Origin: Nitrospinota bacterium
GTDB lineage: Bacteria > UBA8248
DNA: 49,779 nucleotides
Direction of reading: 5' to 3'
Assembly: GCA_030754595.1 (NCBI GenBank)
Contig: JASLZZ010000122.1
Location: 1 to 49,779 of the forward strand
The notes beneath the pieces were generated by a model, which searched no databases, was not told the DNA's origin, and saw only the letters and a list, made by a program, of their open reading frames with translations. A program made the position numbers and the translations under genes. Below are positions 1 to 49,779 of this stretch, piece by piece (position 1 is the first letter of the stretch; every line of letters begins with the position of its first letter).

Positions 1-142
1 GAAGTTACAGAAGGACCTGGATAAATACCTTCGGTTCTATAACACTAAGCGGCCACATCAGGGATACAGGAACATGGGGAAGCGGCCCATTGACACCGTG
101 GAGAGGTTCGTTAAATCGTCACGGAAGAAGGCTAGCTGAACA
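1..142 (+). mobile_element. IS481-family element, 3' end (transposase C-terminus at 2..139 plus right end)
   Basis: Frame 2 reads KLQKDLDKYLRFYNTKRPHQGYRNMGKRPIDTVERFVKSSRKKAS*, matching the YNxxRPHQGYRNMG C-terminal motif of IS481-type transposases. The stop is followed by ACA, the usual TGT...ACA end. Confidence 0.8.
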
Positions 143-168
143 TATATAGGATACGGGGCGGGGATGAG

Positions 169-2268
169 TTATTTCCCGGCTAATTCCCTCGCCCGGGCGG
201 CAATGTTTTCGGCCGAGAATCCGAATTTCTCGAAACTCACCTTGGCCGGGGCGCTCGCGCCAAAACCGCTCATCGCCACGACACCGCCCGAATCGCCCAC
301 CCACTCGAACCAGCCCTGGGCCGCGCCCGCCTCGACGGCCAACCGCGGGCCCGCGTCCGGAGCGAGGACCTCGTCGCGGTAGGCCTGGGGCTGCGCCCGG
401 AAAATATCCCAACTCGGCATGCTCACCACGCGGGCATCGACTCCGCCGCCGACGAGCAGATCCCGGGCGGCGAGACACGGAGCGACCTCCGAACCGGTCC
501 CAATCAGGGTGACGTCGGGAGCCGCCCCGCTTTCCCGCGCGAGAATGTAGGCGCCCCTCAGCACGCCCTCGGCCCCCCCCATGCTAGAGCGGTCCACGGT
601 CGGGAGCCCCTGCCGCGTCAGCACCAGCATGGTCGGGCCGTCTCGCCGCTCAATCGCCGCCCGCCAGGCATGGGCCGTCTCGTTCGCATCGGCCGGCCGA
701 ATCAGCGACAGATTCGGCACAACCCGGAGGGAGGCGAGATGTTCGACGGGCTGGTGCGTCGGCCCGTCCTCGCCGAGCCCGATGGAATCATGCGTCATGA
801 TGTAGATCACCGGCAGGTTCATCAAGGCGGCCAGCCGGATGGCGGGCCTCGCATAATCGGTGAACACAAAAAACGTCGCCGCGTACGGGCGGACGCCGCC
901 GTGAAGAGCCATCCCCGAGGAAGCGGAGCACATGACATGCTCCCGCACCCCCCACCGCATGTTGCGGCCCGAGAAATTACCCTTAACGAAATCGCCTTCT
1001 CCAGAGATCAGGGAATTGTTCGATCCGGCGAGATCGGCACTTCCCCCCTGGAGCCAGGGAATTTTGCCGGCGATGGCGTTGAGGACCTTCCCGGAGGCCG
1101 CCCGGGTCGCGAGCGCGCCATCTCCGGGGTCGAAAACGGGAATGTCCTCGTCCCAACCGGGAGGAGGGTCGCCCTTGAGCGCGGCTTCAAACCGCGCGGC
1201 CGGCTCCGGGTCGGCGGCCCGATAGTCCTCGAGCCTCAGGCGCCACGCCGCCTCGGCCTCGCGGCCCCGCTCCACCGCCGCTTCCATGTGGGCCGACACT
1301 TCGTCCGGCACGAGAAACTTCTCCTCCTCGGGCCAGCCGTAGCTTTTCTTCGTGAGCGCGACCTCCTCTTCGCCGAGCGGGGCTCCGTGTGCGGCCGCCG
1401 TGTCCTGAAAGTTCGGAGAGCCGAAACCGATGTGCGAGCGCAAGATGATGAGCGAGGGCCGGGCCGCCTCGTCGCGGGCGCTTCGGAACGCTCCCTCGAT
1501 CGCGCCCAGATCGTTTGCCGCGTCGCCGAGGTTCTGGACCTGCCACCCATAGCTTTCGAACCTCCCGGCGACATCCTCAGTGTAGGCCAGCTCCGTCGAG
1601 CCCTCGATGGTGATGCGGTTGTCGTCGAAGAGGATAACGAGTTTCCCGAGGCCGAGATGACCGGCAAGCGAAGCCGCTTCGTGCGAGGCGCCCTCCATCA
1701 GATCGCCGTCGCTGGCGAAAACGTAGGTGTGATGTCCCACGATCTCGCGGCCCTCGCGATTGAACACCGACGCCAGGTGGGCTTCGGCGATGGCCATCCC
1801 GACGGCGTTCATGATTCCCTGACCCAGCGGGCCCGTCGTCGTCTCGACGCCTGGCGTCAATCCATACTCGGGGTGTCCCGGGGTCTTGCTCCCCCATTGC
1901 CTGAAATTGACGATCTCCTCGAGAGGAAGATCGTAGCCGGTCAAGTGAAGAAGCGAGTAGAGCAGCGTTGAGGCGTGGCCGCACGAGAGCACGAACCGGT
2001 CGCGGTCGAACCAGTCCGGGTTCCTCGGATTGAAGCGCATGATGCGGGAGAAAAGAACGTAGGCGGCGGGCGCCAGCGCCATCGGGGTTCCGGGATGCCC
2101 GGAATTCGCTTTCTGAACCGCGTCCATCGACAGCGTTCGAATCGTGTTGACGCAAAGATCGTCCAGAGGCGGCGAAGAAACGACACCGGTCCGCTCCGCT
2201 CCCTCCGGACCTGATTTCATATTTTGAGGCATACCGAATGCACTTTCTTCAGGAAAAAACCCGCTCAC
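169..2268 (-). CDS. tkt: Transketolase (true start may be 2232 or 2220)
   Basis: [51 protein letters not shown] motifs. Confidence 0.97.
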
Positions 2269-2387
2269 CGATTACGGAGATAAAACCAAATCGGATCCAC
2301 GCCGGCCGGACGCCGGACCACGTGAATTTGGATCGTTTCAGATAATTGTCAATCCGCGCCGCCGCCCGGTTCCCCCAGTGAACCCGG

Positions 2388-4694
2388 CTACATTCGTGCC
2401 TTTCTCCGCTGAATCGTCCGGAGCCAACCCTCCAGTGACTTGACCACATCGCTATGCGGCCCCGAATAGGATGGCTCCGCATCTTCAATAACCTCTTCGG
2501 CGGGCCGGGGCAAGTCCCCCTCCCCGCTTTCCGCCAGCCTGGCCTCAAGCTCCTGTATTTTCGCTTCAAGCCACGCCGAGTCCCGTTCCGCCGTCAACGC
2601 CTTGCGGCACAGATCGAGTGCCAGCGGGGCGTTCCCCTCATTAATATACATATCGATGATCCCGCTCATCATCTCCTCGGCCTTACTCAGAGCGGGCGAG
2701 GGAGCGGACTCGGGAGCAGGCTCCTCCATCGCCGCCATATCCCCGGTAATATCCGCCTCCCCCGGCGCCGCTTCGGCGGCCTCGGAGAGATCAGCGGGCT
2801 CAGTCTCGGGCGCGGCCTCGGGAGCGGGCTCCTCAGTCAGAGAGATCGATTCTTGAGGCAGGCCCTCCTGAGGCGGCGACTCTGGGGGCTCTGCCTCAAG
2901 ATTTGAAACCTCTGGAGTTGAAGACTCCGGAGTCAAAACCTGGGACTCTTCCTCCTCCTCGAAAACCACCGATTCGAGATAGACATCCTCCCCGGATTCG
3001 GCCTCCAATTCCGCCCCGGCCTCTCCCGGCTCATCGGAAGCCGAGGGCTCATCTGTGGACGGGGCCTCTTCGGCGGCGGCGTCATTTTCAATTTCCGCCA
3101 TTTCCTCGGCGAAAAGGGCGTCGAGATCATCTCCCTCCCCGGCGGCGTCCTCACCGAGGGCGGGCCCTTCAAGGGCGGGCTCCTCAACAGCGGGGCCTTC
3201 TTCTCCTTCGGGCACCTCTTCCAGAGCCGCCTCGGCGACCGGATCCGCTTCATCCGAAACCTCAGAAACCTCCGCGGCGATGGGCTCTTCCGCTATTATC
3301 GCCTCCGCATCGCCCGTGGAAATTTCGGCATCCTCCGGAAGAAGAGCCTCCTCCGGCGCCCCTTCCGGGACCTCCGCCGAAACGGACTCTCCAAGCTCCT
3401 CCTCGAACAGGGCATCCAAATCACCGAAGCCCTCGTCGGCCCCGGCTTCTTCCGCCCCGGCCTCCGCCGCAGCCTCTTCCCCGCCGGGCTCGTCGGGCGG
3501 CTCCCCGAGGGCGGCCAGATCGTCGGCCTCCTCGGCCAGCAGCACATCGAACTCGTTCAGATCGACCGCCCCGGCCTCCAATTCCGCACCGGCCTCCGCC
3601 GCAGCCTCTTCCCCGCCGGGCTCGTCGGGCGGCTCCCCGAGAGCGGCCAGATCGTCGGCCTCCGCCGCAGCCTCTTCCTCGCCGGGTTCGTCGGGCGGCT
3701 CCCCGAGGGCGGCCAGATCGTCGGACTCATCCACGGCATCCGCATCCGCTACAGGCGCGGGAGCGGATGGCTCCTCAGACTCATCGGCGAACAGGGCATC
3801 GAGATCGTCCACCTCACCGCCCGCGTCCGCCGCGGCAGGCGCGGGGGCGGCGGCCTCTTCCGGCTCATCGGCGAACAGGGCATCGAGATCGTCCACTTCG
3901 CCGCCAGCGGCCTCGTCAAGGATCGAATCGAAATCCTCAAGCTCTGGGGACTCGGCGGCCCCATCATCTCCTCCGGCAGCCTCGGCAAGGATGGCGTCAA
4001 AATCCTCAGGCTCAGACGCGGCCTCGGCGCCAACCTCGGGTGCGGCCCCGCCGCCGGCGCCGAGTTGATCCTGAAGATCGGAGATTTTTTCGAGGTAATC
4101 GGTATTCTCCGGGTCCTCTTCGGCGAGAGTTCGGTAGACATCCAGTGCTTTTTCGAGATGACCTTGGGAGACATAAAGCTCGGCGAGCGATTCGGTAGGC
4201 ACGGCATCGCCAGCCTCCTCGATCAGGGCCTCCCCGACCGACACCTCGCCCCTCGCGGGGGCGGAGGGGACGTAAGCCGGAGCGGCTCCGCCTTCCTTGA
4301 GAGCGGCTGCGGCGGCATCGCCCGGATCGAACATGCCGATCGCCACGAGAGCGCGGCGCACCCCTCCCTCGTCGCCCGACTTCTTGTGGCAATCCATGAG
4401 GAAGCGCTGTGCGGCGAGATTCCAGGGGGATCGCGCAATCGCCTTTTCGAGTTCGCTCGCCGCGTCGCCGATTTGATCTTTCGCCAGGTAAATTTCGCCG
4501 AGAAGGACGCGGGGGGCGGTGTAGGCCGCGTGGTGCTGGAGGCCGCTCGTCAGAAGGTCGATGGCCTTATCGGCATCGCCCTTCTCCCAGTTGAGGCCGG
4601 CAAGCGGAAAAAACGCCGGGGAGGCCGGATCGTCGGCAAGCTGTGCCTCGAGAGCCTGAATCCTGGAATCGATATCGCCTAGTCGAGATGCCAT
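2388..4694 (-). CDS. Tetratricopeptide-repeat protein with a long acidic low-complexity repeat region
   Basis: TPR-like helices at the N-terminus (DPASPAFFPLA, LLGEIYLAK, TESLAELYVSQGH), then about 500 aa rich in E/D/A/P. Start placed at MASRLG (4694) to avoid overlap with the divergent gene. Confidence 0.8.
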   Translation of the reverse strand: MASRLGDIDSRIQALEAQLADDPASPAFFPLAGLNWEKGDADKAIDLLTSGLQHHAAYTAPRVLLGEIYLAKDQIGDAASELEKAIARSPWNLAAQRFLMDCHKKSGDEGGVRRALVAIGMFDPGDAAAAALKEGGAAPAYVPSAPARGEVSVGEALIEEAGDAVPTESLAELYVSQGHLEKALDVYRTLAEEDPENTDYLEKISDLQDQLGAGGGAAPEVGAEAASEPEDFDAILAEAAGGDDGAAESPELEDFDSILDEAAGGEVDDLDALFADEPEEAAAPAPAAADAGGEVDDLDALFADESEEPSAPAPVADADAVDESDDLAALGEPPDEPGEEEAAAEADDLAALGEPPDEPGGEEAAAEAGAELEAGAVDLNEFDVLLAEEADDLAALGEPPDEPGGEEAAAEAGAEEAGADEGFGDLDALFEEELGESVSAEVPEGAPEEALLPEDAEISTGDAEAIIAEEPIAAEVSEVSDEADPVAEAALEEVPEGEEGPAVEEPALEGPALGEDAAGEGDDLDALFAEEMAEIENDAAAEEAPSTDEPSASDEPGEAGAELEAESGEDVYLESVVFEEEEESQVLTPESSTPEVSNLEAEPPESPPQEGLPQESISLTEEPAPEAAPETEPADLSEAAEAAPGEADITGDMAAMEEPAPESAPSPALSKAEEMMSGIIDMYINEGNAPLALDLCRKALTAERDSAWLEAKIQELEARLAESGEGDLPRPAEEVIEDAEPSYSGPHSDVVKSLEGWLRTIQRRKARM
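3459..3896. repeat. Intragenic direct repeats (about 66 bp x3; about 33 bp x2)
   Basis: Encodes DDLAALGEPPDEPG(G/E)EEAAAEA three times and GGEVDDLDALFADE twice. Confidence 0.9.
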
Positions 4695-4856
4695 TAGAGT
4701 CTGCCGGACGGGATGGAATAAACAATAACAACGTAAGGCTAGCAAAGCCCACTTTCCCTGACAAGGCTTGAAGATCAACCCTTTACCCGCCTTGAACCGG
4801 AAACGTATACTCCACGGACCCCTTCTCGATATTCCGCCGGGAGATAGAATTCGAAG

Positions 4857-6986
4857 ATGATTCAAATTGGCATCGACGCCGGGGGAACATTCACGGATTT
4901 TTGGGTGACGGAGGACTCCACCGGCCTATCTCCCGAATACGAGGGAGCCCCCCATAAAACCCCCTCGATGCCGGAGGACCCCTCCCGGGCGGTCATCCGG
5001 GGGCTCGGGGAAATCGCCGCCGCGCGGGGGGTAACCACAGGGGATCTCCTCGAAGACACCCGCCTCATTGTCCACGGTACGACCGTTGCGACCAACGCCG
5101 TCCTCACCGAAAGCGGCGCCCGGGCCGGCCTCATCACCACCCAAGGTTTCAGGGATATTCTCGAAATGCGCCGGGGCTGGCGCGAGGATTTTTTCGACAA
5201 CAAGCGGCCGCTGCCCAAACCCCTCATCCGCCGGGCGCTGCGTCGCACGGTGGCGGGCCGCCTAGATGAGACCGGGGCCGAACTCGAACCCCTCGACGAG
5301 GCCAGTGTGCGCGAGGAGGCCCTGAGGCTCAGGGCGGAAGGCGCCGAGTCGGTCGCCCTTTGCTTCATGCACGCCTGGGCGAATCCGGAGCACGAAAAGC
5401 GGGCGGCCGAGATCGTACGCGAAACGTTCCCCGAGGCGTTTCTGACCGTCTCCTCGGAACTCTTGCCCCAGATTCGCCTCTTTGAGCGAGTGAGCACCTG
5501 CGCCTTCAACGCCTATGTCGGTCCCATCATCCAAAAATATCTGGAGAAGCTCGACAGCGCGCTTCGCGGACTCGGCTTCGGGGGCGCCTTCCTCATCATG
5601 GGCTCCCACGGCGGGGTCATGACCGTCCCCGTCGCCGCGCGGCGGGCCGCTGCCTCCCTGCTCTCGGGTCCGGCCGCGGCCCCCGTCGCCGCGGGCCGGG
5701 TGGCCGCTCCGCACGGAATCGAGGACTACATCGTCACCGACATGGGCGGGACCAGCTTCGATGTCGCTCTCGTCCAGGGCGGCGAGCCCCTCGTATCCCA
5801 GGAAAACTGGCTCGGCGGCAAGCGAATCGCCCTGCCCTCGCTGGACATCCACACCCTGGGCGCGGGCGGGGGAAGCGTCGCCTGGGCCGACCGGGGGGGC
5901 ATCCTCCACATCGGCCCCGAGAGCGCCGGGGCGAGCCCCGGGCCCGCCTGCTATGGCCAGGGCGGCCTGAAGCCCACGGCCACCGACGCCTGCCTGGCTC
6001 TGGGCTATCTGGACCCCGAATATTTTCTCGGAGGAAAGGTCCGCCTCGACCCCCAAGCCGCCGTCGAGGCCATTAACCGGGGCGTCGCCGAGCCGATGGG
6101 GATGCCGGCCGAGGAGGCGGCGCTGGGAATCTACGAGTTCATCTGCGTCCAGATGGCGGCGGGAATCCGCGAGGTGACCGTCCGCTGGGGGCTCGACCCG
6201 CGCGATTTCCTGATGCTGGCGGCGGGAGGGGCGGGACCGCTTCACGCCAATCACATCGCGCGCGAGCTGGGCATCTCCCTCATTATGGCTCCCAGGGACT
6301 CGGCCGTTTTTTGCGCGGCCGGCATGCTCGCCTCGGATCTGAAGTACGATCTTGCGGTAAGCTGGCGCGCGAGATTCATGGATCTCGTCCCGGAGGAGCT
6401 GGCCGCGCGCTTCCGTGCGCTCCGGGACCAGTGCCGGGCCGTCCTCGCCGAGCAGGGAGTCCCCGGGGAGCGCATGCGGTTCGAGCCGGGGATGGACATC
6501 CGCTACATCGGCCAATACCACGAGGTCGGCGTCCCCCTGCCCACCGAGATGATCGATGCACCCGATATCGGCGGCATCCTCGGCCGATTTCACGAGCGCC
6601 ACGACACCCTCTACGGCTACGCCACTAGCGAGATGCCGGCGGAGTGCATCACGATGCGCATGAGCGCCCGCGGCCGGATGGACCGCCCCGAAACCCTTTC
6701 CCCAAAAATAGGCGAGCCACCCGCCGCGCCCCTCCCCCACGGCCGCCGGCCGATTCGCCTGCCCGGCGAGCCGCGTCGCCTCCCCGCCGATGTCTACCGG
6801 TCACTCACACCGGGGCAGCGAATCGCCGGGCCCGCCATCGTCGAGCGGCCGAACACGACCGTTCTCGTCTTGGGGGATTACGAACTCGCCTGCGACGCCT
6901 CGGGCAACTATATTATCTGGCCCGAAACCAAGTCCGGGGAGATGCGCGCCCGCTTTCTTTCTGACGCCAGGGACGACCGGGGATGA
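4857..6986 (+). CDS. Hydantoinase A / 5-oxoprolinase family ATP-binding subunit
   Basis: GIDAGGTFTD, HGTTVATNA, SGPAA, DMGGTSFD, GAGGGS, PGPACYGQGG motifs. Confidence 0.93.
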   Translation: MIQIGIDAGGTFTDFWVTEDSTGLSPEYEGAPHKTPSMPEDPSRAVIRGLGEIAAARGVTTGDLLEDTRLIVHGTTVATNAVLTESGARAGLITTQGFRDILEMRRGWREDFFDNKRPLPKPLIRRALRRTVAGRLDETGAELEPLDEASVREEALRLRAEGAESVALCFMHAWANPEHEKRAAEIVRETFPEAFLTVSSELLPQIRLFERVSTCAFNAYVGPIIQKYLEKLDSALRGLGFGGAFLIMGSHGGVMTVPVAARRAAASLLSGPAAAPVAAGRVAAPHGIEDYIVTDMGGTSFDVALVQGGEPLVSQENWLGGKRIALPSLDIHTLGAGGGSVAWADRGGILHIGPESAGASPGPACYGQGGLKPTATDACLALGYLDPEYFLGGKVRLDPQAAVEAINRGVAEPMGMPAEEAALGIYEFICVQMAAGIREVTVRWGLDPRDFLMLAAGGAGPLHANHIARELGISLIMAPRDSAVFCAAGMLASDLKYDLAVSWRARFMDLVPEELAARFRALRDQCRAVLAEQGVPGERMRFEPGMDIRYIGQYHEVGVPLPTEMIDAPDIGGILGRFHERHDTLYGYATSEMPAECITMRMSARGRMDRPETLSPKIGEPPAAPLPHGRRPIRLPGEPRRLPADVYRSLTPGQRIAGPAIVERPNTTVLVLGDYELACDASGNYIIWPETKSGEMRARFLSDARDDRG

Positions 6987-8725
6987 GCGTGAACGGCATC
7001 GACCCCATCCTCGCCTCCGTCCTCCAGCGGCGGCTGCGCTCGATCACCGAGGAAATGGCCCTCACCCTCCTTCACACCACCCGCTCGCCCATCCTCTCGG
7101 AGGGCCGGGATTTCGCCACCGGCATCTACCGGACGAACGGCGACATGCTCGAGCAGACCGAGTACACCGCGCTCCTTGGCTTCGCCCTTCAACCCTCGCT
7201 CAAGGCCTGCATCGAATATTTCGGGGACGACATCGGGCCCGGCGACGTGATCTTTCACAACGACGTTTACAACGCCGGAAACCAGATCAACGATCTGGGC
7301 GTGTTCAAACCCATTTTCCTCGAGGGCGAGCTCGTCGCGTGGGCCGCCTGCAAGGCCCATCAGGCGGACCTGGGCGGGGGCGCTCCCGGCGGCTACAACC
7401 CGGGCGCCACCGAGGTCTGGCACGAGGGCCTTCGGGTGCCGCCCCTGAAGATGTGGGCGGGCGGGAAGCTCCGCCGGGATGTCTGGGACTTTCTCCTCGC
7501 CAACACCCGCCTCGACATCGTCGCCGAGGATGCAAAGGCCTGCGCCGGCTCCTGCAACGTGGGCGAGCGGCGCGTACTCGTTGTATTGGACCGCTACGGC
7601 CGCGATGTCTTCGACCGCCATATGGACTACGTCATCGACGGCGCCGAGCGGATCATGCGGGGCGAGATCGCCGCCATGCCCGACGGTGTGTACCGGGGCG
7701 AGTCGTTCCTCGCCAACGACGGTCATCAGGAGGGCGTCCGCCACAAAGTAGTCTGCACGGTCACCATCGCGGGCGATTCGATCAAATTCGACTACACGGG
7801 CTCGGCGGGCCCGACGCCCGGCTACGCGAACGCGCCGCTTCACGCCGCGACAAGCGGCCTGATGATCGCTGTCCTGATGAACGTCAATCCGCAGATTCCG
7901 CACAACGCGGGAATTCTCCGGCCCCTCGAAATGATCTTCCCCGAGAACTCGATGCTGAACGCCAAGTTCCCCCATGCCACCAGCTACGGCAACCACCTCA
8001 CCCACCAGATATGGGAGGCCGCCGTGAAGGCGCTCGCCCAGGCGGTGCCCCACAGCGTCACCGCCGGATGGAACAAGTGCTACTGGGGGATGTCGAGCGG
8101 TCTCGACGGGCGGAGCGGCCGCCGCTACGTCGATTTTTTCCTGTTCGCGATGAAGGGGGGATCGGGAGCAACCGAAGGCCTCGACGGCTTCGCCCATCTG
8201 GGCACGGTGATGACGGGCGGGGCGATGACCGCGCAGGACCCCGAAATGCACGAGGTCCAGACCCCCCACCGCCTTCATCACTTCGAATTCGAGATCGACT
8301 CGGCCGGCCCCGGACGCTGGCGCGGCGGGCTCGGCATTCGATCAAAGTGGACGATCCTGGGCCAGGACGCCAAGGTCATCATGTTCGGCCAGCAGACCGA
8401 GCCCGGGGAGGAGCCCTTCGGCCTCTTCGGCGGTAAGCCCGCCGGTCTCAACACCGCCCACCTCACCCATCCCGACGGGCGCCAACGCTGGCCCAAGGGC
8501 CACGAAATCATTCCGGACGCGGACGGCGCGGTTATCGAGATGACCGCTTCGGGCGGCGGCGGGTACGGGGACCCGAGACTGCGGCCCGCCGACCTGATCC
8601 GGGAAGAAGTGCGCGACGAAATTATTTCAATCGAATCGGCACGGCGCGACTACGGGGTGGCGCTCGATCCCCTGACGCTCGAAATCGATGAAGAGGAAAC
8701 CGCGCGCCGTCGGAAAAGGCCTTAA
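6983..8725 (+). CDS. Hydantoinase B / oxoprolinase family subunit
   Basis: PGDVIFHNDVY, AHQADLGG, DSAGPGRWRGGLG, GGGGYGDP motifs; ATGA overlap with subunit A. Confidence 0.93.
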   Translation: MSVNGIDPILASVLQRRLRSITEEMALTLLHTTRSPILSEGRDFATGIYRTNGDMLEQTEYTALLGFALQPSLKACIEYFGDDIGPGDVIFHNDVYNAGNQINDLGVFKPIFLEGELVAWAACKAHQADLGGGAPGGYNPGATEVWHEGLRVPPLKMWAGGKLRRDVWDFLLANTRLDIVAEDAKACAGSCNVGERRVLVVLDRYGRDVFDRHMDYVIDGAERIMRGEIAAMPDGVYRGESFLANDGHQEGVRHKVVCTVTIAGDSIKFDYTGSAGPTPGYANAPLHAATSGLMIAVLMNVNPQIPHNAGILRPLEMIFPENSMLNAKFPHATSYGNHLTHQIWEAAVKALAQAVPHSVTAGWNKCYWGMSSGLDGRSGRRYVDFFLFAMKGGSGATEGLDGFAHLGTVMTGGAMTAQDPEMHEVQTPHRLHHFEFEIDSAGPGRWRGGLGIRSKWTILGQDAKVIMFGQQTEPGEEPFGLFGGKPAGLNTAHLTHPDGRQRWPKGHEIIPDADGAVIEMTASGGGGYGDPRLRPADLIREEVRDEIISIESARRDYGVALDPLTLEIDEEETARRRKRP

Positions 8726-9018
8726 ATCCGGAATTCCCTGATGGGTTCATGATTTTCGCAATATTCATTCCTGCTTCGATTTATCATTCAATCAGTTAAT
8801 CCTTCTTCTCATCCGCTGATGGAGAACACCCGGTGGGTAAAACCGCGAAAGACCCTCTGAGAGTCCATTTCGGCCGTACCCGGGCCGGTGAACCATTTGG
8901 TCCGCTCAGCTGTTGGGAAAAGAATGATGGCTTGGAATAGTCATTTGAGACTACAATATCTTTATTCAAAAGACCTTGTGGAAAATATCGGCTCAAACGA
9001 TTGAACGGGTAATTTCCG

Positions 9019-9528
9019 GTGAAGAAATCCAAGGCAAGCCAAACAATAATTACCTTGAAAGAATAGGAGCGACGCAAGGAGTTTGTCGGTTTCACCGACG
9101 AAGATGTGCAACTGCTTATGGAGTATAACCAAATCGCGGAAGTCCACGCGAACGAGGTTGTGGAAAAGTTGTATCAGCACTTCCTGCGATTTGAGGAAAC
9201 AAAAGCCTTCTTCCGGGACGACATGACGCTCCTCCGTGTTACGGACCTTCAGAAAGAGTACTTCCTCGGGCTAACGAAAGGCGACTATGGCGAAGAATAT
9301 TTGGCGAACCGCCTGCGCATTGGAATCCTCCATCAGCAACTTGGCTTGTCGCCCTGCTGGTATATGGGGTCGTATTCGATTTATTTGGAGTTGGTCATTT
9401 CCTTCGTACTGGCAGCTTATGGATCTGACCTTGAGAAAGCGCGGCGAACTCTGGTGGCTTTAGTCAAGATCATCCAGTTGGACCAAGAATTGGCAATGAC
9501 GGCTTATTTATTGTCCCCACTCCCGTAA
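9019..9528 (+). pseudogene. Protoglobin / globin-coupled-sensor globin domain with an in-frame TAG at 9064-9066 (intact ORF 9106..9528)
   Basis: ERRKEFVGFTDEDVQLL, LYQHFLRFEET, LQKEYF, RLRIGILHQQLGL, WYMGSY, IQLDQELAMTAY are typical sensor-globin features. The frame is open from GTG 9019 except for one TAG. Lower GC than the flanks. Confidence 0.65.
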
Positions 9529-9615
9529 TATTCCTGTTCAAATGGTTTATCAGGCATAAACCAATTCAAGGAATCAAATGGGAAATGTCGGATAGTTTTA
9601 TCGGCGTGGGCCGAA

Positions 9616-10050
9616 TCAGGATGAAACCAGCGGGCCGCCGTACAGGCGGTGCTCGACCATGATTCAAAGATCCATGACGACCTTGAGGCCCGCCCGCTCG
9701 GCGCGGGCCGCGGCTTCCTCGTCGATGACGCCTTTTTGGAGCCAGATCGCCCGCGCCCCGGCGGCGATGGCTTCGTCCACCACCCCGCTCACGAAACGAC
9801 TCCGCCGGAAAACGTTCACCATCTCGGGGGGCTCGGGCAGCGCGGAGAGCCGGGGATAGCACCGCTCGCCGAGGAGTTCATCGTGACCGGGATTGACGGG
9901 AACAATCTCGTAGCCCGCCTGTTGCATGTAGACGCTCACGTAATGGCTGGGCCGGTGTTCCTTGGGCGAGAGACCCACCACGGCGATGCGCCGGAACTCC
10001 CGGAGCACCTGCCGGACGGCCCCTGAATCCTGAAAATCGGCGCCGCTCAT
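9616..10050 (-). CDS. YccU-family CoA-binding protein, predicted selenoprotein (TGA 9664-9666 = U129)
   Basis: IAVVGLSPK, IVPVNP, VFRRS, WLQKG motifs. The frame continues past the TGA as VVMDL-U-IMVEHRLY, versus the family pattern VVMDRCxxxEH. Confidence 0.8.
9629..9653 (-). promoter_or_regulatory. Candidate bacterial SECIS of the CoA-binding protein gene
   Basis: AGC-A-CCGCC-[UGUAC]-GGCGG-CCC-GCU hairpin; loop begins at +20 after the UGA. Confidence 0.5.
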
Positions 10051-10880
10051 TCGCTTATTTCTGCCTCCGGGGTCCGGTGGTCGCTTACTTCCCACTCCCT
10101 CAAATGGTCCCGGAGCGATTCGGGGCTGTCGGCCGCGCCTAAAAACGCGGCCACGGCCTCCTCGTCGGTATCGTAGAGCGGATAGCACGACGCCGGGGCC
10201 GCCCCGCCGGGCAGGTGGACCACCGCGTCCACCATGAACCCCGGTATATTCGTCCGCTCGGGTTTGTCCTCGAAAAACTTCGTCTCGACGATGCGCTCGG
10301 CGGTGAGGATGACGCCCTCGGAGGCCCGGGAGAGGAGCACATCCTCGAACGGGCCGCCGTCGATCCGCGCATTGCCGGCCGCGTCGGCGTGCTGAACGTG
10401 GACCACCGCCCAGTCGGGCCGGATTTTGGGGATCATGTAAACGCTCTTCCCCGTGTAGGGGTCCTCGGCCTGGAGGAACCCCGAGCTCGCCGGGGTGTCC
10501 GAGCCGTCGAACCCCGAGACCGGCTGGCTCGGAAGCCCATAGGCCGAGGCGCGCAGGCCCGCGATCACGCTGTAGCAGGCGTGCTCCACCACCCGGATTT
10601 CCCCGCTCTCGACCCCGCGCCGGTAGGAGGGCGCCATGCCGAAGAGGTTTTCGTAGCCGATGTAGCCCGCCCGCACCTCGGCCACCGCCCCCGCCGCGCA
10701 GAGGAGATCGATCTCGTAGGCCCCCGCCGTTTTAATCATGATGAGATTCCGGCGGCCCTGACGCGCAAGCTCGCGGGCGAAGGCCGACGGGGTGCGCGAG
10801 AGCGAATTGCCGCCCAGCGCGATCATCTGACCGTCCCGGACGAGGCCGCCGGCCTCTGAGAGAGATATCAGCTTGCTCAC
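10047..10880 (-). CDS. Family I CoA-transferase-fold alpha subunit (GctA/IpdA-like), Cys102 paralogue
   Basis: DLLCAAG, EHACYSVIAGLRASAYGLP, DPYTG, RPDWAVVHVQHADAAGNARI, VDAVVHLPGGAAP motifs; AGGAGG RBS before the GTG. Confidence 0.9.
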   Translation of the reverse strand: MSKLISLSEAGGLVRDGQMIALGGNSLSRTPSAFARELARQGRRNLIMIKTAGAYEIDLLCAAGAVAEVRAGYIGYENLFGMAPSYRRGVESGEIRVVEHACYSVIAGLRASAYGLPSQPVSGFDGSDTPASSGFLQAEDPYTGKSVYMIPKIRPDWAVVHVQHADAAGNARIDGGPFEDVLLSRASEGVILTAERIVETKFFEDKPERTNIPGFMVDAVVHLPGGAAPASCYPLYDTDEEAVAAFLGAADSPESLRDHLREWEVSDHRTPEAEISE

Positions 10881-10940
10881 ATTTCCTCCTGTCGCGCCGG
10901 CCGGGCTAGCAGCCCAGGCTGGGCTAGCAACCCCGCCCAG

Positions 10941-11711
10941 TTAGCGCTCCACCCGGCGAAGCGCGGCGAACTCCGAGTAACGCACCCCCTCGGGATCGAT
11001 CTCGGCGAGGGCGGAGAGTTCATCCCCCGTAGGCGGGATTGTCACGGGTATTTCAGCACCCAAATCGAGCGGAAAACCCGTCCGCCCGGCCACCTCTTCC
11101 ACCGAAACGCCCGGATGAACGCTCCCCAGCTCAAGACCCTCATCGCGCATCTCCATCACGGCCAGCGGAGTGACCACCCGCGCCAGGTTGCCCGACTGGG
11201 TGACGAAATCCACCTTCTCGACAAAAGTGCGCCGGTCGTGCACCACCCGCCATATCACGATCCGCCGAGCCTGCTCCATGATGACCGACCCGCCCCCGCC
11301 TCCGGGCAGGCGAACCTTTGGGGCGGACGGCTCGCCGATGTAGCTCATGTTCACGCGGCCCGCCTTGTCGATCTGTGCGCCGCCCAGGTACATGAGATCG
11401 ACCCCGCCCCGCGCGAAAAGATCGTAGGCGTCGGCGTTCGAGAAGATCGCCGCCGCCCCCTGGCACAGTGCCGGATCGTTCGTGCTGAAGGGCAGCCGCT
11501 CGGGCCTCGGGTCCACAGAGCCGGCCACCTCGATGAGAACGCTCCCCGGCGCATGCAGCTTTTTTGCGAGAAAAATCGCCACCATCGGAAGCGGGGAGTT
11601 CACGCCGTGAAAGACGCGCTCGCCCTCGCGCAGCTCCCGGGCCAGGCAGACGGCCATTTGATCCGCCGCATCGCGCGCGGCCTGAATTTCGCTTTCCGTT
11701 TTCAAGGTCAT
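10941..11711 (-). CDS. Family I CoA-transferase-fold beta subunit (GctB/IpdB-like)
   Basis: LHAP, LGGAQIDKAGRVN, RLPGGGGG, TFVEKVDFVT, VVTPLAVM, SVHPGVS...TGF motifs. Confidence 0.9.
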   Translation of the reverse strand: MTLKTESEIQAARDAADQMAVCLARELREGERVFHGVNSPLPMVAIFLAKKLHAPGSVLIEVAGSVDPRPERLPFSTNDPALCQGAAAIFSNADAYDLFARGGVDLMYLGGAQIDKAGRVNMSYIGEPSAPKVRLPGGGGGSVIMEQARRIVIWRVVHDRRTFVEKVDFVTQSGNLARVVTPLAVMEMRDEGLELGSVHPGVSVEEVAGRTGFPLDLGAEIPVTIPPTGDELSALAEIDPEGVRYSEFAALRRVER

Positions 11712-11715
11712 TTGA

Positions 11716-12525
11716 TCATACCTGTAGATACGTCTCGGCTTCGGCGAGATATTCGGCGAGACCGTCCGCCGTTCGGGAAACCTCCATGTAGCGGCGCATC
11801 CTCGCCTCGTCCACTCCGTAGGCCGGCGAGCAGCTGCAGGGCGCGGCCCCCCCCGGCGCATGAGCGACGGCGGCCACCAGGAAGCCGGGAATGGCCGTCA
11901 TCTCGGGCTCCTCTCTAAAGCGCTCGGCGGGCGCCAATTTCTCGGCGGTGACGATGACCCCCTTCGCCGCGCGCATCATTTCGATATCGAAATATCGCGG
12001 GCCGTAGATGCGCGCGTTCCCCTCCCCGTCGGCTTCGTGGACGTGGATGATAGCCCAGTCGGGACGGAGCGCGGGGATGGCGTACAGCGTTTCGCCGGTG
12101 TACGGGTCATCGATGGTTTGGATTCCGCTGCGCTCGGGGATATCGCTTCCCTTGAACCCGCGCAGGGGCTGGAAGGGGTTGCCGTAGGCTGCGGCCCGCA
12201 GCCCCGCGAGGATGCTCGCTCAGGCGTGCTCGGTCAGCCCGGCCAACCCCTTTTCGATGGACCGACGGTAGTTCGGGGCGAGGCCGTAGCTGGCCTCGAA
12301 GGTGACGATTCCGCTCAGGACCCGGCCCAGCGCCCCCGCCGCGCAAAGGAGGTCGGCGTCGTAGCCCGGAGAGGGTTTGATGAGGGTGAGATTCTTCCGT
12401 CCGGCGCGGGCCAGCTCGTGAAGAAGGGTCGAGGGCGCGCGGTGGAGCAGGCTTCCGCTCGTGGAGATGGCTTCCCCGTCCTTGATCAGTCCCGCGGCCT
12501 CGGCCACCGTGATTAATTTCATCAT
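11716..12525 (-). CDS. Family I CoA-transferase-fold alpha subunit, predicted selenoprotein (TGA 12220-12222 = U102), 269 aa
   Basis: ORFs 12220..12570 and 11716..11979 share one frame, separated by a single TGA. Readthrough gives LTEHA-U-ASILAGLRAAAYGNPFQP...DPYTG...RPDWAIIHVHEADGEGNARI, colinear with the paralogue at 10047..10880. Confidence 0.82.
12187..12203 (-). promoter_or_regulatory. Candidate bacterial SECIS of the alpha-subunit gene
   Basis: GGCUGC-[GGGCC]-GCAGCC perfect 6-bp stem; loop at +23 after the UGA; not maintained in the Cys paralogue. Confidence 0.5.
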
Positions 12526-12619
12526 TTTCCTCTCCCGGTCAGGACGAATCTTCCTTATGGCAGGCCGCATGGTAGGCGAATCTCGCCGATATGTCAGGGC
12601 CGCTAGCTCAATCGGCGGT

Positions 12620-13884
12620 TCAACCGGCTAATAAACCCGCCGCACAACCGGCCACCGGTTCGGCGAAGGCCGGGGCCGGCTCCTCGCTGATGGCCCAACT
12701 CATCCCCGCCGCGACGAAACAGATCATGGCGGACGCCAGAAAAATCGGCTGATAGTTCCCCCAGAGGTCGTGAACGAGTCCTCCGGCATAGGCGCCCGCC
12801 GCCGAGCCAATCTGGTGGCTCAAAAAAACGAGGCCGAACACCGTGCCGCCCGAGCGGTTCCCGAAAAGAGTGGTCGAGAGAGCCGTGGTGGGGGGTACGG
12901 TCGCGAAATCCACCAGGCCGAAGGCCACCTCGAATACGAACAGCATCACCGGATCGCTGACGAACATGAGGAAAAAAAGCGATACCGCGCGCCCCACGTA
13001 AATCCAGCCCAAAAGCCTTTTGTGCCCCCAACGGTCCGAGATCGCTCCGGAGATGAGAGTCCCCAACGCGTTAAACGCCCCGAGCGTTCCGAAGGCCGTG
13101 GCGGCGGTGAAGGTGTCGATGTGAATTTCCTCGGCATAGGGAATCAGGTGCGTTTCGATGAGACCCGCCGTCGTGAACCCGCAAATCCCAAAACTGCCGA
13201 TGAGCCACCAGAAATTCACCTCCCGGGCGATCCGGGCAAGAGGATGCGGACGCCCCCCCTCCCCCTCGCGGGGTTGCTCCCCTCTCACCACCTCCGGCGG
13301 ATCGTCCCTGAAGAAAAGCAGGAATATAGGAACGGCGATGAACAGCACGGCCGCCCCGGACCAGAAGTAGGCCGTCCGCCAGCCGTAGCGTTCCATGAAC
13401 GCCGCGAAAGCGGGCAATAATATGAGCTGGCCGGCGGCTCCTCCGGCGGCGACTACGCCGACTGCGAACGCCCGGTTCCGGCTGAACCATCGGGAGATCG
13501 CCACCGCCGCGGTCACGTTGGCCGAGCCTCCGGCCGCCAGCAACAGCCCGCCCCCGAACACGAGGTAGACGTGCCAGAGACTCTGGATGAACCCCATCGC
13601 CACGGTGAATACGGCCATTAAAATAAAGCTGCCCACGAAAACCACCCGGGGGCCATAGATATCGGCCCAGCGCCCCGAAATCGCCCGGGCGAGGCCATTG
13701 CTCAGAAACCCGATGGACCCCACCAGGCTGATGGCCGCCCTGTCCCAGCCAAACTTCACCTCCCAAGGCCGTATCAGCAGGCCGAATGTGGAGCGAACCC
13801 CCATCGGAATGGCCATGGCGAGGAAGCAAAGCGCACGATCACCCAGGCGTAGGAACTTTCGCGCTCATCCGCTTGATTCATCAT
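12620..13884 (-). CDS. MFS transporter with an apparent 1-nt frameshift near 13834
   Basis: GRWADIYGPR and GAISDRWGHK MFS loop motifs. The N-terminus MMNQADERESSYAWVIV (ATG 13884, with RBS) is out of frame by one base with ALCFLAMAIPMGVRSTFG. Confidence 0.85.
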
Positions 13885-13990
13885 TCTTCCTTTACGGCCC
13901 GCGACTTTGCAGCCCGCAACTTTGAGAGTCTAAAGAGGAGCAGGAGTGATAAGAGGCCGCGCCTTGAGAGAGCCGGCCCGGCCATGAAAG

Positions 13991-14416
13991 TCAGTCGATC
14001 ACGGCGACGGCGTTGATCTCGATCAGGCAGCGCGGGTCGGTGGCGAGCCGGACCACCTGGACGGATGTCGTCGCCGGTTTGTTGTCCCCGAAATACTCCC
14101 CCCAAACGCGGTTGAGATCGTCCTGATCGGTCAGGTCGGTCTGATAGCGCGACACCGTGACCACATCATCGAACGTGGCGCCGACGGACTCGAGGCCATT
14201 CTTGAGGTTTTCGAGGGCGGCGCGCGACTGACCCGCCATGTCCGGGGGCATGGCGTCGAACTCCTCGGGGCGGTGCGGGTGGTGATGATAGACCGGCGCC
14301 GCCGTGACGCCCGCGAAATACACCGTCGTTCCCCCGGTGACCTTGATCGCCGGGGCGTAGGGCATCCACAGGTCCGGGGCGTCGGGCCAGTGGACGTGCT
14401 CGATCGACTTGGGCAT
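13991..14416 (-). CDS. RidA/YjgF/UK114 family protein
   Basis: YAPAIKV, ALENLK..LESVGATFDDVV, YFGDNKPATT, LIEINAVAV. Confidence 0.88.
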   Translation of the reverse strand: MPKSIEHVHWPDAPDLWMPYAPAIKVTGGTTVYFAGVTAAPVYHHHPHRPEEFDAMPPDMAGQSRAALENLKNGLESVGATFDDVVTVSRYQTDLTDQDDLNRVWGEYFGDNKPATTSVQVVRLATDPRCLIEINAVAVID

Positions 14417-14569
14417 GGGTCGTTCCCTCCTTAATGAATTCAAGCGAAATAATTCGCCACCATCATAATCGAAAATGAAGCCGAAGCCTCGTGGTCATTT
14501 CGGGGCAAAATGCTATGATTCGGGCTTCAATTCAAATCGCGTCAACGAAACGGACAAGGGATACGGATC

Positions 14570-15334
14570 ATGGCCGGGGGAATTCTCGAAGGGAAAAAAG
14601 CTGTGGTCACGGGCGGTTCCTCGGGCATCGGGGCCTCAATCGCCGAGCGATTCGCCTCGGAGGGAGCCGACATCTGGATGGCCGGCGGCAGCAGCGCCGA
14701 GGGCCTTCAAAAATCAATCGACTCCTGCGCCGCCCACGGCGTAAAGGCGAGCGGGGCGCTCTACGATCTTTCCGACTCGAGGAACGCGGCCACCCTCGTG
14801 AAGGAGGGCGCGGAATACCACGGCGGGCTCGATATCTTGGTCAACTCGGCGGGCACGCGGAACCTGAGCGCCTTCGTCGATATCGAGGACGAAGCCATCG
14901 ATCTCCTCTTCGAGGTGAACGCCAAATCGGCGTTTTTCGCCTCGCGCGAGGCCGCCCGCATCATGGTCCCGCAGGGAAGCGGCCACATCCTGATGATAGG
15001 CTCGGACGCCGGCGAGCACGGCACCCCGAACTTCTCCCTCTACGGCGTGACCAAGGCCACCATGCACGCCCTGACGAAAAATCTCGCCATCGAGCTGGGG
15101 CCCTCCGGCCTGAGGGTCAATTGCATGGCGATGGGGCCCGTCCGTAGCGGCCGCGTGAAAGAAATGCTCGAAAACGACCCCGAATTCTACAAGAGTCGAA
15201 TCAACAAAATCCCCATCCGGGACTTTGGCCTCCCGGAACATATCGCCGACACCGCCCTGTTCATCGTCTCCCCCTCGAACAACTTCATGAGCGGCGCTAT
15301 CGTCATGATCGACGGCGGCATCACCGCCGGTTAG
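14570..15334 (+). CDS. SDR family oxidoreductase
   Basis: TGGSSGIG, LVNSAG, YGVTK, IDGG. Confidence 0.92.
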   Translation: MAGGILEGKKAVVTGGSSGIGASIAERFASEGADIWMAGGSSAEGLQKSIDSCAAHGVKASGALYDLSDSRNAATLVKEGAEYHGGLDILVNSAGTRNLSAFVDIEDEAIDLLFEVNAKSAFFASREAARIMVPQGSGHILMIGSDAGEHGTPNFSLYGVTKATMHALTKNLAIELGPSGLRVNCMAMGPVRSGRVKEMLENDPEFYKSRINKIPIRDFGLPEHIADTALFIVSPSNNFMSGAIVMIDGGITAG

Positions 15335-15353
15335 CTCCGGCCAGAAAGAGCAT

Positions 15354-16118
15354 ATGACCGACAAAACGCTCGCCAGAAAAAACGCCGTCGTGACGGGAGC
15401 CTCCTCGGGCATGGGGGCCGCCATCGCCCGCCGCATCGCGGCGGCGGGGGCCGGCGTCTGGGCCGTGGGCGGCGCCAACGCCGAAGCCCTCGGCGAGACG
15501 ATCGACTCGTGCGCCGCCGCCGGGGTCCGCGCCGGCGGAAAAGGATACGATTTTTCGGACAGCCGCCAGGCGGGCGCCGCCGTCCGGGAGGGAGCGGAGT
15601 TCCTCGGCGGCCTCGACATCCTGATCAATTGCGCGGGAACTCGAAACTTCAAGGCGCTTGTGGACACCGACGACGAGGACATCGATTTCATGTTCGAGGT
15701 GAACGCGAAATCCTATTTTTTCGCGGCGCGGGAAGCGGCCCGGCTCATGGTCCCCCTGGGAAGCGGGCAAATTCTCATGATCGGCTCGGTCTCGGGCGAG
15801 CGCGCGCGGGCGAACCGAGCGCTCTACTGCGCGACGAAGGCCGCCGTGCACCTGCTCACCCAGAGCCTGGCACTCGAGCTGGGCCCGCTCGGCATACGGG
15901 TCAATTGCCTCGCGCCGGGGCTCATCGACAGCGGAAGGGTGAAGGTAATGCTGAAAGAGGACCCCGCCCAGTCGAAAAAACGAATCGCCGGCATTCCTCT
16001 GGGCCAGCTGGGCGACCCCGAAAATATCGCCGCTACCGTCGTATTTTTTCTCTCGCCCGAAAACGATTTCATGAACGGGTCCATCGTCGCCGTGGACGGG
16101 GGCTCCAGCGCGGGGTGA
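15354..16118 (+). CDS. SDR family oxidoreductase (tandem paralogue of the preceding gene)
   Basis: TGASSGMG, LINCAG, YCATK, VDGG; same length (254 aa) and colinear with the upstream SDR. Confidence 0.92.
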   Translation: MTDKTLARKNAVVTGASSGMGAAIARRIAAAGAGVWAVGGANAEALGETIDSCAAAGVRAGGKGYDFSDSRQAGAAVREGAEFLGGLDILINCAGTRNFKALVDTDDEDIDFMFEVNAKSYFFAAREAARLMVPLGSGQILMIGSVSGERARANRALYCATKAAVHLLTQSLALELGPLGIRVNCLAPGLIDSGRVKVMLKEDPAQSKKRIAGIPLGQLGDPENIAATVVFFLSPENDFMNGSIVAVDGGSSAG

Positions 16119-16462
16119 ACACGAGGCGGGCCCCCGAGACGAGACCCCGGAGCCGCGTCCAATCCTTTTTTCTTCTTTGGCTTTACCGGGCGCCCGCCGC
16201 ATGGGCGTTGCCATCTCTCCCGGCAATTTTTTAGGCACAAATCCTTCGTTTTGCTCCGAAAATCCCAAATAATTCAATCAATTCCCTCTTTTTTCGGCCC
16301 GGGCCGGCTGGCCTTTATCGGCCTGATTCCAAAACACTTAAGGGGAAAAACGCACGGTGAAAAATAAACATTTAAAAGCGTTAATCCCTTCCCGTCCACC
16401 GCCGATACATCTATTAACGGGCAGGAAAGCTCGTTGCACTACTTGAGATAGGAGATAAAGAG

Positions 16463-16642
16463 ATGGCGATGGAATGTTGTGTATGTGAAGACGTTCTGCT
16501 TCATGTCGATGAGGTGGACGAGCTTCAGAAATCGAAAAAAGACGGTGAGCCTTGCATGGTGTCGAGCGGTTATTGCCCGGATTATTTTGGGCGGCTCGTG
16601 GGAAGCGCCATCGGGATTCACGCCGAAAAAGCGGTAGCCTAG
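16463..16642 (+). CDS. Small Cys-rich protein (59 aa), putative metal-binding; absent from the ORF track
   Basis: AGGAG RBS; MAMECCVCEDVLLHVDEVDELQKSKKDGEPCMVSSGYCPDYFGRLVGSAIGIHAEKAVA*; followed by a plus-strand terminator. Confidence 0.6.
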   Translation: MAMECCVCEDVLLHVDEVDELQKSKKDGEPCMVSSGYCPDYFGRLVGSAIGIHAEKAVA

Positions 16643-16683
16643 CTTTTACGTACGAACGGCCAGCGCTTCGTTTTAACATCCCA

Positions 16684-16733
16684 ACGGGCGCGTTTCGGTG
16701 GCATGAAAATATCCCGAATCGCGTCCGTTTTTT

Positions 16734-16735
<2 letters not shown>
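16684..16735 (+). terminator. Probable intrinsic terminator between the small ORF and eno
   Basis: AACGGGCGCG...CGCGTCCGTT stem followed by a T run. Confidence 0.55.
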
Positions 16736-18062
<1,327 letters not shown>

Positions 18063-18181
18063 TTACGGCTCCCCCCCAACCGCGGCAGCGCGGACAATCG
18101 CGCCGCGAGAGGATTTCGGTCCTAACGACAAGTTAAAAAAATATGTGTCAGGCGAGTTTTGCCGGCCGAGAATTGTACCTT

Positions 18182-18640
18182 CTAGCTTCGATCCCGCTGG
18201 AGCCTCTCGAATTCTTCCTCGAAATCCTTCACCGTCCCGAAGGCGCGGTAAACCGAGGCGAAGCGAACATAGGCCACCTGGTCGGTTTCCCTGAGTTCAT
18301 CCATCACCTTCTCGCCGATAACGGAAGTGGAGACCTCCTTGTCGCCGGTATCGAGAATAAACCGCTCGACCCGGTCAACGATGGCCTCCTGATCCTCCGC
18401 CGAAACGGGCCGCTTTTCCAGCGCCCTCTGGATGCCGAGACGAATCTTGTCGCGGTTGTAGTTTCCCCTTGAACCGTCCTTTTTTACGATAAGGGGCCAA
18501 GACACCTCGGGGCGCTCGTAGGTCGTAAACCGATGGGCGCAGGACTCACACTCGCGCCTTCGGCGGACGGCATTACCCTCCTTCGTCGTCCGGCTATCGA
18601 CGACCCGGCTGTCGGGACTTGAGCAAACAGGACACTTCAT
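18182..18640 (-). CDS. nrdR: Transcriptional repressor NrdR
   Basis: MKCPVC, DSR, RRRREC..C..RFTTYE, VAYVRFASVY. Confidence 0.97.
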   Translation of the reverse strand: MKCPVCSSPDSRVVDSRTTKEGNAVRRRRECESCAHRFTTYERPEVSWPLIVKKDGSRGNYNRDKIRLGIQRALEKRPVSAEDQEAIVDRVERFILDTGDKEVSTSVIGEKVMDELRETDQVAYVRFASVYRAFGTVKDFEEEFERLQRDRS

Positions 18641-18664
18641 CTGATTTTCCCCGGGGCATTGGGG

Positions 18665-19123
18665 TTAAATAGCGGTCTCGTGGGATTGTTCCAAACCGGC
18701 GATTTTCGATACCCGCCTCGCATGGCGTCCCTCCTCGAAGGGCGTGTCGAGCCAAAGGCGGATCAAGCGTTTCGCCTCGTCCACATCCAGGGAGCGTCCG
18801 CCAAGAGCCATGACATTGGCATCGTTGTGGCGGCGGCTCATCTCAGTGCTCCACTCGTCGTAGCAATTGACGGCGCGGACGCCGGCGAATTTATTCGCCA
18901 CGATGGTCATTCCCGCTCCCGAACCGCAGCAGAGAATCGCCCTCGCCGATTCGCCATCGCTCACCGAGCGGGCGGCCGGCACCCCATAGTAGGGGTAATC
19001 GCAGGATTCATCTGAGCCGGTCCCGTAATCCTTGTAGGGGATATTCGCCTCCTCCAGCACCGACTTCACCGCCTCCTTCATGGCAAAACCGCCGTGATCG
19101 CTGGCAATGGCTATGGGTTTCAT
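18665..19123 (-). CDS. rpiB: Ribose-5-phosphate isomerase B
   Basis: SDHGG, CGSGAG, ANK, RRHNDAN, FEEGRHARRV. Confidence 0.95.
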   Translation of the reverse strand: MKPIAIASDHGGFAMKEAVKSVLEEANIPYKDYGTGSDESCDYPYYGVPAARSVSDGESARAILCCGSGAGMTIVANKFAGVRAVNCYDEWSTEMSRRHNDANVMALGGRSLDVDEAKRLIRLWLDTPFEEGRHARRVSKIAGLEQSHETAI

Positions 19124-19207
19124 CCATCAGGCTCCGTCGGATTGGGGGCGGGAAAATCCGCCCGGCGGGCGAGATTTTTCACACCGTATGCACCGTGAAG
19201 GGCAAAG

Positions 19208-19708
19208 TCAAGCAATTCTCCCCGTCGAATAACAGGGAGACTTTGGAGGCTTCGCCTCGCATTTAAACTCCTTGGCGCAGATTCGAAGGCACGAGCCGAG
19301 GGCGACCTTGGCCTTCTGAGAAGCCTTCGAGGCGGCTCCCGCCGCCGAGGAGATGGAGAGGTAGGTCTGCTAGCAGGCTTCCTCGCAGCCCCACCGCGAG
19401 AGCCCGCAATTCCTTCCCCCTTGGGAGGAAGCCTTTTTCGCTTTCTTGGGTTTCTTCGCTTTCTTGGGCTTCTTGGGCGCCCGGGGGGCTTTGGGCTTCT
19501 TCGGCGCACTGCCGGGCCTTATGTCGGAGGTATCCATCGTATCGCCGCTTTCGCACGCCACCTTTCCGGAGACGATATCCTCGACCGGGGTCGTTCCTCT
19601 TGGACACTTTTTCGCCGCCGCGAATACCCGGGCGCCGGGATAATCAATCGAAGCTGGGAGCAGCCCTATCGCCGCCAAAAGAAAGACAGTTCGCAAAGTG
19701 ACAATCAT
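19208..19708 (-). CDS. Secreted Cys/Lys-rich small protein, interrupted by an in-frame TAG at 19370-19372
   Basis: Signal-peptide-like N-terminus and PKK repeats. After CEEAC* the frame continues for 53 codons (QTYLSISS...GSCLRICAKEFKC...). Confidence 0.55.
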
Positions 19709-19731
19709 GGCTTCCCTCTTTCCCGGCCCGG

Positions 19732-21018
19732 CTATCCCGATGCCTTGGCCGATCGAATAAGGCGCCCGAACTCGGGCTCGCCCAACACCTTCCTGCAGGC
19801 CTCCTGGACCACTTTCTGGAGCGCGCTCTCCGCGGCCAGCCGGTCCCCCGCCTCTAGTTTACCCCGGGCATCGAGCAGGCCGAGCACCACGCCCACCCAG
19901 CTGTCCTCGCGGGACAGACCCACGGCCTTCTCGGTCGCGGCCTCGAGCCATTTTCGGGCCTCCTCGCCGCGCCCCGCATCAAAAAGCAGCGCAGCGGCCA
20001 TCACCATCGGAACCGGGTCCTCCTCCCTCAACCGCCCGCAGGATAACATCGCCTGAGCCGCCTGGCGCTTTTCCTTTTCATCGCCGTCGAGCCCGTACTG
20101 GGCAACGACCCGGTGCAAAAACTCGGTGGCCCCGAGGCGGCGGTAGCCCTCTTCCCAGGTTTTAACGGCCCGCTTGGACCGCCCCGACAGAAGGTGCGCA
20201 TCCCCCAGTCGCAGCCGGGGCCCGCTCTCCTCGGGCATGCGCCGCACCGCCTCCTCGAGCAGCTCCGCCGCCGCCTTTCCGTCGGAGAGGGCGATTTTCT
20301 CCTCGCCCGCCGCCATCAAGATATCGCCCTCGGCCCGCTCGTCCGCCGCCCTCTGGGAGACCGACGCCCAAGAGGAGGAGAGCTTTCGGCTGGCCGCCAG
20401 CGCCTTCTCCCAGCGCTCCTGGCCGGCGAACATGTCGCGCAGGCGTCGAATAATATCCGGGTGAACCGCTCCGCTCTCACCCAGCCGGGAGAGCAGTTTC
20501 TCGGCCTCTCCGGTCCGGTTGGCGTCTTCGAGGTTTGAGGATAGCCGGACCAGCGCCTCGAGCGAGTCCGGCGACAATGAATGGAGCCGCTCGCTGCACC
20601 GAAGCGCTTCTTCGAGATCGCCCGCCTCGGCCGCCAGATCCCCGGCCAGGCCGAAGGCGGGGGAAAGCGCGGGATCGAGCCGTGCCGCCTTCCTCGCCTT
20701 TCGCCGGGCGGCCCGGATTTTCCCCCGCGACCTGAGCGCCTCCGCACGGGAGAAAACGCTTCGCGCCCTTACGCGCCGCCGGGCGGCCCGGCGCTCGCGC
20801 TGGCGCGACAACCCGGCAATCCCGGTCTCGGTCCATCCAAGCAGACTGGCGAAAAAAGCCCCGGCAAGTGCGGAGAGGAAAATCAGGATGACAACGGGGA
20901 TATCGGATATGACCACATCCTTGGCGATGTGGAATGCTACCGTGAAGCGGTTAAAATGGAGAATATACAGGGCAACGGCGAGAGGCAGGACAAGCGCGAG
21001 AATCAGGCGAAGTCCCAT
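19732..21018 (-). CDS. Membrane-anchored TPR protein (LapA-domain plus LapB/HemY-like repeats)
   Basis: Two N-terminal TM segments around an FN motif, followed by multiple TPR-like helices. Confidence 0.7.
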   Translation of the reverse strand: MGLRLILALVLPLAVALYILHFNRFTVAFHIAKDVVISDIPVVILIFLSALAGAFFASLLGWTETGIAGLSRQRERRAARRRVRARSVFSRAEALRSRGKIRAARRKARKAARLDPALSPAFGLAGDLAAEAGDLEEALRCSERLHSLSPDSLEALVRLSSNLEDANRTGEAEKLLSRLGESGAVHPDIIRRLRDMFAGQERWEKALAASRKLSSSWASVSQRAADERAEGDILMAAGEEKIALSDGKAAAELLEEAVRRMPEESGPRLRLGDAHLLSGRSKRAVKTWEEGYRRLGATEFLHRVVAQYGLDGDEKEKRQAAQAMLSCGRLREEDPVPMVMAAALLFDAGRGEEARKWLEAATEKAVGLSREDSWVGVVLGLLDARGKLEAGDRLAAESALQKVVQEACRKVLGEPEFGRLIRSAKASG

Positions 21019-21033
21019 GCCTTACCCCCTCCC

Positions 21034-21408
21034 CTAGGCTCTCCCGGCTTTCCTTCGCTGCTCCATCTCGCCCTGAGCCGCCACAGTGAAGCGGGTGTAG
21101 GGAATCACCTCGAGGCGTGTGAAGGGAATGGGTTCGTCCGACTCCTGGCAAATACCGTAGGTGCCATCTTCGATTCGTTTGAAGGCGTCCTCGACCTCCC
21201 GGAGCCGCTCGCGCTCGCGTTCGCCCAGTTCCATCATGACCTGCTTGGAGTAGGTGGCCGCCGCGAGATCGCCGATGTCCTGGGTGCCGTCAGTACCGAT
21301 TTCATTGCTCTGGCGATGAACCGCCTCCACATCCCCCAAAATATCCCGGCGAACTTCATTTAACCGTTCAACAAGCATTTTCATCTCTTTTTTCTTTAAG
21401 TGTTTCAC
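21034..21408 (-). CDS. DksA/TraR family protein
   Basis: DIGD coiled-coil tip; AFKRIEDGTYGIC..SDEPIP..RLEVIP. Confidence 0.88.
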   Translation of the reverse strand: MKHLKKKEMKMLVERLNEVRRDILGDVEAVHRQSNEIGTDGTQDIGDLAAATYSKQVMMELGERERERLREVEDAFKRIEDGTYGICQESDEPIPFTRLEVIPYTRFTVAAQGEMEQRRKAGRA

Positions 21409-21409
21409 G

Positions 21410-21802
21410 TCAAATCCTCAAATTCTGTCGGGTAATCAAATCGGAGGCGGAACTTAAAGCCGTCAGGTCCATCAACGGCGCATGAGACCAAAGGTCTTCC
21501 AGGCGGTAGTAGTCCCGTGTTTTCTCCTCGAAAATATGGATTCCCACGTCCCCGCAGTCCATAAGAACCCAAGTGGCTTCGTTGAGTCCTTCTACGAATA
21601 ACGGCTTCTCGCCGATTTCAATTAACTTCTCCTGGATCGCATCGGCGACCGCCTTAACGTGGCGTGAGCTTGTTCCGTGACAGATAAAAAAAGAGTCCAA
21701 CTCGGACGTGAGGCCCCGAAGATCCAAAACCACCGGGTCGAGGCCCATTTTCGAGTCAACAACGCCGTAAATGATCTGAAGACGCTCGTTCAAATCGATC
21801 AA
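21410..21802 (-). CDS. rsfS: Ribosome silencing factor RsfS
   Basis: LDLRG, GTSSRHV, WVLMDCGD, YYRLEDLW; adjacent to nadD. Confidence 0.93.
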   Translation of the reverse strand: MIDLNERLQIIYGVVDSKMGLDPVVLDLRGLTSELDSFFICHGTSSRHVKAVADAIQEKLIEIGEKPLFVEGLNEATWVLMDCGDVGIHIFEEKTRDYYRLEDLWSHAPLMDLTALSSASDLITRQNLRI

Positions 21803-21902
21803 AACTTTTCCGGTTCCCCTTCGCCGATTAATCTTTTTCTTTAGCCAGAAAATCTGGCCGGAAAATCAAAGCGGCCTACAATACAAACCGCAAGCCGGAA
21901 AA

Positions 21903-22571
21903 TCAAACCGGCCTGCCATACAAACCGCGCCGAATTATAAAGGCTTCAACCGAGGGTGGCAATAAATTTTGAAGCCCCCCTCCCTCCAGCACGATCTCGC
22001 GAATCCGCGTGGCCGAAATGTCCATCGTTTCAACAGAAACAAACTCTGTAACTTTATTAGATTCAATAAGTTGAAATCTATTATCTCGAATTTTCGTAAA
22101 CGTGACCGCGGCCCCGATTTCCCTCAGCCCCCTCTCGACGGCCTCCCTCACACGCTCGGCCCGCTGCTCTCCCCGGAGGGTGACGGCGAAATTCACCATC
22201 TTCAATAGCGTTAGCGGCTCGCGCCATGTGTGGAGCAGCGAGAAAGCATCGGCGCCGATAATAAAGAAAAGCTCGTGGCCCCGGCAGGCCCCCTCCGCCA
22301 ATGCGGAAAGGGTATCGACCGTGTAGGAGACCCCGCCCCGCTCGATCTCGGTGGCGTCGCAGATAAATCCGGGACGCTCCTCCAGGGCGAGGCGAACCAT
22401 CTCCAGCCGATCCTCGGGCGGGGCGATGTCGCCATTGTCCTTGTGGGCGGGCAGCGCGAGGGGAACGAACCTCACCTGCCCGAGGCCGAGCGCCTGGCGC
22501 ACCTCCTCGGCCGGGTGTAGGTGGCCGAAGTGAATCGGGTTGAAGGTTCCCCCTAAAACGCCGGTGCGCAA
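21903..22571 (-). CDS. nadD: Nicotinate-nucleotide adenylyltransferase
   Basis: GGTFNPIHFGH, SYTVDTL, IIGAD, ISATRIR. Confidence 0.96.
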   Translation of the reverse strand: MRTGVLGGTFNPIHFGHLHPAEEVRQALGLGQVRFVPLALPAHKDNGDIAPPEDRLEMVRLALEERPGFICDATEIERGGVSYTVDTLSALAEGACRGHELFFIIGADAFSLLHTWREPLTLLKMVNFAVTLRGEQRAERVREAVERGLREIGAAVTFTKIRDNRFQLIESNKVTEFVSVETMDISATRIREIVLEGGGLQNLLPPSVEAFIIRRGLYGRPV

Positions 22572-22598
22572 TGCTCCCCCGTTGCCCCTTCCCGGGCG

Positions 22599-23747
22599 CT
22601 ACTCCGCCAGCGCCAGATTGTTCCGGTGAATGATTTCGTCATAATCCTTGCTTCCGAGTATCCCGGCGATCTCCCTCGTTTGCTTGCCGGCGATGAGGTT
22701 CACCTGGACAGCGCTGTAGTTGATCAGCCCGCGGCCCAGCGCAACTCCCTCCGAGTTCCGAAGCTCCACCAGATCGCCGAAGCGGAAATCGCCCTCAGCG
22801 CCCACCACCCCGCTGGGCAACAGGCTTTTTCCCCGCTCGACCAGGGCCCGGACCGCCCCGTCGTCGAGGCGGAGCCAGCCCTTCGGGGTCGCCGTCGTAC
22901 CGATCCAGCCCTTTTTCCCTTTCAAGGGGGGGCCGTTCGGTACGAAAAGCGTCCCGACCTCCTCGCCCTCGAAGGCGCGGGCGAGGATACTTGGCGCGCG
23001 GCCCCGGAGGATGAGGGTCGAAATCCCCACCCGGTTGAGCACCTTGATAGCGTTGATCTTCGCCGCCATCCCACCGTGGGCAAGCGGATTCGCGCTCCCC
23101 CCCGCCGCCTTCACCGCGCTCGCGGGCAGCCCCTCGATCCGGCTCAAAAGCCGGGCATCGCCCGGCCCCCTCGGGTCGGCGTCGTAGAGGCCCTCCACAT
23201 CCGAGAGAACGACAACCAGCTCGGCCCGTATCATCTGGGCGACCTGGGCGGCGAGGATATCGTTGTCGCCGAAGCGGAGTTCCTCGATCGAAACGGTGTC
23301 GTTTTCGTTCACGACGGGCATCGCCCCTATCGAGAGGAGTGTCTCGAACGTATTGCAGGTGTTCAGGAAACGCGATCTGACGTCCAGGTCCGTATGCGTC
23401 AAGAGCACCTGGGCCATATCGATGCCCCGGCGCTTGAAGGCGCGGCCGTAGGCCTCCATCAGAATCGGTTGGCCCACGGCGGCCGCGGCCTGCCGGGCCG
23501 GAATGCCGGTCGGGACGGCCTTCATGCCCAGACGCTTGACGCCCGCCGCAATCGCGCCCGAGGAGACGAGGATCACCTCGCGGCGGGCCGCCCGCAACTG
23601 GGCCACCTGGGAGACGATTCGCCCTAAAACCCGGCGGTTCACGCCCTTCTCCTCGGCACCCGTGAGGACCGAACCGCCTACCTTCACAATGATTCTGCGG
23701 CTTCGGAGCGAGGGTTCCCCGCGCCGGTCCCGGATGGCCTTTTTCAT
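22599..23747 (-). CDS. proB: Glutamate 5-kinase (with PUA domain)
   Basis: [39 protein letters not shown]. Confidence 0.96.
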
Positions 23748-24796
23748 GACACCTCCGCTCCCGAGCCGGAGGCGTTCGCCCTCGGGATATCCAACCCGCC
23801 GGCAAGGTGCGTCAGGGCGCGGGAGATGTGGCCGAACAACGGCCGGAGCCCCTCTCCCGTAACCGAGGAAATGCCGATCACATCGTAGCCCCGCAACTCA
23901 AGACCCACCCTGAACTCGCCCGCGTTGTTACGAGCCTCGGTGATATCGAGTTTCGACATCACCGCCAGCCGCGGCTTGCTCGCGAGCGAGGGAGAAAACA
24001 ACTCGAGCTCCCGTGTTATCGCATCCAGATCGGCGAGCGCGCGATCCAGGGGAACGCTCGCATCGACCAGGTGAAGCAGGAGGGAGCACCTATCCACGTG
24101 GCGCAGGAACTGGGCCCCGAGGCCCTTGCCGGAGTGAGCGCCGGGGATAAGGCCCGGAATATCCGCCACCACACAAGATCGATAATCGCCCAAATCAACG
24201 ACGCCCAGATTGGGCTCGAGCGTGGTGAAGGGATAATCCGCGATTTTAGGCCGGCTCGCCGAAATCCGGGAGATAAGGGTGGATTTTCCGGCATTGGGCA
24301 TCCCCACGAGACCGACGTCGGCCAGGAGCTTGAGTTCGATGTCGGCTTCGAGCTCTTCGCCCGGTTTGCCTTTCGTCGTTCTGCGGGGCGCCCGGTTCGT
24401 CGAGCTTTTAAAGTGGTCGTTCCCCAGGCCGCCGCGGCCCCCCGACGCGATGGTAATCTCCTGCTCGTCCTCTGACAAATCGGCGATCACATCGCCAGAT
24501 TCCGCTTCGCGGACAATGGTCCCGATCGGAACGGGAACGAGCAGGTCCTCGCCATCGGCGCCGTGCATACGGCGGCCCATCCCAGCCTGGCCGCTCTTGG
24601 CTCTCAGGTGGGGTTGATGGCGAAAATGAAGAAGGGTGTTGATCGACGAGGTCGCCCTGAAAATGACATGCCCCCCCCGGCCGCCGTCGCCGCCGTCGGG
24701 CCCGCCCTTGGGGATGAACTTCTCGCGGCGGAAACTCAGGCAGCCGTCGCCGCCATCACCTGCCTGGATTTTGAGTTTTGCGGTATCGACAAACAT
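23744..24796 (-). CDS. obgE: GTPase Obg
   Basis: [42 protein letters not shown]. Confidence 0.97.
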
Positions 24797-24829
24797 CGAG
24801 GGGCCACGGAGGAGAAAAAGAAAATAAAC

Positions 24830-25087
24830 CTACTCGGCGGGCTCCACACTAACAAACCGGCGAGCCCGCGCCTTGCGCTTGAACTGGACTTTTCCGCTGG
24901 TCTTCGCGAAAAGGGTATGGTCGTTTCCCAGCCCGACGTTCTCGCCGGGATGGAACACCGTGCCCCGCTGGCGAACCAGAATCTCGCCCGCCTTCACGAA
25001 CTGCCCCGCGAAACGCTTCACACCGAGGCGGCGCCCCGCGCTGTCGCGCCCGTTCGACGAGCTGCCGCCTGCTTTTTTATGGGCCAT
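24830..25087 (-). CDS. rpmA: 50S ribosomal protein L27
   Basis: [16 protein letters not shown]...RLGVK...RQRG. Confidence 0.98.
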
Positions 25088-25089
25088 GC

Positions 25090-25410
25090 CTAGTCGCTCC
25101 CTGTGAGGATTTCCGTCACCTCAAGCTCGGTATAATACTGGCGGTGTCCCCGCTTGGTGCGGATATTCTTCCGCCTTTTGAAGCGGAAGGCGTACACCTT
25201 ATCCCCCCGGCCGTGGCCGCGGATCACCGCCTTGACCATCGAGGCATCGAGGGCCGCCTTCTCGGCGACCACATTCTCACCGTCCACAATCAGACGAACA
25301 TCGTCGAGCTCGACCGAATCTCCGACCTCTCCGGAAAGCCGCTCGACCTTCACGGAATCGCCGGTCTCCAATCGAACCTGCTTTCCGCCGGTTTCCACCA
25401 CTGCATACAT
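25090..25410 (-). CDS. rplU: 50S ribosomal protein L21
   Basis: [11 protein letters not shown]...GHRQYYT. Confidence 0.98.
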
Positions 25411-25493
25411 GAGACGTCATCTCCTGGGCCGGTGGCTCGCCAACCGCCCACCAAAAGGGGCTTTCATTCCTGAACGCGATCCGGATGTCCGGC

Positions 25494-25540
25494 CCCCGGG
25501 ACGGGACCCTCTGGGCTGGGACCCTCCGGGACGGGACCCG
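25494..25540. repeat. Imperfect 15-bp tandem repeat upstream of rplU
   Basis: ccccgggacgggacc / ctctgggctgggacc / ctccgggacgggacc. Confidence 0.7.
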
Positions 25541-25667
25541 GAAAAGCCCATTCTTTTAACAACGTAGCGATGGGTTGTCAATTCGGCTGGATGGAGCGGA
25601 ATTAACTTAAATTCAAGGGGATCGGATTGTCCCCTAAAACCAGGGCCGCCAGGAGACCGCCGGGAGA

Positions 25668-26039
25668 CTATTTCCTCCGCCTCTTTCGAATCAGCCGGAG
25701 AAACACATTGTCCTTCTTAATGGACACCTCCCGCCGCACCGGCAGATAGCCCTTTTTATTCACCACGACGACAAAACCATCGATAAAGTCCCTGACACCG
25801 ACCTTATACTTGAGGGTGAGGGGGGATTTCCCCTGGTAAACGTCCCCGACATAGACATCGGCCCCCGGCGGGTCGGTGGAAACGGTGATCTTGCGGTTGG
25901 TGACGCCCTTCACCTTTTTGGTGACGTTTTTATCCCACCAGGCGCACCCCCCCGCCGAAAGAGCGGCGGCGAGCAAGAGCGCCAAAATAGCGGAGCGGCG
26001 GGCCGCGAAATCACCACGTATTATACTGTTCATCTTCAT
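25668..26039 (-). CDS. PEGA-domain lipoprotein
   Basis: Lipobox-like LSAGGC; VSTDPPGADVYV...GKSP, KKGY PEGA pattern. Confidence 0.8.
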   Translation of the reverse strand: MKMNSIIRGDFAARRSAILALLLAAALSAGGCAWWDKNVTKKVKGVTNRKITVSTDPPGADVYVGDVYQGKSPLTLKYKVGVRDFIDGFVVVVNKKGYLPVRREVSIKKDNVFLRLIRKRRRK

Positions 26040-26096
26040 CCCACGGATAAAATTCAAAATATCCGGCGTCGCCCTTAAAAAAACGCCTGTTCCTTA

Positions 26097-27041
26097 TCAT
26101 TTGTTTTTTTTCGGATCGGCGCCGGGAGGCTGACCAACCGTCTGGCCAACCCATTCCTCGATCATCTCGAGCAGCAAGCCCTGGTCCCCGTCAAACCCGA
26201 AACGCGAAACCGCCAGGCCGTAGACCTCACGCACATGGTTGAGTATGAACATCGTCGCCCCAACCTCCCGCGCCAGGTCGGAGCCCATCGTGAGGTCCTT
26301 GTGCATCAGGCCGACCGTGAATCCAATCGAGAAATCGCGGGGAAGCAAAAAGCGCGACCATTTATCGTGGGTCCCCGAATTCCTTCCCGAGCCGCTGTTC
26401 AGCACGTCGAGCACTTTTTCCGGGTCGAGACCCAGCTTGGCCGCGAAAGCGACGGCCTCCATCGAGGAGAGCAGGTTCGTGGCCGACAGGAAGTTGTTGA
26501 CGCATTTCATGGCGTGGCCCGACTCGACCTCCTCGCCGATATGCACGATGTTTTTTCCCAACACCTCGAATATCGGCATCGCCGCCTCGACCACCTCGGC
26601 CGGGCCGCCCGGCATGATGGCCAACGTCGCGGCCTCGGCCCCGACGACGCCGCCCGAAACCGGCGCGCCCAGCAAGAGGATTTCCCGGCGCGTGAGAAAC
26701 TCGCCCAGCGCCGCCGTCCGGCGGGGAAACGACGAACTCATGTCGATCAGAAGTTTTCCGGGGGCCATGTTCTCCGCCAACCCGCCTTCGGAGAGGACAA
26801 CATCCTCCACGATGTCGCTGTTCGGGAGCATGGTGATGATCACATCGCACCGCCTCCCCATCTCGGCCAGCGTCGCCACCGACTCGACCCCGTCGGGAGC
26901 GACCCGCTCGAGGGCGGCGGGATCGCTATCGAAGCCAAGGACGGTGAAATCCCCCCGGCGAAGATGGCGCGACATCGGCGTACCCATTTTTCCGATGCCG
27001 ATGAATCCGATTGTTGTCCGAGCGGGATGGATAGGCTCCAT
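26097..27041 (-). CDS. NAD(P)-dependent beta-hydroxyacid dehydrogenase (3-hydroxyisobutyrate dehydrogenase-like)
   Basis: GFIGIGKMG, LIDMSS, APVSGG, MKCVNN, MHKDL. Confidence 0.92.
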   Translation of the reverse strand: MEPIHPARTTIGFIGIGKMGTPMSRHLRRGDFTVLGFDSDPAALERVAPDGVESVATLAEMGRRCDVIITMLPNSDIVEDVVLSEGGLAENMAPGKLLIDMSSSFPRRTAALGEFLTRREILLLGAPVSGGVVGAEAATLAIMPGGPAEVVEAAMPIFEVLGKNIVHIGEEVESGHAMKCVNNFLSATNLLSSMEAVAFAAKLGLDPEKVLDVLNSGSGRNSGTHDKWSRFLLPRDFSIGFTVGLMHKDLTMGSDLAREVGATMFILNHVREVYGLAVSRFGFDGDQGLLLEMIEEWVGQTVGQPPGADPKKNK

Positions 27042-27354
27042 GTCACCCCCTTGTGTGTGCGGGAAAAAAGTTCTCGGGATCGGTTGACCCGCGGGCGGCT
27101 TTCCTGTACGCCGTGGCTAGGCCTCGGCTTCCCGCCGAAGCGCAACTTCCCGCCGAAATGATTCACAGACGAATATTCAACCATTTCCATGCGCTTTTTT
27201 AGTACAAATTGGACGCACAGGCCAGCGGCTGCGGAATTTATTCGGCGTCCGGCATCGGGTAGAGTGGGAAACGCAGCGCGGGAGCCCCCAGCTCTGGAGC
27301 CCTCGGGAGCCCGTGGCTGCCCGTTCACCCAACCCGATGAGGCCAAAACCTGAT

Positions 27355-28140
27355 ATGGCGGACACTCCGAATTCCCCCGAAGCTAACGGCTCGGAGCGCG
27401 AGAAGGCGTTTCTGCGCTATGAAGAGAAGGGCGGCTACCACTGGGCGCTCAACTCCAACCACCTCCTGCGGGGAAATGCGTTCGTCCGCGCCCGGTACGC
27501 CAACGCCCTCGAACTCGCCGAGAGAGGCGTCGGCACGGGCGGACTGGGCGGAAAACTCGTCCTCGACCACGGCTGCGGGGACGGGGTGCTCACAGCCATG
27601 CTCGCCCGGCGGGGGGCGCGGGTGCTCGGGCTCGACAACTCCGAGATCGCGCTGCGCTACGCCCTCCAACGCACTGGCGGCCAACGCACCGCCGGCCAAC
27701 GCACCGGCGGCCTGGACACGCACTACCAGGCCGGCGGCGTCTACGATCTCCCCTACCGGAGCGAGGCTTTCGACTGCGTGGTCTCGACCCAGGTGATCGA
27801 GCACATCGCCGAGCCCGGCCGGCTTTTAGGGGAGATTCGCCGCGTCCTCAAAACCGGGGGCCGCGCCGTCATCACCACCCGCATCCGGCTGACCGAAAAA
27901 CCCATCGACCCCACCCACGTCCACGAATGGTTCGAGGAGGAATTCCGGAAAGTCATCGCCGAGGTATTCCCCCGCGCCGAGTACTTTAGGTCCCACCCCG
28001 CTTCGTGGATGGAGACCTCCTACCGCTTCAAGTGGGTGAAGGTGCTCGCAAACCTGCTCTCGGTGGTGCGGAACCCCTACGCGGGCTTTGACTCGGGCTA
28101 CCGGCTCCACGTCATCCAGTACGCCCTCGCTACAAAGTAG
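27355..28140 (+). CDS. Class I SAM-dependent methyltransferase
   Basis: VLDHGCGDG, LPY..EAFD, VIEH, RRVLKTGG; contains a 15-bp x3 repeat (QRTGG/QRTAG/QRTGG) at 27666-27710. Confidence 0.9.
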   Translation: MADTPNSPEANGSEREKAFLRYEEKGGYHWALNSNHLLRGNAFVRARYANALELAERGVGTGGLGGKLVLDHGCGDGVLTAMLARRGARVLGLDNSEIALRYALQRTGGQRTAGQRTGGLDTHYQAGGVYDLPYRSEAFDCVVSTQVIEHIAEPGRLLGEIRRVLKTGGRAVITTRIRLTEKPIDPTHVHEWFEEEFRKVIAEVFPRAEYFRSHPASWMETSYRFKWVKVLANLLSVVRNPYAGFDSGYRLHVIQYALATK

Positions 28141-28328
28141 GAAGCCCCGCCAGTGCCTGCCAGGCCAAGGCCGGCCAGGCTCATGCGCGTGCCTGCCGCC
28201 CGGAATTTTGTTATTCCGCCTGAGCAGTGGTAGTATCCGCCCGCGGAGATTTTCCCTCCATTCCGCTCCCATTCCGCCCACTATCGCCATATTCGTCTCA
28301 GGCCATATTCGTCTCAGGGAGATACCCG

Positions 28329-29108
28329 ATGGTGCCGATCACGGCGGAGCAGGTCGCGAAATTCCTCGAAGAGAACCTCGATTTTTTCCTCGAAAACCCC
28401 GGCCTCGTCGGCACGAGCGGCCTCCTCAAGGAAAAAGACTCGGGACCAAACCTGGTCGATATCCGCACCCGCCTCTTCGAGCGCCTCAACGAGGAGCGCA
28501 TCGAGTTGATGGAACTCCTCGACGAGACGATCGAACTCGTCCGCCAGAACGAGCAAATCGAGGGCGACTTTCTCGCCATCGAAAACCTTCTCTTCGGCGG
28601 CCAGCCTCCGGGAGACATTCTTGGCCAGGTGGCCGAGGAAATTGAGCGGCGCTTCGGGCTCGATCATGTGAGCTTTATGCTCTCGGAGGAGGCGAAGGGG
28701 GCGCTGCCCCGGAAGGCGGATAAGGCGGGCCGCGTCCGGCCATGCCCGGAGGGCGGGGAGCCTCCCCCCGATGAGGTTACACTCGCCGGGGGGCTAGAGG
28801 ATGGCGCGGGCGATCTCTTTCCCGGAAAGGCGCGCACCAAACTCCGTTCGACGGCCCTTGTCCCCCTCCAGGAGAATGGAAGAATTTTCGGGCTGATGCT
28901 CCTGGGTTCGAAGGACCCGGAGCGCTACGTCGCCGGGATGGGGACCCAACTCCTCGAGCGCCTGGCGGTGAGAATGGGGACGGGAATCAACCTTCTCCTA
29001 CGCCTCGCTGGGGAGAACTCGGTTGAAGGCTCGAAACCGGGTTCGAAGGAGAACTCGAAACCGGGCTCGAAATCCAAAAAAAGAAAAAGCGCCCGAAGTT
29101 CCTCCTAA
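28329..29108 (+). CDS. DUF484 (YigA-like) family protein
   Basis: VAKFLEENLDFFLENP, STALVPL, LLGSKDPERY..GMGT.LL. Confidence 0.85.
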   Translation: MVPITAEQVAKFLEENLDFFLENPGLVGTSGLLKEKDSGPNLVDIRTRLFERLNEERIELMELLDETIELVRQNEQIEGDFLAIENLLFGGQPPGDILGQVAEEIERRFGLDHVSFMLSEEAKGALPRKADKAGRVRPCPEGGEPPPDEVTLAGGLEDGAGDLFPGKARTKLRSTALVPLQENGRIFGLMLLGSKDPERYVAGMGTQLLERLAVRMGTGINLLLRLAGENSVEGSKPGSKENSKPGSKSKKRKSARSSS

Positions 29109-29235
29109 AACCGCTCGAGACTTCTCCTGAGACCGCCAGTGGAGCCAAAACCGGAGCGGGAAATCCACAACCGGCCACTAGCGGCAGGCCCGCTGGGCGG
29201 TCGATTCACTGGCAAGCGGCCCGCTAAATATTAAT

Positions 29236-30672
29236 CTAGGCCCGGACGTCCTTGCTGACGGCACCCTCGCCCCTCGACCCGCTGGCGGCCGCCGTCTGCG
29301 ACGCCGCCACCAGCGACATCACTTCCTCGGTGCTCTCCAAGCTCTCGAGCGAGCGCACCCGCTCGACTATTCGCCGCCGCGTCTCCTCGTCCGCCACCGG
29401 CCCCGTCAGGTCGTGGAACCGCTCGATCAACTCCTCCCAGGAGAGCGGATTGCGCGGGTCCCCCTTCGGGTTGTCCTGGTGACCCTCGAAGCTACCCCGC
29501 CGCGTGACGATTTTTACGTGCGACTGCCACTCGCCCGGGAATTTCTTCTCGAGCTCGGGGTCCCCATAGCACTGAATCCGATCGATAATCGACGAGTAGA
29601 CGCGCGAGCGCAGGAAATCGTCCGTGTACTCGTCGAGCCCCGCCTTCCGCCTCAGGAGGGCGACGGCGACGGCGTATTGAAGGCTGAACTGCGCGTCCAC
29701 TACATTTTGCGGGTTCACCTTGATGTCGTTGGGCTCGACAACCACCATCACCGCCGTCTCGGGTACGCGCACCTCGACGCGCGACACCTCCTCGGGCTGG
29801 ATATCGTTTTCGCGGCAAAGGCGGATAACCAGATCCACCGGACCGTGGTTGTAGCGGCAGGTGGCGTAGGGCTTGATCGCCGACTCGCAGATCTCCCAAT
29901 ACTCGCCCAGCCGCTCGGTCACGAACTCGGGATGGGCGTCGTCGCTGAAGGCGTGGAGAAAACCGTACTTCCCCTCGAGAATATCCTCGGGCCCCGTGTA
30001 GCCCTCCTGGGCCAGATAGGCGGCGATGATTCCGCCGTGGGCCGCCCAGCCGGGGTGAAGGCGCTTCGTCCACGAGCCGGTTTCGAGGAACTGCATCGAG
30101 CTGGACGCCTGGCTGCCCGCGATGCCAAAAGCGTTCGAAGTAGCCTCCCGCGAGAGGCCGAGGATCTTCGAGGCCACCAGGGAGGCGGCGAAGGTGCCGC
30201 AGGTGCCCGTGGGGTGAAAACCCCGCTCGTAGTGGCTCGTCGGGTTAAGTGCGTTGCCCACCCGGTTCGTCACCTCGTAGCCGGCGACGATGGACTCGAT
30301 CACCCGCTTGGGGTCGGTGTTGTGCGCCTCGGCGGCAGCCAGGGCGGCCGGCATGACGCTCACCGCCGGGTGAAGACTCGAGCGCGTCGTCACGTCGTCC
30401 ATCTCGATGGCGTGGCCCACGCCTCCGTTCGCCAGCGCGGCGCTCGGCGCGTCGGTTCGAAGCGGGGTCCCGACAACGGTGCACGGGCCTTCCTTGGGCG
30501 CGCGCTTTTTGACGAAATTGTGAAATACCCGCGAGCTTCCGGCCTCGCAGGCCCGGAGCGTCACCCCCAGGTAATCGAGAAGAAAATACTTGGCCCGGTC
30601 GCGGGCCTCCTCGGGAAGGGAGTCGTACCTGATCGCGTGAACATGATCGAGCAACTTTTGCGTGATACCCAT
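29236..30672 (-). CDS. MmgE/PrpD family protein
   Basis: HAIEMDD, SLHP, GFHPTG, KRLHPG, IKPYATCR, AQFS. Confidence 0.93.
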   Translation of the reverse strand: MGITQKLLDHVHAIRYDSLPEEARDRAKYFLLDYLGVTLRACEAGSSRVFHNFVKKRAPKEGPCTVVGTPLRTDAPSAALANGGVGHAIEMDDVTTRSSLHPAVSVMPAALAAAEAHNTDPKRVIESIVAGYEVTNRVGNALNPTSHYERGFHPTGTCGTFAASLVASKILGLSREATSNAFGIAGSQASSSMQFLETGSWTKRLHPGWAAHGGIIAAYLAQEGYTGPEDILEGKYGFLHAFSDDAHPEFVTERLGEYWEICESAIKPYATCRYNHGPVDLVIRLCRENDIQPEEVSRVEVRVPETAVMVVVEPNDIKVNPQNVVDAQFSLQYAVAVALLRRKAGLDEYTDDFLRSRVYSSIIDRIQCYGDPELEKKFPGEWQSHVKIVTRRGSFEGHQDNPKGDPRNPLSWEELIERFHDLTGPVADEETRRRIVERVRSLESLESTEEVMSLVAASQTAAASGSRGEGAVSKDVRA

Positions 30673-30955
30673 CGCGGGGCTCCTTGGGTTAATCATTAGG
30701 GCAATCAATCGATTCGGCAGTCAATCGACTTGGCGAAATGCGGACCGAAGGCGGCCTCCACCGGCCCGCGCGCTCGTGATGATGACCCGGTATTATGCCC
30801 CGAAAAAGGGCGCGCCGGGAAACCCGCCAGCCCCGGGGATTCCATCCCGGGAATTCCATCCCGGAGAATTCTTCCCGGGAAAATCTTGTCAACCGCCGCC
30901 GCGCGGGGGTATGATCGCTCCGCCGCCCGCCGAACCCCCACAACCGAGGCCTCAG

Positions 30956-31300
30956 ATGAGCGACTGCCTGTTTTGCAAAATCGTCGCCGGCGAAATCCCA
31001 TCGGCGAAAGTGTTTGAAGATGAAGAATTTCTCGCCTTCGAGGACATCAGCCCCGCCGCGCCGGTCCATGTCCTCATCATCCCCAAAATCCATCTCGACT
31101 CCATCCACGAGGCCGGCGAGGAACACAAGGAGCTGATCGGCCGGATTCACCTCGCCGCTGGCCGGATAGCCGCCGAGCGCGGGCTGGCCGAGGGCGGCTA
31201 CCGCATCGTCAACAACTGCGGAGCCGACGGCGGGCAAACCGTCCCGCACCTTCACTTTCACCTCCTGGGCGGACGCGCGATGACCTGGCCGCCGGGCTAG
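30956..31300 (+). CDS. Histidine triad nucleotide-binding protein (HinT-like)
   Basis: DCLFCKI, GQTVPHLHFHLLGGR, WPPG. Confidence 0.95.
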   Translation: MSDCLFCKIVAGEIPSAKVFEDEEFLAFEDISPAAPVHVLIIPKIHLDSIHEAGEEHKELIGRIHLAAGRIAAERGLAEGGYRIVNNCGADGGQTVPHLHFHLLGGRAMTWPPG

Positions 31301-31440
31301 CGAGACTCCTCCCGGAGGGGAGGGATCTCCCGGAGGGGGGGGATATCCCCGCACAAGCGCCCACCGGCGGCAATTCGGTGACAACCCGGTGACAGCAAAA
31401 ACGCCCCGGCCGGATGGATATCTCCCGGAGGGAGCGCTCA

Positions 31441-31863
31441 TCAATCGTCCGCCCGGACGCGCCCTCTCGTCTTCTTTTTATCCGAGTGTTCGCGTTTTTC
31501 CCGGAGCCGCCGCTCCTTCGCGCCGCGCGTGGGCTTTGTGGCCGCGCGCCGCTTGGGCGGCCGCGCCACCTCCTCGAGCATCCCCATGAGTTTCGCGAGA
31601 CAATCGGCCACGTTGCGCCCCTGATCGCGGAACCGCTGGCTGGTCAGGACCAGCTCGCCCTCTCCCGTGATGCGGCGGCGAAATTTCACTAAAAATCGCT
31701 CGCGTACATCCCCGGGCAGCGACGCGGACCCCGCGACGCGCCAGCGAAGCGTGGCCTTCGTGTTCACCTTGTTGACGTTCTGGCCGCCCGCGCCCGAGCT
31801 TCGCGCGAACCGGAAATGAAACTCGCGGAGGGGAATCCTGATCCGGCTGTTCACCTCGAGCAT
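31441..31863 (-). CDS. arfB: Alternative ribosome rescue factor ArfB
   Basis: RSSGAGGQNVNKV, R.Q.RN, TKPT...RRL..K basic tail. Confidence 0.95.
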   Translation of the reverse strand: MLEVNSRIRIPLREFHFRFARSSGAGGQNVNKVNTKATLRWRVAGSASLPGDVRERFLVKFRRRITGEGELVLTSQRFRDQGRNVADCLAKLMGMLEEVARPPKRRAATKPTRGAKERRLREKREHSDKKKTRGRVRADD

Positions 31864-31993
31864 GGGGGACCTCCCTCCTGGGAAACTTCGAGGGTGAATA
31901 CTTTATTCAAAGGCGAATATTTGAAAAGGGAAAGATAACAGGTTCGGGAAACTTGAAAAGCCGCCGACTTGAAAAACCCGGATGGCCGCCGGT

Positions 31994-33118
31994 TCAGGCC
32001 ACCCAGCCTCCGCCGTGCATGATGTCGCCGTGTGCAGCATCGCCGTCGTAAAAAACGGCGGCCTGGCCCGGCGGCACGGCCCCGAGCGCGGCGGGGTCCT
32101 CGGGAAAAACCTCGGCCGCGCCGCCATCCGACAGCACCACCCGGCAGGGGACCGCTCGCTGGCGGCTCCGCACCTGGACCGACAGGCGCTTTTCAGGGGC
32201 ATCGAACGGAATCGACCAGCGAAGCCGCTCCGCCCGGAAGCTCTCGCGCTCGAGCTCGCACCGCTCCCCCACCACCACCGTCGCCGTATCGGCCTCGAGG
32301 CCGATCACGTAGCGCGGCTCGCCGCCCCCCAGCCGCAGCCCCCGCCGCTGGCCCACCGTGAAATGGCTGACGCCGGGATGGCTGCCGAGGCGGTTGCCCT
32401 CGCGGTCCACAATCTCGCCGGGCCGGTCGATGTCCGGCGCCTCGGCCTCGAGGAAAAGGCGGTAGTCGTTTTCGGGGACGAAACAGACCTCCTGGCTCTC
32501 GGGCTTGTCGGCGGTGGAAAGGTCGAGGCCGCGCGCGACCTCGCGGGTGCGCTCTTTTTCGTATTCGCCGATGGGAAACAGGGTGTGCGCGAGCTGCGCC
32601 TGGCTCATCCCGAAAAGAAAATAGGTCTGGTCCTTCTCCCGGTCGGCGCTCCGGGCCAGCGTCAGCCGGTCCCCCGCCTCCACCACGCGGGCGTAGTGGC
32701 CCGTCGCCAGCCGCGCCGCGCCAAAACCCTTCGCCCGCTCGGCGAGATAATCGAACTTGACCACCTGGTTGCAGGCGATGCAGGGAACCGGCGTGCGCCC
32801 CCGGGCGTACTCCCCGATAAAATTATCGATCACCGCCTCGCGGAACGACTCGCGCACGTCCATCACATAAAACGGAATATCGAGCCTTGAGGCGACGGCC
32901 CGCGCGTCGGCCAGATCGCGCGGCGCGCAGCAGCCCCGGTGAAACGACTCGGACGGAGGCAGGTCGGTGAGGCGCAGCCCCACCCCGACCACATCGCGGC
33001 CCTCCTCCTTGAGCAGCGCGGCGGCGACCGAACTGTCCACCCCCCCGCTCATCGCGACAACGATTTTTTCTTCCAAAACCCTCTCCAAAAATCTATCAGA
33101 CCGCCAAGCCGGAAACAA
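31994..33118 (-). CDS. mnmA: tRNA 2-thiouridine(34) synthase (start uncertain, possibly about 33079)
   Basis: AMSGGVDSSV, GCC, TPVPCIACN, ATGHYAR, KDQTYFL, ESQEVCF, TVGQRRGL, PGQAAVFY. Confidence 0.96.
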   Translation of the reverse strand: MFPAWRSDRFLERVLEEKIVVAMSGGVDSSVAAALLKEEGRDVVGVGLRLTDLPPSESFHRGCCAPRDLADARAVASRLDIPFYVMDVRESFREAVIDNFIGEYARGRTPVPCIACNQVVKFDYLAERAKGFGAARLATGHYARVVEAGDRLTLARSADREKDQTYFLFGMSQAQLAHTLFPIGEYEKERTREVARGLDLSTADKPESQEVCFVPENDYRLFLEAEAPDIDRPGEIVDREGNRLGSHPGVSHFTVGQRRGLRLGGGEPRYVIGLEADTATVVVGERCELERESFRAERLRWSIPFDAPEKRLSVQVRSRQRAVPCRVVLSDGGAAEVFPEDPAALGAVPPGQAAVFYDGDAAHGDIMHGGGWVA

Positions 33119-33149
33119 AAAAGCCCCGGCGCGCGGCGGGGCTCTTTAT
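33117..33149. terminator. Terminator-like hairpin
   Basis: A6-GCCCCG-loop-CGGGGCT-CTTT. Confidence 0.45.
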
Positions 33150-33212
33150 AACCCAGAGCGGCGGTCCGCTCTAGGAACGTCTACGCCCGCCCCTCAGGGC
33201 GCCAGCAGCGGC

Positions 33213-33289
33213 ATGAGCGCGGTGCAGTCTGGTAGTGTAATTGACTGGGAGTCACGGGGTCGATGGTTCAAGTCCTCGCGCCCCGACCA
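33213..33289 (+). pseudogene. Degenerate tRNA-Pro(GGG)
   Basis: 77 nt with CAGTCTGGTAG D-loop, CT-GGG anticodon at 33247-33249, GGTTCAAGTCC T-loop and a CGCCCCGACCA end. Acceptor, anticodon and T stems each have 2-3 mismatches. Confidence 0.75.
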
Positions 33290-33516
33290 TTAAAAACAAC
33301 AGGTTACGGGTTGTGCTGGGCCCGTTATTTTTTTTAAGGTAAGTACAAGATAAGCATCAATACATCCCCCCCTCCGCTCAAAACTCTGAAACCGAAAACC
33401 AAATCTGATTGTAAGGGCGACTCGAATTTTCGCTTCTTATTTGTTAGCTAGCCAAAATACTTGCTATCTTCACATAAAATAATTGCTATTTTAACAAGAA
33501 AATCCGTATTGTAGAT

Positions 33517-33909
33517 ATGGAAAGGTTACCGAAGCGAGAAGCGAGGGAGTTGGCAGACAGGTTATTCAAGGACGGCGCCTATCGGCCCACGGATCATATG
33601 TATGAGATGGGCAATGAGCGCGATATCGATCTCCTTGACGTTGGCCATTGCCTTGAAAATGGAGAAATTTTTGATGAACCGGCCTTCGATAAGCCGCACA
33701 AAGAGTGGCGCTACACAATTCGGGGGCCGGATATCGATGGTGAGGAAATCTCGGTAATCGTATCGTTTGAGGAATTTGAAGGTGAAACCGTCGTGATTAT
33801 CACCGTAAAAAGAAAGGGAAAAAGAACCTACGCTGTTTGGGTACATCATTGGAGGGAGGCCCGAGGATGGCAATTAAATGCCGGGAATGCGGAGAGGAAG
33901 CCAAACTGA
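33517..33909 (+). CDS. DUF4258-domain protein, putative type II toxin
   Basis: TDHM...ERDI...DV...LENG...WRYTIRG...VIITV pattern. Confidence 0.75.
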   Translation: MERLPKREARELADRLFKDGAYRPTDHMYEMGNERDIDLLDVGHCLENGEIFDEPAFDKPHKEWRYTIRGPDIDGEEISVIVSFEEFEGETVVIITVKRKGKRTYAVWVHHWREARGWQLNAGNAERKPN

Positions 33910-34367
33910 TTAAAGGTAAATATCATTGGAAGGAAGTTGGTCTCGATAACGTCTATCTCGAAGGGGAAGGCGTGAAGCAGTGGGAGTGCGCCAATGGGCA
34001 TAAGACCGTCCAGATAAATGCCGTGGGGCATTTGCTCAAGGTGCTTGCCGGGGCCGTAGCGAAGAAACTGGATCGCTTAACCGGAAAGGAAGTCCGGTTC
34101 CTGCGGAAGTCCATTAAAATGCGGGCAAATAAAATGGCAGCCCTGCTCGGAATGCGGCCCGAGTCATACTCGAAGATCGAAAATGGCCACGATGAAGTCG
34201 GAAGCCGCGTCGATCGGATGGTTCGCCTTGTCTACCGCGACCCGGAGGATGTCGAGGCTATCCTTATGGCTCTGACGGATGTACAGAAAGATACGGAAGG
34301 GTCCTGGGATATGACTGCCCCACTTGCTGGGCAGGGGGAGCCGGTTGCGGCCTACGCGGTTGCTTGA
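33867..34367 (+). CDS. MqsA-like antitoxin (zinc ribbon plus XRE HTH)
   Basis: CRECG...GLDNVYL...ECANGH; LTGKEVRFLRK...AALLG....YSKIENG. Confidence 0.8.
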   Translation: MAIKCRECGEEAKLIKGKYHWKEVGLDNVYLEGEGVKQWECANGHKTVQINAVGHLLKVLAGAVAKKLDRLTGKEVRFLRKSIKMRANKMAALLGMRPESYSKIENGHDEVGSRVDRMVRLVYRDPEDVEAILMALTDVQKDTEGSWDMTAPLAGQGEPVAAYAVA

Positions 34368-34510
34368 AAACTTGAGACACAGTGCCTGAAATTCGGCCTG
34401 GGGCACGGGGCTTGTTTCACCCCTTAGTGTAGAGTCCGTAGTCCCAGCAACCTTGCAGACGTTTCCTGCGAGGCAAAGGGAAAAGAGGATGAGTTGGCGG
34501 AGGAATTCTC

Positions 34511-35524
34511 TTGGCGTCTGGCCCCAGAAGGCATCACTATCCTCCACGTTTTTACTTGAACGGTTTTTCACGCGACGACCTTCTTTGGATTTGTGACTGC
34601 GAATTAAACGAAATTAGACAGCAAACCCCTATAAATACTGCCGTCGAGAGAGATTATTACTCCATAGAGGATGAGGACGGAAACAGAAACAATGCTGTCG
34701 AGGAGTATCTTTCTACAGTTGAAGATAAAGCCAGAACTGCTATCCAAAGGCTTGAAGCAGGAGAAAATCTCAACGACGACCTAAGAACTCACCTTTCCAT
34801 CTTCATGGCCCTTCTGCTCACTCGAACGCCAGTATTCGAGGGCGTTTTTAACGAGCATACTCAGGGCAAGCTCCGGACTCTTTTAAAAGAAATGCTCTCA
34901 GATACAGAAAAAGCGAAAATACACTTTCAGGATTTTGCCAAAAAAACCGGAGAGGAATTGCCGGTCACTCCTGAAAAGTTGGTGGAATTTGTTTCCGACG
35001 ACAAGAATTACGAAATCGATATTCACCCCGTTGCGAGAATACACTCAATGTTGGCAGCTGTGGATTCAATACATCTTAAATTTTTTGAACTTCGATGGAA
35101 TATCCTTCACGCGCAGAGAGATACTTCCTTTCTTTGTTCGAACAACCCCTGCGTTATTTTGTTTCATCCAAGAGATACTCCTGGTAAAAATGCACCGATT
35201 CACGGAACTATAAAGGGCATGAACAATCCGGGCGGTCGAGTCTTGACCCCCCTTAGCCAAAAAATCGCTCTGCTGATGCTTCAATCCGGAGATTACTTAA
35301 GACATAGACGGTATCCGGTCATGGGAGTACGAAGCGCGAACTTGGGCATGAGTATGGGATTTCGCAGATTTCTAATTGCGAGAGATGAGGCATTGTTACG
35401 ATCCGTGCTTAAAAAACAAAAATACGTCAAGGATAATTTGCATTCACAGGCAGGAGAGGATGGGTGGACGGCATACAAGGCCTTAAAAGACATCATTTCT
35501 GCCCTTAAGTGGGGTTTGAGGTAA
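34511..35524 (+). CDS. DUF4238-domain protein
   Basis: RRHHYPPRFYLNGF N-terminal motif, DYYS, LLTRTP, FLCSNNP; low GC. Confidence 0.8.
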   Translation: MASGPRRHHYPPRFYLNGFSRDDLLWICDCELNEIRQQTPINTAVERDYYSIEDEDGNRNNAVEEYLSTVEDKARTAIQRLEAGENLNDDLRTHLSIFMALLLTRTPVFEGVFNEHTQGKLRTLLKEMLSDTEKAKIHFQDFAKKTGEELPVTPEKLVEFVSDDKNYEIDIHPVARIHSMLAAVDSIHLKFFELRWNILHAQRDTSFLCSNNPCVILFHPRDTPGKNAPIHGTIKGMNNPGGRVLTPLSQKIALLMLQSGDYLRHRRYPVMGVRSANLGMSMGFRRFLIARDEALLRSVLKKQKYVKDNLHSQAGEDGWTAYKALKDIISALKWGLR

Positions 35525-35621
35525 GGAATACAAGAAGAGGTTGTTGAAAGTCGCATCGGTAGTATTGACCTTCTTTACGGCTTCACCTGTTGCACGGCTC
35601 GTCCTCGTCCATCGGACACCC

Positions 35622-37010
35622 TCAGGGCGCGAGCAGCGGCATTAACTCTCCGACGTCGGTGGCGGCCTCCATCCCCCGCCAGCCCTCCCAGGCCGCCCGG
35701 GCCCGCTGTTCCGAGAGCAGGACGCCGGCGCACTCCAGAAACTTTTCGCGGAACTCGGCCTCGGGGATCGGGTTGTCGATGTGGCCCCGCGCGATCTCGC
35801 CGATGGCCGCGACCTCGCGCCCGTCCCTCAAACGGACCCAGACCGCCGTCCGTTCGCTCTCGGGGTCCTCGGCGGCCAGCTCCGGGTCGAGTTCGAACTC
35901 GACCCGATCCTGAAGCGCCCGCACCTCGGGCCGGGCGACCCGGTCCTCCTCGAACTGCGCGATTCCCACCTTGCCGTCGAGGACGGCGGACGAGAGGCAA
36001 AACGGCATCGAGAACTTCCCCTCGAGGCCGGTCGTGGCTTTTTGGTAGCGGAGCACCTTGAGGGTCATCGCCGAGGCCCGCGCGCCGAGCGTCTCGACCT
36101 CCTCCGGGCGGATGCCCTCGCGCTCGCAGAGATCGAGCATGGCGTCGATGCCCGGATGCGTCATCGCGCAGCAGGGGTGGATCTTGACGCAGACCCCCGC
36201 CTCGATGTCCCAGGGCTCGCCCCAACCCGAAACCGCCGCCTCCCAGCCGGCGAAGTTCTCAACGCCGGGGCCGATGCCCTCGGCGGCCATCGCGCCGGCG
36301 TAGCCCGTCTCAAGAGCATCATAGGCGGCGGTGAAACCCATCTCGGCCAGACGCGCGGCGACGAGCCCCGCCCGGGCGGCCTGCCCGGCGTGAAAGGGCT
36401 TGGTCATGGTGCCGAAGTTGCACACCAGCCCCGCCGCCTCGCTCGCGGCGAGGGCGAGGGCGTTCGCGGTCTCCTTGGCGCCCAGGCCCATCAGGTGGGC
36501 GCACGCGCCCGCCGCGCCGACCGACCCAAGGGTGGAGGTGGCGTGAAACCCCCGGCGGTAGTGGTTGGGCAAAAGCGCCCGGCCCAGGGTGTGAAGAAGC
36601 TCGAAACCCACTGCGTAGGAAGCGAGCACCGCCGTGCCACTCAACCGGCGCTCCTCGGCGAGGGCGATGAGTGCGGAGACGAGGGTGACGCTCGGGTGGC
36701 CGGTCATCACGAAGTCCACGTCGTCGAAATCGAGGGCGTGGCCGGCGACCCCGTTGACGAAGGTGGCCCAGCTGGCCGAGGTCCGCCCGCCGCCGCCGAG
36801 GACCGTCGCGGCCTCGCCGCCGCCCTCCTCGCGGGCGAGGCGAAGGGCAAGGCGGGCGCTCTCGTCGGGCATCCCGGCGAGCGTGACCCCTAGGGTGTCC
36901 ACCACCGCCTCTCGGGCGCGGGCGAGCGCGGCCGGGCCGATGTCGCGGGCCCCGGCTATCCGCCGGGCAAGCTCGCGGGTGGCGGGCCAGGGACGCTGAC
37001 TGTTGTTCAC
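35622..37010 (-). CDS. MmgE/PrpD family protein (second, divergent copy)
   Basis: HALDFDD, GHPS, GFHATS, FGTMTKPFHAG, KIHPCC, EGKFS. Confidence 0.93.
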   Translation of the reverse strand: MNNSQRPWPATRELARRIAGARDIGPAALARAREAVVDTLGVTLAGMPDESARLALRLAREEGGGEAATVLGGGGRTSASWATFVNGVAGHALDFDDVDFVMTGHPSVTLVSALIALAEERRLSGTAVLASYAVGFELLHTLGRALLPNHYRRGFHATSTLGSVGAAGACAHLMGLGAKETANALALAASEAAGLVCNFGTMTKPFHAGQAARAGLVAARLAEMGFTAAYDALETGYAGAMAAEGIGPGVENFAGWEAAVSGWGEPWDIEAGVCVKIHPCCAMTHPGIDAMLDLCEREGIRPEEVETLGARASAMTLKVLRYQKATTGLEGKFSMPFCLSSAVLDGKVGIAQFEEDRVARPEVRALQDRVEFELDPELAAEDPESERTAVWVRLRDGREVAAIGEIARGHIDNPIPEAEFREKFLECAGVLLSEQRARAAWEGWRGMEAATDVGELMPLLAP

Positions 37011-37223
37011 CGGAAAATCCTCCCCTCAAGGGTCCATGATAACTGCTATTGGGTAATTTTTCGGTCCGGAGAAATTTTTCGGTCCGGAAAGTCACGCTTC
37101 GGGACTTTTTCGGGAGCCTCATAAAATTCTACCGGAGGCCCCCGCGGATCAAAAGCGGCCCTTGCAGGGTGGCGCCCTGGCCGGGCGGCACGCTCGCATG
37201 GTGGCGCGCTGGCCGGGCGGCGC

Positions 37224-37252
37224 AAAAAAGCGGGGCCCTCGCCGGGCCCCGC
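37224..37252 (-). terminator. Intrinsic terminator downstream of leuA
   Basis: GCGGGGCCC/GGGCCCCGC 9-bp stem followed by T6 on the minus strand. Confidence 0.7.
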
Positions 37253-37277
37253 CGGTGTTTCTTTCGCTCAAATTCGC

Positions 37278-38918
37278 TCAAACGCCGCGCAGGCTCTCGG
37301 GCGGCTTTTTCCCTTTTCGGGATTTCGGCGCTTTTTTCTTCATCTCCTGGGTCAGCTTGTATTTGTTGACGGCGGCGACGAAGGCCTTGGCCGCGGCCTC
37401 GACGGTGTCGGGGCTCGTCGAGTGGCCCGCCATCTGGGAGCCGTCCTCGAACTCGACGAGAAGGTTCACCTCGGCCAGCGCGTCGCGCCCCTGCGTGACG
37501 GAATTGACCGAAAAATCGACGAGGCGGCTCCGGTTGCCGACGATGAGGTTGATGGCGGCGAGAACGGCGTCCACCGGGCCGTTCCCCTTGCCCACCTTGC
37601 TCTGGACCTCCTCCCCCTCCCGGAGGTGGACGGTGGCCATCGAGCCCGGCTTCGAGCCGGTCGAACTCGTCACCTGGAGCGCGTCGAGCTCGTAGTAGCT
37701 CTCGCCACCCCCGGCGCGATTCTCCTGAAGCAGGGCGATGAGATCCTCGTCGTAGATCTCTTTTTTCCGGTCGGCGAGCTCGATGAAGCGCAGATAGATG
37801 GCCGAGATAGCGTCGCGGTTCATCTTGAAGCCGAGCTGCTCGTAGCGCTGGCGCAGCCCGGCGCGGCCAGAGTGCTTCCCGAGCACGAGCGTATTCGAGG
37901 GCCGGCCCACCGACTGGGGCGTCATGATCTCGTAGGTGATAGCCTTCGAGATGACGCCGTGCTGGTGGATGCCAGCCTCGTGGGCGAAGGCGTTCTTGCC
38001 GACGATGGCTTTGTTCTGCTGGACGGGCACGCCGGTCATCGAGGTGAGCAGGCGGCTCGTCGGATAGATCTCCTTGCTCTTGACACCGGATTTGAAGTCG
38101 AGGATGTCGCGGCGCGTATGAAGGGCCATGACAAATTCCTCGAGCGAGGCGTTGCCGGCCCGCTCGCCGATGCCGTTGATCGTGCACTCCACCTGCCGCA
38201 CCCCGCACTCGACGGCGACGATGCTGTTGGCGATAGCGAGGCCCAGATCGTTGTGGCAGTGGGCGCTGAAGATCACCCCTTCGTAGGCGGGGATTTTCTC
38301 GAAAATATTCTCCCAGAACCGTTGAAACTCGGTCGGGACGGTGTAGCCCACCGTGTCGGGGAGGTTGATCGTCGTGGCGCCCTCGGCAATGGCGATCTTC
38401 ACCGACTCGACGAGGAAGTCCCAGTCCGACCGGGTGGCGTCCTCGGCGCTCCACTCCACGTCCTTGCACAATTTCCGGGCGTGGCGGACCGAGGCGGCCA
38501 CTTCCTTCAAAAGTTCCGACCGGTTCATCTTGAGTTTGTACTTGAGGTGAATGTCGCTCGTGGCGATGAAGGTGTGGATCCGCGGCTTCTTGGCGTGGCG
38601 CACCGCCTCCCAGCAGCGATCGATGTCCTCCCGCGCCGAGCGCGAGAGCCCGGCGACGGTGGATTTTTTCACCGCCTTGGCGACATCGCGCACCGCCTCG
38701 AACTCATCGTTCGAGGCGATCGGAAAACCGGCCTCGATAATGTCCACCCCCAGCTTTTCGAGCTGGAGGCCGAGCTGGACCTTCTGGAAACGATCCATCG
38801 CGCAGCCCGGCGACTGCTCGCCGTCGCGGAGGGTGGTGTCGAATATTTGAATTTTGTCTTCGGATTTCGACGCGCCCCGGGGGGCGGATTTTGATTTCGC
38901 TGATTTTTTCGCTGGCAT
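37278..38918 (-). CDS. leuA: 2-isopropylmalate synthase
   Basis: FDTTLRDGEQSPG, HCHNDLGLA, GIGERAGN, HEAGIHQ, LGKHSGR, GNGPVDA regulatory domain. Confidence 0.96.
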   Translation of the reverse strand: MPAKKSAKSKSAPRGASKSEDKIQIFDTTLRDGEQSPGCAMDRFQKVQLGLQLEKLGVDIIEAGFPIASNDEFEAVRDVAKAVKKSTVAGLSRSAREDIDRCWEAVRHAKKPRIHTFIATSDIHLKYKLKMNRSELLKEVAASVRHARKLCKDVEWSAEDATRSDWDFLVESVKIAIAEGATTINLPDTVGYTVPTEFQRFWENIFEKIPAYEGVIFSAHCHNDLGLAIANSIVAVECGVRQVECTINGIGERAGNASLEEFVMALHTRRDILDFKSGVKSKEIYPTSRLLTSMTGVPVQQNKAIVGKNAFAHEAGIHQHGVISKAITYEIMTPQSVGRPSNTLVLGKHSGRAGLRQRYEQLGFKMNRDAISAIYLRFIELADRKKEIYDEDLIALLQENRAGGGESYYELDALQVTSSTGSKPGSMATVHLREGEEVQSKVGKGNGPVDAVLAAINLIVGNRSRLVDFSVNSVTQGRDALAEVNLLVEFEDGSQMAGHSTSPDTVEAAAKAFVAAVNKYKLTQEMKKKAPKSRKGKKPPESLRGV

Positions 38919-39435
38919 GACGCTAAACTCCTCAGGAACGAAATTTATTAATGAGTCCCGTCCAGCCCCCCCCCTTTAAAAGCTAAAAGCGGCCCGCGGG
39001 CAAAACTTTCTTTTCGGCTCCTAAGGCGCCAGCGGCTGTTCGGGCGCACCGATCACGCCCGTGTTCCTCCTCTGAAACTTCGACATCGGGTGCCGCATTG
39101 CTCTACTCTTCAAGGCCTTGCTCCGTTTCTTTCGATATCGCAGGCCGGGCCTCCTTCCATCCCGTCCCCGGGATGGCCTCCCGCCAACCCGTTCAATAAC
39201 ATATCGGCAATTTTCGCCTCCGGGTCAAGTTCATATTCCCCAAAAACCGGATATTGGGGGGCTTCGGCCTGGTGGGCTTCGAGCGAGGAGCGAGAAGACC
39301 CCCGAGTGGAATGCGAGACGACTGCCGGGGCCGTTCTCCACTGGAATTGCCGCGATACGGAGGGAAATTGCGTGAAAATTCGCTTGGGGGCGCGGATCGA
39401 TATTTTCGCCCTGGGGGGGGGGACGGCATCGGCGG

Positions 39436-40011
39436 TCAGCCCCCCCGGGCGGCCTTGAGCTCGGCCAGCTTTTCGGCCTGCTCAGGGTGGAGCTTCACTC
39501 CGAGGGCGCTGACGAGGCGGTTCATGTGGTTGAAGTAGCTGGTGACCATCACGACGTCGAGAATCTCCTCGTCGGCTAGCCCTGCGTCTCTAAGCGGGGC
39601 GAGATCGGCTTCCTCCATCCGGCTTAAGGAAAGGGTGAGTTTTTCGGCGTAGGCGAGGACCGCCCGCATTTTGGAATCGAGCCCCTCGAAATCGCCCGCC
39701 TCGAGACGCACCGGAAGGTCAATGTCTCCGCTCAGCCTCGCGAGCACCTGCCCGTGGGAGGTTTTTCAGTAATAACATCCGTTCACGCCCGAAACGCGGA
39801 CTGCGATCATTTCCTTTTCGACCCGGCTTAGCCCCGAATCGCCCTCCATGAGCGAGACGAACATCGACTGATTCGCCCGGAGGTGGTTTTCCCGAATGCT
39901 CATGATCGAGGTTGTGCTCGAGACGAACCCGCGCCTGTCTCGCGAGGCATCGAAGTAGCGCTTGAGTATTCCGCCCGCTTCGCCTTCTGGAACCGTCCTG
40001 ATCCAGGCCAT
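39436..40011 (-). CDS. AhpD/carboxymuconolactone-decarboxylase-like peroxidase-related selenoprotein (CYYU; TGA 39766-39768), 191 aa
   Basis: The two track ORFs are one frame: EMIAVRVSGVNGCYY-U-KTSHG...YAEKLT...FNHMNRL. The family motif is NxCxYCxxxH. Confidence 0.9.
39736..39761 (-). promoter_or_regulatory. Candidate bacterial SECIS of the AhpD-like gene
   Basis: CCUC-CCA-CGGGC-[AGGU]-GCUCG-C-GAGG; loop containing GGU at +17 after the UGA. Confidence 0.6.
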
Positions 40012-40068
40012 AAGAAGCTCCTTTCGAACCGGATTAATTAAATTATCAAAGAATAGAATTATCAGAGC

Positions 40069-40830
40069 CTACATCGCGTTCTGGCCGCCGTCCAAGACAA
40101 GCGCCGCGCCGGTCATGAAGCGCGAGGCGTCGGAGGCGAGAAAGACAACCGCACCCCCAATCTCCTCGGGGTTCCCGGCGCGGCCCATGGGGATGTGAGC
40201 CTTGATCATGCGCTCGCCGGCCTCGGAGGTGAACATTTCGTGGTTGATATCGGTGAGAAAATAACCCGGCGCCAGCGCGTTCAGGCGGACTCCGTGGCGG
40301 GCCCACTCGAGCGCCAGTGTTTTCGTGAGCTGGATGAGTCCTCCCTTGCTAGCCGAGTAGGCCGAGAGCATCTTGATGCCCACCATCCCGGCAACCGAGG
40401 CGACGTTGATGACCACCCCGCTCTTCCGCTCGATCATCCCCCGCCCCGCGGCCTGACACATCAAAAATGCCCCGCGCAGGTTCGTCGCCATCACGCGGTC
40501 CCACTCCTCTAGGGGAAGATCCGAGGCCCAGCCCGCCCCGCTGATGCCGCTGTTGTTCACCAATATATCGAGGGGCCCAAGGGCTCGCTCGGCCTCCGAG
40601 ACCGCAGCCCCAGCACTCTTAGGTTCGATCAGATCGAGTGAAACGACGGCGGCCCGCCGGCCCATGCTGCAAATTTCGCCGGCCACCTCCTCGAGTTTTT
40701 CGATCCTTCGGGCGGCCAGTGCGACATCGGCCCCAGCCTCGGCCAGCGCTAGCGCCAGCGCCCGGCCCAGACCCGTTCCGCCCCCAGTAACGAGGGCAGT
40801 TTTCCCACCGAGATCAAAATCCTTGAGCAC
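40069..40830 (-). CDS. SDR family oxidoreductase (KduD/gluconate 5-dehydrogenase-like)
   Basis: TGGGTGLG, LVNNSG, YSASK, APGYF.T. Confidence 0.92.
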   Translation of the reverse strand: MLKDFDLGGKTALVTGGGTGLGRALALALAEAGADVALAARRIEKLEEVAGEICSMGRRAAVVSLDLIEPKSAGAAVSEAERALGPLDILVNNSGISGAGWASDLPLEEWDRVMATNLRGAFLMCQAAGRGMIERKSGVVINVASVAGMVGIKMLSAYSASKGGLIQLTKTLALEWARHGVRLNALAPGYFLTDINHEMFTSEAGERMIKAHIPMGRAGNPEEIGGAVVFLASDASRFMTGAALVLDGGQNAM

Positions 40831-41138
40831 CTCAGGTCCCCTTCACCAAACCACAGCCAATGTTCAAATCCTGTGGAAAACTATGTGTCAACCCGCCCTA
40901 GCAGCCCTTAAATCCGCTACTTAAATCAACTTGCCTCATCAGGGGGCAACCAGATTAACATATTTATTATCAATTACTTACACTTAAATTTCGCCTATCC
41001 GAGCCTGTAGTCACCGTCTTGGATGCTGTTTTTACACAAGTTTTCCCATTTCTCCTTTTTAGGCCCCAAATATGGCGTTCGATACCGGAACCCACCACTA
41101 AATTTTGGGGTTGCCCGATTGCGCTCATCAATTTTCCC

Positions 41139-41750
41139 TTAGGTCCAAACCCTTTTTTCAACAATCGGGTCTTTTACTTCTGCTTCAAAAAATATTAGCG
41201 AGGTTCCCCCGTAATTAGCCCGACGGGCCACTCGGGCGCCTCCGGGCGCCTCGGGTAAGTCATCTCCCCCCCGGATCTCCGCCACCGCTACACGGCAAAG
41301 GGGCTCGGCCTCGAATAATCGGCTTAAAATTTTCCGCCGAAGCTCCCCTTCCGCCCAGGGAGGATCCACGAACGCCGCGTCAAATGGCGGCCCCTCCGGA
41401 CCGTCCACGCCGCCCTCACGGCGAAGGCGTGAAAGCTCAGTCAACGCCTCTCCGCAGCAAACCTCAAGCCCTTCGGCGAGATCTAGGCGTCCGGCCTCCT
41501 CCAGAATGTGGCTGCACCTGGCGGCATCCATCTCGATCGCCACGGCTCGCGCCGCCTCCCGGCTAAGAGCCTCGAGGGAAACCGCTCCACTCCCCGCACA
41601 CACATCGAGAAGCCGCCACCCGTCGAGGCGCTGCCTCCAGATATTAAACAGCGCCTCGCGAACCCTGTCACTCGTAGGGCGAACACCCTCCCCCGGCGGG
41701 GAAGCTAGCCGCCGTCCCCGGGCGACGCCGCCGATAATGCGAAGAGCCAT
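41139..41750 (-). CDS. rsmD: 16S rRNA m2G966 methyltransferase RsmD
   Basis: [25 protein letters not shown]...EALSR, DPPW. Confidence 0.92.
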
Positions 41751-41769
41751 CCCACGCCGCCTCGTGCTC

Positions 41770-42678
41770 TCAGATCCGGTCGAACGAAGCCAAGTCGCTG
41801 AACTGGCGGTAGCGCGTCTCGATCTCGGTCTGGGTGAGTACTCTGAGCCGATCGTAGCTGAAAGACTCCACGTTGAACGAGGCCATCACGCTGCCAAAAA
41901 TCACTGCCCGGCGTAGCGAGGCATCGCTCATATCCTCTTCTGACGAGAGATAGCCCATGAACCCTCCCGCGAAGGTATCCCCCGCCCCGGTCGGGTCGTA
42001 GATGTCCTCAAGAAGAAGGCCGGGGGCCGAAAAAACCGAATCTTCCTGAATCAAGAGCGCCCCGTACTCACCCTGCTTGACAACGAGGGTGCTGGGGCCC
42101 ATCTCGATGATCTTGCGCGAGGCCTTCAGGACGTTGGACTCGCCCGCCAGCTCACGGACCTCGCCCTCGTTAATCACTACCATGTCCACCATGCCGAAGG
42201 TCTTGACCAACTCATCGCGCTTTCCCTCGATCCAAAAGTTCATCGTGTCACAGGCGACCAACCGGGGGGATTTCACCTGCTCCACCACCGAGGCTTGGAG
42301 TTCGGGATCGATATTGGCGAGAAACACATATTCACTCTCGCTGAAGGCATCAGGGACCTGGGGCCGGAAATCCTGGAAAACATTGAGCTGGGTGTCGAGT
42401 GTGCGGGCCGTGTTTAGGTCGAAGCCGTACTCCCCTTTCCACTTGAACGTCTCGCCCTCGCTCCGCTCAAGCCCGGCGAGATCCACCGAGCGCTCGGCGA
42501 GAAAATCGAGTTCGCTCTGGGGGAAGTCGCTCCCAACAATGGCGACGAGGCGAACCTCGGTGAAGTAGCTCGCCGAAACCGAAAAATAGGTGGCTGACCC
42601 GCCAATCGCGCCCTCGCGCTCGCCGAAGGGCGTCTTGACCGAATCAAACGCCATGGAACCAACTACGAGAAGACTCAT
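41770..42678 (-). CDS. PfkB-family carbohydrate/nucleoside kinase
   Basis: [25 protein letters not shown]. Confidence 0.93.
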
Positions 42679-42953
42679 CTATGTTCTCTCCATCTCCATG
42701 ATAAGGACTGTGAACTACACTTCGCCGGACGGGGATGCACTTTACTCTATGCGCCTCGCCGAAAAAAGGGTTGGACAAATCTCCCGGATACTCTACGATT
42801 GAACTGCTCCGGGCGGACCTGCCCGGACCCGAATCAAATCCTGCCACTATTTTGTTTCCCTGCGATTTTCGATATTCTGGACAGCCTTACCGGCGCGAAA
42901 CCGGGTAAGTGCCGCCAAGAACGGCGGCGCGCGCCCCGCGGAGGAACCAGGGA

Positions 42954-44066
42954 ATGAGCGGCACGAAAGCCGAAACATCCGGTAGCCCCGTCACTCGAGA
43001 GGATCTCGCCCGTCTCGACTATTTCGAGGATCTGCGGGATCGCTACCTCTCCATCGAAAGCCTCGACGCCCGGTGGCACCCCATCGACCAGGCCGATCTT
43101 ACCTCTGATCGCGACACCTGCATGCGCATCCATCACCTGATCTCACTCACGCGGTCGGTCGAGGAAACGCTCGACTCCGCCTTTCGATCAGGCCACGTAC
43201 CGGGAACCGCGTTTTTCGGCCGGGGCAACGAGGCAGCGAGCGTGGCGAGCGCCGCCTGCCTCGACGATGAGGAGTGGCTCATTCCCATGCACCGAAACTG
43301 TGGGGCCCACATCGCCAAGGGACACCCCCCGGTCAGCATCATGGCCCATTTTTTTGGGCGCGCGGGGGGGCCCTCATCCGGACGCGACGGCAATTTCCAC
43401 ATGGGCTACCGCCCGAGGAAAATTACACAGCTCATCAGCCATATCGGCACCATGGTCCCCATCGCGGCCGGGGTCGCCTGGGCCGAAAAACTCCGGGGCC
43501 AGGGGCGCGCCGCTCTCACCTACATCGGCGACGGCGGCACGAGCGCGGGCGATGTTCACGAGGGGATGAACTTCGCGACAGTTCAAAAACTCCCTCTCGT
43601 CATAATCATCGATAATAACCAGTACGCCTATAAAACGCTTCTCAAAGAGCAGTTCGCCTGTGAGTCGCTCGTCCTCCGGGCGCCGGGATACGGAATGCCC
43701 GGATATCTGGTCGACGGAACCAACGCCCTGCTCATGCACAAAATCTGCGGCGAGGCGCTCGAGCGCGCCCGCGCGGGCGAGGGACCCACCCTCATCGAAA
43801 GCGTCACCATCCGTGCCGTGGGCCACTCGGTCTACGACAAGTACTCCGACTACGTTGACATGGAGCTGCTCAACCGCTGGAACGAGGAGCGCGATCCGGT
43901 CAAGCGACTCGACGCGTACCTCCTCGCCGGCGGCATCGCGACCGAAGACGAAATTGGAGAATCCCATGTGCGCGCCAGAAAAGAAGCCGAGGAGGCGCGC
44001 GAAGAAGCGCTGAAAATGCCCTTCCCCGATCCGGAGAAGGTGGAGGACGACGTTTATGCGCCCTGA
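42954..44066 (+). CDS. 2-oxoacid dehydrogenase E1 alpha subunit
   Basis: GRDGNFH, GDGG...NN ThDP motif, GEGPTLIE, RAVGHS. Confidence 0.92.
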   Translation: MSGTKAETSGSPVTREDLARLDYFEDLRDRYLSIESLDARWHPIDQADLTSDRDTCMRIHHLISLTRSVEETLDSAFRSGHVPGTAFFGRGNEAASVASAACLDDEEWLIPMHRNCGAHIAKGHPPVSIMAHFFGRAGGPSSGRDGNFHMGYRPRKITQLISHIGTMVPIAAGVAWAEKLRGQGRAALTYIGDGGTSAGDVHEGMNFATVQKLPLVIIIDNNQYAYKTLLKEQFACESLVLRAPGYGMPGYLVDGTNALLMHKICGEALERARAGEGPTLIESVTIRAVGHSVYDKYSDYVDMELLNRWNEERDPVKRLDAYLLAGGIATEDEIGESHVRARKEAEEAREEALKMPFPDPEKVEDDVYAP

Positions 44067-44090
44067 AGGGTTTTGCAGGGGCAGGAGACC

Positions 44091-45089
44091 ATGAGCCAAA
44101 TAACTTACCGAGAGGCCATTAGCACCGCCCTGTGGGAGGAGATGGAGCGCGACGAGACTATCCTCCTCGTAGGGGAGGATATCGGTCTCGGCGGCGGCGC
44201 CTTCTATATCACCAAAGGCTTTCAGGAGCGCTTCGGACGTGGCCGTGTGGTGGACGCCCCTCTCAGCGAAGCCGGCTTCACCGGGGCGGCCATCGGTGCC
44301 GCCCTGAACGGAATGCGGCCAGTCGTCGAGTTCCAGTTCGCAGACTTCGTGACCGAGTCTTATAAAATGATAGTCGATTTCGCCGCCGGAAATCACTACC
44401 GCCAGATGGGACCGGTGCCCATCGTCTTTCGACTTCCGGCGGCGGCGCTCACGAGCGCGGGCCCATTTCACAGCCAGAACCCCGAGCCCTGGTTCTTCGG
44501 CGCACCGGGCCTCAAGATTGCCGCGCCCGCCACCGCCTACGACGCCAAGGGAATGATGAAAACCGCCATCCGGGACAACAATCCCGTCCTCTTCCTCGAG
44601 TATAAGAAACTCTATAACTATCCGATCGACGACCTGCCCGAGGCCCTCCGGCCCGACGTTCCCGAAAGGGACTACACTGTCTCATTCGGCGAGGCGCGGG
44701 TGCTCCGCGAGGGAAGCGACATTTCCCTCATCACCTTCGGCACGAGCGTCATCGACGCCCTCGAGGCGGCGGTGATTCTGGGAGCCGAGGGAGTCGAGGT
44801 CGAGGTGATCGATATGCGCACCATTCTTCCCTTCGATAAAAAAGCGATTCTCGACTCAGTAGAAAAGACGGGAAAGCTCCTCATCCTCCACGAAGCACGG
44901 CTCCGGGGAGGGGTAGCGGGAGAGTTCGCCTCGATCGTGGCCGAGGAGGCCTTTGAGTCGCTCGACGCCCCAATCCGGCGGTTGGGTGGGCTCGACACTC
45001 CGGTTCCGATGAGCCCGCCCCTCGAAAAAGCGTATCTGCCCGGAACCGAAAAGGTGGCCGCCGCGCTGAGAGAGCTGGCCGCCTACTAA
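44091..45089 (+). CDS. 2-oxoacid dehydrogenase E1 beta subunit
   Basis: GEDIG, DAPLSE, PVVEFQFADF, HSQ, SVEKTG. Confidence 0.94.
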   Translation: MSQITYREAISTALWEEMERDETILLVGEDIGLGGGAFYITKGFQERFGRGRVVDAPLSEAGFTGAAIGAALNGMRPVVEFQFADFVTESYKMIVDFAAGNHYRQMGPVPIVFRLPAAALTSAGPFHSQNPEPWFFGAPGLKIAAPATAYDAKGMMKTAIRDNNPVLFLEYKKLYNYPIDDLPEALRPDVPERDYTVSFGEARVLREGSDISLITFGTSVIDALEAAVILGAEGVEVEVIDMRTILPFDKKAILDSVEKTGKLLILHEARLRGGVAGEFASIVAEEAFESLDAPIRRLGGLDTPVPMSPPLEKAYLPGTEKVAAALRELAAY

Positions 45090-45161
45090 GACGTCGGGCG
45101 GGAATCGTTCCCGGCTTCATTGTTTTTTATCTGTCCGGGAATCTTCATCTGGAGGACAGCC

Positions 45162-46484
45162 ATGCACCAGGCGAACGTGAGAATGCCCCAGATGGGCAGC
45201 AGCGTTCACGAGAGCACTGTCGTTGAGTGGAAAAAATCGGTGGGCGACCGGGTGCAAAAAGGCGATCCGTTACTTTCTGCCGAGAGTGATAAGGTCGAAT
45301 TCGAGATCGAATCGCCAGCTAACGGGGTGGTCAAGGAAATTCTAGTGGTTCCGGACACCACCGTTCCAGTCGGAGAGATATTAGCCATCCTCGAAACCGA
45401 GGAGGAAATCTCAGAGGAGGCGCAGGAAGCGCCTCAGCCCTCGGGCCCGCCGAAGGCAACCGTGTGGGTGGCACCCGTCGCCCCGATCCGGCGCGAAAAG
45501 CCCGGACCGGCGGCAACGGCCGCACCCCCGCCGCCCTCACCGCTATTTCGGCGAACCGTCCCGGACACCGCCGTTGGTAGTCTGCTCTCCCCCCGCGTCC
45601 AGCGGCTAGCCGCCCAGCACGGGATCGATCTCGGCGTGCTCTCCCGGATTCAGGGATCCGGGGCCGGTGGCCGTCTCACGGCGCGCGACCTTGAGCGCTT
45701 CATTTCCGAAGGCGTCGAGGGCGAGCCTCCGTCCGTCTCGCTTTTGTTCTCGCCCATCACCCAGGACCCGGAAGAGACGCTCGAGTCGCGGGAACCCTTC
45801 AATCGCCTCCGGAGGCGAATCGCCGAGAATCTGACGCGCTCGGTGCGCGAAATTCCCCAGGTGACAACTTTCCTCGAAATCGACATGAGCCGCGTCGCCG
45901 CCTGGCGCGACGCCAACAAGGATGAATTTCGAAAGACCCACGAAAACACGCTCACCTTTACACCCTTTTTCGCCCTCGCCATAATCGCGGCACTACGGGA
46001 CCCCGAAAACGCGCGCCTTAACGGAGCCTGCGAGGATGGAACCCTCATCATCAAGCGCTATGTCAATCTCGGCGTCGCCGTGGACATACCCGGGGGCCTC
46101 ATGGTCCCAGTCCTCGCCGGGGCCGACGGCCTGGGCTTCGTGGACCTCGCCCTGCGGCTGTCCGATCTCTCAGAGCGCGTCCGCTCGGGAACATTGGAGC
46201 CCGATGAGGTAAGAGGAGGAACCATCACCCTGACCAACTTCGGCGCCTCGGGCGCGATTTTTGGAAACCCGATCATCAACCCCCCCGAGGTCGCCATCGT
46301 CGGCGCCGGAGCCGTCGCCCCCCGTGCGGTGGCGCTTCCGGGCGGCGGAGTCGGGGTCAGGCCCACCATGGGCCTATCCATCACGTTTGATCACCGCGCC
46401 AACGATGGAATGGCCGCGGGACGCTTCGCCGCCTCGATTAGGGCGGCGCTCGAAGGAATGGACCTCTCTCAACTGGAGTACTAA
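45162..46484 (+). CDS. Dihydrolipoamide acyltransferase E2
   Basis: Lipoyl ESDKV, SPRV..GSG.GGRL subunit-binding motif, PIINPP, FDHR. Confidence 0.93.
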   Translation: MHQANVRMPQMGSSVHESTVVEWKKSVGDRVQKGDPLLSAESDKVEFEIESPANGVVKEILVVPDTTVPVGEILAILETEEEISEEAQEAPQPSGPPKATVWVAPVAPIRREKPGPAATAAPPPPSPLFRRTVPDTAVGSLLSPRVQRLAAQHGIDLGVLSRIQGSGAGGRLTARDLERFISEGVEGEPPSVSLLFSPITQDPEETLESREPFNRLRRRIAENLTRSVREIPQVTTFLEIDMSRVAAWRDANKDEFRKTHENTLTFTPFFALAIIAALRDPENARLNGACEDGTLIIKRYVNLGVAVDIPGGLMVPVLAGADGLGFVDLALRLSDLSERVRSGTLEPDEVRGGTITLTNFGASGAIFGNPIINPPEVAIVGAGAVAPRAVALPGGGVGVRPTMGLSITFDHRANDGMAAGRFAASIRAALEGMDLSQLEY

Positions 46485-46490
46485 ACCGAC

Positions 46491-47411
46491 ATGGCAAGAC
46501 CCGACGCTACGACACCGCTTAGATCCCTACTCTTCACTCCCGGCAGTAACGAGAAAATGCTCTCCAAGGCCGCCACCTCGGGGGCCGACGCCGCCCTTTT
46601 CGATTTAGAGGACGCCGTCGCGCCCGACATGAAGGAAAAGGCCCGTCCGATGGTGCTACAGGCCATCAAGGAAACCGCTGCAGCGAAGAGCGGGCCGCCG
46701 GTCATCACCGTCCGCGTGAACGATGTGACGACAGGTCTCCTCGAGGGCGATCTCGAGGGGATCGTCTGCCCGGATCTCGACGCCATCAAGCTGGCGATGA
46801 CAAACTCGGCCGCCGACATCCGGGCAGCAGACGCGATCCTCACCCGCCTCGAAGGAGAACGCGGCCTCGAGGCCGACTCGGTGGGCATCATCGCCCTCAT
46901 CGAAACCGCGGAGGGCCTCTACAACTGCCATGACATTTGCACCGCCGCGAAGCGCGTCGTGGGTATCGGCATCGGAAGCGCCGAGGGCGGCGATTTGAGC
47001 AACTCCCTGGGCTGCGAGTGGTCGCCGGACGGCCGGACGCTTCTTTATGCGCGGAGCAAGGCGCTGGCCGACGCGCGGGCGACGGGTGTTCCCTTCCCGA
47101 CGGACGGGCCTTTCACCCGCTTCAAGGATCCGGATGGCTGCCGCGCCGACGCCATCGCCGCCCGCCAACTCGGCTACGTGGGCAAGGCGGCGATCCACCC
47201 GAATCAGGTGGCAATCCTGAACGAGGTCTTCTCGCCCGATTCGGATCGAGTGGCCTATCTGCGCGAGATGATCGAGGTCTACTACGAGGCCGAGCGCGCC
47301 GGGGCGGGCGCCGTCTCCTTCAACGGACGGATGATCGACATCGCCATGGTCAAGGACGGCGAGCGCGTCCTTGCATTCGCCGACGCCATCGCCGCCCGGA
47401 ACGCCGGGTAG
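46491..47411 (+). CDS. CitE/malyl-CoA lyase-like CoA-ester lyase
   Basis: RSLLFTPG, DLEDAV, VRVN, IETAEG, GKAAIHPNQ, GRMID. Confidence 0.9.
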   Translation: MARPDATTPLRSLLFTPGSNEKMLSKAATSGADAALFDLEDAVAPDMKEKARPMVLQAIKETAAAKSGPPVITVRVNDVTTGLLEGDLEGIVCPDLDAIKLAMTNSAADIRAADAILTRLEGERGLEADSVGIIALIETAEGLYNCHDICTAAKRVVGIGIGSAEGGDLSNSLGCEWSPDGRTLLYARSKALADARATGVPFPTDGPFTRFKDPDGCRADAIAARQLGYVGKAAIHPNQVAILNEVFSPDSDRVAYLREMIEVYYEAERAGAGAVSFNGRMIDIAMVKDGERVLAFADAIAARNAG

Positions 47412-47433
47412 CGCTAAACTGAATCGACCGAAC

Positions 47434-47476
47434 AAAAGCGGGCCGCTCTTCGGCGTGGGAGCGGCCCGCTTTTTTT
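47434..47476. terminator. Bidirectional intrinsic terminator between the convergent CitE-like gene and pepA
   Basis: AAAAGCGGGCCGCTC...GAGCGGCCCGCTTTTTTT. Confidence 0.85.
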
Positions 47477-47498
47477 GGCGCCCTATCTCATTTATGCC

Positions 47499-49037
47499 CT
47501 ACTTCGTCCCGAACGCTTTTCCCTTTTGCTTGGGCAGCCGCTTCCAGTTCATAGCCAGCCCGGCGAGAATACGCACGCCCACACCCGTTCCGCCAACCGG
47601 GCGGTAGGGCTCGCTCTTGGAAGTATGGGAGGGGCCTGCGATGTCCAGATGAACCCAGGGGGTTCCCTCGGCAAAGTGCTGGAGAAAAGCGGCGGCCGAG
47701 TTCGCCCCGCCCCATCTCTGGCCTGAAATGTTGCACAGGTCGGCCAAGGTTCCCTTCATCATTTCGCCGAATTCGGGAAGCAGCGGCATGTGCCAGACAC
47801 GGTCGCCGGTCTCCTCCCCAAACTGCCGGACGCGCGAAATCAGTTCGTCGTGGGTCCCGTACATTCCAGTGATTTTCTTGCCGAGCGCGACCATGCAGGC
47901 ACCGGTCAGCGTCGCGAGATCGATCATGCACTGAGGCTTATACTTCGTCTTGGTATAGTGAAGGGCATCGGCCAGAACGAGGCGGCCCTCCGCGTCGGTG
48001 TTGTGAATCTCGATGGTCGTCCCGCTCATGGCCTTCACGATATCGCCGGGGCGAGTGGCATCGCCGTCCACCATGTTCTCGGCCAAGACGGCCACTCCGA
48101 CCACCGGGACAGCCGGCTTGATCCTCGCGACGGCCATCATCGCCCCAAAGACGGCGGCCGCGCCGCTCATGTCGGTGGTCATGAGCTCCATCCCGCCGCT
48201 CGGCTTGATGGAGATGCCGCCCGTATCGAAAGTAACTCCCTTTCCGACAAAGGCGATGGGCCTGGCCTTCGAGCCCCGCGGGCGGTACTCGAAAGCGACG
48301 AGACGGGGCGGGGCCGAACTCCCCCGGCCAACCGCGAGTAGCGCTCCCATCTTGAGCTTCTGGGCCTGCCTGTGGTCCAACACCGTGCACCGAAGGCCCT
48401 CGCGACGGGCCATCCGCCGCGCTTCGGCCGCCAAAACCGGTGGCCGCTTCTCGTTGCTGGCCGTGTTAATCAAATCGCGGGCGTAGGCGGTTCCGTCCGC
48501 CAGCGCTTTTCCGGTCCTGACGCCTTTCCGGAGTGCGGTCAACGACACTCTCCCGCCGCAGAGGACGGCCTGGGAGATTTCCTTTTCTCCTTTCGGATCT
48601 TTTTTCTTGTATTTTTCCATCCGGTAGAGACCCAGTGCAACGCCCTCTGTTGCGCACTGCCCCGCCAGGGCTGGGTCCATCAATCCGTCCCACACCACAT
48701 CGACGAGAGAAAGAGCAATTCGCTCCGCCCCCTCCGAGCGGGCGCGGAGCGCGCCCGAGGCACAGGCCCGCCGGACCCTCTCGGCGTCCAACTCCTTGGC
48801 GTTACCCAGCCCGGCGAGAACCACGAAACCGGCCCGGACCGCTTTCTTCCCCTGGGGAACGGCCACCGATGCGATCTGGCCCACTTTTCCCTCGAATACC
48901 TTTCTGCGCTTGAGCGAGGTCAACGCCCCAGCCAAGGCCTTGTCGAGGCGATCGTGCCAAAATTTTTCATCCACCAGAAATACCAAGGCATCCGTCTTTT
49001 GATCGAACCCGTTGCCCGCGGCGACCGAAAATCGCAT
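47499..49037 (-). CDS. pepA: Leucyl aminopeptidase (M17)
   Basis: GKGVTFDTGG, DMSGAA, NTDAEGRL, ATLTGA, HLDIAG. Confidence 0.96.
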   Translation of the reverse strand: MRFSVAAGNGFDQKTDALVFLVDEKFWHDRLDKALAGALTSLKRRKVFEGKVGQIASVAVPQGKKAVRAGFVVLAGLGNAKELDAERVRRACASGALRARSEGAERIALSLVDVVWDGLMDPALAGQCATEGVALGLYRMEKYKKKDPKGEKEISQAVLCGGRVSLTALRKGVRTGKALADGTAYARDLINTASNEKRPPVLAAEARRMARREGLRCTVLDHRQAQKLKMGALLAVGRGSSAPPRLVAFEYRPRGSKARPIAFVGKGVTFDTGGISIKPSGGMELMTTDMSGAAAVFGAMMAVARIKPAVPVVGVAVLAENMVDGDATRPGDIVKAMSGTTIEIHNTDAEGRLVLADALHYTKTKYKPQCMIDLATLTGACMVALGKKITGMYGTHDELISRVRQFGEETGDRVWHMPLLPEFGEMMKGTLADLCNISGQRWGGANSAAAFLQHFAEGTPWVHLDIAGPSHTSKSEPYRPVGGTGVGVRILAGLAMNWKRLPKQKGKAFGTK

Positions 49038-49320
49038 TCATCCCCTCCTTATCAGGTATATCGTCAGAGGCGAACTATCACCCCTTGCACATTTTAAAAA
49101 CCGTTATCCTTTCGAAGCGAGCCTGGAGTCTAGCCGAACTGCCATCGGCCCGCCAACTTGAGCGCCGCCGAAAGCGCCAGCTTCGGGAGGGGTGAGCGAA
49201 AAGCGGGAACGAAAGCCCCCTCGTCGCCGGGCGTTTCCTCAATGGCCATAATGTGAAACTTTAGAGGACTAGCAGAGTGTATCGCTTGGTATGCCTAGAA
49301 AGTTGCCTTCGGGCGGGTCG

Positions 49321-49533
49321 TTACTTTAACAAAACTTTAACATTTCCCTTTTTTGAGGTTTGGTCCGCCTCCTCTTTTTTTATCGGAACGCCGCCGAGCC
49401 CAGCAAAATGATCCCTGACCTTCTCCGCATCGTTATCCATTCGATGGGCACAAAGGTCCATCGTAATTTTTATGTTGCTGTGGCCCATCCACTCGGAGAT
49501 CGTTTTCATATCAATTCCCCGGTCCGCGTAAAT
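49321..49533 (-). pseudogene. Tyrosine recombinase/integrase C-terminal remnant, truncated by an IS
   Basis: IYADRGIDMKTISEWMGHSNIKITMDLCAH is a box II motif, with Cys at the position of the catalytic Tyr. Confidence 0.75.
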
Positions 49534-49619
49534 TGATCCTCCCCCTCCAAATCGGTCCATGCTGAATGAGAGGATTTTAGATACTCTTTCGGTGTGACCG
49601 CCCAATTTGGGGGGATGTA
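49534..49619 (+). mobile_element. Left end of an IS3-family (IS407-like) element, interrupted by a related IS
   Basis: TGATCCTCCCCCTCCAAATCGGTCCA...; 86-bp diverged copy of the element end at 49620. Confidence 0.7.
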
Positions 49620-49779
49620 TGACCTGCCCCCTCCAAACCGGTCCATGTTGGATGAGAGGATTTTCGGTACTCTTTCGGCATGACCGCCCGAATCGAGGGG
49701 ATTTTTCATGTCCAGGAAGCGTCATACGCCTGAGCAGATTATCGGCAAGTTAAGAGAAGCCGAGGTCCTGCTCTCTCAG
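49620..49779 (+). mobile_element. IS3-family (IS407-like) element left end; OrfA begins at 49708 and runs off the window
   Basis: TGACCTGCCCCCTCCAAACCGGTCCA end; MSRKRHTPEQIIGKLREAEVLLSQ. Confidence 0.88.

Follow-up and report, generated by a model that had tools for sequence, protein, structure and literature searches.

The closest described relatives of the proteins considered here are two-subunit enzymes of the CoA-transferase fold. IpdAB of Mycobacterium and Rhodococcus (PDB 6co6, 6co9, 6coj, 6con), the COCHEA-CoA hydrolase that opens a ring in cholesterol breakdown, has this fold in its alpha and beta subunits, lacks the canonical beta Glu and has its key residue in the alpha subunit. 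GctAB (PDB 1poi) and the other family-I CoA-transferases belong to PF01144, have a glycine-rich motif in the beta subunit and use their own beta Glu as the covalent catalyst; according to work on CtfAB, CoA transfer requires a carboxylate at this canonical site (PMC12400318). AibA/AibB of Myxococcus xanthus (PDB 5mzw-5n03), a 3-methylglutaconyl-CoA decarboxylase, is a nontransferase that acts on an acyl-CoA made elsewhere, and its canonical beta Glu is replaced, with AibB Cys56 standing in place of the Gct catalytic Glu (PMC7756340). A further point of reference is the family of single-domain CoA-binding proteins that includes YccU, PH1109 and TT1466 (PF13380), whose members share a C-terminal Cys motif.

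The window analyzed here, a stretch of 49,779 nucleotides from a Nitrospinota bacterium (contig JASLZZ010000122.1 of assembly GCA_030754595.1), carries at positions 9616-12525 of the minus strand four packed genes in the order alpha1-beta-alpha2-YccU-like. Their coordinates agree with the layout on this strand that was given in a preliminary description made from the sequence alone, including the gap of 4 nt between alpha1 and beta, the gap of 60 nt between beta and alpha2, and the ATGA overlap between alpha2 and the YccU-like gene. The features, in order of transcription, are as follows:

13991..14443, minus strand: RidA/YjgF-family protein, upstream, context only (PF01042, 74 bits)
12620..13816, minus strand: MFS transporter, directly upstream, context only (PF07690, 215 bits)
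11716..12525, minus strand: alpha1, 269 aa, CoA-transferase-fold alpha subunit with selenocysteine at residue 102
12220..12222, minus strand: alpha1 TGA (codon 102, Sec102), an in-frame UGA
12187..12203, minus strand: alpha1 SECIS-like hairpin, nt +20 to +36 with the U of the UGA as the origin of the count
10941..11711, minus strand: beta1, 256 aa, the beta partner of alpha1
10047..10880, minus strand: alpha2, 277 aa, GTG start, Cys102 paralogue of alpha1
10577-10575, minus strand: alpha2 TGC (codon 102), Cys where alpha1 has TGA
9616..10050, minus strand: YccU-like gene, 144 aa, single-domain CoA-binding protein with selenocysteine at residue 129
9664..9666, minus strand: YccU-like TGA (codon 129, Sec129), with the gene end 15 codons later
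9635..9649, minus strand: YccU-like SECIS-like hairpin, nt +18 to +32 when counted in the same way

In Pfam, alpha1, beta and alpha2 match PF01144 (CoA_trans) with 70-78 bits (70 for alpha1 and 72 for beta), and the paired alpha and beta subunits thus have the fold of the family-I CoA-transferases. The best solved relatives of alpha1 are AibA, GctA and IpdA, and for either subunit the top match of known structure is AibA/AibB (E-values of 1.5e-31 for AibA to alpha and about 3e-31 for AibB to beta); the homology of alpha to IpdA, at low identity, has E-values of 1e-25 to 1e-28. The YccU-like protein matches PF13380 (CoA_binding_2) along the whole profile (positions 1-116 of 116) and scores 148 bits. 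A comparison of all four proteins with NCBIfam gave subthreshold matches only, and no model in it fitted.

On the evidence of the sequences, we regard alpha1 and the YccU-like gene as true selenoprotein genes. Tabulating TGA and TGC across genomes, as the preliminary description had suggested, shows a single TGA at the same codon (102) in 19/19 alpha1 orthologues of 60-100% identity and a TGA at codon 102 in 75 of 82 alpha alignments (80 public loci); these sequences span two phyla by label, and the public alpha Sec loci include about 47 that are labeled Burkholderiales. Position 102 of alpha1 is Cys in all 115 full-length database homologues, and in the alpha motif E-(H/N)-A-C the Cys is invariant, with Sec instead in two large clades; the unrooted tree of alpha needs two changes between Sec and Cys (row L047 of this tree has Cys at position 102, and its marked stop is the natural gene end). 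Coding conservation continues past the TGA, with a mean identity to the window's alpha1 of 0.71 downstream versus 0.75 upstream. The database also holds five entries, 150-167 aa long, that correspond to the C-terminal part of alpha1 only (72-82% identity), which is the output to be expected of a gene caller that stops at the TGA. Neither TGA differs in the covering contigs from the runs of other studies, and both are unchanged in independent assemblies and in one RNA-library contig (RNA-library contigs cover only 4 of 30 bins, too few for an expression level, and the RNA runs X19 and X20, with small shares, were left out). The conservation across orthologues upholds the initial reading of both TGAs as Sec codons at Cys-equivalent positions, and their recurrence, unchanged, in other runs' contigs speaks against TGAs private to this assembly, which had been named at the same time as a possible refutation.

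The solved relatives PH1109 (2d59), 2duw and TT1466 have a C-terminal (D/N)RC motif, and the TGA of the YccU-like gene falls on its Cys; the position is also Cys in 51 of the 53 loci of other genera in which it was read. The protein has the full-length domain and the C-terminal motif, with Sec replacing a near-invariant Cys, and it is in this replacement, and in the translational coupling to alpha2, that the gene of the window's genus differs from YccU, PH1109 and TT1466. All five genomes of the genus have the TGA, the Sec form being limited to the genus, and in the 11 codons that follow it all differences (7/7) are synonymous. A literature search on YccU, PH1109 and YneT returned unrelated matches only.

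Both TGAs are followed by a stem-loop. In alpha1, the RNAalifold consensus of 19 orthologues is a 6-bp stem (GGCUGC/GCAGCC) with the loop GGGCC, its two variable positions either keep the pairing or lie in the loop, and codons 108-115 are the segment of lowest codon entropy in the gene (mean 0.28 vs 1.25 elsewhere). The YccU-like hairpin, a 5-bp stem (CCGCC/GGCGG) with the loop UGUAC, is kept in 5/5 genus genomes, the sole change among them being a C to U in the loop. The distant Sec forms of alpha (47) have their own common hairpin (GGCUG, loop CGUG, CAGCC), which is absent from the 7 Cys forms compared with them. When the 66 nt behind each TGA were folded, the z-scores were -0.4 and -0.9, an unexceptional stability for their G+C content, and since stability was not distinctive, conservation was used as the criterion instead. 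The hairpins after each TGA that were proposed initially are conserved at synonymous sites, though thermodynamically ordinary; both lie shortly 3' of the UGA and have a G in the apical loop, as a bacterial SECIS does.

The genome also holds the Sec machinery that the preliminary description had named as a check, namely selA (496 bits), the selB wing domain (71 bits), selD (345 bits, itself with one TGA) and a tRNA-Sec with the anticodon tca. In the pairing of Sec and Cys forms, the usual distance of the hairpin, the G or GU in its loop and the presence of the machinery, the two genes resemble known bacterial selenoproteins. Were the TGAs instead real stops, in pseudogenes, split genes or assembly errors, one could understand why annotation pipelines gave only fragments of the orthologues; however, the retention of the codon in two phyla by label, coding conservation downstream on a par with that upstream, the exclusively synonymous changes after the YccU-like TGA, hairpins conserved in Sec forms alone, a complete Sec machinery and unchanged contigs from other runs leave this explanation with a negligible probability.

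What distinguishes alpha1-beta1 from the described enzymes is the distribution of residues at the active site. Sec102 aligns with the sole residue that differs (E vs A) between the IpdA chains 6co6_A and 6coj_A, a residue that is presumably the catalytic Glu105; Sec or Cys stands here where IpdA has Glu, whereas AibA has Gly and GctA has Ser. The initial claim of a Sec/Cys at an active-site position is in keeping with this match to an IpdA Glu that one variant structure shows as Ala, and the alignment to IpdA suggests that Sec102 lies near the thioester site. In beta1, of which AibB is the best solved relative and in which the PGGGG motif is invariant, HMMER sets Val62 opposite AibB Cys56 without a gap (this alignment being among the best five), and beta2 and every other beta partner likewise have Ile or Val at this position. 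By the equivalence through AibB Cys56, beta1 has neither the catalytic Glu of the family-I CoA-transferases nor the Cys of AibB at the canonical site, which agrees with the initial view of a CoA-transferase fold without the canonical Glu. Of 18 related loci, 17 have the beta gene behind alpha1(Sec), and in the 18th the contig ends.

The residue before the canonical site is Glu (Glu61) only in the window's family, and it is Asn in 41/41 of the remaining Sec loci, whereas the Cys loci have Asn, Thr or Ser. In the beta1 of the window's lineage, a one-residue alignment slip at Glu61/Val62 is possible. Glu61 offers an alternative explanation, namely that alpha1-beta1 is a true CoA-transferase acting through Glu61, with Sec102 as an accessory residue in redox regulation or substrate positioning. 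That Glu61 occurs in 27/27 beta1 sequences from public loci of the window's family and, in alignment A2, in 12 of 13, only one residue off the canonical position and with PGGGG retained, accords with this explanation. Yet Sec/Cys is invariant even where Glu61 gives way to Asn, Thr or Ser, and the conserved chemistry thus cannot rest on Glu61; moreover, the beta of G009, a genome of the four-gene type, has Ser there, and the gap-free alignment sets Val, not Glu61, opposite AibB Cys56. We consider a Glu61-dependent transferase highly improbable.

The two alpha subunits are 49% identical and belong to separate, well-supported clades. Other genera have alpha2 at a separate locus with its own beta2, which is about 50% identical to beta1 (18 loci). 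In the window's genome this ancestral locus (scpB-scpA / beta2 / pfkB) still carries beta2 in intact form, at 2799-3551 of contig C13, but alpha2 is gone from it. The preliminary description had considered alpha1(Sec) and alpha2(Cys) to be either Se-replete and Se-starved alternates or co-subunits, which share one beta and join the YccU-like protein in a single complex. Such an arrangement would account for the position of the operon's sole beta gene between both alphas in this genus, for the translational coupling of alpha2 to the YccU-like gene through the ATGA overlap, and for the retention of the four-gene arrangement in five genus genomes and one contig-truncated genome of another genus; beyond these genomes the four-gene order is not conserved. 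The idea of alternates on one beta is weakened by the finding that alpha2 is the orthologue of the alpha subunit of an alpha2-beta2 enzyme. Because alpha1-beta1 and alpha2-beta2 are separate elsewhere and beta2 is kept here, the two alphas are better described as paralogous enzymes than as obvious alternates, and the low identity of the alphas, the beta2 beside alpha2 in other genera and the intact beta2 left behind at the ancestral locus together make a shared beta quite unlikely. A complex prediction for alpha2 and beta1 with the YccU-like protein cut to residues 1-128 (the Sec tail omitted) gave no answer (0.00; mark, 0.32) and speaks for neither side.

The explanation that we favor as a whole, with somewhat more confidence than doubt, comprises two selenoproteins, an alpha1-beta1 enzyme that acts on acyl-CoA without CoA transfer, and a relocated alpha2. 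Judging from the sequence comparisons, alpha1-beta1 falls within the GctAB/AibAB/IpdAB group as a branch dependent on Sec or Cys, and it probably carries out an acyl-CoA transformation rather than CoA transfer. In both genes, SelB would decode the UGA as Sec at the hairpin about 20 nt downstream; alpha1 and beta1 would form a heterodimer, a distinct branch of the family-I CoA-transferase-fold proteins, and bind an acyl-CoA that comes from another enzyme; and the selenolate or thiolate of residue 102 would serve as a nucleophile or a proton shuttle on the acyl part. As the reaction, we prefer a C-C cleavage of the retro-Claisen type, in which a beta-keto or unsaturated acyl-CoA would be split by way of an acyl- or alkyl-selenium intermediate, with decarboxylation and addition-elimination isomerization as alternatives. 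Members of the branch have no known function, and the choice of reaction is a guess. In the window's genus, alpha2, which belongs to a second enzyme (alpha2-beta2), would have moved behind alpha1-beta1 and become coupled to the YccU-like gene, whose C-terminal Cys would have changed to Sec, perhaps holding or delivering CoA as a selenosulfide.

Selenium is mostly associated with redox chemistry, which the favored explanation does not invoke, and many of the known selenoproteins have thioredoxin-like folds. Sec102 or Cys102 and Sec129 might instead be joined to CoA or to one another as selenosulfides, in a reductive cleavage like that of glycine or proline reductase or in the handling of CoA disulfides or persulfides. 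The redox character of most selenoproteins speaks for this possibility, as do the CoA binding of the YccU family with its near-invariant Cys at the position of Sec129, and the AhpD/CMD-like gene that is the commonest neighbor of alpha1 in the family (24/28 loci); a CoA-disulfide reductase selenoprotein also appears in a 2026 inventory (PMC13188914). Against it, residue 102 of alpha lacks another conserved Cys in its vicinity (Cys61, Cys230 and Cys232 are variable), no reductase or flavoprotein is conserved beside the genes in the neighborhoods examined, and the link to YccU(Sec) is confined to one genus. We deem a redox function unlikely.

The gene neighborhoods speak partly for and partly against the alpha1-beta1 enzyme favored here. 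Outside the window's family, 27 of the 52 loci have an acyl-CoA ligase or family-III CoA-transferase within 3 kb, which fits an acyl-CoA made by another enzyme; within the family this holds for 0 of 28 loci. The conserved neighbors of the window's family, which also count against the favored explanation, are AhpD/CMD-like, RraA-like and UxaA-like proteins, of families that act on free acids. In the Burkholderiales Sec loci, recurrent neighbors are a Lyase_1 gene, an alpha/beta-hydrolase, a family-III CoA-transferase and TctC receptors, and the window itself has MFS, RidA, SDRs and a caprolactamase-like HyuAB as neighbors. The steroid-catabolic context of IpdAB is absent both here and in the relatives.

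The Sec-containing alpha family is widespread, occurring in genomes labeled Nitrospinota/Tectomicrobia and in genomes labeled Burkholderiales, and it is apparently an undescribed selenoprotein family. Neither it nor the YccU-like family is found in the accessible parts of the selenoprotein inventories, and within the same parts the CoA-transferase fold and the acyl-CoA area set the two genes apart from the inventoried families. The literature searched describes no Sec- or Cys-dependent CoA-transferase-like enzyme. If the favored explanation is true, a Sec/Cys family of the CoA-transferase fold takes selenium biochemistry into thioester metabolism, as a third catalytic solution in this fold, following the Glu that the transferases have in beta and the one that IpdAB has in alpha, and its many natural Sec/Cys pairs offer a direct test of the benefit of selenium in nonredox catalysis. 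The YccU-like gene adds a second, lineage-specific candidate selenoprotein. A stronger version, in which alpha1-beta1 is the first acyl-CoA selenoenzyme, with a selenolate in place of a carboxylate, cleaving or rearranging its acyl-CoA through a covalent acyl- or alkyl-selenium intermediate, and in this marine lineage teamed with a YccU-like protein that carries CoA as a selenosulfide, and in which the family is widespread but has stayed hidden because gene callers truncate it, appears to us rather doubtful. In dozens of public genomes, genes of the alpha1 family are annotated as split or truncated.

The MFS and RidA genes upstream of the operon had initially been given a possible role in supplying substrate and in clean-up, a suggestion to which their distribution lends little weight. 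The MFS gene lies beside alpha1 in three of the five genus members (G000, G001 and G002) and RidA lies upstream of it in three (G000, G003 and G004), neither being found there in other genera. The MFS protein bears a weak likeness to oxalate/formate and monocarboxylate transporters, its NCBIfam matches all falling below the cut-offs.

The four-gene selenocysteine (Sec) operon is real: alpha1, beta, alpha2 and a YccU-like gene lie on the minus strand with the same 4-nt gap, 60-nt gap and ATGA overlap as in the preliminary description, and the single in-frame TGA in alpha1 and in the YccU-like gene, as well as the TGC at codon 102 of alpha2, are likewise seen. The two alpha subunits and the beta subunit match PF01144 in Pfam at 70–78 bits.

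Genes of the operon (window positions)
12525..11716, minus strand: alpha1; TGA at 12222-12220 (codon 102, Sec102); PF01144
11711..10941, minus strand: beta (beta1); PF01144
10880..10047, minus strand: alpha2; GTG start; TGC at codon 102; PF01144
10050..9616, minus strand: YccU-like gene; TGA at 9666-9664 (codon 129, Sec129), then 15 codons; PF13380, 148 bits

Upstream of the operon are an MFS transporter and a RidA-family gene, two SDR genes are divergent from it, and a protoglobin gene and a caprolactamase-like HyuA/HyuB pair lie downstream and convergent. The protoglobin gene (9106-9528, plus strand; PF11563, 104 bits) separates HyuB from the YccU-like gene that converges on it and probably inserted recently: no counterpart turned up at the syntenic loci of the genus's other four genomes, where the HyuB–YccU-like spacing is ~30–80 nt. 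The HyuA/HyuB pair (4857-8725, plus strand) most resembles caprolactamase subunits, although its scores of 628 and 373 bits fall short of the 1000-bit cut-offs. This likeness, and the pair's convergent placement relative to the operon in each of the five genus genomes, suggest that the operon's pathway may include an ATP-dependent lactam-opening step. Genes of organic-acid and acyl-CoA metabolism are abundant in the window (two MmgE/PrpD-family genes, a 2-oxoacid dehydrogenase E1/E2 set and an HpcH/citrate-lyase-beta-like gene at 29239-30708, 35625-37010 and 42909-47411), and a stretch at 33560-35524, containing a DUF4238 gene (34511-35524), is possibly foreign DNA, its third-position G+C being 0.45–0.61 versus about 0.8.

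The alpha1 TGA is far from private to this assembly. An alpha1 orthologue with exactly one TGA was found in 19 of 41 related genomes searched, all within the window's family (60–100% identity), and the fetched loci carry the TGA at the same codon in every case; mean protein identity is 0.71 after the TGA versus 0.75 before it. RNAalifold on these 19 sequences gives a hairpin (GGCUGC, loop GGGCC, GCAGCC) 20 to 36 nt after the U of the UGA, and the hairpin codons (108–115) form the gene's lowest window of codon entropy at invariant residues (mean 0.28 vs. 1.25 for other such codons). Codon 102 in public loci is TGA in 75, TGC in five and TGT in two of 82 alignments (80 loci; one genome per species), a sample biased toward alpha1-like sequences because the search patterns were derived from alpha1. 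Among these are 47 TGA forms at just 48–54% identity to alpha1, mostly from metagenome-assembled genomes labelled Burkholderiales or Betaproteobacteria. All 47 share an invariant hairpin of their own (GGCUG, loop CGUG, CAGCC) in the corresponding position, with variation at adjacent synonymous sites; this hairpin is absent from the seven Cys forms of the same public loci. The protein database has the opposite pattern, with Cys at position 102 in 115/115 full-length homologues (motif E-H/N-A-C), and five entries of 150–167 aa (72–82% identity) are C-terminal fragments, as expected from gene callers stopping at the TGA. Contigs from other studies' sequencing runs (X15, and X16/X17, which appear to be one data set) cover both TGAs without difference. 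A metatranscriptome (RNA) library, X18, adds two contigs identical to the window at 12100-12290 and 9907-10057, of which the former, 191 bases long, crosses the alpha1 TGA, DNA carry-over being possible.

The YccU-like TGA is present in all five genomes of the genus, at 78–99% identity. The 11 codons following it (IMVEHRLYGGP) encode an identical protein sequence, with 7/7 nucleotide differences synonymous, and the tails diverge beyond; a 5-bp hairpin (loop UGUAC, +18 to +32) is retained in all five. HMMER places Sec129 opposite the Cys in the C-terminal (D/N)RC motif of solved relatives that include PH1109 and 2duw, the alignment running on through the next residues. Position 129 could be read in 55 of 57 public loci, with TGA in only the two from the window's genus and Cys in 51 of the 53 others. 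Both Sec assignments of the preliminary description are thus well supported at the sequence level, that of alpha1, which we regard as a genuine selenoprotein, very strongly so; the evidence for the YccU-like protein is thinner, coming from one genus, but consistent.

The machinery for Sec insertion, whose presence the preliminary description had proposed to confirm, is found in the same genome (3.55 Mb, 138 contigs, 60% G+C): selA (496 bits), a SelB wing domain within a 639-aa frame on the contig that holds selA, selD (345 bits) and one tRNA-Sec. selD, at 24543-25505 of contig C16 (locus L004), has one in-frame TGA of its own, and its product is probably a Sec-containing selenophosphate synthetase.

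Full-text literature searches found no report of a Sec CoA-transferase-fold or Sec CoA-binding protein. A 2026 review describes its selenoprotein table as the most comprehensive inventory; a search of its text gave no PF01144 or PF13380 entry, CoA-transferase or CoA-binding protein, its three mentions of "CoA" concerning other proteins (PMC13188914). Neither family is mentioned in the BSepDB paper or the deep-Sep paper at main-text level, and NCBIfam release 20 holds no fitting model for the operon proteins.

That the two alphas might be selenium-replete and selenium-starved alternates, as previously suggested, is at odds with their genomic context. Besides the five genus genomes, the order alpha1-beta-alpha2-YccU is seen in a single genome from a different genus, where the contig is truncated; conservation ends there, as in other genera alpha1(Sec)-beta1 stands alone and alpha2(Cys) lies beside its own beta2 (43–54% identical to beta1), the pair being flanked by scpA/scpB and a pfkB kinase. 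The window's genome retains this scpA/scpB–pfkB locus on another contig with beta2 intact and alpha2 missing, which, given the alpha2-beta2 pairing in other genera, indicates that alpha2 has relocated. The orphan beta2 (contig C13, 2799-3551; scpB/scpA upstream, pfkB downstream) adjoins about 270 nt where relatives have about 780 nt holding alpha2, and the first 5 kb of this contig has a G+C of 0.47–0.54 versus 0.60 for the genome. Alpha1 and alpha2 are therefore paralogous enzymes rather than simple alternates, and alpha2 may partner with beta2 in trans or with beta1. In a quick, unrooted maximum-likelihood tree of 100 alpha sequences, the Sec forms of the window's family (19 rows, SH-aLRT 100) and of Burkholderiales (18 rows, SH-aLRT 96) are separate clades inside one larger group that also contains Cys forms, and alpha2 falls in the other half; with one mislabelled row corrected, this unrooted tree needs two Sec/Cys changes.

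The nearest solved relative of alpha1/beta is AibA/AibB, a 3-methylglutaconyl-CoA decarboxylase, followed by GctAB and then IpdAB. Within the alignments to alpha1, 6co6_A and 6coj_A, both chains of Rhodococcus IpdA, differ solely at the residue aligned with Sec102 (E vs. A), which we take to be the catalytic Glu105 of this ring-opening hydrolase; AibA instead has Gly here and GctA Ser. The PGGGG motif of beta, presumably the thioester-binding glycine motif of the family, is invariant. The catalytic Glu of glutaconate CoA-transferases is replaced by Cys56 in AibB (PMC7756340), and CtfAB is reported to require a carboxylate at the canonical site, the E-to-S form being inactive (PMC12400318). Opposite Cys56 the window's beta has Val62, and beta2 and the partner subunits of every other family member have Ile or Val; the preceding residue is Glu in the window's family (Ser in one genome, G009), Asn in 41/41 of the remaining Sec loci and Asn, Thr or Ser in Cys loci. 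Judged from these alignments, the Sec/Cys branch has kept the fold and probably the CoA site and has lost the transferase catalyst; where IpdA has its catalyst, this branch invariably has a thiol or selenol. The earlier reading of a repurposed CoA-transferase fold is supported in outline.

We infer that, with an acyl-CoA bound, the selenolate or thiolate of residue 102 would act on its acyl part. What selenium usually offers is a better nucleophile and leaving group, and the equivalent IpdA residue drives ring opening of this kind; we hence favour a retro-Claisen-type cleavage or another reaction via a covalent intermediate. Alternatively, residue 102 might serve as proton donor in a decarboxylation by analogy with AibAB, or the reaction might be an addition–elimination isomerisation, and a redox role is conceivable. 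The YccU-like selenoprotein might serve to hold CoA or to deliver it.

An acyl-CoA ligase or family-III CoA-transferase lies within 3 kb in 27 of 52 loci outside the window's family, and Burkholderiales Sec loci often also have a Lyase_1 protein, an alpha/beta-hydrolase and TctC receptors. Such CoA-activating neighbours fit an enzyme that, like AibAB and IpdAB, takes as substrate a CoA ester that a neighbouring enzyme has formed. This is a weaker argument for the window's own lineage, in which the conserved neighbours are different (AhpD/CMD-like in 24/28 loci, RraA-like in 24/28, UxaA-like in 19/28) and no CoA-activating enzyme was found within 3 kb of alpha1 in the 28 loci. Some 20 further loci labelled Burkholderiales share with L095 and L116 a recurrent grouping of the Sec alpha-beta pair with a Lyase_1/ADSL-like gene, an alpha/beta-hydrolase and a family-III CoA-transferase. 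This set recalls the catabolism of lactones or muconate and may hint at the substrate. The AhpD/CMD-like gene, divergent from alpha1(Sec) in other genera (L030, 7993-8544; equivalents in L024, L026, L028 and L032), weakly matches the NCBIfam model "YciW-related (seleno)protein" (83 bits; cut-off 310).

Follow-up and report, generated by a model that had tools for sequence, protein, structure and literature searches.

The catalytic glutamate of CoA-transferases lies in a SENG motif. GctAB of Acidaminococcus fermentans (PDB 1POI), the founding member of the class I CoA-transferase branch considered here, uses Glu54 of GctB for this purpose. AibA/AibB, the enzyme of Myxococcus xanthus (PDB 5MZW-5N03) that decarboxylates 3-methylglutaconyl-CoA, retains the two-subunit Gct-like fold and has lost the catalytic β glutamate; Cys56 of AibB stands in for the catalytic glutamate of glutaconate CoA-transferases, and this cysteine has been proposed as a proton donor (PMC7756340). 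IpdAB, the ring-opening hydrolase of COCHEA-CoA in actinobacterial steroid catabolism (PDB 6CO6, 6CO9, 6COJ, 6CON), has the same fold and also a β subunit without the catalytic glutamate. According to PMC5380842, Gly57 of its β subunit corresponds to Glu54 of glutaconate CoA-transferase, and the enzyme has no CoA-transferase activity. Non-redox selenoproteins are represented by a CTP-synthase-related glutamine amidotransferase and a methylated-DNA-protein-cysteine methyltransferase (PMC13188914, Table 1). The gene described below resembles these two families in its in-frame UGA, its Cys homologues, a hairpin within the coding sequence and a putative nucleophile-type selenocysteine (Sec) outside the thioredoxin fold, but differs from them in fold and chemistry.

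The locus is part of a 49,779-nucleotide stretch of DNA from a marine Nitrospinota bacterium, which was analysed as a whole and is called the window. On its minus strand a transporter gene is followed by an α subunit gene with an internal TGA, a β subunit gene, a Cys-containing α paralogue and a gene for a small CoA-binding protein:

12620..13816, minus strand: MFS transporter, carboxylate-transporter-like (PF07690, 2.1e-63), directly upstream of the α gene on the same strand
11716..12525, minus strand: α subunit gene (GctA/AibA/IpdA-like, Pfam CoA_trans), translated as 269 codons including the proposed Sec102, plus a terminal TGA
12220..12222, minus strand: TGA codon 102, read as selenocysteine from orthologue conservation and Cys homologues
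12186..12204, minus strand: SECIS-like hairpin GGGCUGCG-GGC-CGCAGCCU, at +19 to +37 from the U of the UGA (RNAalifold)
10941..11711, minus strand: β subunit gene, 256 amino acids (PF01144; start placed from the sequence and orthologue starts), with the motif L-I-E61-V62-A-G-S
10047..10880, minus strand: Cys paralogue of the α subunit, 277 amino acids (PF01144)
10575..10577, minus strand: Cys102 codon (TGC) of the paralogue, opposite the TGA of the α gene
9664..10050, minus strand: small CoA-binding protein (CoA_binding_2; PF13380, 4.9e-39), whose start codon overlaps the Cys paralogue's stop (ATGA)

The α frame contains a single internal TGA, and translation confirms the count of 167 codons 3′ of it. 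Both products match PF01144, with 70.2 bits for α (cut-off 23) and 71.7 bits for β. A Shine-Dalgarno-like GGAGAGG lies 5′ of the α ATG. The β ATG follows the α stop after 4 nt in the source genome; at orthologous loci with clean calls, β starts 2-18 nt past the α stop or overlaps it by 4 nt. Among assembled contigs from RNA libraries, single short ones identical to the window cover positions 12100-12290 (X18, which includes both the TGA and the hairpin), 11900-12056 (X20) and 11029-11180 (X17); these could derive from carried-over DNA and so are no proof of transcription.

From comparative sequence evidence we consider it very likely that UGA102 is decoded as Sec in the α subunit of a two-subunit enzyme that has the class I CoA-transferase fold and probably performs non-transferase acyl-CoA chemistry. 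Insertion of Sec at codon 102, taken by itself, is predicted with near certainty. Under this proposal, a hairpin beginning 16 nt downstream within the coding sequence would serve SelB as a SECIS element, and Sec102 would take the place of a Cys that is invariant in the subfamily.

The internal TGA is a conserved feature of the gene. Among 61 relatives searched, 29 have an orthologue of 60-100% identity in which a single TGA occurs; it is codon 102 in all 29 and lies within the segment TEHA-U-[AP]-[ST]-[IV]-LAGLRAAAYG. Across the phylum, the TGA form is present in 34 of 51 genomes (35 loci), all from one family; by genus it occurs in 5/5 genomes of g1, 4/4 of g9, 21/23 of g8, 1/1 of g5 and 3/4 of g4, while genera g2, g3, g6 and g7 and three other families have Cys forms only or nothing. 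The TGA column is fixed across 35 distinct orthologous DNA sequences, and the same TGA and hairpin recur in seven of seven metagenome loci that were found by way of the β subunit. A pattern scan of one genome per species (~185,000 species) returned 32 loci, all with the TGA and titled Nitrospinota, Nitrospinaceae, 'Candidatus Tectomicrobia' or MAG; the patterns were specific to the Nitrospinota Sec clade, and the scan speaks for that clade only.

The region past the TGA evolves under the same constraint as the region before it. Computed from 150 divergent pairs, codons 2-101 have a median dN/dS of 0.127 and codons 103-185 one of 0.129. This purifying selection, together with the occurrence in 34 of 51 genomes, rules out an isolated TGC>TGA nonsense change, one of the outcomes that the original prediction had named as speaking against it. 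A reading of the gene as a pseudogene, or of the TGA as an assembly error, draws on nothing but the stop codon itself and has practically no probability left: conservation of the same TGA in 35 distinct sequences from 34 genomes, and the dN/dS value downstream, refute it. The window stretch is also near-identical (at least 0.91 of sampled words) in 16 DNA runs from nine studies, 12 of which are marked as possible sources of the same DNA; in one run (X13), which may itself be a source, the TGA is unchanged.

Decoding of UGA102 as Cys, Trp or Gly, by near-cognate reading or by a changed code, would likewise keep the frame open, and nothing specific speaks for it. TGA serves as the ordinary stop of the α gene and of 13 of the 29 orthologues, which argues against a changed reading of this codon. 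Moreover, homologues have Cys at the site, as is usual for Sec positions, and both a SECIS-like hairpin and a full set of Sec machinery are present, so that we regard such read-through as extremely improbable.

The machinery was found in the source assembly (3.55 Mb in 138 contigs, 96.9% complete). A tRNA-Sec scores 73.6 bits (cut-off 47), with the anticodon TCA assigned by ARAGORN, and selB (364.5 bits), selA (551.8 bits) and selD (345 bits) all exceed their curated cut-offs; selD itself carries one TGA. Throughout the phylum, selB passes the cut-off in 48 of 51 genomes, and the three in which it was missed are 67-91% complete. Many further genes of the source genome contain a TGA.

The residue that Sec would replace is defined by the Cys-containing homologues. 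The α product and its Cys paralogue align without a gap over 265 residues (49% identity), and the TGA stands opposite the TGC at 10577..10575; the peptides GLAGLTEHA-U-ASILAGLRAAAYG and GEIRVVEHA-C-YSVIAGLRASAYG flank this column as the original prediction had quoted them. In a collection of 5.8 billion proteins, Cys occupies column 102 in all 115 full-length homologues of 45-54% identity, as it does in all 28 distinct paralogues from Nitrospinota. Together with the TGA in every orthologue, this excludes a variable, non-Cys column. No other Cys is invariant in the subfamily; Cys232, which comes second in conservation, is present in 80 of the 115. In a quick, unrooted maximum-likelihood tree the 35 Sec forms fall on one side of a single branch (SH-aLRT 100) and group with Cys forms from outside the phylum, not with the Nitrospinota Cys paralogues. 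We infer that the change ran from Cys to Sec because Cys is universal elsewhere.

That collection holds no full-length protein with more than 54% identity to the α product; all closer relatives are halves. The C-terminal halves on record have 150-167 residues and differing starts. Among 51 short matches corresponding to the N-terminal part, 36 end in ...LTEHA, and 30 are exactly 101 amino acids long. Taken at face value, these public gene calls would describe a split gene, in which UGA102 terminates a 101-residue N-terminal piece and translation re-initiates to produce the C-terminal one. Yet lineages never differ in the break point, which coincides each time with the invariant Cys column. The called C-terminal fragments vary in their starts, a conserved hairpin and frozen synonymous sites would serve nothing in a split gene, and the genome has the Sec machinery. 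A true split is thus highly unlikely, and reading UGA102 as Sec would mend a systematic annotation error in which dozens of public protein clusters are halves of the α gene.

Bacterial SECIS elements, as modelled in bSECISearch, present an apical loop with a G about 16-37 nt from the UGA. The hairpin in the α gene can be drawn with 8 base pairs and the loop GGC or with 6 base pairs and the loop GGGCC, so that its loop starts at +26 or +27 from the UGA. RNAalifold places it at columns 19-37 of 33 distinct 63-nt segments. As originally described, codons 108-113 (GGG CTG CGG GCC GCA GCC) hold the stem GGCUGC/GCAGCC, where the paralogue reads GGC CTG CGC GCC TCG GCC.

Support for the hairpin comes from frozen synonymous sites and not from covariation, the stem being invariant. 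Among 35 distinct orthologues, synonymous change is almost nil in codons 108-114 (GGG CUG CGG GCC GCA GCC UAC). Only columns 108, 109, 110 and 113 use a single codon among the 79 columns with invariant degenerate residues between codons 5 and 180. The corresponding columns of the 28 Cys paralogues have codon entropies of 1.2-1.75 bits despite nearly equal residues (G-L-R-A-S/A-A-Y). The covariation check attached to the original prediction gave a negative answer: RNAalifold detects compensatory covariation at none of ten hairpin pairs in the 33 sequences. One-sided compatible changes occur at two pairs, from U-A to U-G in two sequences and from G-C to G-U in three.

Comparable hairpins accompany other TGA codons of the source genome. 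A crude rule (an unbroken stem of at least 5 base pairs, at least three of them G-C, and a loop starting with GG at +17 to +30), which is not a validated SECIS model, finds hairpins at 8 of 19 TGA sites of known selenoprotein families (the selD, AhpD/CMD-like and Prx-like genes of this genome) and after 3.0% of 96,760 genome TGA triplets. The 8-base-pair class that includes the α-gene site follows 0.31% of these triplets. The hairpins at the 19 sites lie at similar distances and often have GGUC-type loops, and the apex GCGGGCCGC is common to the α-gene hairpin and one Prx-like gene of the source genome. A SECIS element recognized by SelB is the best explanation for the hairpin within the coding sequence, and we predict this role from its sequence, position and conservation. 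A second small hairpin immediately after the UGA (GCGAG/CUCGC) was considered and rejected, as its register is not conserved and two pairs are left in the consensus.

Comparison with solved structures indicates where residue 102 would lie in the enzyme. The α product matches AibA (5MZW) with 1.5e-31, GctA (1POI) with 2.2e-28 and IpdA with 7.2e-28 (7e-28 to 6e-25 over the entries 6CON, 6COJ and 6CO6). Among proteins of solved structure, those of AibAB are closest to the two subunits; the names that public pipelines give to these genes derive from GctAB. HMMER aligns the Sec102 column with Gly in AibA (in REHDG), with Gln in GctA and with the second Glu of EMDEG in IpdA, and so reproduces the alignment to IpdA that the original prediction had put forward. 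The IpdA entries 6COJ and 6CO6 have a sole difference in the 90 aligned residues shown, a change from E to A at the Sec102 column, which suggests that the depositors judged this Glu worth removing. We take this residue to be Glu105, the proposed catalytic base of COCHEA-CoA hydrolase; Crowe and colleagues are said to have assigned it that role in 2018.

The likeness to IpdAB, with its key α residue at the Sec102 column, has limits. IpdA has Glu where the present proteins have Sec or Cys, and identity is about 25-30%. An AlphaFold2 model of the α monomer, computed from a 29-sequence alignment, has a mean pLDDT of 67.5 and falls below 50 at residues 93-134, which include Sec102. Overall, Sec102 is likely to be a residue of the catalytic site, and Sec at the catalytic position of an AibAB/IpdAB-like enzyme is the probable arrangement.

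Whether such an enzyme would still transfer CoA depends on the β subunit. The best PDB match of β is AibB (1e-31), and GctB matches with 5.8e-20. Alignment to AtoA of E. coli was tried as a means of fixing the β register and was dropped in favour of the AibB-anchored alignment when MAFFT and BLAST disagreed. In the gap-free HMMER alignment to AibB (E = 1e-31), Cys56 aligns with Val62 of β. The register is confirmed by AibB Glu72, which lands 16 residues later, as expected, at a column that is Asn78 in β (numbered from the ATG at 11711). Position 62 is Val in 72 and Ile in 48 of 120 β homologues, and hence V or I in all of them. At the AibB-anchored column, for which a register error of one residue is possible, β therefore has no catalytic Glu of the kind expected in a functional class I CoA-transferase. 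This differs from GctB, where Glu54 is catalytic and Val stands here, and also from AibAB, whose cysteine is located in β while the present β subunit has Val62 and replaces Glu72 of AibB by Asn.

The residue before this column complicates the matter. Glu61 adjoins the canonical position and is kept in 23 of 23 distinct β variants of the genome loci, and β also retains the PGGGG oxyanion-type motif of CoA-transferases. In addition, the remote AtoA alignments are uncertain by one or two residues, and a shift of the register by one residue or a bulge in the local structure could make Glu61 the catalytic Glu. In this different account, the α gene would encode a genuine selenoprotein, but the enzyme would be an ordinary CoA-transferase, with β Glu61 responsible for covalent catalysis and Sec102 limited to tuning binding or protecting the site. 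We consider this unlikely. Over the 120 β homologues the residue is E in 61, N in 42, S in 14 and G in 3, and the 14 with Ser are close homologues, so that Glu61 is not conserved in the clade. At one locus (L138), a TGA-bearing α is paired with a β that reads 'LISVAGA', with Ser in place of Glu, the β partners of Cys-type α subunits have Asn at this column, and the gap-free AibB alignment puts Val at the catalytic column.

On balance, the α-β enzyme is somewhat more probably not a transferase, a judgement made from aligned residues. With no catalytic Glu in β, the subfamily, whether it carries Cys or Sec, would be of the AibAB/IpdAB kind, and we infer that α residue 102 is its distinguishing catalytic residue. 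Subfamily members, with an invariant α Cys and no β Glu, are automatically named 'glutaconate CoA-transferase' and are probably not transferases.

In the mechanism that we favour, the enzyme would bind an acyl-CoA and transform its acyl group, as do the decarboxylase AibAB and the ring-opening hydrolase IpdAB. The selenolate of Sec102, or the thiolate in the Cys forms, would act directly on the acyl group, either as a nucleophile or as a proton shuttle, the probable substrate being a dicarboxylic or oxo-acyl-CoA. A more specific version, in which the Sec102 selenolate is a carbon-directed catalyst that attacks or protonates the acyl moiety during C-C cleavage, decarboxylation or isomerisation, is offered as a tentative suggestion with the odds against it; it would proceed through a seleno-hemiketal, a selenoester or proton shuttling to and from an enolate. 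The presence of Sec where a related enzyme has a key catalytic residue makes a non-redox role for selenium testable.

Gene context varies among genera, and the neighbourhoods do not indicate a pathway. Genes near the locus in the source genome encode hydantoinase A/B, a protoglobin, a RidA-like protein and two SDRs. The MFS transporter comes closest to the NCBIfam models for lactate and oxalate/formate transporters and stays under the cut-off of each. In other genera the Sec pair is flanked by an AhpD/CMD-like gene and an RraA-like gene (aldolase/oxaloacetate decarboxylase family), and a two-part UxaA-like dehydratase adjoins it in both of the g8 loci read (L055 and L056). The Cys pair of other genera is found at a separate locus with its own β subunit, a PfkB kinase and two Amidohydro_2 genes. 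Genes of the aib pathway were not seen near the α gene, and no steroid ring C/D catabolic context was found around it or in the loci of other genera, which is a further difference from IpdAB.

This α gene is a genuine and well-supported selenoprotein gene of an uncatalogued family. A check for prior description found no CoA-transferase or PF01144 family among the 119 prokaryotic selenoprotein families in Table 1 of a 2026 review (PMC13188914). The comparison with other catalogues covered their main texts; in this material, neither 'CoA' nor 'transferase' occurs for BSepDB and deep-Sep, and neither 'CoA' nor 'CoA-transferase' for Peng 2016. Literature searched by title and abstract yielded no CoA-transferase selenoprotein. 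NCBIfam release 20 has no dedicated model, and pcaI and atoD give the only matches, both sub-threshold. The original prediction had presented the product as a selenoprotein outside the classical thiol-oxidoreductase folds. This holds true, but does not set the protein apart, since the non-redox families introduced above were already listed in that review.

The gene would add a family of selenoproteins to a fold for which use of selenium is not known, and it suggests that selenium supply matters to Nitrospinota. Should the carbon-directed version be true, it would constitute selenoenzyme chemistry with no described precedent in this fold. Carbon-directed selenium would then be a fixed trait of the main marine nitrite oxidisers, carried in their near-core genome, and in oxygen-poor seawater nitrite oxidation would have a demand for selenium that has gone unrecognised. 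The Sec variant probably extends beyond Nitrospinota, as two short proteins with 58-60% identity stop at residue 102, one in ...VAEHA and the other in ...VKEHA.

The arrangement of the Sec pair, comprising the alpha-subunit gene whose TGA codon 102 is almost certainly read as selenocysteine (Sec) and its beta-subunit gene, differs among Nitrospinota genera. In genus g1, the beta gene is followed directly by the alpha-subunit paralogue that carries Cys at the Sec column, the three genes spanning window 10047-12525; in the other genera this Cys paralogue lies at a distance from the Sec pair and is accompanied by a separate beta gene of its own. The genome assembly containing the window (G000) also carries a second beta homologue on a different contig.

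G000:C13:2838-3560, additional homologue of the beta subunit at 46% identity, match containing a single TAG

All three Sec-pair loci read in genera g8 and g4 (L055, L056 and L057 from genomes G024, G015 and G007; two g8, one g4) are flanked by genes for an AhpD/CMD-like protein and an RraA-like aldolase/decarboxylase, and together with the Sec pair these could constitute a conserved functional module. The best NCBIfam model for the flanking AhpD/CMD-like gene is 'YciW-related (seleno)protein', with a score under its cut-off. In the window, the operon adjoins genes on the opposite strand, of which the A/B pair has caprolactamase as its closest NCBIfam model, at a score far under the cut-off.

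4857-8725 and 9106-9528, + strand, hydantoinase/oxoprolinase A/B pair and protoglobin gene

The beta subunit (window 10941-11711) has Glu at residue 61, immediately N-terminal to the canonical catalytic column. Glu is typical here for partners of Sec-type alpha subunits, Asn is found in partners of Cys-type alpha subunits, and Ser occurs in 14 close homologues. Beta Glu61 and alpha Sec co-occur in part.

Among public protein clusters, two short homologues of the alpha subunit (P0288 and P0289; 102 residues, 58-60% identity) terminate in ...VAEHA and ...VKEHA, breaking immediately ahead of the Cys/Sec column. Both are probably Sec forms from a further lineage.

Another gene in the window has an in-frame TGA, lying within a C-Y-Y-U (CxxU) motif.

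39436-40011, - strand, AhpD/CMD-like gene, in-frame TGA at 39766-39768

This gene belongs to a selenoprotein family already catalogued, and truncation by gene callers is expected here too. Across the whole of G000, in-frame TGA codons are present in 10 of the 23 CMD-family matches and in half of the AhpC/TSA matches (8/16), and selD has one of its own. The genome looks rich in selenoproteins.
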